From positions 3,375 to 67,374 of the forward strand of contig JBJHCY010000005.1 in the NCBI GenBank assembly GCA_050486265.1: a DNA stretch of 64,000 nt. Direction: 5' to 3'. Origin of the DNA: Phycisphaerales bacterium (GTDB taxonomy: Bacteria; Planctomycetota; Phycisphaerae; Phycisphaerales; UBA1924). The translations under genes were made by a program, and so were the position numbers. The notes beneath the pieces were generated by a model. The model saw only the letters and a program-made list of their open reading frames with translations, made no database searches and had not been told where the DNA came from. This document shows, one piece after another, positions 1-64,000 of the stretch (positions within the stretch are counted from its first letter, which is position 1; each line of letters begins with the position of its first letter).

Positions 1-1120
1 AGGTACGCGGCGCCGCGACGCGGGTCGGCTCGTGGCCGAAGCCGAGGTCGAGCCGGAGTTGCGGCTCCGCGTTGGCCTCGGGGTACTCAAACCGAAATGC
101 GTCGACTCTCGGACGGTGAAAGTTTTCCAGATGCTCGACCGGAGCTCGCCCCGCGCTATTTCTCCCCGCGCTGCGGCCGCGGCTTCTGAGCAGCACCTTC
201 AGGCGCCCGTCGGCGTGCGACCGGATCACTTCGTGCGACAATGTCCGCCGAGGCTCTGACAGCTCGATCATCGGCGCATCGGAGGCGATCGTTGACAGCA
301 GTTGGGCGAGCGCAGATTCGGGGTCGCACTCGATCAGCACGAGGTGAAGGTCCTCGACTTGGACGCCGCGGGCCTCGACGATCGCGACGACCGTGACCGC
401 TAGGCCGAGGGATTGGTGTTGGAATCGGGCGACGGTGGCGAAGGCCTCGCCGTCGCGGAGGTAGACGGAAGCCGCGCGGATCGGCCGAATCGAAGGCGTT
501 TCGAGCCCGGCGCCTCGCAAGGCGTAGTCAAACTCGTCCTGCGTTGTTTCTGCTCCGTAGATCCGGACTCCCACGAGCGCGTGATTTTTCTCTACAACGC
601 CTGCGTCAACGATCGCGCCCGCTTGGGTGTTCTGCGGCAGTATGCCGTCGTGTGTGCTTGTCCGGGCGAGGCGTGCGGGCCCCTCCGCACTGGTGACGAT
701 GGATCTGCTCCAACTCACATAGCTGCCTTCCCCCGCCCGCTTGCGCGCCTCATCATCATCCTTCCCGGCTCGGGGAGAGTCGGCCCGGAAGGCGTTATAG
801 AACGCGGCAACCAGCGCCTCCATCCGCGAGATGGAGAACGGCTCGCCGCTCTCAGCGGCTCGCATCAGAAACTCGTAGGTTTCATTCGGCTGCGCCGGCT
901 CACCGACGCCCACCAGCATCGTGAGCTTGACCTCGAAGCCTGCTCGCCGTGCGCTCGGCAGGTCTTCGCCGAAGAGCACGAGATCGGCCAACGCTTCGTT
1001 GTGCACCGGCTGATTGGCCTGCACCCACTGCCCGTGAGCCGCGGCCGGCTGCAGGGTGAACACGAGGGCTGCCGCGATCAACACAACGAGTCTGGTTTGT
1101 CCGATCCGAGTTCGCTCCAT
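1..1120 (-). CDS. Hypothetical secreted protein, C-terminus cut by the window edge; tandem paralog of the next gene
   Basis: Hand translation of the minus strand from ATG at 1120: MERTRIGQTRLVVLIAAALVFTLQPAAAHG... (signal-peptide-like), open to position 1, so absent from the ORF track. The C-terminal half aligns by eye with the 1236-2501 protein (ALVGVRIYGA...VQVEDLHLVLIECDPES vs MLVGVRIHGA...VLVEDLHYALVEFDADT). Confidence 0.6.
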   Translation of the reverse strand, partial: MERTRIGQTRLVVLIAAALVFTLQPAAAHGQWVQANQPVHNEALADLVLFGEDLPSARRAGFEVKLTMLVGVGEPAQPNETYEFLMRAAESGEPFSISRMEALVAAFYNAFRADSPRAGKDDDEARKRAGEGSYVSWSRSIVTSAEGPARLARTSTHDGILPQNTQAGAIVDAGVVEKNHALVGVRIYGAETTQDEFDYALRGAGLETPSIRPIRAASVYLRDGEAFATVARFQHQSLGLAVTVVAIVEARGVQVEDLHLVLIECDPESALAQLLSTIASDAPMIELSEPRRTLSHEVIRSHADGRLKVLLRSRGRSAGRNSAGRAPVEHLENFHRPRVDAFRFEYPEANAEPQLRLDLGFGHEPTRVAAPRT

Positions 1121-1235
1121 CGGAGTGCTCCACTTGCGATGGGAGTGATTCTCGCAGTGTAACCAGATCGATTCGGCGTGCAACGCCCGTCCGCGAAACG
1201 GCCGATCCGGGCGGCGGCCCCGAATGCCCGGGCGG

Positions 1236-2501
1236 TCAATCAAGCTCGAACTCGCCGATGTGCAGGCAGAGGATCGCCCTGCGGCGGTCGCCGTCGGACC
1301 CGGTGAGCAGGACGCGGAGATCGCCGGTCGGCGATCCTTGCCATGAGATCCCCCGATCGCTCCGCACCTTCGCTCTGGTGAGTTCCGGGATCTCGACCTG
1401 TTGCGGACCTTCGCCCAGCCCGAGATCGAGTTTGAGCATCGGGTTGTTGCGAGCGCCGCGGCGGACGACTTCGAACGGATTGCGGCTGGTCCGGCCCTGC
1501 GTCCGCAGCGAGTAGCTTTCCCTGTCCGCAGCGCCGAGCCTCGCCCGCCCGCTGGAGATCACGCTGAGCGTTCCATCCCGGCGTGCGTCCATCGCCGCGA
1601 GCATGAGACTGTGTCGGAAGCCGACGCGGCCAGTCATCGGAGCGTCGGTCCGGAATCTCGACAGCATCCTCGCGAAGTCTGTGTCGGCGTCGAACTCGAC
1701 CAGGGCGTAGTGAAGGTCTTCAACAAGCACTCTTTTGCACTCGACGATGACGATCGTCCGGATGGGCAAGCCGTGGAGATCGCTCTGATACTCGCTCATC
1801 ACAACCAGCGCCTGGCCGTCTTCGAGAAAAGCCGCTCGCGATCGAAGGAGCGGGTAGGACGGGGCGTACGGGCGTGGGCCGAGTTCGCGGGAACGCTCAA
1901 GCCGCTCTTCGCTGCTCATGCGTGCGCCGTGGATCCGCACGCCCACGAGCATGTTGTCGTTACGGGTCGGGTGGGCGTGGATGAACTTCTCCGTGTTGTG
2001 ATCGCCCGGGAGCGTGAGCGCCATCGGGCTGCTCGCGCCGTGGTCGCTTGGATCGTCGTTGCTGGTGACGACCCTCTTGCCGCTGAACTGATGCAGGCCG
2101 GACAGAAACTGCCGTCGTTCTTCGCCTTCTTCGTCGGTGATCGTGATTGTTCTGCCGCTGTGGTTCCGGTAGGCGTTCTGCAGGCCGTCGAGCATCGCGG
2201 GGAGAGCCGAAGCCGGGATGGGTTCGGCGTTCTGCGCGGCCTCAATGAGCGCCTCGTATCGATCGTCCTGCCTTTCGGGCTCCCCGATGACAACAACCAT
2301 GCGCCACTCGATGGCGTAGGCGGCGAAATGGGGGCGGAGCGTGCGATCGTTGAAGATCATCCGCTCGGCCGCCCTCGCCGCCGAGAAGCGAGAGCCCTCG
2401 TCCGCGGCCTGAGCGACAGGCGCAAGCAGCCCGAGCGCCCAAAAACAAACCAACGCCGCCGACCCAAACCAGTTCGACCGATGCCTCGATGCGTTGTTCA
2501 T
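1236..2501 (-). CDS. Hypothetical secreted protein (paralog of 1-1120)
   Basis: ORF 1236-2534. Start re-set to MNNASRHRSNWFGSAALVCFWALGLLAPVAQA (signal peptide) at 2501. No recognisable family. Confidence 0.65.
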   Translation of the reverse strand: MNNASRHRSNWFGSAALVCFWALGLLAPVAQAADEGSRFSAARAAERMIFNDRTLRPHFAAYAIEWRMVVVIGEPERQDDRYEALIEAAQNAEPIPASALPAMLDGLQNAYRNHSGRTITITDEEGEERRQFLSGLHQFSGKRVVTSNDDPSDHGASSPMALTLPGDHNTEKFIHAHPTRNDNMLVGVRIHGARMSSEERLERSRELGPRPYAPSYPLLRSRAAFLEDGQALVVMSEYQSDLHGLPIRTIVIVECKRVLVEDLHYALVEFDADTDFARMLSRFRTDAPMTGRVGFRHSLMLAAMDARRDGTLSVISSGRARLGAADRESYSLRTQGRTSRNPFEVVRRGARNNPMLKLDLGLGEGPQQVEIPELTRAKVRSDRGISWQGSPTGDLRVLLTGSDGDRRRAILCLHIGEFELD

Positions 2502-2562
2502 GTTCCTCTCCCTGTACATTCCTATACCAGTCAATCGACGCGGGCTAACACATTCGGCGCAA

Positions 2563-3285
2563 TCAAGGCGCCGGCAGGGCGACCTCTACCATCGCTGCGC
2601 CGTAGCCGTGTTCCTCGGAGTTGAACTCGGTCATCACGATTCTGCGCTCGCCGCGGCGGAGGCTGACGGGTTGGCTAAAAACTTCGCCTCCGGGCCGCAC
2701 TCTGTCGCCGCCGATCTGCTTGCCCAGGTCGATCCGGACTTCGAAGAAAAAGTCGCGATCGATCCGGCCGATGAATGTGACCGTCGCCGTTGCCTGAACG
2801 AACTCGGAGTTGGTCCCGTATGTCGATCGCTCTCTCGAATTGAGCGCGGACACCGGCCCGGTGATTGTGTGCGCTCCGGTGTTGGGGACGCGCCGACCGG
2901 TTCTGATCGCCGCGTTTGCCCGCTCGCAGTCGCGCAGCGCGGGGTCGCGGAGTGCATCGCGGCCCAATCGCAAGATCTGTTCTCTCAAGGGCTCGGGATC
3001 GGGAGCGCCCACGCTCTCCAAGAGCTTCTGTCCGGCTCGCGAGGGCCAGTGCCAGTCGTCGTGAAAGACCGCGACAGTGACACGGCGCTCCGCCCCGAGC
3101 GCATCCTGACTCGGCACGCCCGGCAGCGTGTGGGCGTGGTGCACCGGCAGTTGAGGCGTCGCCTGCTGGATCGCACGCGCACGCCGTTCGATCTGCACGA
3201 CAGAAACCACCAGCCCCGCGATGAACAACACCGCGAGCAGGCTGAGGGCTGTGAGACTCGTTGCTTTGCTCGTGCTCGGTCCCAT
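2563..3285 (-). CDS. Hypothetical membrane-anchored protein
   Basis: ORF 2563-3285 with an N-terminal hydrophobic helix (SLTALSLLAVLFIAGLVVSVV). Coding-like composition, same strand as neighbours, no family recognised. Confidence 0.55.
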   Translation of the reverse strand: MGPSTSKATSLTALSLLAVLFIAGLVVSVVQIERRARAIQQATPQLPVHHAHTLPGVPSQDALGAERRVTVAVFHDDWHWPSRAGQKLLESVGAPDPEPLREQILRLGRDALRDPALRDCERANAAIRTGRRVPNTGAHTITGPVSALNSRERSTYGTNSEFVQATATVTFIGRIDRDFFFEVRIDLGKQIGGDRVRPGGEVFSQPVSLRRGERRIVMTEFNSEEHGYGAAMVEVALPAP

Positions 3286-3434
3286 CGTCCGCTCCTTCCC
3301 TCGCTCGGTTCCTCGCGAGGTCCGCCCCGCGGCTGAGCCCCCTCGACCACTCCACCATACCCGGGCACGACGCCCTGCCGCAACCCTGACGCGGTGATTG
3401 TTCGGTTTTTGCGCGCGCCGATGACGGTTGCGCG

Positions 3435-3460
3435 AAGAAAAAGCCCCGCGATGCGGGGCT
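3435..3460 (-). terminator. Rho-independent terminator after rplQ
   Basis: Minus-strand hairpin AGCCCCGC-AUC-GCGGGGCU followed by UUUUUCUU, 44 nt downstream of the rplQ stop. Confidence 0.6.
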
Positions 3461-3503
3461 TGAGAGGTCGGTGCTCTGGATTTGCGGGCCGGGAAACCGG
3501 CTT

Positions 3504-4208
3504 TCAGCTCTCGGAGGCTTCGGGCTTGTCGCCTTCGGGTGCGTCGGTCTGGGCTGTGGGCGGAGCTTCTGCCGCGGGGGCGGCGGCCTTTGCGGTCCCG
3601 CCGCGCTCCTTGCGGAGCTTGGCGGCGTAGGCGGTGCGCCGGTCGGCCTGGCGTCGGCGGGTGCTGGGGCGGCCGCCGATCTCGGGGCCTTCCTCGGCGC
3701 CGACGAACTGGATCACGCAGGTCGGGGCCTGGTCGCCGAGACGCCGGTAGTCGAGCTTGACGATGCGGGTGTACCCGCCGGCGCGGTCGGCGAAGCGGGG
3801 GGCGACATTGTCGAAGATGTGCTTGACGAGCTTGGGTGACTTGCGGAGCTCGCCGTAGCGGTTGCGCTCGACCTCGTCGCTTGCGGGGACGGGGAAGAAG
3901 GCCTCGGCCCGCTCGCGGAGCTTATCGACGTGCTCGCGCTCCTGGTCGGTGGGCGTCTTGGGGAGGTAGAGCCACTCGAAAGCGCGCCGGTCGCGGCCGA
4001 GCATGGCGATCACCTGGCGGCGGGCGTGGAGGTCGCCGCGCTTGGCCTTGGTGATGATGTGCTCGACGAAGGGCTGGAGGGCCTTGGCCTTGGGGACGGT
4101 GGTGACGATCTGGCCGTGCTCGAAGAGGCTTGCGGCCATGTTGCGCAGCATCGCCTTGCGGTGTGCTGGCGTGCGTCCGAGCTTGTAGCCGGCTTTGCGG
4201 TGTCGCAT
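3504..4208 (-). CDS. rplQ: 50S ribosomal protein L17 (bL17) with a long low-complexity C-terminal tail
   Basis: [37 protein letters not shown]... is the conserved L17 N-terminus. Follows rpoA as in the alpha operon. 234 aa versus the usual ~120-130 aa, with an Ala/Pro/Glu/Lys-rich tail. Confidence 0.9.
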
Positions 4209-4268
4209 CGGCGGTTTCCTTCACTTCCATGCCCGAGCGCTTGCGCCGGGCGGTTGCTCACGCGGGGT

Positions 4269-5282
4269 TCAGGCCCCGCTCCTGCCGGCGGGGGAAAACC
4301 CCTCAGGCAGATCCATCCCCAGGTCCAGTTCGATATCCAGCAGCTTGCGCTTGACCTCTCGGAGGGAGGTGCGTCCGAACGAGCGGAGCTTGAGCAGCTC
4401 GGGCTCGGACTGCTGGACGAGATCGCCGACGGTCTCGATGCGGGCCGATTCGAGGCAGTTGCTGGCGCGGACCGAGAGGTCCAGCTCGGAGATCGGCATG
4501 TTCAGCTTGCGGATGAGCTCTTCGTCGACGCCGGCGGCCGCGGCGGCCTCCTCGCTGACGCGCTCCTCGCCCAGCTCGTAGTACTGGACGAAGGGGTTGA
4601 GGTGCTTGCGGAGGATCTTGGCTGCCTCGACGAGCGCGAGCTCCGGGGCGAGGGTGCCGTTGGTCCAGATCTCGAGCTTGAGCTTGTCGTAGTTGGTCTT
4701 CTGCCCGACGCGGGTGTCTTCGACGCTGTAACGGACGCGCTGGACGGGGGAGTAGATGGCGTCGATGGGGATCTCGCCGATCTCCTGCTCCTCCTTGGAG
4801 ACCATGTGCTCGGATGCGGGGACATAGCCCCTGCCCTTCTGCACGGTGAACTCCATCTCGAAGTCGACCTCGTCGGTCAGGGTGCAGATGACCAGGTCCT
4901 TGTCCATGATGGTGATCGAGGGGTCGGCCTCGATCAGGTCGGCGGTGACCTCGCCGGGCCCTTGGGCGGCCAGGCGCATGGTCTTGGGCTCGTCGCCCTC
5001 CATCTTGACGACGAGGTTCTTCACATTGAGGACGATGTCGGTCATGTCCTCGAGCACGCCCGGGAGGGAGGTGAACTCGTGGGTCGCGCCGGTGATCTTG
5101 ATGCTGGTGACGGCGGCGCCTTCGAGGCTGGAGAGCAGCACGCGCCGGAGGCTGTTGCCGACGGTGGTGCCGAAGCCGCGCTCGAACGGCTCGACGGTGA
5201 ACCGGCCGAAGTTCGGCCCGGTGTGCTTCTGGTCTGCGACGACACGCGTGGGGAGTTCAAGCCCGCGCCAACGAACCCTCAT
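4269..5282 (-). CDS. rpoA: DNA-directed RNA polymerase alpha subunit
   Basis: EPFERGFGTTVGNSLRRVLLSSLEGAAVTSIKI... N-terminal domain and a C-terminal domain (ELDLSVRASNCLESARIETVGDL). Start re-set to MRVRWRGLEL at 5282, preceded by GGAAGTAGAGG. Confidence 0.95.
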   Translation of the reverse strand: MRVRWRGLELPTRVVADQKHTGPNFGRFTVEPFERGFGTTVGNSLRRVLLSSLEGAAVTSIKITGATHEFTSLPGVLEDMTDIVLNVKNLVVKMEGDEPKTMRLAAQGPGEVTADLIEADPSITIMDKDLVICTLTDEVDFEMEFTVQKGRGYVPASEHMVSKEEQEIGEIPIDAIYSPVQRVRYSVEDTRVGQKTNYDKLKLEIWTNGTLAPELALVEAAKILRKHLNPFVQYYELGEERVSEEAAAAAGVDEELIRKLNMPISELDLSVRASNCLESARIETVGDLVQQSEPELLKLRSFGRTSLREVKRKLLDIELDLGMDLPEGFSPAGRSGA

Positions 5283-5457
5283 GGCAACCTCTACTTCCCG
5301 GCGGACCGTGGACAATGTCACGGAATCTGTGGGGAGCTCCGGCTCTCGGCCCCGATCGCCCGCCGGCGTCGGTCGCGGCCTTCTTCCCGGGCTCCCGCTC
5401 TTTACAACAAACGACCCGGCGGGGCTTTCGCGCCGCCGGGTGGAACATGATCCTGAG

Positions 5458-5835
5458 TTACACGCGCCGCTTCTTGCGGGGGCGGCAGCCGTTGTGAGGC
5501 ACCGGCGTGTGGTCTTCGATCGCGGTGACGCGCAGACCGGTCGAGGCCAGACCGGTCACTGCTGACTCACGCCCGGCGCCTGTGCCCTTGACGCGGACCT
5601 CGATCTCCTGCATGCCGACCTTGCGGGCCTTCTGGCCCACCTGCTCGGCGGCGCGGGTGGCCGCGAAGGGCGTCGCCTTGCGGGCGCCCTTGAACCCGAT
5701 GGTGCCCGCCGAATCCCAGGCGAGGGTCTCGCCGTTGGTGTCGGTGATGGTGACCATGGTGTTGTTCTGGGTCGCCTTGATGTGGGCGATCCCTCGGACG
5801 ACATTCTTGCGGACTTTTTTCTGCTTCTTGGCCAT
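5458..5835 (-). CDS. rpsK: 30S ribosomal protein S11
   Basis: [59 protein letters not shown]; start re-set to MAKKQ at 5835. Confidence 0.95.
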
Positions 5836-5910
5836 GTGTTCTCTCGCTGGTGACGGCTCCACACTCCCGCAAGCGGGCTGGAGCCTCGCGGAGGGCGATC
5901 AGCCCGTGGA

Positions 5911-6288
5911 TCAGCCCTTGATGCCCTTCTTGCCGGCGACGGTCTTCTTGCGTCCCTTGCGGGTGCGTGCGTTGCAGCGGGTGCGCTGGCCCCTGACGGG
6001 CAGCCCCCTGCGGTGGCGATCGCCGCGATAGGAGCGGATGTCCTTCAGGCGCTGGACATTCTGGCCGACCTGACGCCGCAGGGCGCCCTCGACGATGTAG
6101 CCCGAATCGATGATCGAGTTGATGTTGGCGATGTCCTGCTCGGTGAGCTGGTTCGCCCGCGTCTCGGGGTTGATCGACGCCTCTGTCAGGATGTCCGCGG
6201 CGTACTTCGGTCCGACGCCGTGGATGTACTGCAGCGCGAAGTAGATCTTCTTCTTGTCGGGAACATCGATACCTGCGATTCGGGGCAC
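5911..6288 (-). CDS. rpsM: 30S ribosomal protein S13
   Basis: (V)PRIAGIDVPDKKKIYFALQYIHGVGPKYAADIL matches the S13 N-terminus. A GTG at 6288 with GAGGAG upstream is preferred over the track start at 6297. Confidence 0.92.
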   Translation of the reverse strand: MPRIAGIDVPDKKKIYFALQYIHGVGPKYAADILTEASINPETRANQLTEQDIANINSIIDSGYIVEGALRRQVGQNVQRLKDIRSYRGDRHRRGLPVRGQRTRCNARTRKGRKKTVAGKKGIKG

Positions 6289-6330
6289 GCCGAACACTCC
6301 TCGCCGCTCGGTGCGGCGTTTAGATCAATC

Positions 6331-6447
6331 TCAGCCCTGGACCTGCTTGTGCTTGGGGTCCGCCTTGCAGATCACGCGGACCTTGCCGCCTCGCCGGATG
6401 ATCTGGCACTGGTTGCAGATGCGCTTGACGCTCGATCTGACTTTCAT
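6331..6447 (-). CDS. rpmJ: 50S ribosomal protein L36 (38 aa, below the ORF-track cutoff)
   Basis: Hand translation: [38 protein letters not shown], with GGAGGTGG upstream. Canonical position before rpsM. C-x2-C...C...H zinc-type pattern. Confidence 0.9.
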
Positions 6448-6689
6448 CGCACCACCTCCCCGGGCATGCCCCGGCGAGCGAAGGGTCGGCGCCGCCCCGA
6501 CCCTCGAAGCGGCGCAATACAGCTACACCCCCGGCCGAAAACCGGGGCGAGGAGTCTAGGCAGGCCCCCGGGAGCAGTCATCTCGGATCCGCCCGGCCGG
6601 GGCCGCATTCTCCCCGAAAATCGTGATCCGGCCCGGGAAACGCCCCCGGAATCAGGACGGCCTGGGACTCGAAGGGCCGTCGGGGGTGG

Positions 6690-7481
6690 TCATTGGCCAG
6701 GAGGCCCGAGCACCCGGCAGCCTTCGGAGGTGACGGCGAGCATCCGTTCTTCGTGGCAGGCGGGGGCGCCGTCGGCCGTCACCACCGTCCAGCCATCGTC
6801 AAGCGTCCGGACCCGGGGGTCGCCCAGGGCGAAAGTCGGCTCGACGCTGATGACCATGCCCGGCCAGAGGGCCAGGTCCTCTTCGGTGCCCATCAGATCG
6901 CCCCCGGTGAGACTCATCAGGGGCAGGCGGGGCGGCTCGTGGAGCGAACGGCCGATCCCGTGACCGATGTAGCCCGGCACGACGCTCAGCCCCGCGCGGG
7001 AGGCGACCTCGCGCATCGCCCGGGCGACGGCCGACCAACGCACGCCCGGGCGGACAAACTCGGAGGCGAGTTCCGCAGCCCGTGAGACGGAGTGGGCGAG
7101 CCGGGCGGTCTCGACGGCGCACACTCCCACCATGACCGAGGCGGCCATGTCCGCGCACCATCCATTGATTGCCAGCCCGATGTCGATGGTGACCAGGTCG
7201 CCCTCGCGGATGGGTCTGGTGGAGGGCACGCCGTGGACGACCTGCTCGTTGACACAGACGCACGAAACGCCGGGGTAGGGCGGGGCCCCTTCGCGGGTGA
7301 CCTTGCTGAAGAGAGGCTGCGCCCCGGCGTCGGCGATCAGCCGGGCGGCGAGGGCGTCGAGCTGAAGCCCGGTCGCGCCGGGGACGCAAGCGGCGCGGAC
7401 CTCTGCGAGGATCTCGCCGAGGGCGTGTGCGGCGGCGCTGATGGCGTCGACCTCGCGGGGTGAGCGGATGGGGATCGCCAC
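6690..7481 (-). CDS. map: Type I methionine aminopeptidase
   Basis: 263 aa, with IGHGIGRSLHEPP and VISVEP motifs and metal-ligand context (DIGLAINGWCADMA). Directly after secY. Confidence 0.92.
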   Translation of the reverse strand: MAIPIRSPREVDAISAAAHALGEILAEVRAACVPGATGLQLDALAARLIADAGAQPLFSKVTREGAPPYPGVSCVCVNEQVVHGVPSTRPIREGDLVTIDIGLAINGWCADMAASVMVGVCAVETARLAHSVSRAAELASEFVRPGVRWSAVARAMREVASRAGLSVVPGYIGHGIGRSLHEPPRLPLMSLTGGDLMGTEEDLALWPGMVISVEPTFALGDPRVRTLDDGWTVVTADGAPACHEERMLAVTSEGCRVLGPPGQ

Positions 7482-7509
7482 CTGGCCCCTGGTGCGTGGG
7501 TAGTGCGTT

Positions 7510-8925
7510 TCAGCCGCGCGGGCCGCGGATGCGCTTGGCCTTGCCGTCGTCCTGGCCTCCGAGGAAGCCGGCGTAGTTGCGCATCATGAGGTTGGCCTCG
7601 ACGCGCTGGAGGAAGTCGAGACTGACAGCGACGACAATGAGCAGACCGGTCCCCCCGAGGAACTGCGCCACCCTGAAGTCGATGTTGAGACTCCGGTTGA
7701 CGATCATCGGGAGGACGGCGATGACTGCCAGAGCGGCGGCGCCCACGAAGGTGATTCGCTCCATGACCGTTTCGAGGTACTCGGCGGTTCTGGGGCCCGG
7801 GCGGAGGCCGGGGATGAACGAGCCGTGGTCGCGGAGCTGCTTGGACATCTCCTCGGGATTGAACTGCACGGTGATCCAGAAGTAGCTGAAGAAGTAGACG
7901 AGCACGATGTAGAACATCACATACATGAACTCGCCCATCTGGAAGTTGTCGCTCATCCATTGGGTGAGAATGGGCCAGAAGCCCCCGGTCCCGATGCGCT
8001 GCACATTCTCGTTGATGGCGCTGAAGATGACCGAGGGGAAGAGCATCAGGCTGGAGGCGAAGATGATGGGCATCACGCCGCCGTGGTTGACGCGGAGGGG
8101 GAGGTAGCTGCGCTGGCCGCCGACGACCTTGCGTCCGCGGGTGTGCTTGGCCTGCTGGACGGGGATGCGTCGCTGGGCGACGGTGATGAGGACCGCCCCG
8201 CCGCAGACGAGGACGAAGCCGCCCAGGAGCAGGATGAGGGACATGAAGTCGAGCTTGCCGTCGACGCCGGGCTCGAAGTTCTGGATGACCCAGCCGATGG
8301 CTGTGGGCATCTCGGCGAGGATGCCTGCCATGATGATCATCGAGGCGCCGTTGCCGATGCCGAAGCGGTCGATCTGCTCGCCGATCCACATGAGGAAGAC
8401 GGTGCCGGCGGTCATGGCTGTGACGCCCATGAGGTACCAGACGGTGTTGCCTCGCCACTGGGCCTCGACGAGGCCGGCCTGGTTGATGTAGCTGAGCCAC
8501 ATGATCGCCTGGATGACGCAGAGGCCGACGGTGAGGCGCCGGGTCCAGTCCTGGATCTTGGCCTGGCCGGTCGGGCCTTCTTCGCGCAGCTTTTTGATCG
8601 TCTGCGAGACGCTGCCGACGAGCTGCATGATGATTGCGGCGGTGATGTAGGGCATGATGCCCAGGCCGAAGATGGTGCTCTGGCCGAAACTCCCCCCCGA
8701 GAAGACGGCGACATAGGAGGCGACGCGCCCGAAGGCGGTCTCGCCCGCGTCCTGGAAGTGGTCGATGAGCATCATCTGGTCCACGCCCGGGAGGGGGATC
8801 CAGAAGCCGATGCGATAGACCGCGAGCATCGCGAGCGTAAAGAGGATCTTGGTCCTCAGCTCGGGGACCTTGAAGACATTGACGACCGAGGCAAGGCCGA
8901 GGAAGTTCAGGACAGGCTGGAGCAT
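7510..8925 (-). CDS. secY: Preprotein translocase subunit SecY
   Basis: 471 aa polytopic protein with SecY signatures (SIFGLGIMPYITAAIIMQL, GGTGLLIVV). Position after rplO. Confidence 0.95.
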   Translation of the reverse strand: MLQPVLNFLGLASVVNVFKVPELRTKILFTLAMLAVYRIGFWIPLPGVDQMMLIDHFQDAGETAFGRVASYVAVFSGGSFGQSTIFGLGIMPYITAAIIMQLVGSVSQTIKKLREEGPTGQAKIQDWTRRLTVGLCVIQAIMWLSYINQAGLVEAQWRGNTVWYLMGVTAMTAGTVFLMWIGEQIDRFGIGNGASMIIMAGILAEMPTAIGWVIQNFEPGVDGKLDFMSLILLLGGFVLVCGGAVLITVAQRRIPVQQAKHTRGRKVVGGQRSYLPLRVNHGGVMPIIFASSLMLFPSVIFSAINENVQRIGTGGFWPILTQWMSDNFQMGEFMYVMFYIVLVYFFSYFWITVQFNPEEMSKQLRDHGSFIPGLRPGPRTAEYLETVMERITFVGAAALAVIAVLPMIVNRSLNIDFRVAQFLGGTGLLIVVAVSLDFLQRVEANLMMRNYAGFLGGQDDGKAKRIRGPRG

Positions 8926-9066
8926 TCCGGCTCGCTCTTTGAGGGGTCCGGCGGGTTGTTCGGCCCGCCCGGGTGATTGAGCCCGAGCATAGGCCGCACG
9001 ACCGGGCCCGGACCGTGCAGATCATCCGTGTTTGGCGGGGCGTCCGACAGGCGGGCGCCGGTCCGA

Positions 9067-9687
9067 TTAGCCCTTCTTCTTGGGCGCTTCGCCCTTGGCG
9101 AAGGCGGCCTTGTTGGCCTCGCTCTGGCGGAGGCGCTTGAGCTTCTTGGTGAGGTTCTTGGGGGTGTGGTCGTCGCTGTTGCGGTCGACGCCGCGGACGC
9201 GGTCGCGCCGGGTGCCGAGCTCGTTGACTTTGCCGCCCGATTCAAGGATCTTTGCGCGGGCGCCGGCGGTGACGCGGCTGACCTCGACATCAAGGGCGAC
9301 GGCGAGCTTGGCGTCGGCTGCGTCGGCCTTGAGGTCGCCGAGGATCTTGACATCGCGGCTGTCGTCGCGGACCAGACCGGCCTTGATCAGCGTGTCGGCG
9401 TCGACCCGGCCTCCCTTGGCGAAGTCGGGGTGCTTGACGATGTCGCCGAGATTGACCGCCCAGAACAGCGTGCGGAACTGGGTGTTGGTGAAGCCGAACT
9501 TGGGCATACGCCTGAAGAACGGCATCTGGCCGCCCTCGAACGCGTAGCGGCGGCTGTTGCCGGTGCGGCTTCCGGCGCCCTTGAAGCCGCGGGTCGAGGT
9601 CTTGCCCCGGCCCGAGCCGGGCCCGCGCCCGACGCGCTTGCGCTTCTTGTTCTTGCCGGCGATCTCGGTGATCTCGTGGATCATCAT
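9067..9687 (-). CDS. rplO: 50S ribosomal protein L15 with C-terminal extension
   Basis: MMIHEITEIAGKNKKRKRVGRGPGSGRGKTSTRGFKGAGSR... Start re-set to codon 100 of ORF 9067-9984 (ATG at 9687). About 206 aa versus ~145 typical. Confidence 0.9.
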   Translation of the reverse strand: MMIHEITEIAGKNKKRKRVGRGPGSGRGKTSTRGFKGAGSRTGNSRRYAFEGGQMPFFRRMPKFGFTNTQFRTLFWAVNLGDIVKHPDFAKGGRVDADTLIKAGLVRDDSRDVKILGDLKADAADAKLAVALDVEVSRVTAGARAKILESGGKVNELGTRRDRVRGVDRNSDDHTPKNLTKKLKRLRQSEANKAAFAKGEAPKKKG

Positions 9688-9758
9688 GGCCGAAGCCCTC
9701 TGGCCTCTCTTGGGCCCGTTTGTCCGACGCGGGCTTGCAGGCCCGTCGTCGGCGATGG

Positions 9759-10361
9759 TCAGTCGTTGTTCTCGGTCTTCTGGTTGTCTTCGTCGGCGGC
9801 GCCCGGGACGGAGCGATCGCCGAACTTGGGCACGAAGCGTGCGCCGCGTTCGACCTTCTCTTCGGTCTCGGTGGCGCCGAGGTCCTGGCCCCTCAGCTCC
9901 TCGATCTGCTCCTTGGTCTGGAGGCGGCCGAGCCCGTCGAAGACGGCCTTGACCACATTGATCGAGTTTGTCGAGCCGTAGCACTTGGTCAGGCAGTCGC
10001 TGATGCCCGCGTGCTCGAGCATGGCGCGGACGGTGGTCCCCGCGACAACGCCCGTGCCCGGGGAGGCGGGGATCAGCCTGACCGACGAGGCGCCGAACCG
10101 GCCTGTGACCTCGTGGGGGATGGTCGAGCCGACCCTGGGCACCTTGCGGGTGTTGGCGCGGGCCTTCTTGCTGGCCTTCTCGATCGCGCCGGGCACCTCG
10201 TTCGACTTGGCGTAGCCGAAGCCGATGGTCCCGTTGTGATCGCCGACGATCACGAGGGAGCCGAAGCTGAAGCGTCGGCCGCCCTTGACGGTCGCGGCGG
10301 TGCGATAGACCCCGATCGTGTGGGAGTCCATCTGATTGCGTTCTTCCATCACCTCACGCAT
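9759..10361 (-). CDS. rpsE: 30S ribosomal protein S5
   Basis: VKGGRRFSFGSLVIVGDHNGTIGFGYAKSNEVPGAIEKA... and GTGVVAGTTVRAMLEHAGI. The exact start among M1/M5/M11 is uncertain. Confidence 0.92.
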   Translation of the reverse strand: MREVMEERNQMDSHTIGVYRTAATVKGGRRFSFGSLVIVGDHNGTIGFGYAKSNEVPGAIEKASKKARANTRKVPRVGSTIPHEVTGRFGASSVRLIPASPGTGVVAGTTVRAMLEHAGISDCLTKCYGSTNSINVVKAVFDGLGRLQTKEQIEELRGQDLGATETEEKVERGARFVPKFGDRSVPGAADEDNQKTENND

Positions 10362-10397
10362 ATCGCTCTCGCTCGGGTCGCGGCCGACCCAGTTGGT

Positions 10398-10760
10398 TCA
10401 GAATTCGAGTCCGGCCTTCCGCGCCGCGTCAGCCAGGGCGCGCACGCGCCCGTGGTACCTGAAGCCCCCGCGGTCGAAGACGACCTTGGTCACGCCGGCG
10501 GCGCGGGCCTTCTCTGCGATCTTCATGCCGACGGCCGCCGCGGCGTCGATGTTGCCTGTGCTGTCCAGGCGGGTGTCCTTGTCGCGCGTCGAGGCCGCGA
10601 CGAGGGTCCTGCCCTCCAGGTCGTCGACGACCTGGACATAGATGTGGTTCAGCGACCGGTACACGCACAGGCGCGGACGCGAGGGCGTGCCGATCACCCG
10701 CTTGCGGATCCCGACGCGGCGTCGGCCCCGGCGCTTGTCTTTGAGTTTCTGACGGTTCAT
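10398..10760 (-). CDS. rplR: 50S ribosomal protein L18
   Basis: [20 protein letters not shown]...[28 protein letters not shown]. Confidence 0.93.
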
Positions 10761-10810
10761 CGCTTGCGTCCTTCAGCGTCGGCCTCACGCCGCCCGCCTC
10801 ACGCCCGGCA

Positions 10811-11362
10811 TCAGCTGCCGAACTGCTTGCCCTGCTTCTTCTTGATCACTTCGTCGCTGTACTTGATGCCCTTGCCGTTGTAGGGCTCGGGCTTGCGCTT
10901 CGAGCGGACGACAGCGGCGAACTGCCCCACCGCCTGCTTGTCTGCGCCCTCGACCTTGAGGATCTGCTTCTCGACCGAGACATTGACGCCCTGGGGGACG
11001 GCGACCTCGACCGGGTTGGCGTAGCCGAGCTTGAGGACCAGCTTCTGGCCCTGCAGCTGGGCGCCCCAGCCGACACCGACGATCTCGAGCGTCTTGGAGT
11101 AGCCGTTGGCGGCGCCCTCCATCATGTTGGCGATCAGCGCCCGGGCGGTGCCCCACATCGCGCGGTTGGCGGGGACGGCCAGGTCCTTCTCGTCGACGCC
11201 GATGCTGACGGACTTCTCGTCTTCCGACCAGCTCAGACGCACCACCTCGGGGAAGGTGTGCGACAGCTTGCCCTTGGGGCCCTCGACCTCGACGGTCTGG
11301 CCGTTGATCGAGACCTTGACCCCCTTGGGGGCGGTGACCGGTTTTTTGCCTAGTCGGGACAT
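10811..11362 (-). CDS. rplF: 50S ribosomal protein L6
   Basis: MSRLGKKPVTAPKGVKVSINGQTVEVEGPKGKLSHTF...EPYNGKGIKY. Confidence 0.93.
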   Translation of the reverse strand: MSRLGKKPVTAPKGVKVSINGQTVEVEGPKGKLSHTFPEVVRLSWSEDEKSVSIGVDEKDLAVPANRAMWGTARALIANMMEGAANGYSKTLEIVGVGWGAQLQGQKLVLKLGYANPVEVAVPQGVNVSVEKQILKVEGADKQAVGQFAAVVRSKRKPEPYNGKGIKYSDEVIKKKQGKQFGS

Positions 11363-11448
11363 GGTACTTTCCGCCTCGTTTCCTGCTTAGCGGCCCTGCG
11401 CGGCCTTTCAGCCCAAGGATCCGACGCCCTTCTGTTCAGCCCCGGCCG

Positions 11449-11847
11449 TCACGCGACGACGCAGAGCACCTCTCCGCCCACCCGCTCCTCGCGGCACTTT
11501 CGGTCGCTGAGCACGCCGCGGCTGGTGGAGACCACCGCGATGCCCAGACCCTGGAGGGGTCGTGGCAGCTCGTCGACCTTCTGGTAGACGCGTCGGCCGG
11601 GCTTGCTGACGCGGTCGATGCGGTTGAGCACGCGCTCGCCTCGGGCGCCGTACCGGAGGGTGATCCGGATGAGGCCCTGGCGTCCGTCCTCGATGACATC
11701 GAAGGCGTTGATGTAGCCTTCGTTCACCAGGACATCGGCGATGCCGCGGTTGACCTTGCTGTTGAGCACGGTCACCGTCTTCTCTCTGTTCCGGCCGGCG
11801 TTGCGGATCCGGGTCAGCATGTCCGCGATCGGGTCGCTCAGTGCCAT
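11449..11847 (-). CDS. rpsH: 30S ribosomal protein S8
   Basis: MALSDPIADMLTRIRNAGRNREKTVTV...GIAVVSTSRGVLSD. Confidence 0.93.
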   Translation of the reverse strand: MALSDPIADMLTRIRNAGRNREKTVTVLNSKVNRGIADVLVNEGYINAFDVIEDGRQGLIRITLRYGARGERVLNRIDRVSKPGRRVYQKVDELPRPLQGLGIAVVSTSRGVLSDRKCREERVGGEVLCVVA

Positions 11848-11938
11848 CGTTCGTCCATTCCTCTTGCGGGGACGCTCAGGGTCCCTTGCCCGTGTCCGTT
11901 ACGAGGGACGGGGCTTTTACCACCTACGGCGTCGGGTC

Positions 11939-12124
11939 TTACCAGCTCGACTTGCGCATGCCCGGGATCTTGCCCTCAAGGGCGAGTTTGCGGAGCATGA
12001 TCCGGCTGATGCGGAACTTGCGGTAATACCCGCGCGCCCGCCCGGTCAGCTCGCACCTGCGGACGACCCGCGAGGAGTATTTCGGCTTGCGGTTGCTCTT
12101 TGCGACCTGCGCCTTGGTGGCCAT
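11939..12124 (-). CDS. rpsN: 30S ribosomal protein S14 (short 61-aa form)
   Basis: [61 protein letters not shown]. Only one Cys, so not a CxxC zinc form. Confidence 0.9.
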
Positions 12125-12178
12125 ATCGTTCTTCTTTCCGTCCTAAATCGGGGCCCGCCCGGGCCCGGCTTTTTCGGT

Positions 12179-12808
12179 TCAGTTCTCGCCGACCTTCGCG
12201 AAGGGCATGCCCAGCTTCTCGAGCATGAACTCGCTCTTCTTGCGGTCGCTGTTCTTGAAGGTGAGGTTGATGTTCATCCCGTGGGTGAAATTGGCGTCGG
12301 CCATGTTGATCTCGGGGAAGACGCCCTGCTCGGTCAGGCCGAAAGAGTAGTTGCCCTGGCGGTCGAAGCCCTCGCGCTTCAGGCCCCGGAAGTCCTTGAT
12401 GCGGGGCGAGGCCAGGTGGATCAGCCGGTCGAGGAAATGCCACATCCGGTCGCGCCGGAGCGTGACGATCGCCGAGGTCGGATAGCCCTCGCGGACCTTG
12501 AAGTTCGAGACCGACTTCTTGGCCTTGACGATGACCGGCTTCTGCCCGGAGATCGCCGTCAGGGTCGAGAGGACGGTGCCCTGCACATTCGGAGGCAGCT
12601 TGGTGCCGTCGAGGTGGCGCCCCATGTTGACATTGAGGGTGATCTTCTCGAGCTTGGGCAGGGCCATGGGGTTGTCGATCCCGAACTCCTTGGCGACCTC
12701 CTGAGCGACTTCGGACTTGAAGCGTTCACGGAGGCGGGAAGGGCCCATCGCGGGTCCTTCGGGAGCGCCCTTCTTGCCGCCCTTCTTGGTTTTCTTCTCT
12801 TCGGCCAT
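12179..12808 (-). CDS. rplE: 50S ribosomal protein L5 with a Lys-rich N-terminal extension
   Basis: LRERFKSEVAQEVAKEFGIDNPMALPKLEKITLNVNMG...FDRQGNYSFGLTEQGVFPEI. Confidence 0.93.
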   Translation of the reverse strand: MAEEKKTKKGGKKGAPEGPAMGPSRLRERFKSEVAQEVAKEFGIDNPMALPKLEKITLNVNMGRHLDGTKLPPNVQGTVLSTLTAISGQKPVIVKAKKSVSNFKVREGYPTSAIVTLRRDRMWHFLDRLIHLASPRIKDFRGLKREGFDRQGNYSFGLTEQGVFPEINMADANFTHGMNINLTFKNSDRKKSEFMLEKLGMPFAKVGEN

Positions 12809-12840
12809 GGTCGTTCATCCTGCCGGGTGCGTCCCCGGGG

Positions 12841-13191
12841 TCAGCTCTTCTTCTTTGTCCCGGTCTTGGGGCCGCGGACCTTCGAGAGGACCTCTCCGGT
12901 CCTGGCGGCGATCCGTTCCTTGCTGCCGTCCTGGTTGACGCGGAATCGGACGCGGGTGGCGCGTCCGTCAGCGACCGGGCTGACATTGGAGATGTGGATC
13001 GGGCCTTCCTTGGTGATGACGGCGCCCTGGGGGTTCAGCCGCGTGGGCTTGACATGCTTGGTCCGGAGGTTGACGCCCTTGATCAGGACGCGGTCTCGGT
13101 CTGTGTCGACATGCATGATCTCGCCGGTGCGTCCCTTGTGGTCGCCGGCGGTGATGACCACGGTGTCGCCTTTCTTCACATGGCGGGGCAT
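12841..13191 (-). CDS. rplX: 50S ribosomal protein L24
   Basis: MPRHVKKGDTVVITAGDHKGRTGEIMHV (KOW motif). Confidence 0.92.
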   Translation of the reverse strand: MPRHVKKGDTVVITAGDHKGRTGEIMHVDTDRDRVLIKGVNLRTKHVKPTRLNPQGAVITKEGPIHISNVSPVADGRATRVRFRVNQDGSKERIAARTGEVLSKVRGPKTGTKKKS

Positions 13192-13192
13192 C

Positions 13193-13579
13193 TCACACCA
13201 CCTCCTGCGCGAGCGAGACGATCTTCATGTACGACCGGTCGCGGAGCTCGCGGGCGACCGGGCCGAAGATGCGCGTCCCGCGGGGGTTGCCGTCCTGGTT
13301 GATCAGCACCACCGCGTTGGTGTCGAACGCGACATACGAGCCGTCCTTGCGCCGGGTCTGCTTCCTGGTGCGGACCACGACCGCCTTGGACATGTCGCCC
13401 GGCTTGACTTCAGCGCCGGGCAGCGCCTTTTTCACCGAGACCAGCACGCGGTCGCCCACGCCCGCGGTGCGGCGGGTGAAGCCGCCCCGGCGCGTCGAGC
13501 CGCCGTACACACGGATGACATAGGCGATCTTCGCGCCGGAGTTATCCGCGACCTCGCATCTTGATTCCTGCTGCAGCAT
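13193..13579 (-). CDS. rplN: 50S ribosomal protein L14
   Basis: [27 protein letters not shown]...[13 protein letters not shown]. Start re-set to codon 60 of ORF 13193-13756. Confidence 0.95.
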
Positions 13580-13604
13580 CGCTGGGTCCTGTTCCGCTCG
13601 CGGC

Positions 13605-13895
13605 TTAGACGGCCTCGGAGCGCCTCTCGACGACTTTGACCAGACGCCACGACTTGGTCTTGCTGATCGGGCGGCACTGGGCGACCTCGACCACATCGCC
13701 GTTGCGCGACTCGTTCGCCTCGTCGTGCACCTGGAGCACGGTCCGGCGCTTGACATACTTGCCGTACTTCTCGTGCTTTGCGAGGTAGCTGATCACGACC
13801 TTGCGCGTCTTGTCGCGCGAGTCGGTCTCGACCACCCCGATCTTGGTGCCCTTGGGCTTCGGGCCGGCTGCGAGTGTGGAGCTGTCTTCTGCCAT
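13605..13895 (-). CDS. rpsQ: 30S ribosomal protein S17
   Basis: [40 protein letters not shown]...SKTKSWRLV. Confidence 0.92.
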
Positions 13896-13960
13896 CTGCG
13901 ACCTCTTCTGAGAGAGCCTCGCCCGACGCGGGCGGCCTCTTTCGATCCGTTACGCCTCAG

Positions 13961-14164
13961 TTACCCAGCCGCCGACGCCCGGCGCCTGGCGTTCTGCTCG
14001 GTGAGCAGACGCGCGACATCGCGCCTGAGCGAGCGGAAGCGGGAGTTGTCCGCCACCTTCTCGGAAGCCGCCGACTGGCGAAGGTCGAACAGCTTTTCCC
14101 GCAGCCTCTTGAGCTCGACCTCGATCTCCTCGCTGTCGAGCTTTCTGACTTCATCGCCGGTCAT
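13961..14164 (-). CDS. rpmC: 50S ribosomal protein L29
   Basis: 67 aa, EVRKLDSEEIEVELKRLREKLFDLRQ; positioned between rplP and rpsQ. Confidence 0.88.
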   Translation of the reverse strand: MTGDEVRKLDSEEIEVELKRLREKLFDLRQSAASEKVADNSRFRSLRRDVARLLTEQNARRRASAAG

Positions 14165-14191
14165 ATCAATCGCTCCTTGGCGCCCGGCCCG

Positions 14192-14623
14192 TCACACCGA
14201 CATCCGGCGCGAGACGAACCGGCACCGCACCGGCATCTTCATCGCCACACGGGCCATCGCCTGGCGGGCCCGCTCCTCCGGCACACCGGCGAGCTCGAAG
14301 AGCATCGTGCCGGCCTTGACCCTCGCCGCCCAGTAGTCCACATCCGCCTTGCCTTTGCCCATTCGCGTTTCCAAGGGCTTCTTGGAGACGGGCTTGTCCG
14401 GGAAGACGCGGATGAAGAGCTTGCCCTCACGCTTGAGAAAGTGCTGGCAGGCGATACGCCCGGCCTCGATGCAGTTGCTCTTGAGCCAGCACGACTCCAG
14501 AGACTGCAGGCCGTAGTCCCCGTAAGCCACATAGTTGCCGCGCGTCGCGTTGCGGTTGACGCGGCTTGTGCGGCGCATCTCCTTGCGGAACTTCACTCGC
14601 TTGGGGATTTTGTACGGAGGCAT
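14192..14623 (-). CDS. rplP: 50S ribosomal protein L16
   Basis: [12 protein letters not shown]...[34 protein letters not shown]. Confidence 0.95.
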
Positions 14624-14688
14624 CGGTCAGTCCTTGCAAACTCGGGCAAACCCGTGAATCGTCTCGATCGTCGGCCTTTCACCCCGGC

Positions 14689-15387
14689 TCAGCGCCGGCC
14701 TCTGGCCCGCATCCTGCGGCCGGGGGCCGCGGTGTCTTCTTCTTCCTGCTGGCTGTAGAAACCGCGGTAGACCCACGCCTTCACGCCGATCACGCCGTAG
14801 GTCGTCACCGACTCGGCGAACCCGTACTCCACCCTGGCCTGCAGGGTCGAGAGGGGCAACGCCCCGTGGCGGACCTCGAGACGCCGGCTCATATCCGCCC
14901 CGCCCAGACGCCCCGCGATGCCGATCTTGACGCCCTTGGCGCCCGCCTGCATCGCGGCCTCGGCCCGCATCTTCAGGGCCCGGCGGAAGCTCGAACGGCG
15001 CTTGAGCTGCTCGGCCACCGCCTCGGCGATGAGCTGCGCGTCGATGTCGGGGTTCTTGATCTCGACGATCGAGATCGCGACCTTGCGCCCGGTCATGAAC
15101 TGCAGCTCCTGCTGCATCCGATCCACCTCGGCGCCTTTGGGGCCGATGACCAGGCCGGGACGCGCCGTCCGGACGATGATCTTCAGCTCCTCACGCGTGC
15201 GCTCGATGTGGATGTCGGCGACAGCCGCGTTCGGCGGCGTGCGGTTCAGGCGTTTGTCCAAGAACCGGCGGATCTTTTCGTCTTCGATCAGAAGCTCGCC
15301 GTAGAGCGCCTTGGGCGCGTACCAGCGGCTCCTGTGCGCCTCGGTGACGCCGAGTCGGAGCCCGAACGGGTGCGTCTTCTGGCCCAT
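14689..15387 (-). CDS. rpsC: 30S ribosomal protein S3
   Basis: MGQKTHPFGLRLGVTEAHRSRWYA...GRLGGADMSR. Start re-set to codon 187 of ORF 14689-15945. One-nt stop/start overlap with rplV (TAATG). Confidence 0.95.
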   Translation of the reverse strand: MGQKTHPFGLRLGVTEAHRSRWYAPKALYGELLIEDEKIRRFLDKRLNRTPPNAAVADIHIERTREELKIIVRTARPGLVIGPKGAEVDRMQQELQFMTGRKVAISIVEIKNPDIDAQLIAEAVAEQLKRRSSFRRALKMRAEAAMQAGAKGVKIGIAGRLGGADMSRRLEVRHGALPLSTLQARVEYGFAESVTTYGVIGVKAWVYRGFYSQQEEEDTAAPGRRMRARGRR

Positions 15388-15935
15388 TAAGCCCTCTCTT
15401 CCAGCCCGATGGTGATGTGGCTGGTCTGCTTCAGAATCGGATGCGCCCGCCCGCGGTCCTTGGGGCGGAACCGCTTGATCTGCGGCCCCTCCTCGACATG
15501 GATCTCCGCGACGACGAGACGCGAGGGGTCGTTCGCCTCGAACTCCTCCGCCTCGGCGAAGGCGGCGGCGAGGCACTTCTGCATGTTGTCCGAGGCCCGC
15601 TTGGGGCTGAACCTGAGGATCTGTTCGGCCTGGTCGAACCGCTTGCCGCGGATCATGTCCGCGACGAGGCGGGCCTTGCGGGTGCTTCCGCGGTGGTAGC
15701 GGACCTCGCTGACAAAGCGGGCGATGTCCTTGACCTGCACGCCCAGCGCGGAGGCCATGCGGGCGAGGTCGGCCGCTTTGCAGCGGGGGTGGTCGCGCCC
15801 GGCCATCCAGTTGCGCACCGCCTTCTCGGCCTCCCGGCCGCCCAGGCCGGTGCGCTCGACGGCTGCGGCGAGTTCTTCGACGCCGACACCGGCGCTCTTG
15901 GCCGCCTGCTTGAGTTTTTGGCTGTTCAGTCTCAC
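15387..15935 (-). CDS. rplV: 50S ribosomal protein L22 with a ~70-aa N-terminal HTH-like extension
   Basis: The C-terminal two-thirds (VRYHRGSTRKARLVADMIRGKRFDQAEQILRFSPKRAS...RFRPKDRGRAHPILKQTSHITI) is canonical L22. The N-terminal part has no counterpart in typical 110-aa L22. Confidence 0.88.
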   Translation of the reverse strand: MRLNSQKLKQAAKSAGVGVEELAAAVERTGLGGREAEKAVRNWMAGRDHPRCKAADLARMASALGVQVKDIARFVSEVRYHRGSTRKARLVADMIRGKRFDQAEQILRFSPKRASDNMQKCLAAAFAEAEEFEANDPSRLVVAEIHVEEGPQIKRFRPKDRGRAHPILKQTSHITIGLEERA

Positions 15936-16033
15936 GCCTGTTCACCCAATCTGCCCGGCGTCCGCCGGGGCGGTTCTTTCCGAACCAAACTGCTCATCAA
16001 ACCCGGCCCTGAAAGCGGGCCTCGGTCGGCGGC

Positions 16034-16318
16034 TCAGCGCCCGGACTTGATGCCTTCCTTCTTGTTGGTGTGGCCCCTGAAAGTTCGCGTTGGCGCGAAC
16101 TCCCCGAGCTTGTGGCCCACCATGTCCTCGGTGACAAAGAGCTCCTGGAAATGGCGCCCGTTGTGGATCTGGAATGTCACGCCGACAAACTCGGGGACGA
16201 TCGTGCACGCACGGGCCCAGGTCTTGATCGGTGTGCGGACGCCGCTCTCTGCCTGACGCTGCACCTTGTAGTACAGCTTCTCGTCGACATACGGGCCCTT
16301 CTTTGCGCTGCGACTCAT
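16034..16318 (-). CDS. rpsS: 30S ribosomal protein S19
   Basis: [15 protein letters not shown]...[33 protein letters not shown]. Confidence 0.95.
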
Positions 16319-16339
16319 CGCTCGGTCTCCATCTGCCCC

Positions 16340-17197
16340 TTAGCGGAGCTGCCCGTACCGCTTGCTGCGCCGGCGACGCAGGATCAGGTCCTGGCTCGGC
16401 TTGTTCTTGTCACGCGTCGAGCCGCCCTTGGCGAGCGTGCCCTTGAAGTTCGAAGGCGCACGACCGCCCTTGGACCGGCCCTCGCCGCCGCCCATCGGGT
16501 GGGCGTCGTGGCTCATCGCCACGCCGCGGGTCTTGGGCCGACGCCCGAGGTGCCGGTTCAGACCCGCCTTGCCAAGGCGGCGGTTCTGGTGGTCGGTGTT
16601 GCCGACCTGGCCGATCGTCGCACGGCAGTTGACATGCACCCGGCGCGTCTCGCCCGAGGGGAGCACCAGGGTCGCGTACCCGCCCTCGCGGTTGGTCAGC
16701 CTGGCGTACGCGCCGGCGGAGCGGCACATCTGCCCGCCCTTGCCCGGCTGCAGCTCGATGCAGTGGACATTCATGCCCGTGGGGATGAACCGCAGGGGCA
16801 TCGAGTTGCCGACGCTCGGCTCGATCGCCTTGTCCGAGGAGGTCAGGATCGTGTCGCCGTCCTTGAGTCCTTCGGGGGCGAGGATATAGCGCTTGACGCC
16901 GTCGGCGTACCGGACCAGCGCGATGTGGCAGGTGCGGTTGGGGTCGTACTCGATGCCGACCACCTCGCCCCTGACGCCGTCGCGGTCGCGGCGCTTGAAG
17001 TCGACCATGCGGTACATGCGCTTGGCGCCGCCGCCGCGACCCTTGACGGTGACCTTGCCGCTGTGGTTGCGTCCGCCCTTCTTGGGGCAGGGGCGCAGCA
17101 GCGATTTCTCGGGCGACTTCTTGGTGACCTCGGTGTTGAGGTTGACCGAGGCGTTGCGCCGCCCGGGGCTTGTCGGTTTGTAAACGCGGATCGCCAT
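16340..17197 (-). CDS. rplB: 50S ribosomal protein L2
   Basis: [15 protein letters not shown]...[23 protein letters not shown]. Confidence 0.95.
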
Positions 17198-17249
17198 GAT
17201 CGATCCCTGCTTCTCCGCGGGCGATGGCCCGCTCGTTTCGTGTCGGTCT

Positions 17250-17528
17250 TCAGAACAATTCGATCGCCTGACCCTCGGGCAGGCTGACCATCGCCTTCTT
17301 CGTCTTCTTGCCGTCGACGACGCCGTAGCGGTAGCGACGCCGGCGGGACTTGTGGACGCTGGTTCTCACGCCCAGCACCTTGACGCCGTAGAGGTCCTCG
17401 ACGGCGGCCTTGATCTCGTCCTTGCTGGCCCGCCTGTCGACCTCGAAGGTGTAGGTGTTGTGCTGCATGGCCTCGGTGCTCTTTTCTGTAAGCACGGGGC
17501 GCTTGATGATGTAGGTCCTGTCCATCAC
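17250..17528 (-). CDS. rplW: 50S ribosomal protein L23
   Basis: [45 protein letters not shown]. 4-nt overlap with the rplD stop. Confidence 0.9.
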
Positions 17529-18289
17529 GCCTCACCTCCGGGCGCGCCGGCGCCGCGCTTGGGGCGTGCCGCACGCTCGCGTCGCACGCCGCTGGAACCA
17601 CGCCCCATCGGGTCGACCTTGGCCTCCTTGCCGGTCTGGCTGGAGGGGCCGGCGAGCCAGGCCTCAAGGTCGGCCTTGGAGATCACCAGGTAGCGGTGGT
17701 TGAGCATCTCGAAGCAGTTGAGCTGGTCGGCCCGGCAGAGCGCGATACCGTCGAGGTTGCGGGCGCTCAGGCGGGCGTTCTGGCTCTTCTCCGGATCGGG
17801 GCTGAGCGCGACAAGGGCGTTGCGGTCGAGCTTGAGGGCCTCGATCATGCTCTTGAACGCCTTGGTGCCGGGCTTGTCGAAGTCCAGCGACTCCATGACC
17901 CGGATCTCGGGGCCGAACTGCTCCGAGCCGATGAGCTTGGAAAGCAGGGCGTTGCGGTTGGCCTTGCGGCGCATCTTCTTGGGCATGTCGAGGCGGTAGT
18001 CCTCGCGGACACGCTTCTTGGCCTTGGCGTGGCCGCCGCCCTTGAAGATCGGCGCGTACTTGGCGCCGTGGCGGGCGTTGCCCGTGCCCTTCTGGCGGTA
18101 GATCTTGCGGGTCGAGCCCTCGACCTCGCCCCGCGTCAGCGAGCGAGCGGAGCCCTGGCGCAGGTTTGCGTGGTAACGGACATAGGCCTGCTTGATGAGG
18201 TCCGCGTTGATCGTCCCGCCGAGCGACTGCTCGTCGATGGACATCTTGCTGACCTCTTGGCCCTGCATGTTGTAGACGGGGACATCCAT
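17525..18289 (-). CDS. rplD: 50S ribosomal protein L4 with C-terminal extension
   Basis: RKIYRQKGTGNARHGAKYAPIFKGGGHA... 254 aa versus ~205 typical. Confidence 0.92.
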   Translation of the reverse strand: MDVPVYNMQGQEVSKMSIDEQSLGGTINADLIKQAYVRYHANLRQGSARSLTRGEVEGSTRKIYRQKGTGNARHGAKYAPIFKGGGHAKAKKRVREDYRLDMPKKMRRKANRNALLSKLIGSEQFGPEIRVMESLDFDKPGTKAFKSMIEALKLDRNALVALSPDPEKSQNARLSARNLDGIALCRADQLNCFEMLNHRYLVISKADLEAWLAGPSSQTGKEAKVDPMGRGSSGVRRERAARPKRGAGAPGGEA

Positions 18290-18654
18290 GATGTCGTTCC
18301 TCGTCGGTCGCCTCGGGCCGCCCCGAAGGACGGGCCGAAAGGGTTTCGCCTATCCGGCCGCCTCCTCTTGTCCCCTGAGGCTCGCCTCTGGGGGACGCTG
18401 CGCTTCGACGCAGCGGGGTCGGCTCGGAATCGACTCGGCACACTCCGGCGGGTTCCGAAGAAACCCGCCACAACACGCTTGTCGTCGCCCGACGGTCTCC
18501 CTTGCGGGACCCTCCGGGCCGGCGGCCGCTTCTCTTCGCGGCCAGCCGAGTTCTTCATACAAGCTTCGAACACTTCAGCCCGTTTTCACGGGGCCCAGAC
18601 TTTACCCGGCCCCACGCCCCCCGTCCACAAACAGGCGGGATATCCCCAGAAAGA

Positions 18655-19332
18655 TCACTCCGCGGCCTTGCCCTTGGAGCGGTTCAGACGCGTCGCCGGG
18701 CGGATCTGCACCATCGACTTGTTCGCCCCGGGCACCGGGCCCTTGACCAGGAGCAGCCCCTGCCCCGCGTCGATCTTGACAACCGGCAGGCTGCGGACGG
18801 TGACCCGCTCGTTGCCCATCTGGCCGGACATCTTCTTGCCCTTCTTCAGCTTGCCGCTGAAGCCGCGGTTGGTGGCGTGCCCGCCGATCGAGCCGGGCGA
18901 GCGGTGCTTGCGCTCGACGCCGTGGGAGGCGAGCTGGCCCTTGAAGCCGTGACGCTTCATCCCGCCCTGGAACCCCTTGCCCTTGCTGGCGCCGATGACA
19001 TCGACATAGCCGACCCCGTCAAAGCGGTCGACGCCGAGCTCCTGGCCCAGCTCGAACCCCGAAAGATCCTGCTCATCGACGCGGAACTCGCGGTGGTGAC
19101 GCAGAGGCTCGGTACCCGCCTTGGCGTCGTGCCCGATCATCGGGATCGTCGAGTTCCGGGCCTTCATCTCGCCGAAGCCGATCTGGACGGCTGCGTACCC
19201 GTCCTTGTCGACGGTGCGGAGCTGCGTGACAACACACGGCCCGACCCGGATCACGGTCACGGGAATGCTGACATTGTTCTCGTCGTACACCCGGGTCATC
19301 CCGAGCTTGGTGCCCATCAGTCCGATCGACAT
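18655..19332 (-). CDS. rplC: 50S ribosomal protein L3
   Basis: MSIGLMGTKLGMTRVYDENNVSIPVTVI...GKGFQGGMKRHGFKG. Start re-set to codon 25 of ORF 18655-19404. Confidence 0.93.
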   Translation of the reverse strand: MSIGLMGTKLGMTRVYDENNVSIPVTVIRVGPCVVTQLRTVDKDGYAAVQIGFGEMKARNSTIPMIGHDAKAGTEPLRHHREFRVDEQDLSGFELGQELGVDRFDGVGYVDVIGASKGKGFQGGMKRHGFKGQLASHGVERKHRSPGSIGGHATNRGFSGKLKKGKKMSGQMGNERVTVRSLPVVKIDAGQGLLLVKGPVPGANKSMVQIRPATRLNRSKGKAAE

Positions 19333-19517
19333 GGCCTGCAACCTCTGTCTTCGCCCGGGCGATCTAAGCCTCGGGGCCCGAATCCGGTCGGGCGGCCGCC
19401 TCATGCCCGGACCCCGGGAAAGCCCGGGGCCGATCCAGAGGAGGGTTTGGTGATGCCGGCTCGGCCGGCACGAAAAAACCGGGCCCTTTCAGAGGACCCG
19501 GCTGTCTTCAATCGGTG

Positions 19518-19826
19518 TCACGCCTTGATGCGGACGAACACACCGGCGGGAACCACGAGGCGGTTGAGCGCCTCGACCGTCCGCGCGTTGGGCTCGACGA
19601 TGTCGATGATCCTTTTGTGGGTGCGGATCTCGAACTGCTCGCGGCTCTTTTTGTCTACGAACGGGCCCCGCAGCACGGTGTACCGCTCGATCCGGGTCGG
19701 CAGGGGCACCGGCCCCTTGACCTTCGCGTTGGTCCGCTTGGCGTGGTCGACGATTTCTTTCGCCGACGCGTCAAGCGCGACATGGTCATACGCCTCCATC
19801 CGGATCCGGATCTTGCCGCCCGTCAT
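19518..19826 (-). CDS. rpsJ: 30S ribosomal protein S10
   Basis: [44 protein letters not shown]...; start re-set to ATG 19826 with AGGTGAGG upstream. First gene of the cluster. Confidence 0.93.
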
Positions 19827-20170
19827 GTGCCTGTGCCTCACCTATGAGAGCCGACGGGCCGGTGCTTCGGACCCCGTCACTTGTCAAAGCCCCGTCCGCC
19901 GGGTGGGACCGCTCAGACGCTCTCGCGTCCGACGACCGACACCCGTCCAGAAGGGAGAAGTACAACTTCAGCCACGCGACGGTCGGTCGCGAGCCTGATA
20001 GGGTACCCCCAGCACCCGCCGCGTCAACGCGGAGGCGTCAACCAATTCTTCGTTCCGGTCGAGCCCGGACCCCGCGAACCCCGCCCCGCCCGCGAGCGAA
20101 CGGGACCATCGACGCGACGACCGAACCCACAGAGCCCGACCCTCAGCACCCACCGGGAGGCCGGCCGCCC

Positions 20171-21631
20171 ATGACGCTCCAACAAGTCTTGACGATCTGT
20201 TTTGCCGCCATGCTCTCGCTGGCCGCCCACGCCCAGACCCGACCGATCGCCGAGGATGCGCCCGTCGGCGTCCGCCTGTCTGGCGAGGAGCTCCGGATCG
20301 ACGACATCGGGCTGGTGCTCGACCTGCCCGAGGGGATCCGGGCCGACGGGGTCGACGACCCGGCCATCGTCGCCCGCCTCACCCCCGAGCACTCACGCTT
20401 CCTGGTGAACATCAAGACCCCCCGCCTGCGTGGGGGGGGCGCCACCCCCGAGCACTTCATCGACCAGATCGTCGATGACCTGCGCCGGGCGCACGGCGTC
20501 GTGCGCTCCAGGCGCGACCGTGAGGGCCGCCTCGTCGAAGAGGTTGTCGAGACCCGCGTGACCGTTGAAGAGCGTGTCCGCAACCTCCGGGTCGGCGAGC
20601 GCACCGCCTCTCGGGTCTACCTCCGTGCGCCGCACCCCACCACCGACCGCCCGATCCTGATGGGCTACTCGGTCGTGCAAGCGACGCCCGCCCGATTCAT
20701 TGTCTTCGAGCTGATCTCGACCGAACACGCCGAGCGCGAGTCGCGGACGGTGTACGAGACGCTGGTCGCCTCCGCCCGCTACGAGGACTCGATCGACGCG
20801 ATGGCCGAACGCGGTCGGCTGGTGCAGCGCGGGCGCGAGGCGTTCGCGATGCTCCCCCCGAGCGCGTACGAGCGGGTGATCGAGATCAACCGCGACCGGT
20901 GGGAGCGCCTGTACGAGCCCTCCCGCAGCGGCTCGGACAGCGACGCCCGCGAACTGGGCTACCGACGCATCCGCGCGTCGATCGGTCCCCGCGGCGCGAT
21001 CGACTCCTCCAAGACCCCCGACCGCTACACCGAGGTCGAACGCGAGGAGGGCTACCTCGTCCGGATGAACATCCGCCTGCTCCAGCCCGACTCGGGCAAC
21101 CTCATCGTCGATACCGAGGCGATTTTCTGGCTCGCCAAAGACTTCGGCGAGGAAGCGTGGAGCATCCGCATGGCCAACCGCCGGCGCGGCGAGCTGGCGG
21201 GCACCTACACCGAACTCGGCCTGCGCGAGGGAAGGCGGATGCAGATCATCATCGAGGGCATGGGCGAGACCTCGCGGAGCATCCACCCGCTGATCCGGGG
21301 AGAGGGGTACATCAGCCAGGTGCAGACCTGGCTGCTCCCCCAACTCCTCTCCGAGGTCGGCATCGAGTCCGAATACGCCTTCTACGCCTACCGCTCCGCC
21401 GACGAACGCATCCGCCTCCGGCGCGACACGGTCGAGAAGCCCCGCGACCGCCAGGGCGTCACCCGCATCGTCACCCAACTCGTCGAGACCCGCGACGACA
21501 CGCAGGAGACGCTGCTGGACTCCGAAGGCCGCTTCATGCGCACGACGCTCTCGGACGGACGCGTCTGGGAAGACACCACCCTCGACAGGCTCGCCAGGCT
21601 CTGGCGCAGCAAGGGCCTCCCGATGAACTGA
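20171..21631 (+). CDS. Hypothetical secreted protein
   Basis: ORF 19844-21631. Start re-set to MTLQQVLTICFAAMLSLAAHAQT (signal peptide) at 20171. No family recognised. Confidence 0.6.
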   Translation: MTLQQVLTICFAAMLSLAAHAQTRPIAEDAPVGVRLSGEELRIDDIGLVLDLPEGIRADGVDDPAIVARLTPEHSRFLVNIKTPRLRGGGATPEHFIDQIVDDLRRAHGVVRSRRDREGRLVEEVVETRVTVEERVRNLRVGERTASRVYLRAPHPTTDRPILMGYSVVQATPARFIVFELISTEHAERESRTVYETLVASARYEDSIDAMAERGRLVQRGREAFAMLPPSAYERVIEINRDRWERLYEPSRSGSDSDARELGYRRIRASIGPRGAIDSSKTPDRYTEVEREEGYLVRMNIRLLQPDSGNLIVDTEAIFWLAKDFGEEAWSIRMANRRRGELAGTYTELGLREGRRMQIIIEGMGETSRSIHPLIRGEGYISQVQTWLLPQLLSEVGIESEYAFYAYRSADERIRLRRDTVEKPRDRQGVTRIVTQLVETRDDTQETLLDSEGRFMRTTLSDGRVWEDTTLDRLARLWRSKGLPMN

Positions 21632-21673
21632 CCGCGAGGCCTTCAACGCCGCCCACCCCCTACCCTCCCCGCC

Positions 21674-22573
21674 GTGCGCCAGCGAATCCTTCTTGGTCCC
21701 CTGCTGATCCTCGTGCTTGTCGGGCTCTTCTGGCTCGACGAGTTCCTGGCCGAAACGACGGCCCCGGCGTTCCTGCGCCCGCTCCTGTTCGGCCTGACCG
21801 AGTTCCCGCGCGGGTCGGTCCTGTTCCCCGCCGGCGTGCTGCTCGGGCTGATGGCCACGCGCGAGCTGGCGGCCATGCTCCGCGCCAACGGCCTCGGCGT
21901 CTCGACCCGGTTCATGTCGTTCTCGTGCGTGCTCGGGCTCGTCGCCTCGTGCCTCGTGCCGGCGTCGACCGATCCGATCCAGGCCGTAGCGATGGTCGCG
22001 ACGGCCGCCGTCGTCGTCCTTGTCGGCGCGATGCTCGCCCACTCGCGGAACAAGACGGTCGAGGGCGTGCTTGCCGCGGCTTGCGGGGCGCTGCTCGCGT
22101 TTGTCTACCTCGGCCTGATGTTCGGCTTCTTCCTCGCGATCCGGCGCGAGTACAGCGCCTGGACCGTGCTCTGGATCCTGCTGGTCACCAAGTCGTGCGA
22201 CATCGGGGCGTACTTCACCGGCAAGTCGATCGGCCGCCACAAGCTCATCGAATGGCTCAGCCCTGGCAAAACCTGGGAAGGGCTGGCGGGCGGCGTGGTC
22301 TTCGCGGCGATCGTCGGCGCTGTGGGCGCCCTGATCCTCTCGCGAGCCGTCGAGCCCTCGCTGCAGTGGCATCACGGCGTGTTCGCCGGCGTCCTCTTCG
22401 CCCTGACCGGCCAGTTCGGCGACCTGCTCGCGAGCCTCTTCAAACGCGACGCTGGGATCAAAGACGCCAGCAAAACCCTCCCGGGCTACGGCGGCATCCT
22501 CGACCTGATCGACTCCCCCCTGCTCGTCGGCCCCGTCGCGTTCTGGTGGCTCTACTTCACGATCGGGATGTGA
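21674..22573 (+). CDS. cdsA: Phosphatidate cytidylyltransferase
   Basis: Polytopic 299 aa with the CdsA signature region GKSIGRHKLIEWLSPGKTWEGLAGG...FGDLLASLFKRDAGIKDASKTLPGYGGILDLIDS. GTG start. Confidence 0.88.
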   Translation: MRQRILLGPLLILVLVGLFWLDEFLAETTAPAFLRPLLFGLTEFPRGSVLFPAGVLLGLMATRELAAMLRANGLGVSTRFMSFSCVLGLVASCLVPASTDPIQAVAMVATAAVVVLVGAMLAHSRNKTVEGVLAAACGALLAFVYLGLMFGFFLAIRREYSAWTVLWILLVTKSCDIGAYFTGKSIGRHKLIEWLSPGKTWEGLAGGVVFAAIVGAVGALILSRAVEPSLQWHHGVFAGVLFALTGQFGDLLASLFKRDAGIKDASKTLPGYGGILDLIDSPLLVGPVAFWWLYFTIGM

Positions 22574-22600
22574 GCCCGCAGAGAACGAGGGCCCGCCCGC

Positions 22601-23371
22601 TCACGGCGTCTGCGGATCCAGCCCGCCAAAGCGCCGGCTGCGCGACGCGAACGACCGCACCGCCTTGTGCAGCTCCGCCTCGCCGAACTCCGGCCAGTAG
22701 ACATCGGTGACATACAGCTCGGCGTAGCTCAGCTGCCAGAGCAGGAAGTTGCTCAGGCGCATCTCGCCGGCGGTGCGGATCATCAGGTCCGGCTCGGGCA
22801 GGTCCGGTGCGTAGAGGCAGCCGCCGAGCGTGGCTTCGTCGATCTGGTCGGGCGAAAGTTCGCCGGCAGCGACCCGTTCGGCGAGCTTTCTCGCCGCGTC
22901 GACGATCTCGGCGCGGCTGGAGTAATTGATCGCCAGGCAGAGCGTCGGGCCGACGATGTCTTTGGTCGCGTGTTCGACCGCGTCGAGGGCCGCGAGCACG
23001 GCGTCGGGCAGGCCCTCCCGCCGCCCGATTACACGGAAGCGGATCTTCTCGCGGACAAGGGCTTCGAGCTCGCCCTCGCAATAGGTGACGCAGAGGTCCA
23101 TCAGGGCCTGCACTTCGTCGGCGGGACGCTTCCAGTTCTCGGCGCTGAACGAGTAGAGCGTGAGGGCCTCGACGCCGAGGCGTCCGGCCTCCTCGACCAC
23201 CTTGCGGACCGAGAGCGCGCCGCCGCGGTGGCCGAAGATGCGTGGGAAGCCCTGCTCGCGGGCCCATCGCCCGTTGCCGTCCATGATGATGGCGATGTGG
23301 CGCGGGATCGCGCACGGGTGGACATCGGGCAGGCGCGAGAGCGGATCGGCCTTCGGGCAGAGGCGGCGCAT
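22601..23371 (-). CDS. uppS: Undecaprenyl (isoprenyl) diphosphate synthase
   Basis: HIAIIMDGNGRWAREQGFPRIFGHRGG...TLYSFSAENWKRP...RTAGEMRLSNFLLWQLSYAELY. Start placed at MRRLCPK (23371), which gives the usual ~24 aa before the DGNGRW motif. ATG 23503 is an alternative. The track start at 23680 runs through an intergenic hairpin array. Confidence 0.88.
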   Translation of the reverse strand: MRRLCPKADPLSRLPDVHPCAIPRHIAIIMDGNGRWAREQGFPRIFGHRGGALSVRKVVEEAGRLGVEALTLYSFSAENWKRPADEVQALMDLCVTYCEGELEALVREKIRFRVIGRREGLPDAVLAALDAVEHATKDIVGPTLCLAINYSSRAEIVDAARKLAERVAAGELSPDQIDEATLGGCLYAPDLPEPDLMIRTAGEMRLSNFLLWQLSYAELYVTDVYWPEFGEAELHKAVRSFASRSRRFGGLDPQTP

Positions 23372-23549
23372 CTGGGCGACCCGGGCGAGCGCGTCGGGGT
23401 CGCTCGCAAACGGGCTCGCTGGGGGGGCAGCGGCCCCGGACTTCTGGCTGATCTGCGTCAACGGCTCCTCCTCGGCTCGCCCATGGCCTCTATCTCGTTC
23501 CATCGGCGAGCCCGCCCGATCGGCATGGTCTTTTCCCGAACCTCTTGCA

Positions 23550-23680
23550 CCTGTGGCACTGGCGGCTCGCCCGCCAGTGTCTCTGACTCCTGTGGCACTG
23601 GCGGCTTGTCCGCCAGTGTTTTCTGTCACAGACCCGAATCCCTCGGACGGACACTGGCGGTCAAGCCGCCAGTGCCGCAT
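23550..23680. repeat. REP-like array of three identical 9-bp-stem hairpins (CACTGGCGG-N5-CCGCCAGTG)
   Basis: Stems at 23557-23565/23571-23579, 23596-23604/23610-23618 and 23652-23660/23666-23674. The first two lie in a 39-bp direct repeat (CCTGTGGCACTGGCGG...CCGCCAGTGT), and the third has inverted flanks. Lies between the purA stop and the uppS start. Confidence 0.75.
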
Positions 23681-23690
23681 GTCTTCTGCC

Positions 23691-25037
<1,347 letters not shown>

Positions 25038-25468
25038 CCGGATCCTCTGGGGTTTGGGCGTCGCTTTCAGGAAACAGCCCGAAGGCTAGCCGTTCGGGGC
25101 GCGGGTGTCAGACCTCCACAGCCGATAACACCCGCGGCGTGCAGGCTTTGCCGCAGACTCGGTTTGTGACGGGATCGGCGGGTCCGGCCGGCCGCCGCGG
25201 ACTCAGGAGCGTGCGTTCTGGGGCCGATGCCGGATCGTCGCGAAGATCCAGCAGCCCGCGGAGATCGGCATGGCCTCACAGAACAGTGTCCAGTTGATGT
25301 GCCCGAATCTCGGGTGCCGCCGGATCTTGGCGGTGCCTGTCTCCGCCCGTGGGCGTGCGGTCCGCTGCCGGCACTGCCGAACGATGATCCGGGTGCCCGG
25401 CGAGCAGGTGCGACCGGCCGCTTCCAAGGGCGACAAAGGCCGCTGAGGCCCCGACCACACACGACAGT

Positions 25469-26521
25469 TCAGAACAGGCCGCCCTCGTCTTCTGTTTCCT
25501 GACGCTGTTGGACCTTGACACCGACATGCTCTGCCCCGCGTTGGGTCAGCATGCGCCCGCGCCGTGTCCGGGCGAGGAAGCCGATCTGCAGCAGGTAGGG
25601 CTCGAGCACATCTTCGAGGGTTCCGGCGTCCTGGTTCATGGTCGCCGCGACGGTTTCGAGCCCGACCGGCCCGCCCTTATAGACCTCGCCGATCACGCGG
25701 AGGTACGCGCGGTCGAGTTCGTCGAGGCCGAGGGCGTCGACGCCTTCGAGACGGAGCGAGTCTTCAACGATCGCCGGCGAAAGCTCACCGCCGGCGCGCA
25801 CATCGGCGAAGTCTCGCACGCGGCGGAGCAGGCGGTTGGCGATGCGGGGGGTCCCGCGTGAGCGGTCGGCGATGCGTTCCAGGGCCGCGTGCAGCCCTGC
25901 GCCCCCGCCTGCTGACATGCCCAAGAGCCCCGCGCTACGCGTGAGGATCTGGAGCAGCTCGCCCCGGTCGTAGTAGCGCAGGTGGTGCGTCAGCCCGAAG
26001 CGCGAACGCAGCGGCCCGGACAGCAGCCCCGCGCGCGTCGTCGCGGCGATCAGCGTGAACGGCTTGCACTTGATCTGCACCGTCCGGGCGTGCAGCCCGC
26101 TGTCGACGGTCACATCGATCCGGAAGTCCTCCATCGCGGGGTAGATGAACTCCTCGACCGCGATCGGCAGGCGGTGGACCTCGTCGATGAAGAGGACATC
26201 GCCCGCTTCGAGCCTCGTCAGGGCGGCGACGAGATCCGTCCCGCGTGCGAGGGCGGGGCCGCTGGTGACGATGAGCCTGCCGCCCATCTCGTGGGCGATG
26301 ACATGCGCGAGGGTCGTCTTGCCCAGGCCCGGCGGCCCGTGCAGGAGGATGTGCTCGACGGGCTCGTTTCGCCGCTGGCAGGCCTCGATGGCGATGCGGA
26401 GGCGCTCCATGAGCTCGGGCTGGCCGACATACTCCCCGATCGAGGCGGGTCGGAGCGAGAGCAGTTGCCGCTCCTCCTCCTCGCCGACCGCCGCCGCGGA
26501 AATGATGCGCTCCGTCGCCAT
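25469..26521 (-). CDS. ruvB: Holliday junction branch migration ATPase RuvB
   Basis: LRPASIGEYVGQPELMERLRIAIEA...LLHGPPGLGKTTLAHVIAHEMG...LFIDEVHRL...RGTPRIANRLLRRVRD. Start re-set to MATERIIS at 26521; the upstream part of ORF 25469-27535 is antisense to the M16 gene. Confidence 0.95.
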   Translation of the reverse strand: MATERIISAAAVGEEEERQLLSLRPASIGEYVGQPELMERLRIAIEACQRRNEPVEHILLHGPPGLGKTTLAHVIAHEMGGRLIVTSGPALARGTDLVAALTRLEAGDVLFIDEVHRLPIAVEEFIYPAMEDFRIDVTVDSGLHARTVQIKCKPFTLIAATTRAGLLSGPLRSRFGLTHHLRYYDRGELLQILTRSAGLLGMSAGGGAGLHAALERIADRSRGTPRIANRLLRRVRDFADVRAGGELSPAIVEDSLRLEGVDALGLDELDRAYLRVIGEVYKGGPVGLETVAATMNQDAGTLEDVLEPYLLQIGFLARTRRGRMLTQRGAEHVGVKVQQRQETEDEGGLF

Positions 26522-26543
26522 TGGACAGAGGATACGGGGGGAA

Positions 26544-26638
26544 GGGGCGCTGGGCGCAGGGTGCTGGGCGCGGGGGGCGAACTGTCGAGCGACCCACCGG
26601 CCGACAACCCTGCGCCCCGCGCCCGGCTCCCAGCGCCC
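26544..26638. repeat. Composite palindromic intergenic repeat, copy A (arms only)
   Basis: G-run arm GGGGCGCTGGGCGCAGGGTGCTGGGCGCGGGGGG (26544-26577) and complementary C-run arm CCCTGCGCCCCGCGCCCGGCTCCCAGCGCCC (26608-26638). Lies in the divergent ruvB / M16-peptidase intergenic region. Confidence 0.7.
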
Positions 26639-26656
26639 ATCCCCTACCATGCCCCC

Positions 26657-27883
26657 ATGCCAGTCGAGTTCCAGCACCGTGTTCTGCCGTCCGGGATCAC
26701 CGTTGTCGCCGAGACGGATCCGCAGGCCGAATCCGCCGCGGCGGGCTTTTTCGTCAAGACCGGCGGTCGCGACGAGCCCGACGAGATCGAGGGCGTCAGC
26801 CATTTCCTCGAGCACATGATGTTCAAGGGCACCGAGGAGCTCTCGGCCGAGGCCATCAACCGGGGCTTCGACGAGATCGGCGCCCGCAACAACGCCTACA
26901 CCAGCCACGAGATCACCTGCTTCTACGCCCATGTCCTGCCCGAGGCGATGGAGCGGAACATCGAGCTCCTGGCGAAGATGATGCGCCCCGCCCTCCGCCA
27001 GACCGACTTCGACACGGAAAAGCAGGTCATCCTCGAAGAGATCGCGATGTACAAGGACGATCCCTTCTGGGTCGTCTACGAGGAGACGATGCGCCGCCAC
27101 TTCGCCGGCCACCCGATGGGCCACCGCGTGCTCGGCTCGGTCGAGAGCATCACCGCCCTGACGCGCGACCAGATGCTCGGGTACTTCGCCGACCGCTACT
27201 CGGCCGACAACACGGTCGTCTCGCTGGCCGGACGCCTCGACTTCGACGCCGCGTGCGATCAGATCGAGTCGCTGTGCGCCCGGTGGCAGCGGACGAAGCC
27301 CACGCGCGACAACAGCCGCCCGCCCGTCGCCCGCGAGTCGTTCGTACAGCAGTCCGACCGCGTGAACCGCACGCACCTGCTCGCGTTCGCCGACGGGCCG
27401 GCGATGGACGACGACCGGCGCTACGCCGCGGCGTTGCTCGGGCAGATCCTCGGCGGGCCCGACAACAGCCGCCTGCACTGGGCGCTGGTCGAAACGGGGA
27501 TCGCCGAGCAGGCGGTCGCCGGCGCCGACCCCCACGACGGGTGCGGGTCGTACTACTTCTACGCGACGGGCGCGCCCGAGCGCGCCGACGAGATCTGGTC
27601 GACCATGCAGCGCGAGATCGCCGGGCTCAACGACTCGCTCGACGAGGACGACCTCGCCCGCCTCCGCGCCCGCTTCGCCACGACCGTCACCATCGGCGGC
27701 GAGCGCCCGGCCGACCGCATGCAGCGCCTCGGGCGGATGTGGGCCTATCTCGGCGAGTACCTGCCGCTTGAAGAAGAGCTCGAACGGATTAACCGCGTCA
27801 CGCTCGAAGATCTGCGCGCGACGCTCGACGCGTTCCCGCTGGACAGGTGCACCTTGGGGAGGCTCGAACCGGCCGGGGCGTAG
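26657..27883 (+). CDS. M16 (pitrilysin/insulinase) family zinc peptidase
   Basis: MPVEFQHRVLPSGITVVAE...GVSHFLEHMMFKGT (HxxEH inverted zinc motif)...NAYTSHE. Start re-set to ATG 26657. Confidence 0.85.
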   Translation: MPVEFQHRVLPSGITVVAETDPQAESAAAGFFVKTGGRDEPDEIEGVSHFLEHMMFKGTEELSAEAINRGFDEIGARNNAYTSHEITCFYAHVLPEAMERNIELLAKMMRPALRQTDFDTEKQVILEEIAMYKDDPFWVVYEETMRRHFAGHPMGHRVLGSVESITALTRDQMLGYFADRYSADNTVVSLAGRLDFDAACDQIESLCARWQRTKPTRDNSRPPVARESFVQQSDRVNRTHLLAFADGPAMDDDRRYAAALLGQILGGPDNSRLHWALVETGIAEQAVAGADPHDGCGSYYFYATGAPERADEIWSTMQREIAGLNDSLDEDDLARLRARFATTVTIGGERPADRMQRLGRMWAYLGEYLPLEEELERINRVTLEDLRATLDAFPLDRCTLGRLEPAGA

Positions 27884-27946
27884 CGCCGAGGCGATCGAAC
27901 ATTCAGACAGCTGGATGAGTCGCCTGCCGCTGAGATTCTGGGATCT

Positions 27947-28088
27947 GGGGCGCTGGGTGTGGGGCGCGGGGCGCTGTGGCAGGAACCGGCCTTCGGCCGC
28001 GGCTTGTCTTTACCTTCGGGCGCCCTGAACCCAGCCTCGGCCGCAGGCCGAAGCCGCCCCTGCGCCCAGCTCCCAGAGCCCCGCGCCC
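27947..28088. repeat. Composite palindromic intergenic repeat, copy B (full)
   Basis: GGGGCGCTGGGTGTGGGGCGCGGGGCGCTG...CCGGCCTTCGGCCGCGG...GAACCCAGCCTCGGCCGCAGGCCGAAGCCGCCCCTGCGCCCAGC...CCCCGCGCCC. Lies between convergent M16 peptidase and smpB. Confidence 0.8.
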
Positions 28089-28174
28089 GCTCTTCGCATC
28101 CCTGCCGAGGCTTCCGAAACGAGGAAGATGCGGATAGTTCTGCCGGCTCATGCGATCGCCCCCTTCGTATCGCA

Positions 28175-28669
28175 TCAGCGGCCCAGCCGCCCCCTGGCCA
28201 ACGCGCGTTCGATGTCGCGCCTCGCCTCACGCTCGCCGATGGCGCGGCGCTTGTCGGCCTGGCCCCGCCCCACGCCGACGCCGATCTTGAGCTTAATGCG
28301 TCCGTCGGCGTTGAAGAACATCTTCAGCGGGACGATGGTCGCGCCCTTCTGCTCGACGGCGCGCGCGAACTTCTCGATCTCGCGGTTGTGCGCCAAGAGG
28401 ATCCGGTCGTGCACCGGCGTGTGGTTCGCCGGGCCGGCGGGCTGGTACTCGGCGATGTTCACCCCGACCAGGACCAGCCTCGGGGCGCGCATGTTCACAC
28501 GCACATACCCCTCTTGCAGCGAGACCTTCCCGTCGCGGACGCTCTTGACCTCCGAGCCGGTCAGCACGATGCCGACCTCGAGCGTCTCGCCGATCTCGTA
28601 GTCGTAGCGTGCGCGACGGTTCTCGATCGTCGGCGTGCCGCTGCCCTGCTTTTTCTTCTTCCTGGCCAT
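28175..28669 (-). CDS. smpB: SsrA-binding protein SmpB
   Basis: MARKKKKQGSGTPTIENRRARYDYEIGETLEVGIVLTGSEVKSVRDGKVSLQEGYV...LLAHNREIEKF...KRRAIGEREARRDIERA. Start re-set to 28669; the track extension MEAAFGRGLL is encoded by repeat copy C. Confidence 0.92.
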   Translation of the reverse strand: MARKKKKQGSGTPTIENRRARYDYEIGETLEVGIVLTGSEVKSVRDGKVSLQEGYVRVNMRAPRLVLVGVNIAEYQPAGPANHTPVHDRILLAHNREIEKFARAVEQKGATIVPLKMFFNADGRIKLKIGVGVGRGQADKRRAIGEREARRDIERALARGRLGR

Positions 28670-28696
28670 GGTGAGAGCCGTGAGTCTAGGGAGCAA

Positions 28697-28735
28697 GCCG
28701 CGGCCGAAGGCCGCTTCCACCCCCGCGCCCCGCCC
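28697..28735. repeat. Composite repeat, copy C (partial, inverted orientation)
   Basis: GCCGCGGCCGAAGGCCGCTTCCACCCCCGCGCCCCGCCC is the reverse complement of the G-arm plus the first triloop hairpin of copies B/D/E. Fills the gap between the kinase stop (28736) and the smpB start. Confidence 0.55.
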
Positions 28736-30391
28736 TCACCCAAGCACCCGTCCGCCGTTGACCGGTCGGCCCGAAGCGAGCGAGGCCCGGAAGGCCTTCT
28801 CCAGCTTCGTCTCGCGGACGCGGGTCTGGTCGGGCCGGATCGGGACGATCAGGCTGAACATCGAGCCCTGCCCGACCGCCGAATCGACCTGGATCTCGCC
28901 CTGCAGGATCGTCGCCAGTTCCCGCGCGATCGCCAGGCCGAGGCCGGTGCCGCGATGCTCGCGCGTGTGTCCCGTCTCGATCTGGTGGAACTTCTCGAAG
29001 ATCCTCGCCTGCTCCTCGGGCGGGATGCCCGGGCCCGTGTCGATGACCGAGATCCGCACCGCGTCGGCGTCGCCGGCGCTGGCGGCGATCAACCGCTCGG
29101 CGCGTACCGTGATCCGCCCCGGACGACCGGTCCGCTCGGCCGGCTCGATGAACTTCACCGCGTTGCTCAGGAAGTTGAAGATGATCTGCTGGAACCGCTT
29201 GTGGTCGGTGCGGATCACCGGCAGCTCCCGCGGCACATCCACGATCACCTCGATCCCCTTGCGCGAGGCCTGCGGATGGATCAGGGCCGCCAGCGTCTCG
29301 CACGCCTCGCGCAAGACCAGCGGCTCGAAACGCAGCTCGACCCGCCCCGCCTCGATCTTGGCCATCTCCAGCAGGCTCTCGATCATCTCCAGCAGTCCCC
29401 GGCCCGCGTCAACAATGTTGGACAGGTAACGCAGACGCTTGGCGGTGTGCGCGTTGTCGGGGTTCTCCTTGGCCTCCTGGCTCGCGATCTCCTGCAGCAG
29501 CTCGGCGAAGCCGATGATCGAGTTCAGCGGCGTGCGCAGCTCGTGGCTGACATTGGCGAGAAAGTCCGCCTTCAGGCGGTTCGCCTCGTACAGCACGCTG
29601 TTGGCTTGGGCCAGCTCGTTGAGCTTGAGGTCGAGGGCGCGATTGACCGACCGCTGCTGGTCGTGGGCGGTCTGGAGCTCGCTGAGCATCCCGTTGAACG
29701 CCTCGGCGAGTTCCTGGTACTCGTCGCCGGTGCGGATGTCCGAACGCGTGCCGAGGTCGCCCTCTTTCACCTTCTCGGCGGTTTCGCGGAGTTGGCGGAC
29801 CGGACCGAGCACGAGCTTGTGGGTGATGAGATAGAACACCACGATCGCCGGGGCGAGGACCACCAGCCCGGCGCTCAGCTGATACACCGTGTTGACCACC
29901 AGCGCCGTCGCCGTGTCGTCGGAACGCTGCTCGATCACCAGGAGGCCCGCGAGGCGCTGCCCGCTCTCGGTCGGGCCGACGGCCCGGTAATAGCTGTACA
30001 CCCGAACGATGCCGTCCCAGCTCGACCACATCCGCTCGCGACGGGTCGGGTCGTCTTCGAAGTAGACAAGGGCTCGGGCGTGCAGCGGGTCGTCCTCGGC
30101 GGCCGCCTCGGCCTCCTCGACGGTCAAGCGGCGCACGCGGATGCCCCCGTGCTCGACGGCGCCCCGCTCGTCGAGGCTGCGGGGGAGGCCCTGCTCGACC
30201 GCCCGGGCGTCGAGCCGCTGCCAGGTGTCCATCTTCTGGCGGAGCAGCTCGCGCTGGCGGTCCTCGACCAGGGCGTTCATCCGAAGCCACGGGGGCGCCA
30301 GGGCGGCCAGCACGATCAGCACCACCGCCCCGCCGAAGAGCAGGAGGCACTTGTTGGCCAGCGAGAGTTTGCGGGGCAGACGCAGACGCAT
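28736..30391 (-). CDS. Membrane sensor histidine kinase (HAMP-HisKA-HATPase), no adjacent response regulator
   Basis: H-box LKADFLANVSHELRTPLNSIIGFAELL; HAMP-like GPVRQLRETAEKVKEGDLGTRSDIRTGDEYQELAEAFNGM; G-boxes VIDTGPGIPPEE and GTGLGLAIAREL. Start re-set to MRLRLPRKLSLANKCLLLFGG at 30391. Confidence 0.88.
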   Translation of the reverse strand: MRLRLPRKLSLANKCLLLFGGAVVLIVLAALAPPWLRMNALVEDRQRELLRQKMDTWQRLDARAVEQGLPRSLDERGAVEHGGIRVRRLTVEEAEAAAEDDPLHARALVYFEDDPTRRERMWSSWDGIVRVYSYYRAVGPTESGQRLAGLLVIEQRSDDTATALVVNTVYQLSAGLVVLAPAIVVFYLITHKLVLGPVRQLRETAEKVKEGDLGTRSDIRTGDEYQELAEAFNGMLSELQTAHDQQRSVNRALDLKLNELAQANSVLYEANRLKADFLANVSHELRTPLNSIIGFAELLQEIASQEAKENPDNAHTAKRLRYLSNIVDAGRGLLEMIESLLEMAKIEAGRVELRFEPLVLREACETLAALIHPQASRKGIEVIVDVPRELPVIRTDHKRFQQIIFNFLSNAVKFIEPAERTGRPGRITVRAERLIAASAGDADAVRISVIDTGPGIPPEEQARIFEKFHQIETGHTREHRGTGLGLAIARELATILQGEIQVDSAVGQGSMFSLIVPIRPDQTRVRETKLEKAFRASLASGRPVNGGRVLG

Positions 30392-30450
30392 CGCGCGAGT
30401 GTATCCGGACGCGGGCCGCCTCCGGCGAGGGCTCGGCTTCGCCTTCGCCC

Positions 30451-30614
30451 GGGGCGCTGGGCGCAGGGCGCGGGGCGCTGGGGGTGGAGGCGGCCTTCGG
30501 CCGCAGATTACCGATGCGTTCCGGAGCTCTGAACCCCAGCCTCGGCCGCAGGCCGAAGCCACCCCTGCGCCCGGCACCCCGCGCCCAGCACCCCGCGCCC
30601 AACGCCCAGCGCCC
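30451..30614. repeat. Composite palindromic intergenic repeat, copy D (full, arms expanded)
   Basis: GGGGCGCTGGGCGCAGGGCGCGGGGCGCTGGGGG...GCGGCCTTCGGCCGC...GAACCCCAGCCTCGGCCGCAGGCCGAAGCCACCCCTGCGCCC...CCCCGCGCCCAGCACCCCGCGCCCAACGCCCAGCGCCC. Lies between the divergent kinase and miaB starts. Confidence 0.8.
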
Positions 30615-30642
30615 AACAATCCGCCCGCATAGAGTTGCAGCC

Positions 30643-32301
30643 ATGCCCGCCGGACGCGTCTATCTCGAAACTTTCGGCTGCCAGATGAACGAGCTGGACT
30701 CGGAGCTGGTCCGGGGCCGCCTCGCCTCGCTGGGCTACCGCTTCACGCCCGACCCGGCCGAGGCGGATGTCGTGCTGTACAACACCTGCTCGGTCAGAGA
30801 GCAGGCCGAGCAGAAGGTCTGGAGCCGCCTGGGCGACCTCAAGACCCGCAAGGCCGAACGCCCCGAGACCGTCGTCGGCGTGCTCGGCTGCATGGCCGAA
30901 CGCGACGGGCAGGACCTCATCAAGCGGATGCCCGTGGTCGACATCCTCTGCGGCCCAGGCGAGCTTGACAAACTCCCAGAGCTCATCGACAACGCATTGC
31001 GGACCCGCCTCTCCCTCGGCGCCGACCGCTCGGCTTCGCAGGTCGCGCTGCAGGGGAGCACCTCGCGCCGGAGCGCCACGCTGGCGGCGGCTCAGGACGA
31101 TCTTGAGCTGCTCGACCTCTCCCGCGCGATCTCGCCGACAGACCATGCAGGCTCGGCGTATGTCCGCATCACACGCGGGTGCAACAAGTTCTGCACCTAC
31201 TGCGTCGTGCCCTTCACGCGCGGGGCCGAAGTGCACCGCCCGCCGGACCACATCGTCGACGAGTGCAAGAGGCTCGCCGACGCGGGCGTGATCGAGGTCA
31301 CCCTGCTCGGCCAGACCGTGAACCACTACCGCTACGAAGACGGGGCGGCGGTGACGGTCAACGGGATGCTCCAGCCGCAGAAGGGACGGATCTACAAGGG
31401 CGCCTCGGCGGACGGCCGGCGCACAGACGCCTTCGCGGGCGAGCGGGTCACGACCTTCGCGGATCTGCTCCGGCGCATCCACGACGAGGTCCCCGCGATC
31501 AAGCGCCTTCGCTTCGTGACCTCGTACCCCCGCGATTTCGGCGACGATGTGCTGGAGGTGATGCGCGACCACCCGCGGATCTGCCGTTATCTGCATGTTC
31601 CTGCCCAGTCCGGCTCCGACCGGATGCTCAAGATGATGAACCGGGGCTACACCGTCGCCGAATACGACGAGTTCATCGTCCGCGCCCGGCATTACCTCGA
31701 CCAGCCCGAGCTCGGCCGCCCGCTGATGATCTCGGGCGACATCATCGTCGGCTTCCCCACCGAGACCGACGAAGACTTCGAGGCGACCAAGGCCCTCCTC
31801 CAGCGCAGCCGCTACAAAAACTGCTTCATCTTCAAGTACTCACCCAGGCCCGGCACCGTCGCCTACGACCGCATCCCCGACGATGTCCCCGACGAGGTGA
31901 AGCGCCGGCGCAACAACGAGCTGCTGGCGCTGCAGACCGGGATTTCCGAAGCGATCGGTCGTCAGCAGGTCGGGCGCGAGTTCGAGGTGTATGTCGAGGG
32001 CCCCAGCCGCAGGGCGAAGAAGAAGGCCGGCCTCAAGAAGTCGAGCCTCCGCAACAAGGCCAACCACACCGTCTCGCTGACGGTCTCCGGGCGCGACCCG
32101 GGCGAGGCCGACACCCACGCGCAGGTCGCCTCGATCGACGCCGATGGCCCCGTCCAGCTCAGCGGGCGGACCGACGGCGACCAGATCGTCTTCTTCGACA
32201 CCCCCGATGGCCGCTCCCCGGCGGACTTCATCGGGCGCCTCGTGAAAGTCCGCGTCGACGCGGCCCAGGGCATGTCGCTCGCGGGCTCGCTGATCGGGTG
32301 A
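30643..32301 (+). CDS. miaB: tRNA-i6A37 methylthiotransferase MiaB (radical SAM)
   Basis: MPAGRVYLETFGCQMNELDSE (UPF0004 domain), radical SAM CNKFCTYCVVP, C-terminal TRAM-like region. Start re-set to ATG 30643; the track extension MEAAFGRRLP... is encoded by repeat copy D. Confidence 0.92.
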   Translation: MPAGRVYLETFGCQMNELDSELVRGRLASLGYRFTPDPAEADVVLYNTCSVREQAEQKVWSRLGDLKTRKAERPETVVGVLGCMAERDGQDLIKRMPVVDILCGPGELDKLPELIDNALRTRLSLGADRSASQVALQGSTSRRSATLAAAQDDLELLDLSRAISPTDHAGSAYVRITRGCNKFCTYCVVPFTRGAEVHRPPDHIVDECKRLADAGVIEVTLLGQTVNHYRYEDGAAVTVNGMLQPQKGRIYKGASADGRRTDAFAGERVTTFADLLRRIHDEVPAIKRLRFVTSYPRDFGDDVLEVMRDHPRICRYLHVPAQSGSDRMLKMMNRGYTVAEYDEFIVRARHYLDQPELGRPLMISGDIIVGFPTETDEDFEATKALLQRSRYKNCFIFKYSPRPGTVAYDRIPDDVPDEVKRRRNNELLALQTGISEAIGRQQVGREFEVYVEGPSRRAKKKAGLKKSSLRNKANHTVSLTVSGRDPGEADTHAQVASIDADGPVQLSGRTDGDQIVFFDTPDGRSPADFIGRLVKVRVDAAQGMSLAGSLIG

Positions 32302-32459
32302 GGACGGATGGGGCTGCGATGACGGATCGGACCCGACCCTTCGCGTTGCTCAGGGATCGGCGTCATGCCCACGCGGCGGATCACGCGCCCGGCAGCGATA
32401 CGCGCAACCCGGACGCCGACCTCTGAGCGCAGCGAAGAGTCGGGTCGATCCGGCTCCCG

Positions 32460-33980
32460 TCAATCCCCCAGCGCCTGCCTGTAAAACTCCGCCGCATCGA
32501 CCTTGAGCTTCTCAAGGTCCGCGACCCGCAGGTACATCATGTGCCCAGCCTCGTAGTGGCTCAGCATCACCTGCTCGCGAAGCTCGGGGTCGAGCTGCAT
32601 GTGGCTGATGGTGTACTCGGCCGCGAAGTGCGGCGTCGCCAGGTCGTAATACCCGCAGGCGAACCACGCGTGCAGATCGCGGTTCCGGTTCATCGCGCTC
32701 CGCAGATTCTCGGCGAGGTTCGCGTAGCGGTTCTGGTCCTGCGCGTAGCTCCACGGGCGGACGCGTCCGGTCAGGATCTCGTAGGGATGGTCGTTGACAT
32801 ACTTCAGCTCGCGGCGCATGTAGTCGTTCAGCGCGGTCGAATACGGGCCGAGAATCGCCGAATAGCTCGGGTCGTACTCGTAGCGGTCGCCGACATCGAG
32901 GCGGTCGCGCCCCTTGTACCGCGAGTCGAGCCGCCCGACCGTCCGGCCCTCGTCGCGCAACAGTTCCTTCGTGAATCGGAAGATGTCGATCCGCAGGTCC
33001 GTCTGCTCGATGTACTTCTTCGAAAGCCCGGTGTAGCGGGCGAGCTTCGAGGCGATCTCGTCGCGCTCGCGCTGGGTCAGCCGGTCGCCCTTGGCCAGCG
33101 CCACGAGATACTCCGTCTCGGCGAACGCCTCGACCTCGTCCAAGAGCGCCCGCAGATCGTCAGAAAGCGCCGGCTCCAGACGCCCGTGGTAGAACGCCGT
33201 CGCCGCGTAGGTCGGCAGGAAGAGCCAGTACGGCATCTCGTTACCGACATTGAACCGGATCGTCTGAAAGTTCAGCACCGGGCTCACGAGGATCACCCCG
33301 TTGAGGTACATCCCGTGCGTTTCCTGCAGGTAGCTGCTCAGGCCGGCGGCACGCGTCGTGCCGTACGACTCGCCGATCAGGAACTTCGGGCTCGACCACC
33401 GCTCGTTGCGGGTCACCCAGAGGCGGATGAACTCCCCCACCGCCTCGATGTCCTCGCGCAGCCCGAAAAACTCGGTCGGACGCACGCCCTCCTCCGCGCG
33501 GCTGTAGCCCGTCCCCACCGGATCGATGAAGACCATGTCCGTCAGGTCCAGCCACGAGAACTCGTTGTCCACCACGCGCCCGGGCGGGGGCAGGGGCATG
33601 CCCTCGTCGTCCATTAGCACGCGCCGGGGGCCCAGCGTCCCAAGGTGCAGCCAGACCGACGACGAGCCCGGCCCGCCGTTGAAGCTGAAGGTCAGGGGCC
33701 GGTCCTCGGGCCCGTGGTCGCCGTCGAGCGTGTAGGCGATGAACGAGAGCTCGGCCCGGGTCTTGCCGTCGTAGGCGGGCAGCTCCATCCGCCCCGCCAT
33801 GGCGGTGTAGGAAAGCTCCCGCCCGTCGATCGTCACCGTGTGGTGGGTGACGCTCGGCGCGTCGGCGACGCGGAACGAAAGGTCGACCGCCGGTTTGTCA
33901 TCCCCGCCCAGCGCGGGGAACATCCACACAGCCATGCCGAGCGAAACAGCACAGAACCGATGCAACACCTTCGAACGCAT
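32460..33980 (-). CDS. Secreted S10-family serine carboxypeptidase-like protein
   Basis: Signal-peptide-like N-terminus, FSFNGGPGSSSVWLHLGTLGP and nucleophile elbow FLIGESYGTTRAAG, both typical of peptidase S10. Confidence 0.8.
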   Translation of the reverse strand: MRSKVLHRFCAVSLGMAVWMFPALGGDDKPAVDLSFRVADAPSVTHHTVTIDGRELSYTAMAGRMELPAYDGKTRAELSFIAYTLDGDHGPEDRPLTFSFNGGPGSSSVWLHLGTLGPRRVLMDDEGMPLPPPGRVVDNEFSWLDLTDMVFIDPVGTGYSRAEEGVRPTEFFGLREDIEAVGEFIRLWVTRNERWSSPKFLIGESYGTTRAAGLSSYLQETHGMYLNGVILVSPVLNFQTIRFNVGNEMPYWLFLPTYAATAFYHGRLEPALSDDLRALLDEVEAFAETEYLVALAKGDRLTQRERDEIASKLARYTGLSKKYIEQTDLRIDIFRFTKELLRDEGRTVGRLDSRYKGRDRLDVGDRYEYDPSYSAILGPYSTALNDYMRRELKYVNDHPYEILTGRVRPWSYAQDQNRYANLAENLRSAMNRNRDLHAWFACGYYDLATPHFAAEYTISHMQLDPELREQVMLSHYEAGHMMYLRVADLEKLKVDAAEFYRQALGD

Positions 33981-34106
33981 CTCGCGCCTCCTGAATCTCT
34001 GTCAGAATCCCGTCGGTCGCGGCATGGTACCGAAACCCACGCCCGAAGGCGGCACGCGCCCCGCGCAGCCCTCCCCGGGCGGACCCCAAGCCGCAGAGGA
34101 CCACGC

Positions 34107-34940
34107 GTGAGCGATCAAACCACACCCCCAAGTCCAGACTTTCATCCCGACCCCCAACAAGAAGCCCAGATCCGACGCATCGCCGCCATGCTCGCCCAGG
34201 CGGAGCGTGTTGTGGTCCTGACCGGGGCCGGCGTCAGCGCCGAGAGCAAGATCCCCACCTTCCGCGACGCCATGGAGGGCCTCTGGGCCAGCTTCGACCC
34301 CCAGTCCCTCGCGACCCCCGAGGGCTTCGCCGCAGACCCCGAAACCGTCACCAGGTGGTACGACTTCCGACGCATGAAGTGCCGCGAGGCCGAGCCCAAC
34401 CCCGGCCACCTCGCCCTCGCCCGGATGGAGCGCGAGCTCCAAGCCCGAGAACGCGAGTTCATCCTGCTCACCCAGAACGTCGACGGCCTGCACCGGCGCG
34501 CCGGCAACCGCTCGGTCGTCGAGCTCCACGGCTCGCTGGAAGTCTGGCGATGCGTCGAGACCGGCCAGGAATTCCGCGACCTGCCCGCGCCGTTCGAGAC
34601 CTACCCGCCCCGCACCGATCGCGGCACGATGCTCCGCCCCGGCGTCGTCTGGTTCGGCGAGATGCTGCCGCCCGAAGCGATCGAGACCGCCGGCGACCGC
34701 CTCGACGCCTGCGACCTGTTCTTTGCGATCGGCACCAGCGCGACGGTCTACCCCGCGGCCGGTTTCTCCGACCTTGCGCGTGCCGCCGGCGCGAAAACCG
34801 TCGAGATCAACCCCGACGCGACGCCGGCCTCCGGCCATGTCGACGAGAGCGTCAGAGCCCGGTCCGGCGCCGTGCTGCCGGGCATCGTCGAGCTTGCGTT
34901 CGGCGCAGCGAGTGAACCCGGGCGGGGCGGGACGGATTGA
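34107..34940 (+). CDS. cobB: NAD-dependent protein deacylase (Sir2/CobB family), zinc-ribbon cysteines mostly absent
   Basis: LTGAGVSAESKIPTFRD, TQNVDGLH, VELHGS (catalytic His), FFAIGTSATVYPAAG. A GTG start at 34107 was chosen and is uncertain. The stop overlaps the next gene's start (TTGA). Confidence 0.82.
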   Translation: MSDQTTPPSPDFHPDPQQEAQIRRIAAMLAQAERVVVLTGAGVSAESKIPTFRDAMEGLWASFDPQSLATPEGFAADPETVTRWYDFRRMKCREAEPNPGHLALARMERELQAREREFILLTQNVDGLHRRAGNRSVVELHGSLEVWRCVETGQEFRDLPAPFETYPPRTDRGTMLRPGVVWFGEMLPPEAIETAGDRLDACDLFFAIGTSATVYPAAGFSDLARAAGAKTVEINPDATPASGHVDESVRARSGAVLPGIVELAFGAASEPGRGGTD

Positions 34941-36595
34941 AGGGGAGCAAGCCCAGCCAGCTCCCCGGCGCAGGCCTGGACAGCACCGTCTGCCGCAGGC
35001 TGGTCTTCGTGTTCGGCGATCAACTCGCCGACAGCACCTCGGCGTTCGAAGGGTTCGACGACGAACGCGATGTCATCCTCATGGCCGAGTGCGACGCCGA
35101 GACCGGCCTCGGCGATGGGAAGTCCAAGCACGCCGGGCGGAGCCACAAGCAGCGCATCGCCGTCTTCTTCAGCGCCATGCGCCATTTCGCGATCGCCCAG
35201 GCCGACAAGGGCCGACGCGTCCGCTACATCCGCGTCAACGACCCCAACAACACGCACGGCTTTACCGGCGAGCTCGAACGCACCCTCAAACAACTCTCGC
35301 CCGACGAGATCGTCGTCACCCGCCCCGGCGAGTGGCGCGTGCTCGACGAGGTCGAGGCGTGGGAAGACCGCTTCGGCGTCCCCGTCCGCCTTTGCGAGGA
35401 CGACCACTTTTGCACCACACCCGCCGAGTTCTCGCAGTGGGCCTCGGGACGCAAACAGCTCGTCATGGAGTACTTCTACCGCGAGCAGCGCAAGAAGCTC
35501 GGCGTCCTCATGGACGCCAAGGACCCCGTCGGCGGCGAGTGGAACTTCGACAAAGACAACCGCGAATCGTTCAAAGCCGCGCCCCGCGTCCGCCCGCCCA
35601 AGTGGGCCGAGCCCGACGAGGTTACGCGCGAAGTGATCGAGCTCGTCAACCGGCGCTATCCCGACGCGCCCGGCCGCCTCGACGCCGATCGCTTCATCTG
35701 GCCCGTGACTCGCTCGGACGCCCTGCGCTGGCTCGACGAGTTCATCGACACGCGCCTCGCCAGGTTCGGCCCCTACGAAGACGCGATGTGGACCGGCCAG
35801 CCCTACCTCTACCACTCGATGCTCTCGGTCGCCCTGAACCTCAAGCTCCTCGACCCGCGCGAGTGTGTCGACAAAGCCCTCAACGCCTACAAGAGCGGCA
35901 AGGCGCCCATCAACTCCGTCGAGGGCTTCGTCCGCCAGCTCATCGGCTGGCGCGAATTCATCCGGGGCGTCTACTGGCACGAGGGCCCCGCCTACCGCGA
36001 CCGCAACAGCCTCGCCCAGCACGGAAACCTCCCCGAGTTCTACTGGACTGGGGAGACGGACATGCGCTGCATGGCCGAAGCCGTAGCGCCCGTGCTCGAC
36101 CACGCCTGGTGCCACCACATCCCGCGCCTGATGATCCTCTCAGGCTTCGCCATGATGGCTGGCGTGCACCCCAGACAGGTCGGCGACTGGTTCTACGGCA
36201 TGTTCGCCGATTCGGTCGACTGGGTCACCACGCCCAACACCATCGGCATGGGCATGTATTGTGACGGCGACTCCAAGCGTCCCGGCGTTGTCGGCACCAA
36301 GCCCTACGCCGCCAGCGGCAAGTACATCGGACGCATGAGCAACTACTGCGAGCACTGCAAGTACGACAACACCCGGCGCACCGACAGCGACGACGAAAAC
36401 GCCAAGCCCGCCTGCCCCTTCAACACCATCTACTGGGACTTCCTCATCCGCCATCGCGAACGATTCAAGCGCAACAACCGCATGGCGATGATCCTGAAGA
36501 ATGTCGACAGGATGAGCAAAGACGAGCGCGCCGAGATCACCGTCGCGGGCAGGAAACTCCGAAAGAAACTCGGTGTCGGCCCCATTTCGGGATGA
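34937..36595 (+). CDS. FeS-BCP / CryPro-type cryptochrome-photolyase (PhrB/CryB-like, putative (6-4) photolyase)
   Basis: RLVFVFGDQL...SHKQRIAVFFSAMRHF...GEWNFDKDNRESF...HHIPRLMILSGF...WVTTPNTIGM, and four Cys placed as in the [4Fe-4S] ligands (MRC..., NYCEHC..., ACPFN). TTG start at 34937 is uncertain. Confidence 0.85.
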   Translation: MKGSKPSQLPGAGLDSTVCRRLVFVFGDQLADSTSAFEGFDDERDVILMAECDAETGLGDGKSKHAGRSHKQRIAVFFSAMRHFAIAQADKGRRVRYIRVNDPNNTHGFTGELERTLKQLSPDEIVVTRPGEWRVLDEVEAWEDRFGVPVRLCEDDHFCTTPAEFSQWASGRKQLVMEYFYREQRKKLGVLMDAKDPVGGEWNFDKDNRESFKAAPRVRPPKWAEPDEVTREVIELVNRRYPDAPGRLDADRFIWPVTRSDALRWLDEFIDTRLARFGPYEDAMWTGQPYLYHSMLSVALNLKLLDPRECVDKALNAYKSGKAPINSVEGFVRQLIGWREFIRGVYWHEGPAYRDRNSLAQHGNLPEFYWTGETDMRCMAEAVAPVLDHAWCHHIPRLMILSGFAMMAGVHPRQVGDWFYGMFADSVDWVTTPNTIGMGMYCDGDSKRPGVVGTKPYAASGKYIGRMSNYCEHCKYDNTRRTDSDDENAKPACPFNTIYWDFLIRHRERFKRNNRMAMILKNVDRMSKDERAEITVAGRKLRKKLGVGPISG

Positions 36596-36644
36596 TCACA
36601 GGATGATCTCGGGCTGACCGCCAAGCGGCAGAGAAAGGACCCCC

Positions 36645-38087
36645 ATGCGGGCGCTGGTCTGGTTCAGGTGCGACCTTCGGATGCGCGACAACACCGCCCT
36701 CGCCGAGGCGTCTTCCGCCTCCGATGGCGGCGTCGTCGGCGTTTTCACCATCTGCCCCGACCAGTGGCGCGAGCACGACTGGGGCCCGATGAAGGTCAAC
36801 TTCCTGCTGCGCAACCTCCGCGAGCTCTCGGCCTCGCTCGCCTCGGTCAACATCCCGCTGAAGATCCTCACCACACCCCGCTTCGACACCGTGCCAAACG
36901 CGCTCGACAAACTCGCGGCCGAGTGCAAGTGCGACGCGCTCTACTTCAACCGCGAGTACGAGGTCAACGAGCAACGGCGCGACGAGCGGGTCGAGGCCGT
37001 GTTCAGAAAGGCCGGGCGAAAGGTCTACCCGCTGCACGACAAGATCCACTTCCCGCCCGGCGAACTCCGCACCCAGCAGGGCGGGTGGTACACCGTGTTC
37101 TCCCCGCTCAAAAGGTCGTGGCGCGAGGCGTTCAAGGCGACCCCGGATGGCGAAGGATGCAAGAAGGTCCGGCGGGCGCCGTCGGCGAGGCCCGACACAG
37201 GTATCAAGCCCGACAAGATCCCCGAGAGAATCGAAGGCTTCGACCCCGAAACCGACCGCCCCGATCTCTGGAAGGCCGGCGAAGACCACGCCAGAGACCG
37301 ACTCCGCGCCTTCATCGACGCGCGCATCGACGACTACAAAGACAAGCGCGATTTCCCCGGGATCAACTCGACCAGCACCCTCTCGCCCTACCTCGCCCTG
37401 GGCGTCGTCTCATCGAGGCAGTGTGTCGAGGCGGCGAGGGCCGCCAACGACGGACAGATCGACTCGGGATCCAGGGGCGTCGTCCACTGGATCGACGAAC
37501 TGGTCTGGCGCGAGTTCTACCAGCACATCCTCGCCGGCTTCCCCCGCGTCTCGATGGGCCAAGCCTTCAAGCGCGAGTACGACCGCGTCGTCTGGGACGA
37601 AGACGAGGACGCGTTCGAGGCGTGGAAGGAAGGCCGCACCGGCTACCCGATCGTCGACGCGGCGATGCGCCAGCTCAACCAGACCGGCTGGATGCACAAC
37701 CGCCTGCGCATGATCGCCGCCTCGTTCCTCACCAAGGACCTCTTCCTCGACTGGCGCAAGGGCGAGCGATACTTCATGAACCGCCTCGTCGACGCCGACC
37801 TCGGCTCCAACAACGGCGGGTGGCAGTGGTCGGCCTCGACCGGCACCGACGCGCAGCCCTACTTCCGCATCTTCAACCCGACCGCCCAGAGCGAGCGCTT
37901 CGACCCCGAGGGCGGCTTCATCCGCCGCTTCGTCCCCGAGCTCAAGAACCTCGACAGCCGAGAGATCCACGCCCCCTACGAGCGGGCGGGCGCCCTCTTC
38001 GCCAAGCTCGACTACCCCGAGCCGATCGTCGACCACAAGCGGGCGCGGGAGCGGGCGATCAAGGCGCTCGAGTCGGTCAAGCCCTGA
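36645..38087 (+). CDS. phr: Class I CPD deoxyribodipyrimidine photolyase
   Basis: [19 protein letters not shown]...[14 protein letters not shown]...[39 protein letters not shown]...[30 protein letters not shown] (shown with one Glu omitted: the ORF reads WKEGRTGYP). Confidence 0.9.
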   Translation: [480 protein letters not shown]

Positions 38088-38126
38088 ACGCGCCCGCCGA
38101 ACCCGCCGACCGAACCAACGACCCGC

Positions 38127-38159
38127 AAAAAAGCAACGGCCCGGCGGGAAGCCGGGCCG
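38127..38159 (-). terminator. Rho-independent terminator after rplT (weaker in the + direction for phr)
   Basis: 9-bp stem CGGCCCGGC / GCCGGGCCG (38137-38145, 38151-38159). On the minus strand it is followed by UUGCUUUUUU, 45 nt past the rplT stop. Confidence 0.6.
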
Positions 38160-38203
38160 CTGTTGATTTCAAACTATCGATCTCGACCGGCGCCGCCGGA
38201 GCC

Positions 38204-38578
38204 TCAGGCGTTGGCGGGCGTCGCCCGCGAGTGCTCCTTGGCGATCGCGACCAGTTCGTCGAAGACCGCCGGGTCGGAGATCGCGACCTCGCTGAGCATC
38301 TTGCGGTTCAGGTCGATGCCGGCCATCTTCAGGCCGTTGATGAACGCCGAGTAGCGGGTGCCGCGCATGCGGCAGGCCGCGGTGATGCGGGTGATCCACA
38401 GGCGCCGGTAGTCGCGCTTGCGCCGACGCCGGTCGCGGAACGCGAAAACGCCGGCGCGGATGACCGCGTCCTTGGCCTGGTACTTGTGCTTGCTCTTGAC
38501 GCCGTAGTAACCGCGGGCTTCGCGGAGAATGCGCTTGCGGGCCCGGGTGCGGGCTGAACCTTTGCGAACGCGGGGCAT
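38204..38578 (-). CDS. rplT: 50S ribosomal protein L20
   Basis: MPRVRKGSARTRARKRILREARGYYGVKSKHKYQAKDAVIRAG...RRLWITRITAACR; start re-set to 38578. Confidence 0.93.
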   Translation of the reverse strand: MPRVRKGSARTRARKRILREARGYYGVKSKHKYQAKDAVIRAGVFAFRDRRRRKRDYRRLWITRITAACRMRGTRYSAFINGLKMAGIDLNRKMLSEVAISDPAVFDELVAIAKEHSRATPANA

Positions 38579-38698
38579 GTCATCGTCTCCAAGTGGCCCG
38601 GCCGGGGCCCGCCGGCTCACGCCGGTCCGGGGCTTTCACGGTCCCGCCGGGGCGTGCGGGGTGCTGGACTGGAAAATCTGCGAGGGGCTCCGGAACGC

Positions 38699-38992
38699 TC
38701 AATCCGCGTTCTTCGCCCGCTCCTCACGCATCGCCCGGCGCTCGGCCGGCGAGGGGCTGCGCCGGATCGCGGCGCGGGGCTGCGTCCGACCGCGCAAACG
38801 CTTGAACAGCAACTGCTCGAAACGCTTCGCCTCGGGGTTGGCGATGTAGCGGTCGCGGCGGAGCTGACGCAGACGCTTGCCTGACTTGTGAGAGCTCAGG
38901 TGCTTGTGAAACGCGCTGCGGTGACGCACCTTCCCGGTACGCGACACCCGCACACGCTTGAGCACACCCTTGTGCGGCTTGTTCTTCGGCAT
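38699..38992 (-). CDS. rpmI: 50S ribosomal protein L35 with C-terminal extension
   Basis: MPKNKPHKGVLKRVRVSRTGKVRHRSAFHKHLSSHKSGKRLRQLR... 97 aa versus ~65 typical. Start re-set to 38992. No infC upstream. Confidence 0.88.
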   Translation of the reverse strand: MPKNKPHKGVLKRVRVSRTGKVRHRSAFHKHLSSHKSGKRLRQLRRDRYIANPEAKRFEQLLFKRLRGRTQPRAAIRRSPSPAERRAMREERAKNAD

Positions 38993-39182
38993 CGTGCTGG
39001 CCTTTCGGCGCTCTGGAACTATCCGGCCGAGGATCGCGGGGCCTCCCTGCGATTCCCGTCGGCTCGGGAACGCAGACAATAGGCCCGACCAAAGCCCGGG
39101 GCCACAGGGCCGAGACCGCCCGCAGGGCGATCGCGTTTTCCCTCACTTGGAGGGTTCGCTGCCGCTGAGATTGCGAGAACAT

Positions 39183-39333
39183 GGGCGCGGGGAGCAGGGC
39201 GCGGGGCGCTGGGAAGGAAGCGGCCTTCGGCCGCGGGTTTCTTTAGCTCTGCGACACCCCGAACCCCAATTCGAAACCGAACCCAGCCTCGGCCGCAGGC
39301 CGAAGCCTCACCTGCACCCAGCGCCCCGCGCCC
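39183..39333. repeat. Composite palindromic intergenic repeat, copy E (full)
   Basis: GGGCGCGGGGAGCAGGGCGCGGGGCGCTGGGAAGGAAGCGGCCTTCGGCCGCGG...GAACCCAGCCTCGGCCGCAGGCCGAAGCCTCACCTGCACCCAGCGCCCCGCGCCC. Lies between the DUF1559-type gene stop and the rpmI start. Confidence 0.8.
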
Positions 39334-39347
39334 AGTTCCCTCTTCTC

Positions 39348-40577
39348 TCAGGGTCCTACGAACGCGTCCTCAACCCCCGCGGGGGTCTCGAAACCGTTCA
39401 GCGGGCTCGCGCGGCGGCCGGTCAGGTGATCGAGCACGATCTCGATGTCCCGGGGCAACCAGATGTTGTCCCCGTTGGAGAGCTCGGGGGTTTCGAGCCA
39501 CTGCACCGATCCGTCGTTGAACAGCACATTCTGCCCGCGACGGCCGTGGTTGTGCGAGTTCTCCATGGGGTGGATCGGCTGACCCAGGACCGCCCGCTGC
39601 ACCACCGGCGAACGGTCGGCCAAGAGCACCACCGAGCCGGGGCTCGACCAGCTGGGCCGGTCGTTGCCGAACATGATCCGATAGCTGTACGACACCTCGT
39701 CCAGCCGGCGCCAGTCGCGGGCGGCAGGGTCTGTCAGACGCGTCGGGGCGACCCGGTTGCCCGGGCAGGCCAGGCTCTCCATCCCGACATACTCCTGGCG
39801 CGTCAGCTCGAACAGGTTCGCCGAGTTGGACTCCTCGGGACGCCCGACATTCCACCACAGCCGCCCCGGAAGACCGGCGCTCGCCATCGGCAGCGCGTCG
39901 CGGTTGGCGCTCGCGTACGAGCCCATCGCGAACGCCGAGGCCCGCATGTTGCTCGCGCAGATCGTCTGGCGGCTGTCCTCGCGCACCGCGTTCATCACCG
40001 GCCAGAGGACCGAAGCCCCCACCACCAGCGACGCGGCGACCGCCACGAAATCCCAGAACCGCACGCGACCGCCACGCCCGCGCCCGATCGGGATCGGCTC
40101 GAGCGCAGCCTCGTCGACCTCGCGGACACGGGCCATCGTCCGATCGATCAGGCCCGATGGCGCAGATCCGCCCGTCGTCACCATCGAGGCCAGCCGCTGA
40201 TGGACCGCCGCACGCTGCTTCAGGCTGCCCGGCGCTCTGGCGGGGTCGAACCCGGCGAGCACCCAGGCGTCCAGGGCGTCGGCGTCGGCGGGGGTCAGCT
40301 CGGGCTCGCGACGCTCCAGCTCGATCCGGCGCGCCACGCGGACCATCGTCACATCCGCGAGCGTTCTGTCTTCGGGCAGCGGGGCGCCGTCGAGGGCCCC
40401 GAGGATCGTCATCAGGCGGGAGGCGCGGCCTTCGTCCTCGGCGTTCCAGCCCGAGCCGACGAGGCGGTCGACCGCGTCGCGGTCTTCGGGCGAGAGCTGG
40501 GCGCCCAGATCGAAGGGAAACGGCCCGTCCGAAAAGTCGTCGTCACCGAAATTGTTGGTTGGTCCGTCGGTGCTCAT
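39348..40577 (-). CDS. Putative anti-sigma factor with a pseudopilin-like DUF1559 / H-X9-DG-type periplasmic domain
   Basis: ATGA overlap with the upstream ECF sigma gene. ~173-aa cytoplasmic part with a duplicated L(S/T)PxDxDAxD motif, then a single TM (FWDFVAVAASLVVGASVLWPVMNAV), then DSRQTICASNMRASAFAMGSY... and HNHGRRGQNVLFNDGSVQWL, matching the planctomycete DUF1559 pattern. Confidence 0.7.
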   Translation of the reverse strand: MSTDGPTNNFGDDDFSDGPFPFDLGAQLSPEDRDAVDRLVGSGWNAEDEGRASRLMTILGALDGAPLPEDRTLADVTMVRVARRIELERREPELTPADADALDAWVLAGFDPARAPGSLKQRAAVHQRLASMVTTGGSAPSGLIDRTMARVREVDEAALEPIPIGRGRGGRVRFWDFVAVAASLVVGASVLWPVMNAVREDSRQTICASNMRASAFAMGSYASANRDALPMASAGLPGRLWWNVGRPEESNSANLFELTRQEYVGMESLACPGNRVAPTRLTDPAARDWRRLDEVSYSYRIMFGNDRPSWSSPGSVVLLADRSPVVQRAVLGQPIHPMENSHNHGRRGQNVLFNDGSVQWLETPELSNGDNIWLPRDIEIVLDHLTGRRASPLNGFETPAGVEDAFVGP

Positions 40578-41227
40578 CGGCTGTCGCTCCTGAACACATC
40601 CTCGCCGCCGGGACCGAGACCGGCTTCCTTCGAGACCCGCTCGAAATGGCCCGCGAAGCTCGCGACCGCGGCGTGCAGCCTCGACTTGACCGTCCCCAGG
40701 GGGATCCCAAGATCTTCGGCGATCTGGGCGTAGCTGAGCCGCTGGAAGTAGGCCAAGAGGAGGATCTCCCTGAGCGTCGGGCTCATGCGTCCGAGGGCGG
40801 CCTGCACGAGCCTGTCGGTTTCCTGCTTGTCGAGCCCGGCGTCCGGCGAGGGGGTGTCGATCTTCATCAGGTCCACAAAGGTGGCCCCGCGAGACCCGTC
40901 GTCGCCGGATACCGGGGCGGACAGATCCATCGTCTGCCGCCGGCCCTTCTTACGCAGGTAGTCCCTCCCTTTGTTCGCCGCGATCGTAAAGAGCCAGGGC
41001 CGAAAACGACGAGAGGCGTCGAAACTGTGCGCCGAGACATGCACCTGCAGGAAGGCCTCCTGAAAGACATCCTCCGCGGCCACACGATCGCCGAGCAACC
41101 GGTACAGGAACCTGTACAGGTCGTCGTGGTAACGCTCGATGAGGGTCCGGAAAGCCTCCGTGTCCCCCGCTCGATAGCGTTCGAACAGTTGCTCGTCGGT
41201 GGTCTGTCCCACGCGTGCATTGTCCAT
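40574..41227 (-). CDS. ECF-type RNA polymerase sigma factor
   Basis: Region 2 (DLYRFLYRLLGDRVAAEDVFQEAFLQV...FRPWLFTIAANKGRDYLRK) and region 4 HTH (REILLLAYFQRLSYAQIAEDLGIPLGTVKSRLH). Start re-set to MDNARVGQ at 41227. Confidence 0.88.
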   Translation of the reverse strand: MDNARVGQTTDEQLFERYRAGDTEAFRTLIERYHDDLYRFLYRLLGDRVAAEDVFQEAFLQVHVSAHSFDASRRFRPWLFTIAANKGRDYLRKKGRRQTMDLSAPVSGDDGSRGATFVDLMKIDTPSPDAGLDKQETDRLVQAALGRMSPTLREILLLAYFQRLSYAQIAEDLGIPLGTVKSRLHAAVASFAGHFERVSKEAGLGPGGEDVFRSDSR

Positions 41228-41471
41228 CGGTTCAGAGGGCCCCGCCCCGGGAATCGCGGGCGGAACCGAAAATCGTGCTGAATGAAACGCCCGAGTTACT
41301 ATCAGGTATCGAACAACGGTCGGCTCGGCTTTGTTCCGGCCCGTGTTGTACCGGGCAATGGCGCCCCGAGCGTCGGGCGCTGGAGCATTGGGGACTTTCA
41401 CGCCCGATATCACGCCTGCCTCGCGCCCGCCGGATGCAATGCGACGCCGCCCCGGGCGTTGTGCATGACAG

Positions 41472-42086
41472 ATGTCGGGGGTCGCGATGAGTTCTGACGG
41501 CGCGAGACCCGCCCCGGCCCCCGATGATCCGTCGCTGCTCGCCAGAGCTGCCGGCGGCGACGAAGGGGCGTGGCGGTGCGTGGTCGCGTCGTACGCCCCC
41601 CGGGTCTTTGCGCTGGTGCGGAGCCGGTGCCGTGACGACGACCTCGCCGAGGAGATCACCCAGGCCGTGTTTGTGACCATGGCGGAAAAACTCGGGGCGG
41701 GCGGGTACGACGAGCGGGGCCGCTTCGAGGCCTGGCTTTTCAGGGTCGCCATGAACCGCTTCCGCGACCACGCCCGCAAGGCCAAACGCCAGGCTTCGCC
41801 CGCCGACCCCGCCTCGCTCGACGCCGGGCCGGACACACGCCCCGGCCCCTCCGACCGCGACGCGGCGGACCTCGCCCGCCTGCGCGAGGCGCTGGAGACC
41901 CTGAACGAGGCGGACCGCGAGATCGTCCACCTCCGTCACCACGCCGGTTTGAGCTTCAAACAGATCGCCGAGGTCTTGCAGGAGCCGCTCGGCACGCTTC
42001 TGGCCCGCCACCACCGGGCCCTCGCCAAGCTCCGGAAGGTGCTCGGCGAACCCGATGACCACCCAAACGCGGAGCACGCGTCATGA
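41472..42086 (+). CDS. ECF-type RNA polymerase sigma factor (second, divergent)
   Basis: ITQAVFVTMAEKL...FEAWLFRVAMNRFRDHARK and REIVHLRHHAGLSFKQIAEVLQEPLGTLLARHHRALAKLR. Confidence 0.85.
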   Translation: MSGVAMSSDGARPAPAPDDPSLLARAAGGDEGAWRCVVASYAPRVFALVRSRCRDDDLAEEITQAVFVTMAEKLGAGGYDERGRFEAWLFRVAMNRFRDHARKAKRQASPADPASLDAGPDTRPGPSDRDAADLARLREALETLNEADREIVHLRHHAGLSFKQIAEVLQEPLGTLLARHHRALAKLRKVLGEPDDHPNAEHAS

Positions 42087-42535
42087 CCAGCACACCCGAA
42101 CCCACCCGCCGCTCGCTGGAAGACCGCCTCGACGCGCTGGGCGCTCTCGAACGCAACGCAACACCCCGCGGCTTGGCGTCGCGCATCGCGGACGCCTCTG
42201 CGCCGAGCCTTCGTGCCGAACGCCCCGCGGTGGTCGCCCGCATCGGGCCCGTGTGGGCGTCGCGTCTGGGCGCTTTGGCCGCGAGCCTGGCCCTGCTCAT
42301 CGGGGTCGCGGCCTTGGTCGTCAGCGTCCGACCGGGCTCGGAGATCGACGCACCCGCGCCGGTGATGGCGACCGTCGCGGCGGACATGGAGCTCTGGCTT
42401 TCGCTGGAGTCCATGCTCAGCGATCCGCTCGCCAGCCGCTTGGACGCCTTGTACGCCGAATCGACGGCGCTGGAGTCCTACGACGAAGCAGACCTGTTCA
42501 CGCTCGAAATGCTGAGCGTACTGGAGTCGATGTGA
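42083..42535 (+). CDS. Putative single-pass anti-sigma factor
   Basis: ATGA overlap with the preceding sigma gene and one TM helix (LGALAASLALLIGVAALVV). No motif-level identification. Confidence 0.5.
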   Translation: MTSTPEPTRRSLEDRLDALGALERNATPRGLASRIADASAPSLRAERPAVVARIGPVWASRLGALAASLALLIGVAALVVSVRPGSEIDAPAPVMATVAADMELWLSLESMLSDPLASRLDALYAESTALESYDEADLFTLEMLSVLESM

Positions 42536-43425
42536 TGAAACGCCCCCACGCCCCCACGCTCGCGCTCGCCGGCCTCGCCACGGCGGCGCTGACCTTCTCC
42601 GCCCTCGCGCTGACCCAGCCCGAAGACGCCGGAAGCGAGCGCCGCGCCGAGAACGCCCAGCAGCGCCCCGAGCTCACCCGCGCCCAGCTCCAGCGCCAGC
42701 GCGAAGAGACCCAGCAGCGGATCGAGATGCTCCAGCAACGGCTCCAGCGGATCGACGGCGCGATCGAGCGTCTGGGTGAAGACGACGACGCGCGGACCGT
42801 GCAGGAAGACAAGCCGCAAGCCGCTCGGACCGAGGCGCGCGAGCTCCGTGGAGATCGGATGCGCCGTCTGGAGCAACGCCGAGCCGAGACCCTGCAGACC
42901 GATCCGCGGGCAGAACTGCTCGACACGATTGCCGCGGAGTCGCCCGAGCTCGCCTCGCGCCTCCGACGCCTCCGCACCGAAGACCCCGACGAGTTCGGGC
43001 AGTTGCTGCGCCGGATCGGCCCCCGTTACCGCGAACTCTCGGAGCTGCGTTCAGAAGACCCGCAACTCGCGGCTTTCCGCGCGCGAGAGATGGCGGCGGG
43101 ACTCGCGATGGCGACCTCGACCCGCCAACTCGCCTCGGCTGTGCGCTCGGGGGACGAACGCGCTGCCGAGGAAGCCCGCGTCGCAGTGATGCGGGCGCTG
43201 GAGCGGTCGTTCGACGCTCGCGAGGCCTCGGCCCGGCTGGAGATGTCCAGGCTGCGAGAGCGCCTGACCTCCATGGAGTCGGAGGTACAGGACCGGCGCG
43301 ACCGACGCGACGCGATCATCGCCGAACAGATGCGCCGCATCGAGCAGGGCCTCGACAGGCTGGTCGAACGCGAGCCCGAGCGGACCCCCCAGCGCCGCCA
43401 GCGCGGCGGCGGGGGCGGCGGCTGA
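42535..43425 (+). CDS. Secreted Arg/Glu/Gln-rich coiled-coil protein (possible LTXXQ/Spy-CpxP-like)
   Basis: TGATG overlap with the upstream gene, signal peptide MKRPHAPTLALAGLATAALTFSALALTQP, one LTRAQ motif, helical heptad-like composition. Ends in RGGGGGG. Confidence 0.55.
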   Translation: MKRPHAPTLALAGLATAALTFSALALTQPEDAGSERRAENAQQRPELTRAQLQRQREETQQRIEMLQQRLQRIDGAIERLGEDDDARTVQEDKPQAARTEARELRGDRMRRLEQRRAETLQTDPRAELLDTIAAESPELASRLRRLRTEDPDEFGQLLRRIGPRYRELSELRSEDPQLAAFRAREMAAGLAMATSTRQLASAVRSGDERAAEEARVAVMRALERSFDAREASARLEMSRLRERLTSMESEVQDRRDRRDAIIAEQMRRIEQGLDRLVEREPERTPQRRQRGGGGGG

Positions 43426-43459
43426 ACTCCTTCGTTTGCGGCCGGACCGAGGCTGAGCT

Positions 43460-43846
43460 TCAGGACACGATCGCCCCGGGCGCGATCTCGCTCATCGGGC
43501 TGAGCAGGATGACGCTCCGCTCCGCCTCGCCCTTGGCGGCGTCGCTGGCGGCCAGCAGCATCCCGCGCGACTCCTCGCCCCGGATCTTCCGCGGCGCGAG
43601 GTTCGCCACGATCACGATCAGACGCCCGACGAGCTCGCCCGGCTCGTAGTGCCCCTTGATCCCCGCGCATATCTGGCGGGGCTCGCCCGAGCCGTCGTCG
43701 AGCTGGAGGCGGAGCAGGCGGTCGGCGTTGGGGTGCGGCTCGGCCTCGGTGATCTTCGCCACGCGCAGGTCGAGCCTCGCGAACTCATCGAACGAAACGA
43801 TCGGCTTGGCCGCCGATTCTGTCGTGCCTTGGGTCGATTCCGCCAT
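43460..43846 (-). CDS. csaA: tRNA-binding domain protein (CsaA / Trbp111 / MetRS C-terminal-like)
   Basis: FDEFARLDLRVAKITEAEPHPNADRLLRLQLDDGSGEPRQICAGIKGHYEPGELVGRLIVIVANLAPRKIRGEESRGMLLAA. Confidence 0.85.
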   Translation of the reverse strand: MAESTQGTTESAAKPIVSFDEFARLDLRVAKITEAEPHPNADRLLRLQLDDGSGEPRQICAGIKGHYEPGELVGRLIVIVANLAPRKIRGEESRGMLLAASDAAKGEAERSVILLSPMSEIAPGAIVS

Positions 43847-43947
43847 GGGTCGCCTCCTGTCTGCGCGGCGTTGAAGTGGGCGGGAGTCTATTGGCCCGGG
43901 GCGGCCCGCGACGGATCACCGGGCCGACCCGGCGTTCCGAGCGCGGC

Positions 43948-44853
43948 TCAGGCGTCGGGGTCGTCTTCCGGCTCGGCACGGTCCGGGCGGACCCATCGCC
44001 CCTCGCGAAAGAGCGTCCGGGCCGGATCGATCCGCATCGCCGAGGCGAGTTCCTCGGGATCTGGGTCGCGCAGGGGCATCCCCCCGTCGGTGGCGAGCTG
44101 CGACGACCAGGTCGCGTGCTCGGCGTTCAGCAGCGCGAACTCGGTGCGGAGGTGGGCGGTGTACAGGTCGGGCGTCATGTCGGGCCCGGGGTCGCCTTCA
44201 CAGGTTCGGCAGAGGACCGCCCGCCCCCGCCCGTCGCGTGCGAGCCTCGAGTTTCGACACTCCGGGCAGGGCCAGAGCTCCGCTTGCCGCTGAAGATCAA
44301 ACAGGCCGCCCCGCGCCCCGAAGGGGTGCAGCAAACGGTCGTGGCGGGAGAGCGCCGCGAACACACTCGGGTCTTCGAGCAGCGCGACTGCCGCACGCCC
44401 GTTGCCCGACCTGACATACCCGATCGCCTCGGCCGCCCTGAGCGCCGTCCGGGGCGACGGCGCCCCGGGATCGACGCGGGACCAGTCGGGTGAACCGTGG
44501 CGCGGGTCCATCGCGGCCGCCAGGGCCCGGAGCCACCGGCGCTCGCGTTCGTGCGTCGCCAACGCCGCAAGCCCGATGCACGCGCTGGCGCTCAACCCCG
44601 TCTCGCCCCGCTCCCTGCCCAGCTCGAAGGCGAGCACGAAGAGCCGTCGCGCCGTCGCCAGCAATTCCGGGGCCCTCCGGTCGGCGTCCTCGGCGAGGGC
44701 CGCCATCTCCTCGGCCAACGCGAAGTAGCCGGCGGGATCGTCCGGAGAGAGCGAACCGAGCCGATCGGCCCACGGCGCCAGCGGATCGGCCGACGCGACC
44801 TGAACACCCAAGGCCAGCAGCAGGAACGCCGTTGTAAGCAGCCTTGACATCAT
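43948..44853 (-). CDS. Hypothetical secreted protein with a CxxC...CxxC motif (last gene of the ExbBD operon)
   Basis: Start MMSRLLTTAFLLLALGVQVASA (signal peptide) overlaps the upstream stop (ATGATG/TGA). Contains CPECRNSRLARDGRGRAVLCRTCEG. Confidence 0.6.
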   Translation of the reverse strand: MMSRLLTTAFLLLALGVQVASADPLAPWADRLGSLSPDDPAGYFALAEEMAALAEDADRRAPELLATARRLFVLAFELGRERGETGLSASACIGLAALATHERERRWLRALAAAMDPRHGSPDWSRVDPGAPSPRTALRAAEAIGYVRSGNGRAAVALLEDPSVFAALSRHDRLLHPFGARGGLFDLQRQAELWPCPECRNSRLARDGRGRAVLCRTCEGDPGPDMTPDLYTAHLRTEFALLNAEHATWSSQLATDGGMPLRDPDPEELASAMRIDPARTLFREGRWVRPDRAEPEDDPDA

Positions 44854-47711
44854 CCGCCTCCGATCAGATCGAGCCTGATCCGCCAGAGCCTCGCGATCGC
44901 CCGCTCGCACGCGGCGACCTGTTCGAGCACATGCCCGGCGGACCGGCGGTCCTCCTCGAACTGCTCGAGCACCGCCGCGACCTCCGGCGCCACGCCCGGG
45001 CGCTCGGCGCTGACGACCAGGGCCATCGCCTCGCAGATCGCGATCTGGTACGCAAGGAACGCTTGCACCGGCCCGTCGGCGAGATTCAGCCTCGCGTTCA
45101 TCCGCGCGTCGATCGATCCGGGCGTGAGCCCGCCCGGCACGCTGACGAGCGCCGACGAGGGCGCACGCCCGGCCAGCGAGAGCCAGTAGTGGTGCAGCAG
45201 CTCGGCGCCGTCCATCGGGTTGGGTTTTTCGCCCAGCGAGACCGCGTCCTCGGGATCATCGATGACGCTGATCTCGGCGTACGCCTCGGCGATGACCCCC
45301 GAGAGCCGGTCGAAGGCGACGCCCTCGCGCTCCTCCGAAGCCATCTGGAGCAGACGCTGCACGATCGCCCGCCTCGCATCGAACATGAACGACGGGTCGT
45401 CGGGCCGGGGCAGCATCTCGCCAGCCGCCATCTCGATGAGCTCGGCGTTGCGCCTTGTCAGCGGCGCGTCGGGCAGAACCTCCAGGAACGCGTTGACCAC
45501 GCGGGGCTGGCCCACGACGCGCTCGACGAGTTCCCCCGCCGCGATCCGCACGCGGGGCGAGTCGCCCCGCAACGCCTCGGCAACAACGATGTCCGCCTCG
45601 ATCCAGCCGAGGTTGTGCGGGGCCCTCGACAGCTCTTCGAGCAGCGCGACACGCGCGTCGATCCGCCGACCGACCTGGAGGTAGGCCACCGCCCAGCGGT
45701 GCTCGTCGCCGCCGTAAGCGAACAACCCGTCCAGCCTGCCCGATCGCGATCCGGTTCGGGCTCGCTCGACGACGCGCCCGGTCTGTTCGAGCACGATCCC
45801 CGCCTCGGCGTACCGGCCCGCGAAGCGGAGGGCGGAAGCGAGATTCAGCCTCGCGAGCGCCGCGGCCGAGGCGAGGTGATCCTCGGGCGAGATCGCTCCC
45901 TCGGACCGTTCGATGAAGTTGCGCGAGTACCCGGCCAGCGAGTAGCCGAGTTCGTCCGCCCGCTCGGCCCGGTCGAGCCCCCACAGGCGGGCGAGCGATT
46001 CGCGGATCCTGGCCCGGTCGGCCTGCATCGCCTGCGACGACGGGATCTGAGCGGGGCCGACCATGCTGTCGGGCGCGCGTTCAGAGAGCGCCCGCATCAG
46101 CGTGCGCACGAGCGTCGCGTCGGCCCGCGATGACCCCGCGATCCGCAGCAGCCAGAGCCTCGCCTCAGACCCGTCGCCCCAGCGGACCTCCGGGGCGAGC
46201 GAACGCACCGCGTGCACCCCGACCCTCGCCCGCTCCCCTTCGCCCCCGGCGAAGATGATCGCGTCGAGCGCGCCGAGCACGACCCTGTCGCGCTGCGTCC
46301 CCGGCGAAGGCTCGATCGCGACCACGCACGCAAGCCAAGCCTCCCACGCGCGGATCTCCCGGTCGCTTTCCGACCTCGAAGCCGGCGGGGCGGCGATCGA
46401 CATCTTCAGCCCCAGACGGGACGCCCCGGCCATCGCCCCGCGCTCGAACCCGGCGCCGGGCGCAAAGCCGGTGTCCGCGCCGGCGCCGATCAGCGCCTCG
46501 TCGATCGCCAGGCGGGCGGAGGCGGGCAGGTCGCGATCCGAGCGCAGCCGGGCGAGCATCCCCGACGCCCAGATCGCCCGACGCATCTCGACCTCCCCAG
46601 GCGCTCGCTCGGCCCGCAGCACATCGAGGTGCTCGGCGATCGCCCCGATCGCACGCGCCGATGCGTTGGGCCAAGAGCCGGCCCGGTGCACGAACCCGAC
46701 GACCTCCGCGCGGATCGCGACGCGTTGATCGGCGCGATGGTCGAGCCAGTGGGCCGAGGCGAGGCCGACCCCACGCCGGAACTCAGCCGACGCCGCCCGG
46801 GCGTCGAGTTCGAGCATCGAAGCCGCGTCGGCCAGCATCGAGCGGATCTCCGTCGCATCGGGCACGGGCCGGGCGGGGGGCGGCTCGGCCTGCCCGTTGA
46901 CGGGCGCACCGGGCGCCTGGGGCTGTGCCGGGCTCGGCGCGGCTCCGGGCGAGGGCGTCGGCGTCTGCGGGGCCGTCTGAGCCTGCTGCTGAGGCGAAGC
47001 CGCCCCGAGACGGTCGGCGAGAACCACGACCGAGACCGCCGCGATCGCCCCGAGCCCGACCACCGCGACGCCGAGGAGCAGGATCACCTGCCCGACCGAG
47101 CCGGGCTTGTGCGATTCGTCCATCCACGCCGGAGGCGGCGCGACCCCGGCGCCCCGGCTTTCCTGCGCCGGCTCGGCCTCGCCCGGGTCGGTTGGTTCTG
47201 GCTCGCGCCCGAGCGAGGACTCGGCAATGAGCCCGGCCGGAGGCGATCGCGAACCCGTGTCGCTCCTCGAAGATGCCACGATCGACTCGACGAGGCGCTC
47301 AACGGAGATGCCGTGCGTCTGCGCCAGGAGGGAGAGCCGATGGAGCGCAGAGGCGTTGTGGACCCCGCCGGCCAGCAACAGCATCGCCTGACGCTGCAGC
47401 TCGTAATCGATCATGTCACCGAAATGTTCTTCGCCCGCGCCCTCCGACCAGCGCTCCAGCAGGGCCCGCTGCACCTGCGGGTCCATGAGCTGGGCCGCCG
47501 CGGCGTGCAACGCCAGGCGCGCGTCGTCCGCCTCTGGCGTCTGCGAGTGCGGGTGGCGGTCGATCTCGGCGAGGCGACGCTCGAGCGCCTCGAAAACGGT
47601 GTCTTCGTGGGCCGGCTCAACGGGCAGCGCGAGCAGCCCGAAGGGACCGGCGCTGACCGCCTTCTCGCCGAGGAACCGCCTCGCCGGTGCGTCGTAGCCT
47701 CTGCCCGGCAT
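44850..47711 (-). CDS. Large single-pass membrane protein: J-like N-terminal domain, TM, Pro-rich linker, ~670-aa helical periplasmic domain
   Basis: Start re-set to MPGRGYDAP at 47711 (1-nt overlap with the upstream stop). TM GQVILLLGVAVVGLGAIAAVSVVVLA at aa ~207-231. Linker SPQQQAQTAPQTPTPSPGAAPSPAQPQAPGAP. No family recognised for the C-terminal domain. Confidence 0.65.
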   Translation of the reverse strand: MPGRGYDAPARRFLGEKAVSAGPFGLLALPVEPAHEDTVFEALERRLAEIDRHPHSQTPEADDARLALHAAAAQLMDPQVQRALLERWSEGAGEEHFGDMIDYELQRQAMLLLAGGVHNASALHRLSLLAQTHGISVERLVESIVASSRSDTGSRSPPAGLIAESSLGREPEPTDPGEAEPAQESRGAGVAPPPAWMDESHKPGSVGQVILLLGVAVVGLGAIAAVSVVVLADRLGAASPQQQAQTAPQTPTPSPGAAPSPAQPQAPGAPVNGQAEPPPARPVPDATEIRSMLADAASMLELDARAASAEFRRGVGLASAHWLDHRADQRVAIRAEVVGFVHRAGSWPNASARAIGAIAEHLDVLRAERAPGEVEMRRAIWASGMLARLRSDRDLPASARLAIDEALIGAGADTGFAPGAGFERGAMAGASRLGLKMSIAAPPASRSESDREIRAWEAWLACVVAIEPSPGTQRDRVVLGALDAIIFAGGEGERARVGVHAVRSLAPEVRWGDGSEARLWLLRIAGSSRADATLVRTLMRALSERAPDSMVGPAQIPSSQAMQADRARIRESLARLWGLDRAERADELGYSLAGYSRNFIERSEGAISPEDHLASAAALARLNLASALRFAGRYAEAGIVLEQTGRVVERARTGSRSGRLDGLFAYGGDEHRWAVAYLQVGRRIDARVALLEELSRAPHNLGWIEADIVVAEALRGDSPRVRIAAGELVERVVGQPRVVNAFLEVLPDAPLTRRNAELIEMAAGEMLPRPDDPSFMFDARRAIVQRLLQMASEEREGVAFDRLSGVIAEAYAEISVIDDPEDAVSLGEKPNPMDGAELLHHYWLSLAGRAPSSALVSVPGGLTPGSIDARMNARLNLADGPVQAFLAYQIAICEAMALVVSAERPGVAPEVAAVLEQFEEDRRSAGHVLEQVAACERAIARLWRIRLDLIGGG

Positions 47712-50425
47712 CAGCCGCCCCCCCCGCCGGTTCTGAAGGCGTCGAGGCGTCGGTCGAGCTCGCGCAGGCGTTCGCCCCACGGCTCGGGGCCGAAGCTTGG
47801 GTGCAGGGCCTTGTGCTGGTCCATCACCAGCGCCGCCCGCTCGGGCGCGGTGCGCATCAGCAGACGGATCGACTCGTGCCTCGCCCGGAACCAGTCGGGC
47901 GAGTTCGCGTCGAGACCGGTCAGAAGCCTGCGCCACGCGTCGAGCGCACGCTCGTGCTCGTCCGCTGCTTCAGCGAGCTCTGCGAATCGCAGCAGCATCG
48001 GGGCGCTGGCGCGCCCAGCGTCGACCATGCGTCCGTCGACCTCCAACGCCGTGTCGCGCATCTGTTCGTCGGCACGCTCGCGCCACAGCGTCGCGGCGAC
48101 ATCGGCCACGCGAGCCGAGATCGCGCCGAACTGGCGGTCGCCCGGGCCCCCGCCCTTGGACATCGAGATCGAGAGCAATCTGCGCCCTGACTCGACCGCC
48201 TCGCGCCCGGACTGAACATCGCTCCGATCGCGCTGGAACCTCGCCAGGGCGTCGCGGAAGAGCAGGCCTTCGGCGGCCTCGGCCAGCGGGTTATCCCCCT
48301 GCCGCAACCGGCGCCCCGCCTCGCGGGCCGATTCGACATCCCCCTCGGCCAGAGCGACCTGCACATCCCGGTACAACAGTTCGTCGGCGAAGGGCGCGCT
48401 GTCGACGCCCGCGATCGAAACGATCTCGCGCAGCATGGTCAGCGAGCGCCGGGCGCGCACCGGGTCGGGGTTCTCTGCCGCGAGCATCGCGTCGAGCATC
48501 TGGCGCAGCACGATCACGGCGCGGGTGCCGTGCTCGTTGAGCCCGGATCCGGTCGCCTCCCGCATCGCTCGTCGCTCGTGCTCGACGACGCCCTCGGCGA
48601 TCTCAAGAAACCGTGACGCGGCGAACTCGCGCTCCGCGCCCGAACTGTCGCGGTACACCCGGTAGAGCAGGTTGGCGGCCTGGCGCTCGGCGACCGGACG
48701 CAACGACGAGGAGCGATCGACCGCAAGAAGCGTCTCCGCGGCGGTGAGCGGGTCGGCCGAGTCGCCCGCGGTCCGACGGACCAAGAGCACCGCCGCCCGC
48801 TCGCGCCTTGGGTACTCGCCGATGTAGAGCGTCGCGAGGGTGCGCAATCGCCGGTCGACGCCGGCGCCTGGCATCTCAGCGAGACGCTCGAGCGCGAGCA
48901 CCGCGTTCCAGAGCGCCTCCTCGCGCAGCGGCTCGCCGGGCTCGGAACGGAAGACCCGCTCGAAGCGGTCGGCGGCCTGGAGGTACTCGCCCGCGCGGAA
49001 GTACGCGAAGGCCAGACGCTGGCGGGCCGACATCGCCTCGCGCTCGAAGTTCTCGGCGTCGCCGGTCGCGAGCGCCCGCTCCAGGGCGCGGGCCGCGTCG
49101 CGGAATGCGGTGCGCGACGCGGCGCTCTCGATCGCTTCGTCGCCGACGGCGGCGAGCTCTTCGGCTTCCTCGTACGCTCGAAGACCCTCGACATAGCGGG
49201 CGATGAACCCGTCGCCGATCACCGGCGTGCCCGTGTAGCGGTCGACAAGGTCGAGCACCTGCCCGATCTCGCCCATCGCGATCAGCTCGCCGATCCCGAT
49301 CTCCGCGAGCTTGAGGATGAGCGTCGACACGCGCGGGTCCTGCGAGTCGAACTCGGCCGCTTCCAGCGCGAGCACCGCCAGCAGCCTCGCCTCGCGGACG
49401 GAGAACGGGGGCTCGGAGGCCCGCGAGGCCCGCGAGGCCGCCGCCAGCCGCTGGTCGACGAGCTGCTCGACCCGGGCCCAACGCGGCCTCGTCGAAGTCA
49501 GGACGCTCAGCCGACGCTCGAACAACGCCGGGCGGATCGGCTCGGGCAGCTCGGGGTGGCGCTCGATGGTGTCCAGCCAGGCGATGGCGTCAGCGTCGTC
49601 GCCCCGGACCGCGTACGAGAGAGCGACACCGATCGCGGCCCTGGCGACCACCTCCCTGGCGAGCATGTCGCGTGAGAGGCGTTCGAGCGTCGGGATGCGT
49701 CCGTCGGGCGCGCCCAGCAGCCACCCGAACTCCTGGAGCGCCGCCGTCGCCGACTGCGTGCTCCCGAGGATCAGCGCGAGGTAGTACTCGCTCCATCCGG
49801 CGAAGAATCTGGCCTCCGAGTGGATCGCAGCGACCTCGGACCTCCGCTGGCGGATGTGTTCGACCTCCTCGCCCCTGCCCCGCTGCTCGAGCCGGTCGAG
49901 CTGGTCGATACGCCGAGAAGCGGAAGCCGCGATGGCCCCGAACCCCCGCCGGGCCTCCCGGAGCGAAAGCACCGCCTCCTCCCGCTCCTGCTCGGTCGCC
50001 AGGCGGACACGCCAGCGTTCGGCGAGCTCCTCGGCCGCGAGGTACCGGGTCCGCTCGATCGTCACGCGCAGGGGGTGGTGGTCTTGGTCTGGGATCTCGC
50101 GGAGGATGTCGTAGGAGGCGGCGAGGATCCGCTCCCGCTCCTCGGCGCTCGACGCGTCGCGCATCCGGATCGCGTAAAGGCGTCCGAGCCGCTCTGCGAT
50201 CTCGGGGCGCTCGCCCGCGGGCGCGCGGTCGAGCCGATCGCGGAGCTGCACGATCATCAGGTCCTTGATGCCCAGGCGTTCGAGGAACGACTCGACACGG
50301 TCGTCGGGCGAGACACGCACCGGCCCGGTATCTCGATCCTGCGCAACCCCGCACGGCGCAGCGAGCAGCAGCGCCGCCAACGGCGCCAGCCACGCGTGAG
50401 ACCGAATGTCAGTCCGCCGGGACAT
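47711..50425 (-). CDS. Large secreted all-helical TPR-like repeat protein
   Basis: Signal peptide MSRRTDIRSHAWLAPLAALLLAAPCGVAQ. 904 aa, Ala/Leu/Arg/Glu-rich helical-repeat composition. 17-nt overlap with the exbD stop. Ends in GGGGG. Confidence 0.65.
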   Translation of the reverse strand: MSRRTDIRSHAWLAPLAALLLAAPCGVAQDRDTGPVRVSPDDRVESFLERLGIKDLMIVQLRDRLDRAPAGERPEIAERLGRLYAIRMRDASSAEERERILAASYDILREIPDQDHHPLRVTIERTRYLAAEELAERWRVRLATEQEREEAVLSLREARRGFGAIAASASRRIDQLDRLEQRGRGEEVEHIRQRRSEVAAIHSEARFFAGWSEYYLALILGSTQSATAALQEFGWLLGAPDGRIPTLERLSRDMLAREVVARAAIGVALSYAVRGDDADAIAWLDTIERHPELPEPIRPALFERRLSVLTSTRPRWARVEQLVDQRLAAASRASRASEPPFSVREARLLAVLALEAAEFDSQDPRVSTLILKLAEIGIGELIAMGEIGQVLDLVDRYTGTPVIGDGFIARYVEGLRAYEEAEELAAVGDEAIESAASRTAFRDAARALERALATGDAENFEREAMSARQRLAFAYFRAGEYLQAADRFERVFRSEPGEPLREEALWNAVLALERLAEMPGAGVDRRLRTLATLYIGEYPRRERAAVLLVRRTAGDSADPLTAAETLLAVDRSSSLRPVAERQAANLLYRVYRDSSGAEREFAASRFLEIAEGVVEHERRAMREATGSGLNEHGTRAVIVLRQMLDAMLAAENPDPVRARRSLTMLREIVSIAGVDSAPFADELLYRDVQVALAEGDVESAREAGRRLRQGDNPLAEAAEGLLFRDALARFQRDRSDVQSGREAVESGRRLLSISMSKGGGPGDRQFGAISARVADVAATLWRERADEQMRDTALEVDGRMVDAGRASAPMLLRFAELAEAADEHERALDAWRRLLTGLDANSPDWFRARHESIRLLMRTAPERAALVMDQHKALHPSFGPEPWGERLRELDRRLDAFRTGGGGG

Positions 50426-50828
50426 AGCTCACCTTTGTGAAGCCCGCCCTTTTGCAGGCGCTGAGCGCCTTGGCCGCCGCGTCGACCGACGCACGGTCGG
50501 TCACCCGTACGAACACGCCCCCCTCCTTGGGCAATGGCGCCAGCCACGCGACGATCGCGTCGGGGTCTTCAGAGGCCCGCTCGCCCAGACGGTAGAGCGT
50601 TCGGCCGTTCCGGCGGTCGACCGTCACGATCATCGGCAGCAGATCCGCGGCGCTCGACGGGCCCTCCGCCTCGGCCTGCAGCCCGGACGCCAGATCCTCC
50701 TCTGGCATAGTGAACGACGCGGTGAGGATGAAGTAGATCAGCAGAAGGAAGACCACATCGATCATGCTCGTCATGTGGCGCTGTACGCCCTCTTCGTCGT
50801 CGTACTTGTGCTCACGCGTGAACTTCAA
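50409..50828 (-). CDS. exbD: ExbD/TolR family biopolymer transport protein (second copy)
   Basis: HMTSMIDVVFLLLIYFILTASF (ExbD TM signature) and a periplasmic domain. TTG start overlapping the upstream stop (TTGA). Confidence 0.85.
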   Translation of the reverse strand: MKFTREHKYDDEEGVQRHMTSMIDVVFLLLIYFILTASFTMPEEDLASGLQAEAEGPSSAADLLPMIVTVDRRNGRTLYRLGERASEDPDAIVAWLAPLPKEGGVFVRVTDRASVDAAAKALSACKRAGFTKVSYVPAD

Positions 50829-51259
50829 GGCCCGCCCCCCGCCGGCGCCTCGGTCGCCAGCCTCCAGCCTCGGACTCCGAGCGATGAGAGCGTCGAGGCC
50901 ACCCTGTTGGCGTGCGCCGCGTCGAGAGAGCGATCCGCCCGCACCAGGACAGTCACCTGCGAGGCGTCGCCCCCTGCCTGGTTGATCTCGGCGCGCACCA
51001 CCGACGCGAACCGTGCCAGGTCGACCGGCTCACGCTCGATCAGCATCGTCCCGTCGGGCGCGATGTCCAGCACCACCATCGCCGGACGCTCGGCGCTCAG
51101 CGGGTCGCCCCGCTCCTCGGGCAGGTCCAGCGGCGTGCGCACCAGCGTCGTGAACTGCGAGGTGTACAGGAAGAAGATGATCAGCTGAAACACCACATCG
51201 ATCATGGGGGTCATGTTGAACCCCCCGACCTTTCTTGGTTTGCGCTGAACGAAGTTCAC
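50825..51259 (-). CDS. exbD: ExbD/TolR family biopolymer transport protein (first copy)
   Basis: NMTPMIDVVFQLIIFFLYTSQF, then VLVRADRSLDAAHANRVASTLSSLGV. GTG start overlapping the exbB stop (GTGA). Confidence 0.85.
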   Translation of the reverse strand: MNFVQRKPRKVGGFNMTPMIDVVFQLIIFFLYTSQFTTLVRTPLDLPEERGDPLSAERPAMVVLDIAPDGTMLIEREPVDLARFASVVRAEINQAGGDASQVTVLVRADRSLDAAHANRVASTLSSLGVRGWRLATEAPAGGGP

Positions 51260-51990
51260 CGCGGCTCGCCCCTCTGCGCCGTCGGCGCCTGCTGGGCCCC
51301 CGCCCTGGGCTTGCGGGCCGCGTTCTGGTCGAGGTGCTGGGCGAGTTCTTCGGTCACCTCCGCGACCTTGGACGCCAGCGTATCGATCCGCCCTCGCAGG
51401 TAGGCATAAGCCGCGGTGCACGGGATGGCGACCAAGAGACCCATCACGGTGGTCATCAGCGCCGTGGAGATGCTTCCCGCGAGGCGGTCGGGCTTGGCGA
51501 CGCCTTCTGCGGCGCTGAGCGTATCGAACGCCCCGACCATGCCGACGACCGTCCCGAGCAGCCCGAGCATCGGCGCGATCGACGCGACCACGCCGATCGT
51601 GTCGTTGGAACGCTGCAGGCGGGAGACCTCCATCTGCCCCGACTCCTCCAGCGCTCCCTTCAGCTCAAGAAAACCGAACGGCGATCGAGCGCAACGCGTC
51701 AGCGCCGAACGGAACACCCGCGAGAGAAACGACTCGTTGTCGGGCTGGGAGCAGAACTCGATCGCGCCCTTCACATCGCCCTTGCGGAGCCTCGAATCCA
51801 GCCCCAGCACAAAGTCCCGCGGCGCCATCCGCTCCATCCGCACACGCACAAGCTGCGTCACGATCAGCCCCACGGCAAACAGCGAGAGCGCGATGATCAC
51901 ATACCCGATCCCACCGCCGCTCTGGATGTACTCCAGCAGCGTCTTGCCCCCCTCCGCGTCGGTGTTCGCCGCGATCAGCATCCGGTTCAT
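51256..51990 (-). CDS. exbB: MotA/TolQ/ExbB proton-channel family protein
   Basis: IASIAPMLGLLGTVVGMVGAF...STALMTTVMGLLVAIPCTAAYAYLRGRID, three TM segments. ATGA overlap with the upstream gene. Confidence 0.9.
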   Translation of the reverse strand: MNRMLIAANTDAEGGKTLLEYIQSGGGIGYVIIALSLFAVGLIVTQLVRVRMERMAPRDFVLGLDSRLRKGDVKGAIEFCSQPDNESFLSRVFRSALTRCARSPFGFLELKGALEESGQMEVSRLQRSNDTIGVVASIAPMLGLLGTVVGMVGAFDTLSAAEGVAKPDRLAGSISTALMTTVMGLLVAIPCTAAYAYLRGRIDTLASKVAEVTEELAQHLDQNAARKPRAGAQQAPTAQRGEPR

Positions 51991-53186
51991 CGATAGTCCT
52001 GTCCGCCCCCGGCTTGGGGGCTGTTCATCGTCACGCCGCCGAGCGGCCCTCGGCCTCCGGCGGCCTCATCTCCCGCCGGGTGGCCCGGGTATCTCCTGCG
52101 GAGCTCGGCCCGCAAGAGACCCGCGGTCTCGCCACGCCCCAGTTCGTCCATCGCCTCGGCCGCCTCGGCCAGGCAGAGGCCCGCGAGGAACGGCTGCTCG
52201 TCGCCGAACCTCGCCGGGAGGTGCAGCATCATCACCACACCCCGCAGCCGCTCGGTCTCTTCGTTCTCCCGCACCAGCGACCGCCCGATCGCGGCGTAGA
52301 TCCACGCCTCCAGCCACGCGGGCGTGGGCGAACGCCCGGCTCGCGAACGCTCCAGCCTCTGGCGCAGGCGGTCTCTGTGCTCCGCCCGCTCTGCGCCGGT
52401 CCCGTGCTGGGCGAGCACGAGGTCGGCGATCAGACGCACGCTCGGATCGTCGCTGGTGTTCGGCCGCTCGGGCCGACCGCCGACGGTCGCAACCGCGGCG
52501 TACCTGTACCACGCGCCCAGCAGCGCCGCCCGTTCGTCGGTCGGTTCGACGCCCGAGGGCAGGGTGATCCCTCGTTCTGCAAGCTGGCGGACGCCGGTCG
52601 TCTCGGTCCAGATCGGCGGGATCGCCGGGCAGAGCCCCGTCTCCGGGTCGACGACCGCCGGCACGCCCTCGAACACCGACCGCCCCCCGCCGCCAGCCTG
52701 CAGCAGCATCAGCCAAGGCCCGATCGCCGACGCGTGCGCGCCCCGCCGCAGCCTGCAGCGCAGCGCCCCTTCCGCAACCGCCTGCGCCGTCGGACCCAGC
52801 CGCCCTGCGTACACGCCGAACAGCTCCTCGAACCCCGCCTCGGCCAGCACGAAATCGCCCCGCTCCAGACGCTGACGCGAGCGCCACGCCCTGTCGGCCA
52901 ACCCCAAAAACTCCGCGGCCCGTTCCGCGCCGGGCCCGCTCAGGCGGACGACACGGTCCCAGCCAATCTCAATCGTCGCCCCGTCGACTTGCAAAGAAAG
53001 CGCCTCGATCGACGCCTCTTGGACCTCGCCCGCCAGGGGCTCGAACCGCCCGAGCAGACGCACCTCCGCCCGATCGGGATCCGAAGCCTCCGCAACGCCG
53101 GCCTCCCCCCGAGGCTCGGCGCCGAGCACGCCGGCGCCCGCACACAGCAGGAGGCCGCACAGACCCGCCGTCATCGCCCGCTTCAA
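51987..53186 (-). CDS. Hypothetical secreted protein
   Basis: (L)KRAMTAGLCGLLLCAGAGVLGAEP signal-like N-terminus. TTG 53186 (TTGA overlap with the vWA stop, same junction motif as at 50825) or ATG 53174. No family recognised. Confidence 0.55.
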   Translation of the reverse strand: MKRAMTAGLCGLLLCAGAGVLGAEPRGEAGVAEASDPDRAEVRLLGRFEPLAGEVQEASIEALSLQVDGATIEIGWDRVVRLSGPGAERAAEFLGLADRAWRSRQRLERGDFVLAEAGFEELFGVYAGRLGPTAQAVAEGALRCRLRRGAHASAIGPWLMLLQAGGGGRSVFEGVPAVVDPETGLCPAIPPIWTETTGVRQLAERGITLPSGVEPTDERAALLGAWYRYAAVATVGGRPERPNTSDDPSVRLIADLVLAQHGTGAERAEHRDRLRQRLERSRAGRSPTPAWLEAWIYAAIGRSLVRENEETERLRGVVMMLHLPARFGDEQPFLAGLCLAEAAEAMDELGRGETAGLLRAELRRRYPGHPAGDEAAGGRGPLGGVTMNSPQAGGGQDYR

Positions 53187-54211
53187 GGCCCACCCCCGCC
53201 CGCGGAGCGGTCCAGCGGCACATAGGTGTAAGTCCCGCCCGACATTTCCGCGATCCGGCGCATCATCGCCTCGCCCGAGCGGTCCTCGAAGCAGATCGCC
53301 TGCACCGGCACCGTCGGTCTTCGGTTCTGCGCGATGATCGCGTCGGCCTCCGCCTCGGCGAAGATCCCGTCGGTCATGAAGTAGATCGCGTCGGGCCTCG
53401 GGCTGAGCGTAAAGATGATCTCGAAGCCGGTCAGGGGGTTGGTGCCCCCGTAGACCTGGATCGTGTCGATCGCCCGCTCGGCCCACCTCTTGCCGGACCT
53501 GTCTGCCCGCATCCACCGTGTCCTGCCGCCAAGAACGGTCGCCTCGTGCGAGAACAGGACGATGACGAACTCCGCCCGTTCGTCGAGGGCGTCCACCGAC
53601 TCCTTGAGCGCCCGCCGGACCGCCTCGATCCGCGGGCCCATCATCGAGCCGGAGATATCGACCAGGAAGACAAACCGGCGTCCCCGCGCCTCGACGCCCA
53701 GGAAGCTCGCCGCACCGTCGCCGGCGCCCCCGACATCGAAGCCGCCGGCGCCTTCGCTCCCGCCCCCCGAGCCGCTCAGGGTCAGCGTCGAGAGATCCGC
53801 CAGTTCCGAAGCCAGGTCCATACCCGCGGGGTCGTCCAGCGCGGGGATCTCGGCCGCGTCGGCCTGCTCGGCGATCTCGACCGTCGGCTCCGCGAGATCG
53901 AGCGCCTCGGCCTCGATCGCGTCGAGTTCGGACTGGCTCATCACCGCCAGCTCGAAGACCTGCTCGCCCGGCGCCCCCCCGATCTGGCCGGACGGCTGCT
54001 GGATCGCGATCAGCGCCGCAATCAACATCAGCACGATGTGCAGCACGATCGTCGCGACCGCACCGACCACCGACGCCCGCTTGAGGTAGCGGATCGCTCG
54101 CTCCTTAAAATCCTCCGGCGGGGCGTCTGGGCCCGCTTTGCCGGTGTGTCCGGGGAGCGGCTGAGCCGCCGCGTCCTGCGGCGATCCGGATTGTCGCGTA
54201 AGGTTGGCCAT
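53183..54211 (-). CDS. Single-pass membrane protein with a C-terminal von Willebrand factor A domain
   Basis: TM VVGAVATIVLHIVLMLIAALIAI, acidic linker, then vWA with an intact MIDAS pattern (VFLVDISGSMMG ... YGGTNPLTG ... IYFMTDG). ATG 54211 chosen; GTG 54232 is an alternative. Confidence 0.8.
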   Translation of the reverse strand: MANLTRQSGSPQDAAAQPLPGHTGKAGPDAPPEDFKERAIRYLKRASVVGAVATIVLHIVLMLIAALIAIQQPSGQIGGAPGEQVFELAVMSQSELDAIEAEALDLAEPTVEIAEQADAAEIPALDDPAGMDLASELADLSTLTLSGSGGGSEGAGGFDVGGAGDGAASFLGVEARGRRFVFLVDISGSMMGPRIEAVRRALKESVDALDERAEFVIVLFSHEATVLGGRTRWMRADRSGKRWAERAIDTIQVYGGTNPLTGFEIIFTLSPRPDAIYFMTDGIFAEAEADAIIAQNRRPTVPVQAICFEDRSGEAMMRRIAEMSGGTYTYVPLDRSAGGGGP

Positions 54212-54344
54212 GCCTGTGGGGCCGGACGCCACGCCCTGTCCGTCCGGTCAGTCTATGGGTTAGACAGCCGCCGCGCCCGAAAGTTCCCGAACCCGAGCAC
54301 ATCCGCCCCGCCCGTTTGCGGTCAGCCCCCCAAGGACCACCTCC

Positions 54345-55118
54345 ATGTCCGACGCCCAGCCCTCTCAGGATCCCGAAAATCAGCCGTTCAAGCGGGTTCT
54401 CCTGAAACTTTCCGGCGAGGCGTTCTGCAAGGCGGGCGGCTTCGGCGTCGATCCCGACGAACTCGAACTCATCGCGGGCGAGATCAAGGAGGCCGCCACC
54501 CAGGGCGTCCAGGTCGCCGTCGTCGTCGGGGGCGGCAACATCATCCGGGGGGCGGAGCTGGCCAGGTCCGGCGATGTCGCCCAGGCCACCGCCGACTACA
54601 TGGGCATGCTCGGGACGGTCATCAACGCCCTGGCCCTCCGCGAAGCCCTGACGAATATCGGGATCGACAGCCGCGTGATGTCGGCGATCGAGGTCCGGGC
54701 GGTCGCCGAGCCGTTCATCCGGGCCCGCGCCATCCGTCACCTCGAGAAGGGGCGCGTGGTGATCCTCGGCGCCGGCACCGGCAACCCCTTCTTCACCACC
54801 GACACCTGCGCCGCCCTCAGGGCCCGCGAGCTGGACTGCGATGTCCTGCTCAAGGCGACCAAGGTCGACGGCGTCTACTCCGCCGACCCCAAGCTCGACC
54901 CCGCCGCCGAGCGCTACGACCGCCTCACCTTCGCCGACGCGATGGCCAGAAACCTCCGCGTGATGGACATGACCGCCCTGGCGATGTGCCAGGAGCAGGC
55001 GATCCCCGTCGTCATCTTCGAGTTCAAGAAACCGGGCAACATCCGGCGCATGGTCGGAGGCGAGCGCCTCGGCACCCTTGTGTACAGCGCCGAGCGCCCG
55101 CCTGCTGGGATCTCCTGA
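54345..55118 (+). CDS. pyrH: UMP kinase
   Basis: KRVLLKLSGEAF...VAVVVGGGNIIRG...MGMLGTVINALAL...ILGAGTGNPFFTTDTCAALRA. Confidence 0.95.
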   Translation: MSDAQPSQDPENQPFKRVLLKLSGEAFCKAGGFGVDPDELELIAGEIKEAATQGVQVAVVVGGGNIIRGAELARSGDVAQATADYMGMLGTVINALALREALTNIGIDSRVMSAIEVRAVAEPFIRARAIRHLEKGRVVILGAGTGNPFFTTDTCAALRARELDCDVLLKATKVDGVYSADPKLDPAAERYDRLTFADAMARNLRVMDMTALAMCQEQAIPVVIFEFKKPGNIRRMVGGERLGTLVYSAERPPAGIS

Positions 55119-55207
55119 GCCATCGGGGGAGTCACGGATCGACCGCAGCGCAAACGCGTATGATCGCGACCGGGCCTCAGGGGGCCCGCACGCTTAGGAG
55201 CAGAGCC

Positions 55208-55780
55208 ATGAGCACCGACCCGGACACCATCCTCCTCGAATCAGAGGAGGGCATGAGCAAGGCCGTCGAGCACCTCAAAGAAGAGCTCAGAGGCATGCGC
55301 ACAGGGAGGGCGTCGACCGCGCTGGTCGAGTATGTCAAGGTCGATTACTACGGCTCGATGACCGAGCTCAAGTCGCTCGCCGCAATCAGCGTCCCCGAGC
55401 CCTCGCAGATCCTGATCAAGCCCTTCGACGCCGGATCGGTCGCCGCGATCCGTCAGGCCCTGGAGAACAGCGACCTGGGCCTCAACCCTGTCGTCGAGGC
55501 CAAGCAGATCCGCCTGAACATCCCTGCGCTCTCCAGCGACCGGCGCAAGCAGCTCGCGGCCCACTGCAAGAAAGTCGGCGAGCAGCAGAAGGTCGTCGTC
55601 CGCAACCTCCGGCGCGACGCCAACAAGCACGCCGACGCCCTGGCCAAGTCCGACGCCAACCCGGTCTCCGAAGACGAGGTCAAGACCCTCAAGGAAGAGA
55701 TCCAGGAACTCGTCAAGAAGTACGAGGCCGAGATCGAGAGCCTCGTCGACGCCAAGACCAAGGAAGTCATGGAGATCTGA
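55208..55780 (+). CDS. frr: Ribosome recycling factor
   Basis: MSKAVEHLKEELRGMRTGRASTALVEYVKVDYYGSMTELKSLAAISVPEPSQILIKPFD...NLRRDANK; start re-set to ATG 55208. Confidence 0.95.
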   Translation: MSTDPDTILLESEEGMSKAVEHLKEELRGMRTGRASTALVEYVKVDYYGSMTELKSLAAISVPEPSQILIKPFDAGSVAAIRQALENSDLGLNPVVEAKQIRLNIPALSSDRRKQLAAHCKKVGEQQKVVVRNLRRDANKHADALAKSDANPVSEDEVKTLKEEIQELVKKYEAEIESLVDAKTKEVMEI

Positions 55781-56182
55781 GGAGAGGCTTTGTCCGCCTC
55801 CCCGGGTGCGGAATTGTCTTTGCTAGACTCGGCGCATCGACGCCATGGACACGCCGTTCTGTCCAACAACGCTCAGCCCGCCATTTGTGCTCCCGATCTC
55901 TCCGTCCCGGAGGGACGATGGGTTGTAGCCACGGGTGCAGCGCAGGCCGACGCAAAGCGTCGGACAAGCGCAACCCGTGGAAGAACGAGCAAAGCAGACT
56001 TCGCCCTGAAGGGGCGAAGGAAGACTCCGACCGCGATGCGTGAAACAGATCGAACGCTTCCTCCGCTCCTCCGGAGCGGTCTGCATTCTTGAGCGCGAAC
56101 CACGGGTTACCGCGTGCTACGCACGCCTCCACCTCCGACCACCCATCCTCATCGGCGAAGGCCGACGACTCAACAAACACAA

Positions 56183-56212
56183 AGAGGGCGCGACCCACAG
56201 GTCGCGCCCTCT
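56183..56212. terminator. Bidirectional 13-bp-stem terminator hairpin (sppA on the minus strand; frr-side transcripts on the plus strand)
   Basis: AGAGGGCGCGACC-CACA-GGTCGCGCCCTCT. Followed by TTGTGTTTGTTG on the minus strand and CCTTGTTTG on the plus strand. 25 nt from the sppA stop. Confidence 0.6.
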
Positions 56213-56236
56213 CCTTGTTTGAGAAGTCAGAGACAG

Positions 56237-58015
56237 TTACCGGATGATGATCGCCCGGGGCAGAACCACCAGCACCGGCTCGTTGCGCACCTGCACCATC
56301 GCCTCGAGCTGGTCGCGGATCGTGCTCCACGCCGCGTCTCCGACGACGCCCTTGACCAGCGAGACAAACTCGCCGCCGGCGCCGACCCGCGGGGCCGTGA
56401 CCCCGAACGCGCCGCCGAACATCTCCGACAGCGGCTTGGGGCCGGGGAAGTGCATCACATCGAACCTGTCCCGATCCCAGCCGAGCTCCGAGGCGAGATC
56501 GCCCACCGCGTCGTCGAGCCCGCCGATCCGGTCGGCCATCCGCAGCGCCACCGCGCGGTCGCCGGTGAACAGACGCCCCTCGCCGACACGGCGCATGTTG
56601 ATCCCGTCGCGCCCCTCACGCACGCGGCTGGCGAACAGGTCGTAGGTCTCGGTCATCCGCTGACGCACGAGCTCTTCCTGCGCCCCGGTCCAGGGCTCGA
56701 CCGAGCTCATCAGGTCGGCCATCGGCCCGCGCGAACGCGGGTGCACACGGACCTTCAGCTTGTCGTACACCCCGCCGAGGGTCATCTTCCCGCCGACCAC
56801 GCCGATCGACCCGAGGATGCTCGACTCGTTGGTGTAGATCCGGTCGCCTCCCACGGCGATGTAGTACCCGCCCGAGGCGGCCATGCTCCCCACGCTCACC
56901 CAGACGGGCTTCTCTTCAGAAACTCGCCTGAGCCCGCGCCAGATCACCTCGCTGGCGATCGCCGAGCCGCCGGGCGAATTGATCCGCACGATCACGCCCC
57001 CGACCTTGTCGTCGTTGCGAAGGTCTTCGAGCACATTGCGGATGGTGCGGCTGCCCGTCGTCGCGCCGCCGAACAGCCCGCCGGGCGAGGACTCCCCGTC
57101 CATGATCGGGCCCTCGATGTGCACCACCGCGATCGTCTCACGCGTGGGCGTGTGCTTGGGGTCCTGCGAGAGCATCCGGAAGATCGCGAACGGGTTGCTC
57201 GTGTCCAACCGGGAACGCCCGCGCGAGCGCGTCGGGCGGTCGGTCCAGCTCACCTCGCCGCCCAGGCTCGACTCAAGATGCCCGGCGAGTTCGGCGAGGT
57301 CGACCTCAGAGTCCAGCAGGCCGACGGCGATCGCCTTCTCCGCGTCGGCGAACCAGGCGACCTTCATCGCCTCGTCGAGCTGCGCGTCGTTCAGCCCGCG
57401 CCCGGCCTTGACCACATCGCGGATGTTCGAGTACATGCTGTCGAGCAGCTGCGTGATGTTCTCTTCCCAGGCCGGGCTGGGCCCGGTGTTCATGAACTGC
57501 TCGTCGGCGCCCTTGTAGTCGCCCACCTGGATGAACTGGGCCTTGACGCCCAGCCAGCTCAGCGTGTCGGCGAGGTACATCTCCTCCATGTACAGGCCGG
57601 GGAAGGAGACCGCCCCGCCCGCCTGGATGATCGCCCGATCGGCGTGGCCGGCCAGCAGCAACTCCCCGGTGCCGTAGTTTTCCGCGAAGAGAAACACCTT
57701 CTTGCCAGACTCGCGCACCGCGTTCATCGCGACGCCGAGTTCTTCGATCTGCGTCGTCGAGAGCGCCGCGTCGCGCAGCCGCACCACGACCGCGTGCAGC
57801 GAGTCGTCGTCGCGGGCGCGGTGCAGCATCGTCAGGTAGTCGCCCAGCGTCTTGGGGGGCTCGGTCGCCAGCCAGTCGAACGGGCCCGGACGCTCCTGGA
57901 CCGCGCCACGCATCTCGATCATCGCGACCTCGAAGCGGTCGGCCAGCGCCGCCGCCGCGGTCACCGCCAGCGCCAGCCCGGCGCCGGCGAGAGTCTTTGC
58001 TGCGGACTTAAACAT
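56237..58015 (-). CDS. sppA: Signal peptide peptidase SppA, 67K (two-domain) type
   Basis: 592 aa, signal/anchor MFKSAAKTLAGAGLALAVTAAAALA. S49 motifs VIVRINSPGGSAIASEVI and SMAASGGYYIAVGGD. Confidence 0.9.
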   Translation of the reverse strand: MFKSAAKTLAGAGLALAVTAAAALADRFEVAMIEMRGAVQERPGPFDWLATEPPKTLGDYLTMLHRARDDDSLHAVVVRLRDAALSTTQIEELGVAMNAVRESGKKVFLFAENYGTGELLLAGHADRAIIQAGGAVSFPGLYMEEMYLADTLSWLGVKAQFIQVGDYKGADEQFMNTGPSPAWEENITQLLDSMYSNIRDVVKAGRGLNDAQLDEAMKVAWFADAEKAIAVGLLDSEVDLAELAGHLESSLGGEVSWTDRPTRSRGRSRLDTSNPFAIFRMLSQDPKHTPTRETIAVVHIEGPIMDGESSPGGLFGGATTGSRTIRNVLEDLRNDDKVGGVIVRINSPGGSAIASEVIWRGLRRVSEEKPVWVSVGSMAASGGYYIAVGGDRIYTNESSILGSIGVVGGKMTLGGVYDKLKVRVHPRSRGPMADLMSSVEPWTGAQEELVRQRMTETYDLFASRVREGRDGINMRRVGEGRLFTGDRAVALRMADRIGGLDDAVGDLASELGWDRDRFDVMHFPGPKPLSEMFGGAFGVTAPRVGAGGEFVSLVKGVVGDAAWSTIRDQLEAMVQVRNEPVLVVLPRAIIIR

Positions 58016-58196
58016 CGTTGAGATCTCCTCGGGATTCTGCGGGAGGACCGGAGGGTCCGATCCCGCCGCGTCTTCCGATGACTTTCGGAATCAGCCCGGC
58101 CCCGTTTCATCGGACCCGCTCCAGAAGCGGGCCCCGCGATCGCGGGCGAACCGACGCACCAACCAAGACGCAAAACAGGGCAGGACCGACCGGAAT

Positions 58197-58619
58197 TCAG
58201 TCGTACCCAAGGCCTTCAAGGTCGTCCTCGTCGAGCCCCATCTGGTGCCCGATCTCGTGCAGAAGGGTGACCCGGATTTCCTCGTAGAGTTCATCGACCG
58301 CCGAGGCGTCCCTCTCCAGCCGGCGCCACCCCCCCACATGCTCGACCAGCCCCCGCCTGAAGATGTGGATCTGGCTGGGAAGCTCCCCCGAATGCGTGAC
58401 CGAACGCTCGGTGATCGCGATCCCAGAGTGCAGCCCGAAGAGCGACGCCCCCGCCCCGGACTCGGAAGGATCGATCCCCACAGAACGAAGGATCTCCGGC
58501 GTCGGTTCGTCGAGCACGACCAGAGGCGTCTCGTCCAGCACCGCCAGCACGCCCTCGGGCAGCTCCCCGACCGCCTCATCGACCAGGGCGTCGAACCACG
58601 CCCGCTGTTCTTCCGTCAC
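58197..58619 (-). CDS. Small metallopeptidase-like protein with HEXXH (zincin/DUF1025-like)
   Basis: VTEEQRAWFDALVDEAVGELP...IRVTLLHEIGHQMGLDEDDLEGLGYD. GTG start overlapping the upstream stop (GTGA). Confidence 0.7.
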   Translation of the reverse strand: MTEEQRAWFDALVDEAVGELPEGVLAVLDETPLVVLDEPTPEILRSVGIDPSESGAGASLFGLHSGIAITERSVTHSGELPSQIHIFRRGLVEHVGGWRRLERDASAVDELYEEIRVTLLHEIGHQMGLDEDDLEGLGYD

Positions 58620-59605
58620 TGGCCCTGCCCTCCGGACCTCTCGTAGGCGGATCGCTCGGGGACCGATTCGTCCACCAGCATCTTCGAGGGCTCCAGCCGC
58701 GGCTGGAGAATGACCGGCGCGATCCGCAGGCAGTCGCGGAGCACGCCCCACAGCCCGATCGTAAACAGCACCGCCCCCAGCCCGGTGAGGATCATGTCGG
58801 CGTAGAAGACGGTGTCGCGCACGACGCCGCCCGCCGCGACGCCGACCAGCCCGAGCACCGCGCCGAGCCAGACCAGCGCCATCGCCCCGCCAAGGGGCAG
58901 CATCGACTGTCGCTCCGCCCCGCCGCTGCGCAGCACCTTCGACCGCTGCGCCAGCAGCTTGGCGTTCGGCCTGAACAGAACCACGACCAGAACAATCATC
59001 GTGGCCCCGATCAGCCGGAGCGTGAGCAGTCCGGCGTCCAGCGTGGTCCCCTTCAGAAACGAGGCGGGGCTGAGCGACTGCGCCTGCGCGTCCAGCAGCC
59101 GGAGGCCGACCAGCGCCGCCATCAGCACGGCGCCTCCCAACGCCATCAGCCGCTGCCGACGCGGGATCCCCGCGTGCGGGGCGATCAGCGCGATCGACCC
59201 GAGCGCCGAGAGCGCGATCGCCGCCAGCGTCGCCGGGCCGAGCCAGAGCGGGGGCAGACGCCCCACCTCCATCAGCGCGGCGGTCTCGATCCAGAACCGG
59301 TTGAGCCACATGAGCAGGGCGGCGACGATCGCCGCGGCCGGCCAGAGCACCAGGCCGATCGCCACCGATCGCCGGCGCCGGATCGGTGCGATGACGCCGG
59401 CGGCGGGGTCGACCGCGTCGAGCACGGTGGCGAGGACAGATGTGCCGCACTCGGGGCAGGAGGACCGGACACTGAGCGACCGGAGGTTGTACCCACAACG
59501 GATGCACGCCAGGTCACCCGCCAGTTTCCTGGCGATCCGCTCGCTCTGCGCGGCCGGGTCTGGGCCGTCGGGCGGGATCGGATTGGGGACTTGTTGGTGG
59601 TTCAT
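58616..59605 (-). CDS. Polytopic membrane protein with an N-terminal zinc-ribbon motif
   Basis: Start re-set to MNHQQVPNP at 59605. CIRCGYNLRSLSVRSSCPECG, then at least 6 hydrophobic segments. No family recognised. Confidence 0.6.
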   Translation of the reverse strand: MNHQQVPNPIPPDGPDPAAQSERIARKLAGDLACIRCGYNLRSLSVRSSCPECGTSVLATVLDAVDPAAGVIAPIRRRRSVAIGLVLWPAAAIVAALLMWLNRFWIETAALMEVGRLPPLWLGPATLAAIALSALGSIALIAPHAGIPRRQRLMALGGAVLMAALVGLRLLDAQAQSLSPASFLKGTTLDAGLLTLRLIGATMIVLVVVLFRPNAKLLAQRSKVLRSGGAERQSMLPLGGAMALVWLGAVLGLVGVAAGGVVRDTVFYADMILTGLGAVLFTIGLWGVLRDCLRIAPVILQPRLEPSKMLVDESVPERSAYERSGGQGQ

Positions 59606-59721
59606 GTAGGGAACAAACTCGGCCGGTGCGGGGTGCTCACGACGCCTCGGGGTGGGGGCAGCGTACCTCAAGATGCGGGATGGTTGGCCGCTAAACTCCG
59701 AACCCCACGCCAGGAGACACG

Positions 59722-60648
59722 ATGCAGGACAAGATCCAGGAACTCCGGGAGAACATCACGAAGGTCTTTCTGGGCAACGAGGGTGCAGTCGACCGGCTGA
59801 TCTGCTGCCTGCTCTCCAGGGGCCACGCCCTGATCGAGGATGTGCCGGGCGTCGGGAAAACAGTGCTAGCGACAGCCCTGGCCCGGAGCATCGACTGCGC
59901 GTTCACGCGGATCCAGCTTACCCCCGACCTTCTGCCCGGCGATGTGCTGGGTGTGAGCGTCCTGGATAAAGCGTCCGGCGAGTTTGTGCTCAAGAAGGGC
60001 CCGGTCTTCACCAACATCCTGCTGGCCGACGAGATCAACCGGACCACGCCCCGGACCCAGACGGCGCTCTTGGAGGCGATGAGCGAGCAGCAGGTCTCGG
60101 TCGACGGACGGGTGCTCCCGCTCGGGTCGCCTTTCATGGTCCTGGCGACGCAGAACCCGTACGAGTTCGAGGGCACCTACCTCCTGCCGGAGAACCAGCT
60201 CGATCGGTTCCTGATGCGGATCGAACTGGGCTACCCCTCCGCCGAGGACGAGCTCCGCGTGCTGGAGATCCGGCCGGCGCAGAAGGTTCTGGCCGAGCTC
60301 AAGCCGGTGCTCAGCCGTGCGGAGGTCATCGGGCTGCAGGACCGTGTCGACGATGTGAAGGTCGACAGAGCGATCCTGGACTACATCGTCCGCATCGCCG
60401 AGGCGACGCGGAACCACCCCTCGATCCGCGTCGGGCTCAGCCCGCGCGGGTCGCTCGCGCTGGCGCAGGCCTCGCGCGCCACGGCGATGATCCACGGTCG
60501 CGAGTATGTGATCCCCGAAGATGTGCTGGAGAACCTGACGGACATCGCCGCCCACCGTCTGATCTTTACCGCCGGCGGGCACCCGGACGCGGAAGAGGCC
60601 AAGGCGCTCTTGGACTCGATCGCCGCGGGCGTGGGCAGCCCGGCCTGA
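59722..60648 (+). CDS. MoxR-like AAA+ ATPase
   Basis: Walker A EDVPGVGKT, Walker B ILLADEINR, QTALLEAMSEQQVSVDG, VLATQNPYEFEGTYLLPENQLDRF. Confidence 0.92.
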   Translation: MQDKIQELRENITKVFLGNEGAVDRLICCLLSRGHALIEDVPGVGKTVLATALARSIDCAFTRIQLTPDLLPGDVLGVSVLDKASGEFVLKKGPVFTNILLADEINRTTPRTQTALLEAMSEQQVSVDGRVLPLGSPFMVLATQNPYEFEGTYLLPENQLDRFLMRIELGYPSAEDELRVLEIRPAQKVLAELKPVLSRAEVIGLQDRVDDVKVDRAILDYIVRIAEATRNHPSIRVGLSPRGSLALAQASRATAMIHGREYVIPEDVLENLTDIAAHRLIFTAGGHPDAEEAKALLDSIAAGVGSPA

Positions 60649-60682
60649 ATGCTTGGGCGCGTCGATCGGTTCGCGTTCCGTC

Positions 60683-63040
60683 TTACTCCCGACGGGCGGC
60701 CCCGGCGCCAGCGCTTTCGGGCGTCGCCTGCGGATAGATGATGAGCCTGTCGTGGGCGATGAGCAGGACATCGTCGCGCCGGTCGCCGGTCAGGTCGGTG
60801 ACGAACACCCTCGACGGCTGGAACTCGCGCGAGCGGCCACGGGAAAACAGGCGAGACTCGAAGACCTTGAACTCTGTCGCGTGGATGAGCCGCCCGGCTT
60901 CAGAGAGCGTGATGATCGAGCACATCTGCTCGGCCGCGTCGATGACGACGAGGTCTGCAAAGCCGTCGCTGTTGACATCGCCGACGGCCATCTGGTGCTC
61001 GCGCCGGTCGTCGGCGTCGGGCCGGTGCGCCGCGAACTCCTCAAGGGCGGGCCAAGGCCCGTCGAGGCTGATTTCCGCAAACCCGTCGTCGCCGGTGCAG
61101 AGGATCGAACGCCCGCGGTCGGCGCCGAGCCCGCGGATCGGACCGATCGGGAAACCGACGAGGCGTGAGCGTTCGCCGAAGCGCCAGGAAGCCTCGTCTT
61201 TGACCATCGAGATGATCGCGCCGGTGCGTCTGTCGGCGGCGACGATCCCCCCGTCGACCGCCGCGAGGCCCACGAACTGTGTGTCGGGGGTCTGCGTGTT
61301 GACCTGCGCGACGACGCGCCAGCCGTTCTCGGAGTCGTAGACACAGGCGCGGACGAAGTTTTCGTCCGCGATGACCAGTTCGGTTCGGCCGTCGCCGGTG
61401 AAGTCCATGGTGAGCGAGTTGCCCGGCCCGGCGGCCTGGACAAGGCCGAACTGGCCCATGCGCTCGCGGGTGAGGACTTCGGCGGGGCGCTTGCGGCCGT
61501 CGGTCTCCTTGCCCCGGATCATGACCATCGGCTGGCCGGGGGTGAGCAGGAGGAGGTCTTCGATGCCGTCGCGGTCGGCGTCCGTGACGAGGATGCTCGC
61601 GGGCGGTCGCGTGATGGTCGCCAGCGGGATGGTGACGGGCTCGTACCCCGCCGCGGGCGCCGAGTGCAGTTCGAGCACGAGGTCGCGGCGCTGGCGAACC
61701 ACGACGGCGAGCGTCGGCGTGCCTTCCAGTTCCAGGTAGCCCATCGCGACGGGCTGAGCGCCTCCGGTTGCGATCTGGATCGGCACGGGGAAGCCCAGAC
61801 TGCCGGTCTCGCGGTCGAAGGCGCTGACGCCGACCGACGACTCGTCCTCTGAGAGGACGAAGACCTGGTTTTCGGCCTCGCCGGTCCAGCGCCCCAGGGC
61901 GATGGCCGAGGGGTTTTTGAAGGTGGGAAAGCTCACAGGGTCGGCGTAGCCCGAGCCGGGGAGGGCGAAGAAGACATCGATGGTGTTGTCGCGCGTGTTG
62001 GTGGCGATCAGGTCGGGCCTGCCTCGCCCGGCCAGGTCGGCGACGACGGTCGAGCGCGACGAGGCAGCGCCGTCTCGGAAGCGGGTCACGCGGGCGCTGA
62101 GCTCGTCGGCCGCGTCGGTCTCCTCGACGGCGTCGCGGAACCGGTGCAGCACGATGCGACGGCTGGAGGTCTCGATCGTGCCGACGAAGGCGCCGTCACG
62201 CCCCACGGCCCTGACCGGGCGGAGGTCGCTCACCGGCGGGCTCTCGAAGCGGAACTCGGTGTTGAGCATGCCGCCCTCGCCGGGGACGGCGCCCGGGCGG
62301 TCGGTCTGGATCCAGAGGCGGATCGGCGCGAGCTCGCTTGAAGCCTGGGCGAGCAGGTCGTCCAGACCGTCGGCGTTGAAATCCTCGACAAAGACGCTGC
62401 GGAACTCGCCCTCGGCGCCGAAGAACGCGGGCTCGCCGATCGCGCCGGAGCTGTGGACCGGGAGCGTCGCGATGCGGCCGCCGGCGATCGTGACCAGGCG
62501 CCGCTCGCCGGGGCCGTAGATCTCGCCGATCGCGAAGGCGTCGGGGCCGGCCTCGAGCTTGTCCACGCGTCTGCGTGCGGCGGTCTCGAACTCGCCGGGT
62601 GCGACCTGCCTGAGGACGACGATCTCGCGGGGATCGGCGCCGGCGTAGACGATGTCGGTCAGCCCGTCGGCGTCGACATCGACGGCCAGGATCGCGGCGA
62701 TCCGGTGGCGGACGCTGATGGTCGTGCGGTCGTACCAGGGGCTCGGCGGCAGTTCGTTCTGCTGCAGGGCGACGCGGAGCTCGGTCTCCGGCCTTCGCTC
62801 GGCGCGGAGGGTGTGCAGCTCGATGCGGCTCTTGCGGTTGTTGACGACCGCGATGTCCGGCCTGCCGCTGGCGTTGAAGTCCGCGACGGCCAGCGGCCCG
62901 CAGCCGGTATCGACGACGATCATGCGCTGGCCGTCGAAGCCGAAGTAGTCGGCGAGCGACGGCTGCTCTTCGCCGGCGCTCGGGCTCGTTGCGGCGGCGA
63001 TCGCGAGGGCCGCGACAAGTCCGTTTCTGCACAAAGACAT
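60683..63040 (-). CDS. Secreted FG-GAP/VCBS (integrin-alpha-like) repeat protein
   Basis: Signal peptide MSLCRNGLVAALAIAAATSPSAG. Repeated calcium-loop-like motifs (DFNASGRPDIAVVN, DVDADGLTDIVY, DFNADGLDDLL, DADRDGIEDLLL, DFTGDGRTELVI, DVNSDGFADLVV, DLTGDRRDDVLL). Confidence 0.8.
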   Translation of the reverse strand: MSLCRNGLVAALAIAAATSPSAGEEQPSLADYFGFDGQRMIVVDTGCGPLAVADFNASGRPDIAVVNNRKSRIELHTLRAERRPETELRVALQQNELPPSPWYDRTTISVRHRIAAILAVDVDADGLTDIVYAGADPREIVVLRQVAPGEFETAARRRVDKLEAGPDAFAIGEIYGPGERRLVTIAGGRIATLPVHSSGAIGEPAFFGAEGEFRSVFVEDFNADGLDDLLAQASSELAPIRLWIQTDRPGAVPGEGGMLNTEFRFESPPVSDLRPVRAVGRDGAFVGTIETSSRRIVLHRFRDAVEETDAADELSARVTRFRDGAASSRSTVVADLAGRGRPDLIATNTRDNTIDVFFALPGSGYADPVSFPTFKNPSAIALGRWTGEAENQVFVLSEDESSVGVSAFDRETGSLGFPVPIQIATGGAQPVAMGYLELEGTPTLAVVVRQRRDLVLELHSAPAAGYEPVTIPLATITRPPASILVTDADRDGIEDLLLLTPGQPMVMIRGKETDGRKRPAEVLTRERMGQFGLVQAAGPGNSLTMDFTGDGRTELVIADENFVRACVYDSENGWRVVAQVNTQTPDTQFVGLAAVDGGIVAADRRTGAIISMVKDEASWRFGERSRLVGFPIGPIRGLGADRGRSILCTGDDGFAEISLDGPWPALEEFAAHRPDADDRREHQMAVGDVNSDGFADLVVIDAAEQMCSIITLSEAGRLIHATEFKVFESRLFSRGRSREFQPSRVFVTDLTGDRRDDVLLIAHDRLIIYPQATPESAGAGAARRE

Positions 63041-63258
63041 AGGTCCCGCTCCGGGCCGGGGTGTGGAATCGGCAGGATCGTCCCGGCCATCGTTTCCGGA
63101 TCCCGCGATCGGAGCATACCGGATTCGGTTACACTCCGTGCTCGGGTCAGGTCCAAAGCCGCTCTGCCGCGACAGACCGGGGCGAGAGCGGCGGGCCGAG
63201 GTTTTTCGGTATCGGGCGTTGGGCCGACGAGGCCGAGTTGAGAGTGGAGGTTCAGGGG

Positions 63259-64000
63259 ATGTTTCGATCGAGATTGAACCGGGGCGTCATCGCGGTGCTG
63301 GCGGCGACCGCCTTCGCCTCAGGCGCAGACGAGCGGGACGGCGCGGACACGATCGTGCTCCGCGACGGGCAGCGGATCGTGGCGCCGGTGCTGAAAGAGT
63401 CGCGCGACCGGCTGTGGCTCGACCTCGGGCCGACGGTGGTCGAGGTGCCGCTGGCGGACATCGCCGAACGCATCAGGGCGGTCGGCGGCGGAGGGGCCCG
63501 GGAAACGATCGAGAACGGTCGCCTCTACTTCACCTCAACCTCGCTGCCCGAGCGGACGGCCGAGGAGCAGGCGAGGCGTTTCGGCGACGCGGTCATCAAG
63601 GTCTCGACGCCCAGCGGGCTCGGCTCGGGGTTCATCATCCACCCCGACGGCTACGCGATCACCAACGCGCATGTGATCCAGAACGAACGCCGCATCCGCT
63701 GCACCGTGTGGGAGCGGTCGGAGCTGGAGTTCCGCCGGTTCATGGTCGAGGATGTGCGGATCATCGCGGTCAACGACCACTTCGACCTGGCGCTGATCAA
63801 GCTCGACCATCCCGACGGGAAGCGGTTCACGCGGGTGTACATCCAGCAGGACGACACGGTCGCGCCCGGACAGCCGGTCTTTGCGATCGGCAACCCGCTG
63901 GGGCTGGAGCGGACGCTCAGCCGCGGCGTGGTCTCGGTGACTAACCGCAGCTTCGAGGGCCTGGCGTTCATCCAGACCGACACGCAGATCAACCCGGGCA
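63259..64000 (+). CDS. Trypsin-like serine protease (S1C, HtrA/DegP-like), 3' end beyond the window
   Basis: Hand translation from ATG 63259: MFRSRLNRGVIAVLAATAFASGA...GSGFIIHPDGYAITNAHVI...DLALIKL...IQTDTQINPG. Absent from the ORF track because it has no in-window stop. Confidence 0.85.
   Translation, partial: MFRSRLNRGVIAVLAATAFASGADERDGADTIVLRDGQRIVAPVLKESRDRLWLDLGPTVVEVPLADIAERIRAVGGGGARETIENGRLYFTSTSLPERTAEEQARRFGDAVIKVSTPSGLGSGFIIHPDGYAITNAHVIQNERRIRCTVWERSELEFRRFMVEDVRIIAVNDHFDLALIKLDHPDGKRFTRVYIQQDDTVAPGQPVFAIGNPLGLERTLSRGVVSVTNRSFEGLAFIQTDTQINPG

What the first reader, a model, noticed from the sequence alone, without database searches (positions are those of the whole stretch)
26544..39333. 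Dispersed composite palindromic intergenic repeat (G-run arm, two conserved triloop hairpins, C-run arm): five copies within 13 kb
Seen: there are three full copies, B 27947-28088, D 30451-30614 and E 39183-39333. Each has the following parts in order. (1) A left arm of GGGGCGC(T/G)GGG-type units, for example GGGCGCGGGGCGCTGGG. (2) The hairpin GCGGCC-TTC-GGCCGC. (3) A 30-55 nt variable spacer. (4) A near-invariant core, GAACCC(C)AGCCTCGGCCGCAGGCCGAAGCC, which folds as a 9-bp stem carrying the same C/A mismatch in all three copies. (5) A right arm CCCAGCGCCCCGCGCCC that is the reverse complement of the left arm. Copy A (26544-26638) has only the two arms, and copy C (28697-28735) is an inverted left half. 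All copies are strictly intergenic. They lie in two divergent promoter regions, one convergent terminator region and two same-strand gaps. The arms contain four or more G3+ runs with 3-4 nt loops, so G-quadruplex formation on one strand (and C-rich i-motif or G4 on the other) could compete with the long arm-arm stem. The element also generates false N-terminal extensions in ORF calls: MEAAFGR... appears on both smpB and miaB. Inference: a MITE/REP-like element or structured RNA module, which I cannot assign to any named family.
Basis: seen in the sequence. Interest (0 to 1): 0.6.

Follow-up and report, generated by a model that had tools for sequence, protein, structure and literature searches.

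The report
Decaying ISAs1-type MITE with palindromic core
The repeat is real: it is the inner palindrome of a roughly 275-bp non-autonomous transposon (MITE) that spread through the intergenic regions of one Phycisphaerales genus and is now decaying, which makes it an ordinary kind of element in a little-studied lineage.

Summary
The five copies exist where stated. The 23-nt core occurs 43 times in the 3.67-Mb genome, and a profile search finds 66 loci, 65 of them intergenic.

Intact copies are about 260-300 bp. They end in terminal inverted repeats (TIRs) CAGGGCGATCGCAT...ATGCGATCGCCCTG and are flanked by 10-bp target-site duplications (TSDs). Window copy B really spans 27887-28165, and copy E starts at 39123.

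Copy B, copy E and all 12 other intact loci tested are absent from the same sites in at least one sister species, and most from all three, so they are insertions.

ISAs1-family insertion sequences in other genera of the same bacterial family carry near-identical ends (CAGGGCTATCGCATTGTC) and also make 10-bp duplications. No such transposase is found in this genus.

The "short" arm-to-arm copies (D), arms-only copies (A) and fragments (C) are eroded derivatives. They diverge more from the consensus. Two orthologous pairs show an outer part kept in one species and lost in the other.

Nothing points to a strand-specific RNA. There is no Rfam hit, both strands fold equally well, and orientation relative to genes is random.

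Verdict: a new member of a known kind. G-quadruplex formation and any terminator role remain untested.

The parts
26544..26638 (.). Copy A: an arms-only derivative. It has a G-arm (26544-26577), 30 nt of unrelated sequence and a C-arm (26608-26638), with no hairpins and no outer parts. It lies in a divergent intergenic gap.
   Evidence: A diverged arms-only copy sits at the orthologous site in congener G101, so this copy predates the G000/G101 split.
27877..27886 (+). Left target-site duplication of copy B (GGCGTAGCGC). It contains the TAG stop codon of the upstream peptidase gene.
   Evidence: It matches the right flank TTCGTATCGC at 7 of 10 positions. The three congeners have only 13 to about 52 nt between the two converging stop codons here.
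27887..28165 (+). Copy B: a full-length MITE. Parts in order: left TIR (cGAGGCGATCGAACA, from 27887), left outer part (to 27946), G-arm (27947-27976), hairpin 1 (27986-28000), spacer, core hairpin 2 (28033-28055), C-arm (28057-28088), right outer part (28089-28148), right TIR (CATGCGATCGCCCCC, 28149-28163).
   Evidence: nhmmer profile positions 2-274 of 276, score 257. Alignment with other full copies. Absent from the orthologous site in G086, G101 and G102.
28164..28173 (+). Right target-site duplication of copy B (TTCGTATCGC). It abuts the stop codon of smpB on the minus strand.
28697..28735 (-). Copy C: a fragment in inverted orientation, made of hairpin 1 (28700-28714) plus part of an arm (28720-28735).
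   Evidence: nhmmer profile positions 70-122. The three congeners hold unrelated sequence at this site.
30451..30614 (+). Copy D: a short form with no outer parts. It has a G-arm (30451-30484), hairpin 1 (30490-30504), a spacer, the core (30538-30560) and an expanded C-arm (30562-30614). It lies in the divergent gap between the sensor kinase gene and miaB.
   Evidence: nhmmer profile positions 61-200. It is present at the orthologous site in G086 and G102, but there it has lost half of hairpin 1 through the core and has shorter arms. It is therefore an old copy decaying differently in each lineage.
39123..39333 (+). Copy E: right-truncated. It has the left TIR (CAGGGCGATCGCGTTTTC, 39123-39140), left outer part (to 39182), G-arm (39183-39213), hairpin 1 (39220-39234), a long spacer with extra GAACCC-type units, the core (39285-39307) and C-arm (39309-39333). 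The right outer part is missing.
   Evidence: nhmmer profile positions 2-211. Absent in G086 and G102. G101 has only an arm-to-arm short form at the same site.

Best explanation

Anatomy. The intact element is about 260-300 bp. Its order is: a roughly 20-bp terminal inverted repeat (TIR) CAGGGCGATCGCAT(K)(W)TC; a 60-nt left outer part; the G-arm of GGGCGCN heptads; the GCGGCC-TTC-GGCCGC hairpin; a variable spacer; the core hairpin; the C-arm; a 70-nt right outer part; and the inverted TIR. The whole element can fold as one long rod.

How it moved. An ISAs1-family DDE transposase supplied in trans recognised the TIRs and inserted the element through a 10-bp staggered cut, leaving 10-bp target-site duplications (TSDs).
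- Shown here: the TIRs, the TSDs, empty orthologous sites in sister species, and the match of ends and TSD length to ISAs1-family insertion sequences in the same bacterial family.
- Inferred: the identity and source of the transposase. None is present in the four assemblies of this genus.

How it decays. Outer parts are deleted. Internal deletions occur between the self-complementary GGCCG hairpins and between the arms. The central segment can flip between the arms. The number of heptad units changes. These processes produce the arm-to-arm short forms, arms-only copies and solo arms. The window's five copies represent different stages: B intact and recent, E right-truncated, D short and old, A arms-only, C a fragment.

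Any host-level role of the GC-rich palindrome (bidirectional terminator, mRNA 3' stabiliser, G-quadruplex) is possible but untested.
For: Ends and duplications:
- Sharp ends and TIRs appear in the alignment of nine full copies.
- 7 of 14 full copies have flanking 10-mers identical at 9 or more of 10 positions, against 1.1% of permuted flank pairs (raw flanks).

Empty orthologous sites:
- Joined-flank queries for 12 other full-length loci match contiguously in at least one congener. Eight do so in all three, two in the two congeners where the site was found, and two have an element in G101.
- Copy B is absent in all three congeners. Copy E is absent in two.
- The empty site of C5:157954 has a single CCGCACCCA, which is duplicated in G000.
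- The G101 ortholog of C6:42870 has a perfect CCTCCAGCGC on both sides, and the G102 empty site has it once.

Link to ISAs1:
- ISAs1-family elements (NF033564) in 5 of 301 genomes of the same taxonomic family have TIRs CAGGGCTATCGCATTGTC, CAGGGCAATCGCAAAGTC and CAGGGCAAACGCATTATC, with 10-bp TSDs. The first is 16 of 18 identical to the MITE TIR.
- The published ISAs1 member ISArsp11 has IR CAGGGCTGATGCAAAGTCG and a 10-bp direct repeat (PMC6305408).

Erosion:
- Identity of the inner region to the consensus is 0.89 in full copies and 0.82 in short forms (P=2e-4).
- G101 keeps the right outer part and TIR where G000 (C6:18675) has a clean 66-nt deletion. G000 copy E keeps the left outer part where G101 has none.
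- "Empty" sites of short forms often retain a solo arm or an arms-only remnant.

Distribution: the element is restricted to one genus. All four of its species have it, and other genera give only weak partial hits.
Against: - No ISAs1-family or other matching transposase is found in this genome or its three congeners. The only DDE_Tnp_1 hit is a truncated IS5-like remnant without these ends.
- Similarity to the ISAs1 elements is confined to the roughly 20-nt TIR. The outer parts are not recognisably derived from them.
- G/C arms also bracket unrelated middles in at least 11 loci, so the arm module may have a history of its own.
- Seven of 14 full copies have only 6-8 of 10 matching flank bases.
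- At copy E's site the G000 and G101 inner sequences differ much more than the flanking genes do. This could mean independent insertions or gene conversion rather than simple shared descent.
Confidence: 0.8

Rival explanations
1. The arm-to-arm unit (heptad G-arm ... C-arm) is itself the mobile or self-propagating unit, in the manner of a REPIN-like doublet or a second nested MITE. The long form would then be one such unit that landed inside an unrelated ISAs1-type MITE and was carried along.
For: - G..C arm pairs bracket at least 11 loci with unrelated middles, including a second recurrent cargo. There are 53 G..C pairs and no C..G pairs.
- The inner unit in long forms is flanked by a diverged direct repeat, GCTGAGATTCTGGGATCA on the left and GCTGAGACTCCCGAATCA on the right, which looks like an old insertion scar.
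- Several short forms are unique to G000.
Against: - No clean empty site with a duplication was found for any short form. The sites in congeners hold unrelated filler or solo arms, which fits decay better.
- Two orthologous pairs show directly that an outer part was lost.
- Short forms are more diverged than long forms.
- The only Y1/RAYT gene is flanked by a different repeat.
Confidence: 0.12
2. It is a family of structured non-coding RNA genes or cis-regulatory RNA modules (terminator or stabiliser) kept by selection on RNA structure, with mobility incidental.
For: - The two hairpins are nearly invariant, and the C/A mismatch is conserved (CA in 44 of 52 copies) and would be a G-U pair on the opposite strand.
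- Predicted folds are very stable, at -108 kcal/mol for the inner consensus and -167 for the full consensus.
- Copies often fill the gap between converging or tandem genes.
Against: - No Rfam family matches, even at E up to 1.
- Mean fold energy is the same on both strands (-96.7 against -96.1, with 22 of 46 copies more stable in the sense orientation).
- In tandem gene contexts, 16 copies point the same way as transcription and 23 the opposite way.
- Stem pairs hardly covary, with 2 double changes at one pair.
- Orthologous copies lose the core hairpins freely.
- RNA-seq runs are held only as contigs that break at the repeats, so they do not bear on this either way.
Confidence: 0.05
3. It is generic GC-rich low-complexity similarity with no real repeat family behind it.
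For: The genome is 67.7% G+C. A reversed-sequence control still gives 36-40 arm-like heptad runs, against 116-117 observed.
Against: - 43 near-exact copies of a 23-nt core and 66 profile hits down to E=1e-76.
- Conserved order of nine parts across copies.
- Genus-restricted distribution.
Confidence: 0.01

Closest known systems
ISAs1-family insertion sequences (for example ISArsp11, and the elements found here in genomes G057, G081 and G140 of the same bacterial family)
   Same: The ends begin CAGGGC and continue as (T/A/G)ATCGCA. The first 18 nt match the G057 element at 16 of 18 positions. Both make 10-bp target-site duplications.
   Different: The element here is about 275 bp and has no transposase gene. 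Beyond the roughly 20-nt TIR it shares nothing recognisable with those 1.2-1.3-kb elements. No ISAs1 transposase is present in this genus.
Bacterial MITEs in general (Correia elements of Neisseria, RUP of Streptococcus, Nezha of cyanobacteria, ERIC/IRU of enterobacteria; compared from general knowledge)
   Same: It is a short non-coding element with TIRs and TSDs. It has tens of dispersed, strictly intergenic copies and a long hairpin-forming sequence. Related species differ in presence or absence, and truncated and mosaic derivatives exist.
   Different: The host lineage is Phycisphaerales (Planctomycetota) and the TIR family differs. The 10-bp duplication is longer than the TA or other short duplications of most named MITEs. 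The core is very GC-rich, with heptad-repeat arms that fit the G-quadruplex motif on both strands.
REP/BIME and REPIN elements mobilised by RAYT (Y1) transposases
   Same: Both are palindromic, intergenic and high in copy number. Both have a fixed relative orientation of the two arms, decay to singlets, and combine with other repeat modules in mosaics.
   Different: This element has no GTAG/CGTC tag. The arms are about 30 nt of heptads and the unit is 140-300 bp, against 20-40 bp for a REP. It has DDE-type TIRs and 10-bp duplications. The genome's single RAYT-like gene is flanked by another repeat, GTTGTAGCCACGGGTGGAG.

Membership tests
MITE (non-autonomous DDE-type transposable element) | Terminal inverted repeats at sharply defined ends | tested here: met
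   CAGGGCGATCGCAT... at the left end and ...ATGCGATCGCCCTG at the right. Similarity between copies stops just outside these ends.
MITE (non-autonomous DDE-type transposable element) | Target-site duplication of fixed length flanking the TIRs | tested here: met
   The duplication is 10 bp. 7 of 14 full copies match at 9 or more of 10 positions, against 1.1% in the permuted control. The target is single in empty sites.
MITE (non-autonomous DDE-type transposable element) | Small, many dispersed copies, no transposase gene inside | tested here: met
   Full copies are 230-301 bp. There are 66 loci on 20 contigs.
MITE (non-autonomous DDE-type transposable element) | Insertion polymorphism between close relatives | tested here: met
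   Copy B, copy E and 12 of 12 other full-length loci have an empty site in at least one congener, and most in two or three.
MITE (non-autonomous DDE-type transposable element) | An autonomous partner with the same TIRs in the same genome | tested here: not met
   NF033564 and PF01609 searches of the four genus assemblies find no partner. No TIR pairs lie 0.4-6 kb apart. The assemblies are drafts of 28 to about 410 contigs, so a collapsed insertion sequence could have been missed.
ISAs1-family-related element | Ends beginning CAGGG and an 8-10-bp direct repeat | tested here: met
   The MITE's CAGGGCGATCGCATTTTC compares with CAGGGCTATCGCATTGTC (G057) and CAGGGCTGATGCAAAGTCG (ISArsp11). All have 10-bp duplications.
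ISAs1-family-related element | Internal sequence derived from an ISAs1 element (a deletion derivative) | tested here: not met
   Local alignments of the MITE's outer parts to the ends of four ISAs1 elements do not extend past about 13-33 nt.
ISAs1-family-related element | Mobilisation by an ISAs1 transposase | not testable with these tools
   This needs an in-vivo or in-vitro transposition assay.
REP / REPIN with RAYT | A 20-40-nt palindrome with a GTAG or CGTC tag, copies flanking the RAYT gene, and no target-site duplication | tested here: not met
   The arms have no tag. The single Y1_Tnp gene (G000 C5:332948-333400) is flanked by a different, GTAG-containing repeat. Target-site duplications are present.
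Curated structured RNA family (Rfam 15) | A covariance-model match | tested here: not met
   No family matched the element at E up to 1 across window 22000-42000.
G-quadruplex-forming sequence | Four or more G3+ runs with 1-7-nt loops | tested here: met
   117 of the genome's 990 motif hits lie in the element loci.
G-quadruplex-forming sequence | Actual folding into a quadruplex in competition with the arm-arm duplex | not testable with these tools
   This needs CD, ThT or DMS footprinting.

The most novel reading that the evidence does not exclude
The heptad-repeat arms, (GGGCGCN)n ... (NGCGCCC)n, form an independent palindromic shell. It propagates or recombines on its own and captures different cores: the two-hairpin core, a second roughly 200-nt cargo, and terminator-like hairpins. 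Its strict G-then-C polarity and its G-quadruplex-prone strands would be part of the mechanism. On this reading the ISAs1-type MITE is only one vehicle that picked it up.
Probability: 0.12. Interest if true: 0.6.

Novelty: new member of a known kind. Interest (0 to 1): 0.32.

Why it matters
- **Annotation.** The copies create false N-terminal extensions such as MEAAFGR on smpB and miaB. They break short-read assemblies: contigs in congeners and in public runs end inside them. They also account for about 12% of the genome's G-quadruplex motifs. Anyone annotating or binning this genus needs to mask them.
- **Mobile-element biology.** This is an ISAs1-type MITE in Planctomycetota. I found no described MITE of this lineage in the paper library. 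No partner transposase is left in the genus. Comparing four species shows step by step how such an element erodes: loss of outer parts, hairpin-to-hairpin deletions, arm flipping, and solo arms.
- **Markers.** The insertion polymorphisms can serve as phylogenetic markers within the genus. G000 and G101 share insertions that G086 and G102 lack.
- **Limits.** The finding does not open a long-standing question.

Tried and rejected
**Searches for the partner transposase**
- ISAs1 model NF033564 in the own genome and genus: no hit.
- PF01609 in the genus: only a 5'-truncated IS5-like remnant at G000 C8:23600-23960, without these ends.
- TIR pairs 0.1-6 kb apart in the own genome: only the MITEs themselves plus chance pairs.
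- Metagenome scan with GGGCGATCGCATNNTCNGGCAG: 45 loci, none containing the element by nhmmer, so all are chance matches.
- Laying contigs from the source metagenome on the G057 ISAs1 element: only 40-60-nt motif-level matches, so inconclusive.

**Other leads that went nowhere**
- RAYT/REP link: rejected, because the RAYT is flanked by another repeat.
- Strand-specific RNA: rejected on fold energies, orientation and covariation.
- RNA-seq runs X2-X4 hold a strain about 96% identical, but only as contigs that break at the repeats. They give no information on transcript ends.
- A 28-nt match of copy B's right outer part to the start of a 303-aa gene next to a helicase/restriction-enzyme-like ORF in G073: judged chance, because the family consensus does not share it.
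- My global pairwise alignments of filled against empty sites split the gap spuriously. I replaced them with anchored local alignments.
- Paper searches found no described MITE or repeat of this kind in Planctomycetes or Phycisphaerae.

Full report
**1.

The window is C5:3375-67374 of a 3.67-Mb, 28-contig, 67.7% G+C genome. An exact 20-mer of the core occurs in three other Phycisphaerales MAGs, which places the organism in that order.

- The 23-nt core AGCCTCGGCCGCAGGCCGAAGCC (up to 3 mismatches) occurs 43 times in the genome.
- A profile built from full copies finds 66 separate loci.
- Heptad G-arms are followed within 400 nt by a C-arm 53 times. The reverse order never occurs.
- 65 of 66 loci lie outside my rough gene calls, in a genome that is 83% coding.

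So this is not generic GC-rich similarity.
- The C/A mismatch is conserved (CA in 44 of 52 copies).
- The MEAAFGR ORF extensions exist.
- The arms fit the G3-N4 quadruplex motif. 117 of the genome's 990 G4 motifs lie in 0.32% of the sequence.

**2.

Extending the copies showed that many continue about 60 nt to the left and about 75 nt to the right. They stop sharply at CAGGGCGATCGCAT... on the left and ...ATGCGATCGCCCTG on the right. The 276-column consensus is given.

- Window copy B is a complete element at 27887-28165.
- Copy E starts at 39123 with the left TIR and left outer part, but lacks the right outer part.
- D is arm-to-arm only, A is arms only, and C is a fragment.

The whole consensus folds into one rod. 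Outer parts pair with each other, arms pair with each other, and the two GGCCG-based hairpins can also pair with each other. The predicted energy is about -167 kcal/mol on either strand.

**3. It is a transposon insertion**

*Duplications.* The 10 nt just outside the two TIRs are identical at 9 or more of 10 positions in 7 of 14 full copies. Only 1.1% of flanks paired between different copies reach that. Examples are GCCCCGAAGC, GGCCGAGGGC and CGATTCCCTA.

*Distribution.* The genus has four species genomes, and all carry the element. Other genera of the family give only weak partial hits.

*Empty sites.*
- Copy B is missing from the orthologous site in all three congeners. The two converging stop codons there are 13 nt apart in two of them and about 52 nt apart in the third.
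- Copy E is missing in two congeners.
- A query made of the joined flanks of 12 other full-length loci matched contiguously in at least one congener for every locus. Eight matched in all three, and two in the two congeners where the site was found. At two loci G101 carries an element: a full copy at C6:42870 and about 98 nt of partial sequence at C5:157954.
- At C5:157954 the empty site has a single CCGCACCCA, which flanks the element on both sides in G000.
- At C6:42870 the G101 ortholog has a perfect CCTCCAGCGC on both sides, and the G102 empty site has it once.

**4. Which transposase**

From memory, ISAs1-family elements end in CAGGG and make 8-10-bp duplications. A published example agrees: ISArsp11 has IR CAGGGCTGATGCAAAGTCG and a 10-bp direct repeat (PMC6305408).

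The ISAs1 model NF033564 finds nothing in this genome or genus. It does find intact elements in 5 of 301 genomes of the same taxonomic family. Their ends are CAGGGCTATCGCATTGTC, CAGGGCAATCGCAAAGTC and CAGGGCAAACGCATTATC, with 10-bp duplications. The first differs from the MITE TIR at 2 of 18 positions.

Similarity stops after the TIR. The MITE therefore shares ends with these elements rather than being a simple deletion derivative of one of them. The partner that moved it is not in the available assemblies.

**5. Short forms are eroded long forms**

- The inner region of short forms is more diverged from the family consensus than that of full copies (0.82 against 0.89, P=2e-4).
- At C6:18675, G000 has an arm-to-arm copy. 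The G101 ortholog is otherwise near-identical but still carries the right outer part and TIR.
- At copy E the reverse holds. G000 keeps the left outer part and G101 has none.
- The orthologs of copy D in G086 and G102 have lost everything from the second half of hairpin 1 through the core.
- The G000 copy at C6:42870 has lost the core hairpin.
- "Empty" sites of short forms in congeners often still hold a solo arm or an arms-only remnant.
- One G101 copy has the reverse complement of the left outer part on its right side. Recombination between the inverted arms, flipping the central segment, would produce this.

Copies also cluster. 24 loci have a neighbour within 5 kb, against 10.5 expected (P about 0.001). 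The five copies within 13 kb in the window are therefore part of a general pattern.

**6. Alternatives**

*REP/REPIN-RAYT.* The single Y1 transposase gene (G000 C5:332948-333400, also present in G086) is flanked by a different, GTAG-containing repeat. The element also has DDE-type ends and duplications.

*Structured RNA.* There is no Rfam hit. Fold energies are equal on both strands. In tandem gene contexts, 16 copies are co-oriented with transcription and 23 opposed. Stem pairs are almost invariant, with little covariation. The hairpins are lost freely in orthologs.

*Independently mobile arm unit.* This cannot be excluded. Arms bracket other cargos in at least 11 loci, and the inner unit in long forms sits between diverged direct repeats GCTGAGAYTCYSGRATCA. 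However, no clean short-form insertion with a duplication was found.

**7. What remains unknown**

- The source of the transposase.
- Whether any copy is still mobile.
- The origin of the palindromic core.
- Whether the rod or the G-quadruplex-prone arms do anything for the host.

The RNA-seq runs that contain a strain about 96% identical are held only as contigs that break at the repeats. They could not be used to map transcript ends.

**8. Verdict**

Its unusual feature is a GC-rich heptad-armed palindromic core, and four species show well-documented stages of its decay. Interest is modest.

Noticed in passing
window 23549-23682; also G000 C1 ~103930, C4 ~142540, C6 ~48530: A second, unrelated repeat family. 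It consists of hairpins CACTGGCGG-(CTTGNC)-CCGCCAGTG, present here as three units in alternating orientation between two genes. Copies elsewhere in the genome are sometimes embedded between G/C arms. A weak chance-level Rfam hit (MIR8622, E=0.16) comes from its symmetry.
   Followed up: partly
window 32403-32457 (G000 C5:35777-35831), plus about 70 loci genome-wide: A third repeat module, CCCGACTCTTCGCT(N)CGCTCAGAGGTCGGCGTC. It occurs alone or as the middle of elements about 200 nt long that are bracketed by the same heptad G/C arms (C3:212507, C13:129, C6:48351). The intergenic repeats of this genome are mosaics of several modules.
   Followed up: partly
G000 C5:332948-333400 (outside the window); ortholog at G086 C83:71243-71587: A single-copy IS200-like Y1 transposase of 151 aa. 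It is flanked on both sides by a GTAG-containing palindromic repeat (GGGTTGTAGCCACGGGTGGAG...CCCGTGGA), which is the layout of a RAYT with its cognate REPs. The same repeat also flanks the IS5-like remnant on C8.
   Followed up: partly
G000 C8:23600-23960: A 5'-truncated IS5-like DDE_Tnp_1 remnant. It is the only PF01609 hit in the genome.
   Followed up: partly
whole genome G000: The octamer GCGATCGC, known as the HIP1 palindrome of cyanobacteria and part of this MITE's TIR, occurs 931 times. Eight other GC-rich palindromic octamers occur 5-339 times each. Most GCGATCGC copies are inside genes, so codon usage (GCG ATC GC) may explain much of the excess.
   Followed up: no
G000 C1:~54215-54340 and dozens of places in G086, G101 and G102: The 3' end of the gene upstream of the C1:54435 copy encodes a C-terminal motif, DFFLFLSYFADGDPIADFNNDGVIDADDFFDFLAAFAAGC. 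The motif recurs at 82-93% DNA identity at more than 30 places in each congener. It looks like a dockerin-like sorting tail ending in GC that is shared by many secreted proteins.
   Followed up: no
window 26400-30800 in public runs X2-X4: Runs labelled RNA-Seq of a named organism contain contigs of a strain about 96% identical to this window, at flat depth across genes. That strain also carries copy B, so a culture or consortium holding a near relative probably exists.
   Followed up: partly
G000 C6:42870, C3:119970, C4:22371, C6:18675 and window copy E, compared with the congeners: G000 and G101 share element insertions that G086 and G102 lack, and G086 and G102 are near-identical to each other at these sites. 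This suggests two species pairs within the genus and gives ready-made phylogenetic markers.
   Followed up: partly

What the first reader, a model, noticed from the sequence alone, without database searches (positions are those of the whole stretch)
39348..41227. ECF sigma factor translationally coupled to an anti-sigma candidate whose extracytoplasmic half is a pseudopilin-like DUF1559 (H-X9-DG-type) module
Seen: the sigma gene (40574-41227) and the 409-aa gene overlap by ATGA. In the 409-aa protein a ~173-aa N-terminal region precedes a single hydrophobic helix. This region contains a duplicated motif, LSPEDRDAVDRLVGSGWN and LTPADADALDAWVLAGFD. After the helix the sequence follows the planctomycete DUF1559 pattern: ...RQTICASNMRASAFAMGSY... 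near the helix, and HNHGRRGQNVLFNDGSVQWL near the C-terminus. Established: DUF1559 proteins normally begin with a short prepilin leader and a cleavage/methylation motif, and are considered type IV pilin or pseudopilin-like. Here the leader is replaced by a large cytoplasmic domain, and the conserved Glu of the pilin helix is not evident. Inference: a pilin-fold domain has been recruited as the sensor of an ECF anti-sigma factor, or a pilin-like protein is sequestering a sigma factor.
Basis: partly seen in the sequence, partly recalled or inferred. Interest (0 to 1): 0.6.

Follow-up and report, generated by a model that had tools for sequence, protein, structure and literature searches.

The report
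Pilin-derived anti-sigma factor candidate, Phycisphaerales
A stress-type (ECF) sigma factor gene is followed by a membrane protein whose membrane helix and outer domain descend from a pilin-like DUF1559 protein and whose inner half is a duplicated helical module, so it is probably a previously undescribed kind of sigma-factor inhibitor conserved across a whole bacterial order.

Summary
An ECF sigma gene (40574-41227, minus strand) overlaps by ATGA a 409-aa gene (39348-40577).

The 409-aa protein aligns without gaps to canonical prepilin-type DUF1559 proteins of the same genome (hhalign 97%, E 7e-11). In that register V172 is +1, D176 is +5, P193 is P22 and C207 is C36. The prepilin-peptidase site is absent (R at -1, a 171-aa "leader"). 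The C-terminal motif is H-X10-DG. The protein itself scores below the Pfam and TIGR cut-offs, but distant orthologues pass them.

The N-terminal half is a tandem duplication of a ~66-aa three-helix unit (E 9e-22). It is not recognisable as a class I anti-sigma domain by profiles, the PDB or Foldseek.

An orthologous sigma gene sits directly upstream in every locus where this could be tested (76/76 and 27/27). The family comprises about 595 clusters at 50% identity in at least 169 species, all Phycisphaerae.

Pilin descent is shown. Anti-sigma function is inferred from gene context and membrane topology. The signal and regulon are unknown. I found no published description.

The parts
40574..41227 (-). 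ECF (group 4) sigma factor gene, 217 aa
   Evidence: Sigma70_r2 71.1 bits and Sigma70_r4_2 58.5 bits. TIGR02937 112 bits against a cut-off of 42.9. The nearest named models, PRK12513 and SigW, score below their cut-offs.
39348..40577 (-). 409-aa single-pass membrane protein, the candidate anti-sigma factor with a pilin-derived anchor and ectodomain
   Evidence: ORF. More than 590 full-length homologues. 595 clusters at E<=1e-30. Sigma gene directly upstream in 76/76 and 27/27 testable loci.
40574..40577 (-). ATGA stop/start overlap between the sigma gene and the 409-aa gene
   Evidence: Read directly from the sequence. Among 76 orthologous loci the sigma stop lies in ATGA in 34, GTGA in 13 and TTGA in 6.
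40587..40591 (-). AGGAG Shine-Dalgarno sequence, 9 nt before the ATG of the 409-aa gene and inside the end of the sigma gene
   Evidence: Read directly from the sequence.
40314..40502 (-). Cytoplasmic three-helix unit 1 (residues 26-88), the diverged copy
   Evidence: hhalign unit 1 vs unit 2: 99.4%, E 8.8e-22. Unit boundaries from hmmsearch. Helices 30-41, 51-60 and 71-89, pLDDT 80-91.
40107..40307 (-). Cytoplasmic three-helix unit 2 (residues 91-157). This is the ancestral copy kept in single-unit relatives. It carries the invariant D98 and R122.
   Evidence: Helices 96-107, 117-134 and 143-158, pLDDT 92-98 over residues 100-130. Weak, register-consistent similarity to the genome's own class I anti-sigma domains (35% probability, P 4e-4).
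39906..40064 (-). Pilin alpha-1 helix homologue (residues 172-224): the transmembrane segment plus alpha1-C. The register is V172=+1, R173=+2, D176=+5, P193=P22, R199=R28, C207=C36.
   Evidence: hhalign 97.1%, E 6.9e-11 and 96.7%, E 4.2e-10. PDB geopilin E 9e-4 in the same register. Column counts. AlphaFold2 helix 174-224.
40050..40052 (-). Asp176 codon, equivalent to pilin Glu+5
   Evidence: Asp in 119/121 homologues. Glu in 11 of 17 order- and class-level relatives. A canonical paralogue of this genome reads GFTLLDL.
39999..40001 (-). Pro193 codon, equivalent to pilin Pro22
   Evidence: Pro in 121/121 homologues.
39765..39767 (-). Cys271 codon in the invariant ACPGN motif. It is the likely disulfide partner of Cys207 (codon 39957-39959) and corresponds to the x-C-P-[SGD] motif of canonical DUF1559 proteins.
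   Evidence: Both Cys are invariant in A1. Canonical paralogues show RCPSD, YCPSH, ECPSQ, SCPSY, MCPSD at the colinear place. The disulfide itself is inferred.
39510..39548 (-). H-X10-DG motif (H344...D355 G356) within NHGRRGQNVLFNDGS
   Evidence: The spacing is 10 in 126/140 family members. Class-level orthologues hit TIGR04294 at 20.2 and 19.6 bits against a cut-off of 19, and hit the C-terminal end of PF07596. A colinear weak hhalign hit covers 349-376.
39351..39494 (-). Family-specific C-terminal tail (residues 362-409), with GDNIWLP and an invariant extreme C-terminus D-x-F-[VL]-G-P-COOH
   Evidence: 121/121 homologues end in GP. Across the class the end is D-x-F-[LVI]-x-P-COOH.
41311..41336 (-). 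Candidate ECF-type promoter, GAAC-N17-TGTTC, about 85 nt upstream of the sigma start codon
   Evidence: GAAC-N17-CGTAG is conserved at the same place in five related genomes, and GAAC-N17-CGTTC in another. No sigma-70-like promoter was found in this intergenic region. The function is inferred, and the motif is not enriched genome-wide.
39282..39304 (-). Terminator-like hairpin with a T-rich tail, just after the stop codon and inside a dispersed repeat copy
   Evidence: Assemblies of a related strain break at this repeat.

Best explanation
The two genes form a bicistronic, translationally coupled ECF sigma / anti-sigma operon.

The 409-aa protein inserts N-in as a single-pass membrane protein.
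- Cytoplasmic half: two tandem three-helix units (residues 26-88 and 91-157) are proposed to hold the sigma factor inactive at the membrane.
- Membrane helix and periplasmic domain: these descend from a prepilin-type DUF1559 (H-X9-DG) protein. The acidic +5 residue (Asp176), Pro22, the Cys36...CPG pair and the C-terminal NVLFxDGS hairpin are kept. The prepilin-peptidase site is lost (Arg at -1), so the protein stays in the membrane as an uncleaved 'pilin'.

A periplasmic or intramembrane event sensed by the pilin-like part is proposed to release the sigma factor. The most likely route is regulated proteolysis, as in other single-pass anti-sigma factors. The released sigma would then drive its own promoter (GAAC-N17-yGTw) and an unknown regulon.

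Shown: the sigma identity, pilin/DUF1559 descent of residues ~170-360, the duplication, the topology signals and the invariable gene pairing.

Inferred: sigma binding, the release mechanism, the signal and autoregulation.
For: - Sigma identity: the upstream gene is an ECF sigma factor.
- Coupling: ATGA overlap with an AGGAG Shine-Dalgarno sequence.
- Pairing: an orthologous sigma gene lies directly upstream on the same strand in 27/27 long-form loci from family to class level, and in 0/6 short canonical pilin loci. It is also upstream in 76/76 species-representative loci that have enough upstream DNA.
- Synteny: the order sigma - this gene - rpmI - rplT is conserved.
- Pilin descent:
  - hhalign 97.1%, E 6.9e-11 and 96.7%, E 4.2e-10 against canonical G|FTLIEL paralogues of the same genome, in one gapless register.
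  - The same register against PDB geopilin.
  - The family HMM hits hundreds of canonical pilin-like ORFs across Planctomycetota at model positions ~160-240 with E 1e-10 to 1e-15.
  - 63,263 library hits at E<=1e-3, against 595 at E<=1e-30.
  - 9/32 homologues hit PF07596.
  - Class-level orthologues pass the TIGR04294 cut-off, and one passes the PF07596 cut-off.
- Residue conservation: D+5 in 119/121, P22 in 121/121, C36 in 121/121.
- Topology: a five-Arg cluster lies on the N-terminal side of the helix.
- The N-terminal half is a real, folded, coding domain:
  - AlphaFold2 gives pLDDT 81 with six helices.
  - It is conserved in more than 590 homologues.
  - Differences from close relatives are in excess at third codon positions (66 vs 33 and 32).
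  - 30 of 34 strain differences fall on codon position 3.
- Weak anti-sigma signals: NF052375 ('anti-sigma factor') hits this protein at E 0.004-0.009 and several orthologues at 0.009-0.09, at consistent profile positions. It ranks just behind six bona fide anti-sigma factors of the genome.
- Operon end: a terminator-like hairpin follows the gene, which fits a two-gene operon.
Against: - No direct evidence of sigma binding.
- The N-terminal domain is not a recognisable anti-sigma domain. It has no zf-HC2 or RskA hit. It lacks the HxxxCxxC motif. It scores 16 bits on NF052375 against a cut-off of 100. hhalign against the genome's own anti-sigma domains gives only 35% probability (20% for the class-level N-termini). 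There is no anti-sigma chain in a PDB profile search and no Foldseek hit.
- The ectodomain fold was not confirmed structurally. The full-length model has pLDDT 62 and Foldseek found no pilin.
- The protein's own DUF1559 score is sub-threshold.
- The ectodomain is far more conserved than the cytoplasmic half: 14 nonsynonymous against 60 synonymous codon differences, compared with 44 against 43. This is the reverse of what I would expect for most anti-sigma factors (own expectation, not tested here).
- The candidate promoter motif is not enriched genome-wide and is not found upstream of pilin-like genes, so autoregulation and the regulon are unsupported.
Confidence: 0.7

Rival explanations
1. 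Pilin-mimic sensor (a sharper version of the main reading). The uncleaved pilin helix (Asp5, Pro22) docks in the membrane onto mature DUF1559-type pilins or onto their assembly platform. The anti-sigma factor would then report the size or assembly state of the pilin pool and tune transcription accordingly. The intramembrane sensing of PilA by PilS in Pseudomonas aeruginosa would be the analogue (own knowledge).
For: - Near-invariant retention of exactly those helix residues that matter for pilin-pilin and pilin-machinery contacts (D/E+5 119/121, P22 121/121), although cleavage is lost.
- The genome encodes about 38 canonical G|FTLIEL prepilin-like ORFs and a prepilin peptidase homologue.
- The ectodomain is under much stronger constraint than the cytoplasmic half, as expected if it contacts a conserved partner.
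- In a Planctomycetia genome, a sigma gene, a zf-HC2 anti-sigma gene and a canonical DUF1559 gene lie in a row, which links such sigma systems to DUF1559 genes.
Against: - No evidence of any contact with pilins.
- The candidate promoter motif occurs upstream of only 1 of 39 pilin-like genes, at background rate.
- Retention of D5 and P22 could simply reflect membrane insertion or helix packing needs.
Confidence: 0.2
2. The 409-aa protein is not an anti-sigma factor. It is a sigma-dependent co-transcribed membrane protein, either a target or accessory of the sigma factor, or a positive regulator. The N-terminal domain would then bind something else.
For: - The N-terminal domain fails all membership tests for known anti-sigma domains.
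- The cytoplasmic half evolves fast.
Against: - The immediate downstream position is invariable, with frequent stop/start overlap, across a whole class.
- No other candidate anti-sigma gene is in the operon.
- N-in single-pass topology with a helical cytoplasmic domain of the right size.
- Repeated weak hits to an anti-sigma model.
Confidence: 0.15
3. It is a true prepilin with an exceptionally long leader. The prepilin peptidase would cleave before V172, releasing a mature pilin-like protein for assembly and freeing the N-terminal domain (with or without bound sigma) into the cytoplasm.
For: - The pilin register is intact from +1 to +36.
- 35 of 121 homologues do carry Gly at -1.
- A prepilin peptidase homologue is present.
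Against: - This protein has Arg at -1, and Arg is the majority residue there (64/121).
- Position +1 is V/I/L/F/N and +2 is Arg in 113/121, instead of the F-T of all canonical paralogues.
- Order- and class-level relatives show no conserved Gly at -1.
- A folded 171-aa leader is unlike any prepilin leader I know of (own knowledge; not tested here).
Confidence: 0.05
4. The pilin likeness is convergent or due to chance: a generic transmembrane helix followed by an unrelated domain.
For: - The protein's own Pfam E-value is 0.11.
- Foldseek found no pilin.
Against: - Three independent profile comparisons agree on one gapless register.
- Colinear landmarks are shared: D/E5, P22, R28, C36-N39, CP[SG] and NVLFxDGS.
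- Orthologues score above the curated cut-offs of PF07596 and TIGR04294.
Confidence: 0.02

Closest known systems
Single-pass class I anti-sigma factors with their ECF sigma partners (RsiW/SigW of Bacillus subtilis, RseA/RpoE of E. coli, RslA/SigL and RskA/SigK of Mycobacterium tuberculosis)
   Same: - Gene order sigma then anti-sigma, with stop/start overlap.
- N-in single-pass topology.
- A helical cytoplasmic domain of roughly the right size, and an extracytoplasmic domain as presumed sensor.
- The sigma factor's best named matches are SigW, RpoE and SigM type models.
   Different: - The cytoplasmic domain is not detected by zf-HC2 or RskA models, has no zinc motif, and is a tandem duplication of a three-helix unit.
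- The membrane helix and ectodomain are pilin-derived.
- The ectodomain is the most conserved part.
- No protease partner or signal is known.
DUF1559 / SBP_bac_10 (PF07596) prepilin-type H-X9-DG proteins of Planctomycetota (TIGR04294, with the N_methyl cleavage/methylation motif)
   Same: The alpha-1 helix is in exact register (acidic +5, P22, R28, C36, N39). The second Cys lies in a CP[SG] motif. The C-terminal G-x-N-V-L-F-x-D-G-S hairpin is present. The topology is the same.
   Different: - No class III signal peptide: R at -1, V-R at +1/+2, and a 171-aa folded cytoplasmic domain instead of a short basic leader.
- Asp instead of Glu at +5.
- The motif spacing is H-X10-DG.
- There is an extra ~48-aa tail ending in the invariant D-x-F-[VL]-G-P.
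- The gene is single-copy and always paired with a sigma gene, whereas canonical members form large paralogue sets (about 38 prepilin-like ORFs in this genome).
PilA-PilS pilin inventory sensing in Pseudomonas aeruginosa (own knowledge; not tested here)
   Same: The concept only: a regulator that could read pilins through contacts of the conserved N-terminal pilin helix inside the membrane.
   Different: There the sensor is a histidine kinase and the pilin is the ligand. Here the regulator itself carries the pilin helix and would control an ECF sigma factor.
FecR-type anti-sigma factors (own knowledge)
   Same: A short N-terminal helical sigma-binding region, a single transmembrane helix and a large periplasmic sensor. 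The N-terminal sequence pattern of the unit is loosely reminiscent (recalled from memory only).
   Different: No FecR profile hit. The ectodomain is unrelated. No TonB-dependent transducer is in the neighbourhood.

Membership tests
ECF (group 4) sigma-70 family | Sigma-2 and sigma-4 domains only, with a score above the family cut-off | tested here: met
   PF04542 71.1 bits and PF08281 58.5 bits. TIGR02937 112 bits against 42.9.
Named ECF equivalogs (PRK12513, SigW, RpoE) | Score at or above the curated equivalog cut-off | tested here: not met
   135.8 against 206; 127.4 against 209; 93.8 against 236. Classification into ECF Hub groups could not be run.
Class I anti-sigma domain (zf-HC2 PF13490 / RskA / NF052375) | Profile hit above threshold in the cytoplasmic N-terminus | tested here: not met
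   No PF13490 or RskA hit at E<=1. NF052375 scores 16.1 bits against a cut-off of 100, covering residues 126-210 only. The same models detect six other anti-sigma factors in this genome.
Class I anti-sigma domain | H-x3-C-x2-C zinc motif (ZAS subclass) | tested here: not met
   There is no Cys in residues 1-206 of the protein.
Class I anti-sigma domain | Remote homology or fold similarity to known anti-sigma domains | tested here: inconclusive
   hhalign of each unit against six anti-sigma domains of the same genome: 34-35% probability, P 4e-4, same register for both units. Class-level N-termini: 20%. PDB profile search: no anti-sigma chain. Foldseek on a pLDDT-81 model: nothing below E 2.5.
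Anti-sigma factor (functional class) | Gene adjacent to and co-oriented with its sigma gene, conserved across taxa | tested here: met
   27/27 and 76/76 testable loci. ATGA overlap here.
Anti-sigma factor (functional class) | Physical binding and inhibition of the sigma factor | not testable with these tools
   No multimer prediction or experiment was available.
DUF1559 / SBP_bac_10 (PF07596) | Score at or above the Pfam gathering threshold (23.3 bits) | tested here: not met
   This protein scores 12.9 bits, E 0.11, over residues 197-232 only. Among relatives, 9/32 hit at E<=0.01 (best 2.9e-6). One class-level orthologue scores 25.5 bits. Others match the C-terminal profile positions 222-263.
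DUF1559 / prepilin-type proteins | Profile-profile homology to canonical members | tested here: met
   97.1% (E 6.9e-11) and 96.7% (E 4.2e-10) over the alpha-1 helix. The C-terminal part gives only a weak colinear hit (E 0.11).
TIGR04294 H-X9-DG C-terminal domain | Profile hit at or above 19 bits, and H-X9-DG spacing | tested here: not met
   This protein has no hit. Orthologues score 20.2 and 19.6 bits over profile positions 10-22. The spacing in this family is H-X10-DG in 126/140 members.
Type IV prepilin (class III signal peptide, prepilin peptidase substrate) | Gly at -1, hydrophobic F/M at +1, short basic leader | tested here: not met
   R171 at -1 (R 64, G 35, S 9 of 121). V at +1. R at +2 in 113/121. 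The 'leader' is 171 aa.
Type IV pilin alpha-1 helix | Acidic residue at +5 and Pro at +22 | tested here: met
   Asp176 in 119/121 homologues, Glu in sister lineages. Pro193 in 121/121.
Pilin fold (alpha-1 helix packed on an antiparallel sheet) | Structural match of the ectodomain to solved pilins or pseudopilins | tested here: inconclusive
   The model shows a 51-residue helix and then four strands, but mean pLDDT is 62. Foldseek against the PDB gave no hit below E 2.5.

The most novel reading that the evidence does not exclude
The protein is a pilin mimic that couples transcription to the state of the cell's pilin-like (DUF1559) system. Its uncleavable pilin helix (Asp5, Pro22) and strongly conserved ectodomain would sit among mature pseudopilins or in their assembly platform. 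Depletion, assembly or damage of that system would free the ECF sigma factor from the duplicated cytoplasmic module. This would be a new input logic for ECF signalling. It would also be the first functional handle on one of the largest uncharacterised protein families of Planctomycetota.
Probability: 0.2. Interest if true: 0.8.

Novelty: new variant of a known kind. Interest (0 to 1): 0.6.

Why it matters
- ECF sigma/anti-sigma pairs are a major route by which bacteria sense their envelope, and what is sensed depends on the anti-sigma ectodomain. A pilin-derived anchor plus sensor did not appear in any paper I could search.
- DUF1559 proteins are very numerous in Planctomycetota and have no known function. 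A single-copy, order-wide member wired to a sigma factor gives a testable entry point: what does the pilin-like domain bind, and which genes respond?
- The cytoplasmic module is a duplicated three-helix unit that current anti-sigma models do not recognise. If it binds sigma, it would extend the catalogue of sigma-binding domains.
- About 600 sequence clusters in at least 169 species are currently labelled 'hypothetical protein' and could be annotated.

Tried and rejected
- Foldseek of the full-length AlphaFold2 model (pLDDT 62) against the PDB found no pilin and no meaningful hit.
- Foldseek of the N-terminal model (pLDDT 81, pTM 0.44) gave nothing below E 2.5.
- A PDB profile search with the unit alignment gave only spurious hits and no anti-sigma chain.
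- Regulon prediction failed. GAAC-N17-CGTAG is conserved upstream of the sigma gene in relatives, but in seven genomes it is no more frequent than the reversed-pattern control. The relaxed motif precedes 1 of 39 pilin-like genes, against a background of 2.8%.
- Transcription evidence was not usable. Four runs labelled RNA-Seq hold a 97%-identical strain, but as contigs of up to 150 kb at flat depth. They cannot show transcription or co-transcription and were used only for the codon-position pattern.
- An internal start giving an ordinary prepilin was rejected. There is no G-F-T-L-I-E, position -1 is Arg, and the upstream 170 residues are conserved and predicted to fold.
- Long ORFs elsewhere in the phylum that matched the helix and looked like further fusions turned out to be ordinary prepilins with spurious upstream ORF extension.
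- Literature: eight searches found no description (DUF1559 with anti-sigma or ECF, SBP_bac_10, H-X9-DG, pseudopilin or pilin-like with anti-sigma, and the ECF re-classification paper). Only four held papers mention DUF1559 at all. The supplements of the ECF classification paper and the Planctomycetes ECF papers were not held.
Full report
**What is in the window**

On the minus strand, a 217-aa ORF (40574-41227) is followed by a 409-aa ORF (39348-40577). The sigma stop codon and the next start codon share ATGA, and an AGGAG lies 9 nt before the ATG. The first protein is an ECF sigma factor: Sigma70_r2 71 bits, Sigma70_r4_2 58 bits, TIGR02937 112 bits against a cut-off of 42.9. It is below the cut-off of every named equivalog; the nearest are PRK12513 and SigW. 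A terminator-like hairpin follows the second gene. After it come rpmI and rplT.

**The membrane helix and outer half are pilin-derived**

On its own, the 409-aa protein gives only a sub-threshold DUF1559 hit (E 0.11, residues 197-232) and no TIGR04294 hit. The case rests on its family.

The family:
- More than 590 full-length homologues of about 400 aa exist, nearly all unnamed.
- An exhaustive profile search finds 595 clusters at E<=1e-30 and 63,263 at E<=1e-3.
- In a sample of 401 Planctomycetota genomes, the weaker matches were canonical pilin-like ORFs hitting model positions ~160-240 at E 1e-10 to 1e-15.

Comparison with canonical pilins:
- Against four canonical DUF1559 paralogues of the same genome, the family profile scores 97.1% (E 6.9e-11).
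- Against twenty G|FTLIEL prepilin-like ORFs of the genome, it scores 96.7% (E 4.2e-10).
- The PDB's geopilin is matched in the same register (E 9e-4).

That register has no gaps: V172=+1, R173=+2, D176=+5, P193=P22, R199=R28, C207=C36, N210=N39. In 121 homologues, +5 is Asp in 119, while P22 and C36 are invariant.

It is Asp here and Glu in most order- and class-level relatives. One canonical paralogue of this genome itself reads GFTLLDL.

Further along, two more colinear landmarks are shared:
- The invariant ACPGN corresponds to the x-C-P-[SGD] motif of canonical members.
- NHGRRGQNVLFNDGS corresponds to the H-X9-DG hairpin. The spacing in this family is X10 in 126 of 140 members.

Class-level orthologues pass the TIGR04294 cut-off (20.2 and 19.6 against 19). 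They also match both ends of the PF07596 profile, one of them above the gathering threshold.

The fold itself is not confirmed. The full-length model (pLDDT 62) shows a 51-residue helix followed by four strands, but Foldseek found no pilin.

**It is not an ordinary prepilin**

Position -1 is Arg (R 64, G 35, S 9 of 121). Position +1 is V/I/L/F/N, and +2 is Arg in 113 of 121, against G|F-T in all canonical paralogues. The 171 residues before the helix are conserved, and five arginines sit just before it, which fits an N-in topology. Cleavage by the genome's prepilin peptidase homologue is therefore unlikely.

**The cytoplasmic half**

- 119 of 121 close homologues have two units.
- Order-level relatives mostly have one unit, which corresponds to unit 2.
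- Class-level relatives have a diverged N-terminus.

With 118 sequences, AlphaFold2 models residues 1-170 at pLDDT 81 as six helices. The pTM is 0.44, so the mutual arrangement of the units is uncertain.

Tests for a known anti-sigma domain were negative or weak:
- No zf-HC2 or RskA hit, and no Cys at all before residue 207.
- NF052375 scores 16 bits against a cut-off of 100. That model finds six conventional anti-sigma factors in this genome and ranks this protein next (E 0.004).
- hhalign against those six anti-sigma domains gives 34-35% for each unit, both in the same register.
- There is no anti-sigma chain in a PDB profile search and no Foldseek hit.

Codon statistics show the region is coding but less constrained than the ectodomain. 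Against an 84%-identical relative, the N-terminal half has 44 nonsynonymous and 43 synonymous codon differences, and the C-terminal half has 14 and 60. In a 97%-identical strain, 30 of 34 listed differences fall on codon position 3.

**Context**

An orthologue of the sigma gene lies directly upstream on the same strand:
- in 27 of 27 long-form loci, from the same family out to the class;
- in 76 of 76 species-representative loci that have enough upstream DNA. Four further loci are cut by contig ends.

None of six short canonical pilin loci has a sigma gene upstream. The order sigma - this gene - rpmI - rplT, with a divergent second ECF operon upstream, recurs in relatives at 44-47% identity. 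All 80 best loci come from Phycisphaerales or Phycisphaeraceae MAGs, and 169 species-level genomes encode a relative.

**Mechanism**

The best-supported reading is a membrane anti-sigma factor. The duplicated cytoplasmic module would sequester the sigma factor. The uncleaved pilin-like helix and ectodomain would receive the signal. Release most likely follows the proteolytic route of other single-pass anti-sigma factors.

Only the architecture and the pairing are shown. Binding, signal and release are inferred.

Three features suggest that the pilin-like part contacts a conserved partner:
- the acidic +5 residue and Pro22 are retained although processing is lost;
- the ectodomain is strongly constrained;
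- the extreme C-terminus D-x-F-[VL]-G-P is invariant.

The boldest reading is a pilin mimic that reports on the cell's roughly 38 prepilin-like proteins or on their assembly platform. I give it about 0.2.

A candidate ECF-type promoter, GAAC-N17-yGTw, is conserved upstream of the sigma gene; here it is at 41311-41336. It is not enriched genome-wide and does not precede pilin-like genes. The regulon is therefore unknown.

**Novelty**

Eight full-text searches and the ECF re-classification paper gave no description of an anti-sigma factor with a DUF1559 or pilin-like domain. Public records call these proteins hypothetical.

Earlier AI notes of this scan report the same architecture in other genomes. 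They agree with this report but are not independent evidence. The register and the adjacency claims were re-derived here for this family.

I class this as a new variant of a known kind: an ECF sigma/anti-sigma pair with a new anchor-and-sensor module and an unclassified, duplicated sigma-side module.

Noticed in passing
L077 ~1531, L078 ~1522, L079 ~1534 (relatives G189, G343, G041): An ECF-type motif, CGAACTGGATC-N-GGGCGTAGCTAC, lies about 130 nt upstream of a gene starting VKIYVGNLPY (an RRM-type RNA-binding protein). The motif has the same GAAC-N17-CGTAG form as the promoter candidate of the sigma orthologues. It is followed by a conserved 5' leader, and it is conserved in three genomes. 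It could be a second target of this sigma factor or of a similar one.
   Followed up: partly
L085 62-3100 (Planctomycetia genome G118, contig C34): An ECF sigma gene, a 468-aa zf-HC2 anti-sigma gene and a canonical G|FTLIEL DUF1559 prepilin gene lie in a row on one strand. This arrangement could give rise to a fusion like the one studied here.
   Followed up: no
own genome, e.g. C1:342059-352722 and C5:195905-199029 (outside the window): The genome holds about 38 ORFs with a canonical G|FTLIEL prepilin signal. Among them are clusters of ~340-360-aa paralogues with LLPALGEARRIAR...DQNNQRQLA. These lack Cys36 and mostly escape PF07596, which gave only 4 hits genome-wide.
   Followed up: partly
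own genome C5:146354-148497 (L001/L042, ~80 kb beyond the window): A canonical DUF1559 gene with Asp at +5 (GFTLLDL) lies next to, and divergent from, another ECF sigma / RskA-like anti-sigma pair.
   Followed up: no
window 39159-39306: Assemblies of a 97%-identical strain break or branch here, with many loose ends and depth rising from ~46 to ~700-900. This fits the dispersed intergenic repeat reported for this genome by another first-stage note.
   Followed up: partly
window 41472-42535 (+): A second ECF sigma gene, divergent from the first, overlaps a 150-aa single-helix protein by ATGA. This divergent pair of sigma operons is conserved in relatives (L005-L007).
   Followed up: no
L005 6218-6907: In one relative, a Peptidase_M50 (site-2 protease family) gene follows rplT, just downstream of the sigma / anti-sigma / rpmI / rplT block. 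It is absent at this place in the window.
   Followed up: no
P0012, P0117, L127, L166 (public records): Annotation oddities. One homologue is named 'diguanylate cyclase/phosphodiesterase with PAS/PAC sensor(s)' although no Pfam domain is on record for it. Several carriers are labelled Leptolyngbya or Cyanobacteria MAGs, which are probably mis-binned Phycisphaerales contigs.
   Followed up: no
runs X2-X5: Four runs labelled RNA-Seq of another organism contain contigs of up to 150 kb from a close relative of this bacterium, at flat depth. This suggests a co-cultured or contaminating Phycisphaerales strain and DNA-like coverage.
   Followed up: no

What the first reader, a model, noticed from the sequence alone, without database searches (positions are those of the whole stretch)
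43948..54211. ExbB-ExbD-ExbD motor inside an eight-gene overlap-coupled operon with no recognisable TonB/TolA partner
Seen: eight consecutive minus-strand genes whose stops and starts overlap at every junction. Order and junctions: vWA 53183-54211 (TTGA), unknown secreted 51987-53186 (ATGA), exbB 51256-51990 (GTGA), exbD 50825-51259 (TTGA), exbD 50409-50828 (17-nt overlap), 904-aa TPR-like 47711-50425 (TGATG), 953-aa membrane protein 44850-47711 (ATGA), 301-aa secreted CxxC protein 43948-44853. Established: ExbB/ExbD, TolQ/TolR and AglR/AglQS stators convert proton-motive force into work on a partner anchored by an N-terminal TM helix (TonB, TolA, GltG/J). Seen: I cannot find a TonB C-terminal or TolA-like domain in any of the eight products. 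Two products nevertheless have the transducer-like layout of cytoplasmic N-terminus, one TM, a low-complexity linker and a periplasmic domain. One ends in a vWA domain with an intact MIDAS; the other has a Pro-rich linker followed by a ~670-aa helical domain of unknown family. Inference: a PMF-energised envelope machine with non-canonical transducers and large helical-repeat scaffolds, possibly undescribed.
Basis: partly seen in the sequence, partly recalled or inferred. Interest (0 to 1): 0.7.

Follow-up and report, generated by a model that had tools for sequence, protein, structure and literature searches.

The report
Proton motor driving a vWA puller
An eight-gene operon of a Phycisphaerales (Planctomycetota) bacterium encodes a proton-driven membrane motor, a TonB-like anchored protein that ends in a metal-binding vWA domain, and four lineage-specific periplasmic partners; the motor-plus-vWA core was proposed from genomes in 2025, but the partners found here are new and the job of the machine is unknown.

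Summary
Eight minus-strand genes (54211/54232 to 43948) overlap at all seven junctions, and the order and overlaps recur across Phycisphaerales genomes.

The claim of no recognisable transducer is only half right. No TonB_C or TolA domain exists. However, the vWA protein (g1) has a transmembrane helix with a near-invariant S-x3-H motif, the motor-binding signature of TonB and TolA. It also has a conserved post-helix "motor box" and an invariant MIDAS.

The g1 family profile matches the Tichowtungia "vWA force transducers" described in PMC12204202 (2025). ExbB and the two ExbD paralogues match that system's motor one-to-one. The core is therefore a member of a recently proposed, experimentally untested class.

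New here are four Phycisphaerales-restricted partners:
- g2, a small TPR-like exported protein.
- g6, a 904-aa TPR solenoid.
- g7, a 953-aa single-pass protein with an ARM/HEAT-like periplasmic solenoid and no TonB-like helix.
- g8, a zinc-ribbon-like exported protein.

Natural g2–g6 and g7–g8 fusions link them. About a quarter of loci lack the motor genes.

Verdict: a new variant of a known kind, function unknown, interest moderate.

The parts
53183..54211 (-). g1: vWA force-transducer candidate. 342 aa from ATG 54211, or 349 aa from GTG 54232. Layout: cytoplasmic N-terminus, one TM helix, about 110-aa linker, vWA domain.
   Evidence: VWA_3 7e-15. Family HMM scores 40-57 bits against Tichowtungia transducers 1 and 2 and 48-53 bits against their metagenomic relatives.
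54002..54076 (-). g1 TM helix (about residues 46-70). The S-x3-H motif is T54...H58 in the window, at 54038-54052.
   Evidence: S[LIVM]xxH is present in every aligned orthologue, including loci without motor genes.
53924..53959 (-). g1 conserved post-TM segment VFELAVMSQSEL (residues 85-96), the candidate motor box.
   Evidence: It is a conserved island in a variable linker. Ala89 is kept in 51/51 loci with a cis motor and 9/14 without.
53222..53674 (-). g1 vWA domain with MIDAS. DISGS lies at 53645-53659; the other MIDAS residues are T257 and D281.
   Evidence: D185, S187, S189, T257 and D281 are invariant in 67/67 sequences.
51987..53186 (-). g2: exported 399-aa protein with a small N-terminal beta region and a TPR-like helical part. 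The conserved motif AWRAR.RLERGD has its RGD at 52854-52862.
   Evidence: No Pfam hit for the window copy. 6/68 orthologues hit TPR families. RGD is present in 64/68. g2 is fused to g6 in P0015 and in loci L035, L058, L026 and L052.
51256..51990 (-). g3: ExbB/TolQ-like proton-channel subunit, 244 aa.
   Evidence: MotA_ExbB 1e-28. T147, T181 and P190 are invariant in 55/55. It scores 148-153 HMM bits against the Kiritimatiellota vWA-linked motor, versus 44 bits to solved TolQ and about 31 bits to ExbB.
50825..51259 (-). g4: ExbD/TolR-like paralogue 1, 144 aa.
   Evidence: ExbD 1e-18. D21 is invariant in 56/56. It scores best on the first ExbD of the Kiritimatiellota loci.
50409..50828 (-). g5: ExbD/TolR-like paralogue 2, 139 aa.
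   Evidence: ExbD 7e-14. D24 is invariant in 60/60. It resembles g4 only in the TM region. It scores best on the second ExbD of the Kiritimatiellota loci.
47711..50425 (-). g6: exported 904-aa all-alpha TPR-like solenoid.
   Evidence: AF2 model has pLDDT 88, with helices from residue 40 to 899. Foldseek returns long TPR scaffolds. 49 homologues of about 900 aa were found, and all named ones are Phycisphaerae.
44850..47711 (-). g7: 953-aa single-pass inner-membrane protein. Cytoplasmic helical domain at residues 7-149 (47265-47693). TM at 206-235 (47007-47096). Pro-rich linker at 46857-47006. Periplasmic ARM/HEAT-like solenoid at residues 286-946 (44874-46856).
   Evidence: AF2 model has pLDDT 79. 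Foldseek gives only weak ARM/HEAT matches. No His in the TM helix in 0/64 orthologues. At least 1000 cluster representatives exist in metagenomes. g7 is fused to g8 in P0300 and P0324.
43948..44853 (-). g8: exported 301-aa helical protein with a CxxC...CxxC zinc-ribbon-like knuckle at residues 196-218 (44200-44268).
   Evidence: The motif WPCPEC..LCPTC.GNPGP is conserved. Matches to zinc-ribbon families are weak.

Best explanation
This is the Phycisphaerales form of a vWA-type periplasmic force-transduction system.

Shown by sequence:
- An inner-membrane stator is encoded by an ExbB/TolQ-like subunit and a heterologous pair of ExbD/TolR-like subunits. All retain the residues associated with the proton pathway.
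- g1 is anchored by a TM helix carrying the TonB/TolA S-x3-H motif. This is followed by a conserved short segment, a flexible linker of about 90 aa, and a vWA domain with an invariant MIDAS.
- The stator and g1 are homologous to the motor and vWA transducers proposed for Tichowtungia and other PVC bacteria.

Inferred:
- The stator uses proton flow to pull on or rotate g1 through its TM helix, as ExbBD does with TonB.
- The MIDAS of g1 grips an acidic residue of a partner in a metal-dependent way.
- The partners are the co-translated periplasmic proteins. g2 and g6 form one unit. g7, anchored in the inner membrane and reaching into the cytoplasm, forms another unit with g8. Together they make a large alpha-solenoid scaffold that the motor remodels or moves.

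The cellular role is not established. The system is single-copy, present across the order and sits among housekeeping genes. This favours an envelope-maintenance role over nutrient import.
For: Motor:
- Pfam assigns MotA_ExbB and two ExbD proteins.
- g3 T147, T181 and P190 are invariant in 55/55; g4 D21 in 56/56; g5 D24 in 60/60.

Transducer:
- S-x3-H is present in the TM helix of every aligned g1 orthologue.
- The post-TM segment is conserved. Its Ala89 is invariant in 51/51 loci with a cis motor but only 9/14 without, Fisher p = 2e-4.
- The MIDAS residues are invariant in 67/67.

Homology to the published class:
- The g1 HMM scores 56.5 and 39.7 bits against Tichowtungia transducers 2 and 1. 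The alignment runs from the TM helix through the FFG motif into the vWA domain.
- In metagenomic relatives L082-L087 the g3 HMM scores 148-153 bits.
- g4 scores best on the first ExbD and g5 on the second, in the same gene order.
- PMC12204202 describes this class: SHLS helix, motor box, vWA C-terminal domain, a tolQ-like gene, two heterologous tolR-like genes and a TPR gene.

Coupling of the eight genes:
- Overlapping junctions are conserved.
- No terminator signal above background lies inside the operon.
- The order is conserved in 40 of 59 loci with enough flank. All five non-motor genes gave tblastn hits in the loci with full flanks.

Partners:
- g2–g6 fusions occur in P0015, L035, L058, L026 and L052.
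- g7–g8 fusions occur in P0300 and P0324, with no internal signal peptide.
- Confident solenoid models were obtained for g6 and g7.
Against: - No vWA transducer has been tested experimentally anywhere. PMC12204202 states that no phenotypes are known.
- 14 of 59 loci with full flanks lack exbB-exbD-exbD. No motor gene lies within 10 kb in the 20 motor-less loci. The losses fall in at least four places of a g6 tree. The periplasmic module can therefore persist without a cis motor.
- Only the S and H of the SHLS motif are conserved. The L and second S are not.
- g2, g6, g7 and g8 have no detectable counterpart in the Kiritimatiellota loci. Their role as the load is therefore inference.
- No outer-membrane or peptidoglycan-binding component is encoded in the operon.
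- Flanking housekeeping genes are also syntenic: AA kinase in 66/80 loci and tRNA_bind in 52/80. Gene order alone is weak evidence.
Confidence: 0.6

Rival explanations
1. The ExbB-ExbD-ExbD genes are an ordinary Ton- or Tol-type motor. Its real transducer, a TonB or TolA, is encoded elsewhere. The vWA and solenoid proteins form a separate passive periplasmic or adhesion complex that is merely co-transcribed.
For: - The motor genes are absent from about a quarter of loci, while g1, g2, g6, g7 and g8 stay.
- The best NCBIfam match of g3 is TolQ.
- Accessory TPR proteins accompany Ton systems in other bacteria (my own knowledge, e.g. Vibrio TonB2 TtpD).
Against: - The S-x3-H motif is invariant in the g1 helix.
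- The motor box is relaxed where the cis motor is gone.
- g3 is much closer to vWA-linked motors (148-153 HMM bits) than to solved TolQ (44 bits) or ExbB (31 bits).
- The same motor-plus-vWA pairing occurs in a different phylum with different accessory genes.
- No TonB_C or TolA hit in any of the eight operon products or in the 30 other window ORFs scanned.
Confidence: 0.15
2. The 953-aa protein g7 is a second, or the main, motor-coupled transducer. It has a cytoplasmic N-terminus, one TM helix, a Pro-rich linker and a periplasmic domain.
For: - The topology and Pro-rich linker resemble TonB: 5-20 prolines in the 70 residues after the TM helix in most orthologues.
- Weak compositional matches to VirB10/DotF-like regions.
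Against: - The TM helix is not conserved, and 0/64 orthologues have a His in it.
- No conserved post-TM segment was seen in the family alignment; the region is variable and modelled as disordered.
- No counterpart exists in the Kiritimatiellota vWA-motor loci.
Confidence: 0.08
3. It is a Bat-like (MoxR/vWA/TPR aerotolerance-type) or anti-phage Zorya-like system rather than a force transducer.
For: - vWA plus TPR proteins occur together, with a MoxR AAA gene 5.5 kb away at 59722-60648.
- g3 gives a weak ZorA match at E = 1e-3.
Against: - MoxR lies within 10 kb in only 17/80 loci. In the window it is on the other strand, beyond housekeeping genes.
- No DUF58 is present.
- No PADLOC hit for seven of the eight proteins, and no ZorB/C/D.
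- The single N-terminal S-x3-H helix of g1 is not the BatA/BatB layout (my own knowledge of Bat proteins).
Confidence: 0.03
4. The eight genes are functionally unrelated neighbours, kept together by general genome synteny in this order.
For: Flanking housekeeping genes are also syntenic.
Against: - Seven overlapping junctions are conserved across species.
- Natural g2–g6 and g7–g8 fusions exist.
- All the non-motor families appear restricted to the same lineage and co-occur.
Confidence: 0.03

Closest known systems
vWA force transducers with TolQ/TolR-like motors (Tichowtungia aerotolerans and other PVC bacteria; PMC12204202, 2025, a bioinformatic proposal)
   Same: - N-terminal TM helix with S-x3-H, a post-TM box, a linker of about 100 aa and a vWA C-terminal domain.
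- An ExbB/TolQ-like gene plus two heterologous ExbD/TolR-like genes in the same order.
- A roughly 900-960-aa TPR protein in the cluster.
- Sequence homology of all four core proteins.
   Different: - Gene order. Here the vWA gene comes first and the large TPR gene follows the motor. In L087 the order is TPR, a 261-aa gene, exbB, exbD, exbD, vWA, and L083 has a second vWA gene.
- There is one transducer here, not two.
- The MIDAS is invariant here but absent from the Tichowtungia proteins, which read FILDANKLM.
- The vWA protein is 342 aa here versus about 475 aa.
- g2, g6, g7 and g8 have no detectable homologue there.
Ton system (ExbB-ExbD-TonB)
   Same: - A 5:2-type motor family with conserved channel Thr and Asp residues.
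- A transducer anchored by a helix with the Ser/His motif and a post-helix box.
   Different: - No TonB_C domain.
- No TonB-dependent receptor found among the 30 other window ORFs scanned.
- The linker is Gly- and acid-rich rather than Pro-rich.
- The output domain is a MIDAS vWA domain.
Tol-Pal system (TolQRA-TolB-Pal-CpoB)
   Same: - g3 and g4 score best on the TolQ and TolR models.
- A TPR protein sits in the cluster, as CpoB does.
- The genomic setting is housekeeping-like and single-copy.
   Different: - No TolA domain III, TolB beta-propeller or Pal/OmpA domain in the operon.
- Scores are far below the TolQ and TolR equivalog cut-offs.
- Planctomycetes are reported to lack Pal (supplement of PMC12204202).
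Agl-Glt gliding machinery of Myxococcus (AglRQS motor, GltG/J, vWA adhesin CglB)
   Same: A TolQR-type motor, TPR-rich partners and a vWA domain with MIDAS in the output path (PMC12204202).
   Different: - No Glt homologues. GltJ scores E = 0.12 on a low-complexity stretch only.
- Here the vWA domain is on the inner-membrane-anchored transducer itself, not on an outer-membrane adhesin.
PflA/PflB periplasmic TPR scaffold of the Campylobacter flagellar motor
   Same: A large periplasmic TPR protein associated with a MotAB-family stator. Chain 9hmf_K, from the entry titled 'Periplasmic scaffold of the Campylobacter jejuni flagellar motor', gave the highest TM-score to the g6 model (0.25). Naming this scaffold PflA/PflB is my own knowledge.
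   Different: This is an analogy only. The TM-score is low, there is no sequence similarity, and no flagellar genes are present here.

Membership tests
vWA force transducer (PMC12204202) | N-terminal TM helix with the SHLS motif, especially the conserved His | tested here: met
   S-x3-H is present in every aligned g1 orthologue (T54/H58 in the window). The L and second S of the motif are not conserved.
vWA force transducer (PMC12204202) | Predicted motor/stator box (a beta-strand) in the disordered region after the TM helix | tested here: inconclusive
   A conserved segment V-E-[FL]-A-V-[MV]-[ST]-E-x-E-L lies at residues 85-96. Ala89 tracks the presence of a cis motor. No structure of g1 was predicted, so the strand itself is not shown.
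vWA force transducer (PMC12204202) | C-terminal vWA fold after a linker of about 100 residues | tested here: met
   VWA_3 at residues 180-329, E = 7e-15. The linker spans about residues 70-180.
vWA force transducer (PMC12204202) | Synteny with a tolQ-like gene and two heterologous tolR-like genes | tested here: met
   g3, g4 and g5 lie in the same operon. g4 and g5 resemble each other only in the TM region. They are one-to-one with the Kiritimatiellota pair.
vWA force transducer (PMC12204202) | Sequence homology to the seed proteins (Tichowtungia transducers 1 and 2) | tested here: met
   The g1 family HMM scores 56.5 and 39.7 bits. BLASTP gives 24% identity at E = 6e-7 in a two-sequence search. 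The HMM scores 48-53 bits on L082-L087.
vWA force transducer (PMC12204202) | Co-occurring TPR gene | tested here: inconclusive
   TPR-like g6 (904 aa) and g2 are present. Neither is detectably homologous to the 959-aa TPR or the 261-aa protein of L087 (hhalign probabilities 1.4% and 0.1%).
vWA force transducer (PMC12204202) | Predicted docking of the TM helix on the motor pentamer through the His | not testable with these tools
   Only single-chain prediction was available.
TonB family | TonB C-terminal domain (PF03544 or related) | tested here: not met
   No hit in any of the eight proteins at E <= 1.
TolA / Tol-Pal | TolA domain III, with TolB and Pal in the locus | tested here: not met
   No TolA, TolB or OmpA/Pal hits in the operon or its immediate neighbours.
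MotA/TolQ/ExbB proton channel | PF01618 domain with the conserved channel Thr residues | tested here: met
   99.7 bits against a cut-off of 22.9. T147 and T181 are invariant in 55/55. Their equivalence to E. coli ExbB T148/T181 rests on motif position and my own knowledge.
ExbD/TolR | PF02472 domain with a TM Asp | tested here: met
   g4 scores 68.1 bits and g5 52.5 bits against a cut-off of 25.4. D21 and D24 are invariant.
TolQ / ExbB / TolR / ExbD equivalogs (NCBIfam) | Score above the equivalog cut-off | tested here: not met
   TolQ scores 79 against a cut-off of 221. ExbB scores 44 against 206. TolR scores 42 against 127. This is a distinct subfamily.
J-domain (for the g7 cytoplasmic domain) | DnaJ profile match and an HPD loop | tested here: not met
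   0 of 64 orthologues hit PF00226. The g7 N-domain HMM scores at most 4.6 bits on five J domains. HP is conserved, but the D is not.
Zorya / other defence systems | ZorA/ZorB plus effector genes | tested here: not met
   Only a weak ZorA match on g3 (E = 1e-3) and nothing else.
Bat (MoxR-DUF58-BatA-E) | Adjacent MoxR and DUF58 genes | tested here: not met
   No DUF58 is present. MoxR lies within 10 kb in 17/80 loci only.

The most novel reading that the evidence does not exclude
The operon encodes a Phycisphaerales-wide housekeeping envelope machine that takes the place of Tol-Pal. In this reading, a proton-driven vWA transducer grips (through its MIDAS) and moves a giant periplasmic alpha-solenoid scaffold made of g2·g6 and g7·g8. 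The scaffold is linked through the cytoplasmic domain of g7 to the cell interior. It coordinates the inner and outer membranes during the FtsZ-less binary fission of this lineage.

Planctomycetes are reported to lack Pal. FtsZ-less fission in Phycisphaerae is my own knowledge. Nothing here tests a division role.
Probability: 0.1. Interest if true: 0.8.

Novelty: new variant of a known kind. Interest (0 to 1): 0.5.

Why it matters
TonB and TolA were long the only known ways to carry inner-membrane proton energy across the periplasm. vWA-ended transducers were proposed in 2025 from genomes alone, and nobody knows what they pull on.

This Phycisphaerales operon offers concrete candidates for the load:
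- It has four co-translated, lineage-restricted periplasmic proteins.
- Two pairs of them are found fused in nature.
- Its transducer has a fully conserved metal-binding site, unlike the published seed proteins.

That makes the question directly testable. Suitable approaches are complex prediction, pull-downs, and MIDAS and His mutants. At least one complete genome labelled as an isolate carries the operon (L068, Phycisphaerales bacterium ac7).

The motor-less lineages are a natural experiment on how far the periplasmic module depends on the motor.

If the machine turns out to be an envelope or division system, it would bear on how Planctomycetes manage their outer membrane without Pal and FtsZ.

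Tried and rejected
- TonB_C or TolA domains: none in Pfam or NCBIfam at E <= 1.
- g7 as a second SHLS-type transducer: rejected, because there is no His and no conservation in its helix.
- J-domain reading of the g7 cytoplasmic domain. It was prompted by the conserved motif "LLGL...HP...TPEADEVRLALHAAAAQLLDP" and a helix–HP-loop–helix model. It is not supported by Pfam on 64 members or by an HMM against five J domains. It could not be tested by fold, because only whole-model searches were possible.
- Profile searches of the g2, g7 and g8 families against PDB sequences: nothing significant.
- Homology between g6 and the 959-aa TPR protein, or between g2 and the 261-aa protein, of the Kiritimatiellota locus: not detected.
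- Defence-system (Zorya) and Bat/MoxR readings: rejected.
- Promoter and terminator scan: no signal above the shuffled background.
- Rfam: no RNA family in the window.
- Look-up of P0001 on its source contig failed.
- The RGD of g2 as MIDAS ligand: kept only as an idea. The motif sits where a TPR helix pair has its G-D turn, so it may be purely structural.
Full report
**Observation**

The window is about 65-74% G+C. Eight minus-strand ORFs run from 54211 (or 54232) down to 43948 without internal stops. I read every junction in the sequence:
- TTGA, ATGA, GTGA and TTGA give 4-nt overlaps.
- exbD2 and the 904-aa gene overlap by 17 nt.
- TGATG gives a 1-nt overlap.
- ATGA gives a 4-nt overlap.

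The operon is bounded upstream by a divergent amino-acid-kinase gene. Downstream, after 101 nt, lies a tRNA_bind gene. A consensus scan found no promoter-like sites. Terminator-like sites did not exceed the shuffled expectation.

- g1 is a vWA protein.
- g3 is a MotA/TolQ/ExbB protein.
- g4 and g5 are ExbD/TolR proteins.
- g6 gives only faint TPR signals.
- g2, g7 and g8 give nothing.
- No product has a TonB_C or TolA domain.

**Distribution and synteny**

The 904-aa protein has 49 homologues of about 900 aa. All named ones come from Phycisphaerae. A pattern scan of one genome per species found relatives in 143 genomes. The 80 loci kept are Phycisphaerales or Planctomycetota MAGs, plus one complete genome labelled as an isolate.

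tblastn of the eight products shows the same order on one strand, flanked by the same housekeeping genes. Among 59 loci with enough flank, 40 yielded all eight genes when ORFs were extracted. The junction overlaps are conserved: -4 is modal, and -17/-20 occurs at exbD2/g6.

The flanking genes are syntenic too, so order alone proves little. The conserved translational coupling and the fusions described below carry the argument.

**The transducer**

In an alignment of 67 g1 sequences the TM helix carries S-[LIVM]-x-x-H in every aligned orthologue. The window has T54 and H58. This is the first half of the SHLS motif through which TonB and TolA bind their motors (PMC12204202).

About 15 residues after the helix lies a conserved segment, V-E-[FL]-A-V-[MV]-[ST]-E-x-E-L, inside an otherwise variable linker. 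The vWA domain follows a conserved SFFGVEA motif. Its MIDAS residues D185, S187, S189, T257 and D281 are invariant in 67/67 sequences.

**Comparison with the literature**

A full-text search led to PMC12204202 (Mol Biol Evol 2025). [quoted passage not shown] The class has these features:
- A TM helix with SHLS.
- A motor box.
- A domain II of about 100 residues.
- A vWA C-terminal domain.

The class was found in Planctomycetes among other phyla. [quoted passage not shown] Function is unknown and no phenotypes are reported.

The paper's supplement prints the two Tichowtungia transducers. The g1 family HMM scores 56.5 and 39.7 bits on them, aligned from the helix into the vWA domain.

Using those sequences I fetched six metagenomic loci. 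L087 reads as follows:
- a 959-aa TPR gene,
- a 261-aa unknown gene,
- exbB,
- exbD,
- exbD,
- a vWA gene.

HMMs of the window families gave these scores against the six loci:

| Window family | Target in the metagenomic loci | Bits |
|---|---|---|
| g3 | ExbB | 148-153 |
| g4 | first ExbD | 67-71 |
| g4 | second ExbD | 49-51 |
| g5 | second ExbD | 51-54 |
| g5 | first ExbD | 32-36 |
| g1 | vWA proteins | 48-53 |

By contrast, g3 scores only 44 bits on solved TolQ and about 31 bits on ExbB. The four-protein core is therefore homologous to the published system.

The channel residues are invariant:
- g3 T147, T181 and P190.
- g4 D21.
- g5 D24.

**What differs**

- The vWA gene comes first here, and the large TPR gene follows the motor.
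- There is one transducer rather than two.
- The MIDAS is intact here. In the Tichowtungia proteins it is degenerate (FILDANKLM).
- The HMMs of g2, g6, g7 and g8 find nothing in the Kiritimatiellota loci. Profile comparisons with the 959-aa TPR and the 261-aa protein are null.

**The four partners**

*g6.* It has a signal peptide. It is modelled with pLDDT 88 as a continuous alpha-solenoid. Foldseek returns long TPR scaffolds. The highest TM-score is to a chain of the periplasmic scaffold of the Campylobacter flagellar motor, and this is only an analogy.

*g7.* It is modelled with pLDDT 79 as follows:
- a confident cytoplasmic helical domain,
- a disordered stretch,
- one TM helix,
- a disordered Pro-rich linker,
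- a 660-aa solenoid.

The solenoid has only weak ARM/HEAT matches. The g7 helix is unconserved and lacks His in all 64 orthologues. I therefore reject it as an SHLS-type transducer. The family is large in metagenomes, with at least 1000 representatives, and the top 150 are nearly all full-length.

*g2.* It is exported. Several orthologues have TPR-like matches. It carries a near-invariant RLERGD motif.

*g8.* It is exported and has a conserved CxxC...CxxC knuckle with weak zinc-ribbon matches.

*Fusions.* Natural fusions tie the partners together:
- P0015 is a g2–g6 fusion. The same fused ORF occurs in L035, L058, L026 and L052.
- P0300 and P0324 are g7–g8 fusions without an internal signal peptide.

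**Motor-less loci**

Twenty loci have g1-g2-g6-g7-g8 with no exbB or exbD between g2 and g6, or anywhere within 10 kb. They fall in at least four places of a g6 distance tree.

They keep the S-x3-H motif and the MIDAS. The motor-box Ala89 is invariant in 51/51 loci with a cis motor, but is kept in only 9/14 without (Fisher p = 2e-4, not corrected for phylogeny). This pattern fits a functional link between that segment and the motor. It also shows that the periplasmic module outlives the cis motor. Whether a motor is used in trans could not be tested.

**Mechanism**

Shown:
- The parts list.
- The conserved residues.
- Homology of the core to the published class.
- The coupling of the genes.

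Inferred:
- An ExbB pentamer with an ExbD1/ExbD2 heterodimer uses proton flow to act on g1 through its helix and motor box.
- The g1 MIDAS binds an acidic residue of a partner.
- The g2·g6 and g7·g8 solenoids are the load or scaffold.
- g7 links the assembly to the cytoplasm.

The biological role is unknown. Presence across the order, single copy and a housekeeping neighbourhood lean towards envelope maintenance. Planctomycetes are reported to lack Pal.

**Rivals**

- The motor may serve an unseen TonB or TolA.
- g7 may be a transducer.
- It may be a Bat-like or Zorya-like system.
- The genes may be chance neighbours.

All four are weaker, for the reasons given in the rival entries.

**Verdict**

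The core belongs to a class proposed in 2025. The eight-gene Phycisphaerales form is a new variant of that class because of three features:
- its four lineage-specific partners,
- its intact MIDAS,
- its recurrent motor loss.

Interest is 0.5. It is not a new principle, but it provides specific, testable candidates for what a vWA transducer acts on.

Noticed in passing
L023, L026, L032, L035, L037, L041, L042, L047, L048, L050, L051, L052, L055, L057, L058, L060, L061, L064, L074, L075: In these related loci exbB-exbD-exbD are missing and g2 abuts g6, mostly with a 4-nt overlap. No motor gene lies within 10 kb. The losses sit in at least four places of a g6 tree.
   Followed up: partly
P0015; L035:8672-12652; L058:8762-12727; P0300; P0324: These are natural gene fusions. 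g2 is fused to g6 (about 1290-1326 aa). g7 is fused to g8 (1231-1248 aa) with no signal peptide between the parts.
   Followed up: yes
window 52854-52862 (g2 residues 109-111): An RGD tripeptide is kept in 64/68 g2 orthologues, next to a gene for an invariant-MIDAS vWA domain. It may be an integrin-style ligand. It may also be just the G-D turn of a TPR helix pair.
   Followed up: partly
window 47265-47693 (g7 residues 7-149): This is a confidently modelled cytoplasmic helical domain with a conserved motif, LLGL...HP...TPEADEVRLALHAAAAQLLDP. It looks superficially J-domain-like, but no DnaJ profile match was found. Its function is unknown.
   Followed up: partly
L087:4604-10779 and L083: The Kiritimatiellota-type locus reads: 959-aa strong TPR protein, 261-aa protein without any family, exbB, exbD, exbD, vWA transducer. 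In L083 there are two tandem vWA genes.
   Followed up: partly
The true start is undecided.
   Followed up: no
window 3504-19404: A minus-strand ribosomal-protein cluster with L3, L4, L2, L5, L6, S5, SecY, RpoA and L17. The L17 ORF is unusually long at 234 aa.
   Followed up: partly
window 59722-63040: A MoxR-type AAA_3 ATPase gene (+) is followed by a 785-aa FG-GAP repeat protein gene (-). ARAGORN calls a 97-nt tRNA-Ser (cga) at 60392-60488 inside the MoxR ORF. Rfam does not support it, so it is probably a false positive.
   Followed up: partly
window 40574-42535: Two ECF-type sigma-factor genes lie on opposite strands. One is at 40574-41836 (-) as a long ORF; an independent gene call gives 217 aa. 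The other is at 41472-42086 (+). The second is followed by a 150-aa ORF without any family, possibly an anti-sigma factor.
   Followed up: no
window 34937-38087: Two adjacent photolyase-related genes: a DPRP family gene and a FAD-binding DNA photolyase gene.
   Followed up: no
L029 (QWIH01000039.1): This record is titled 'Leptolyngbya sp. PLA1' but carries the complete Phycisphaerales-type operon and flanks. It is probably a mislabelled or mis-binned MAG.
   Followed up: no
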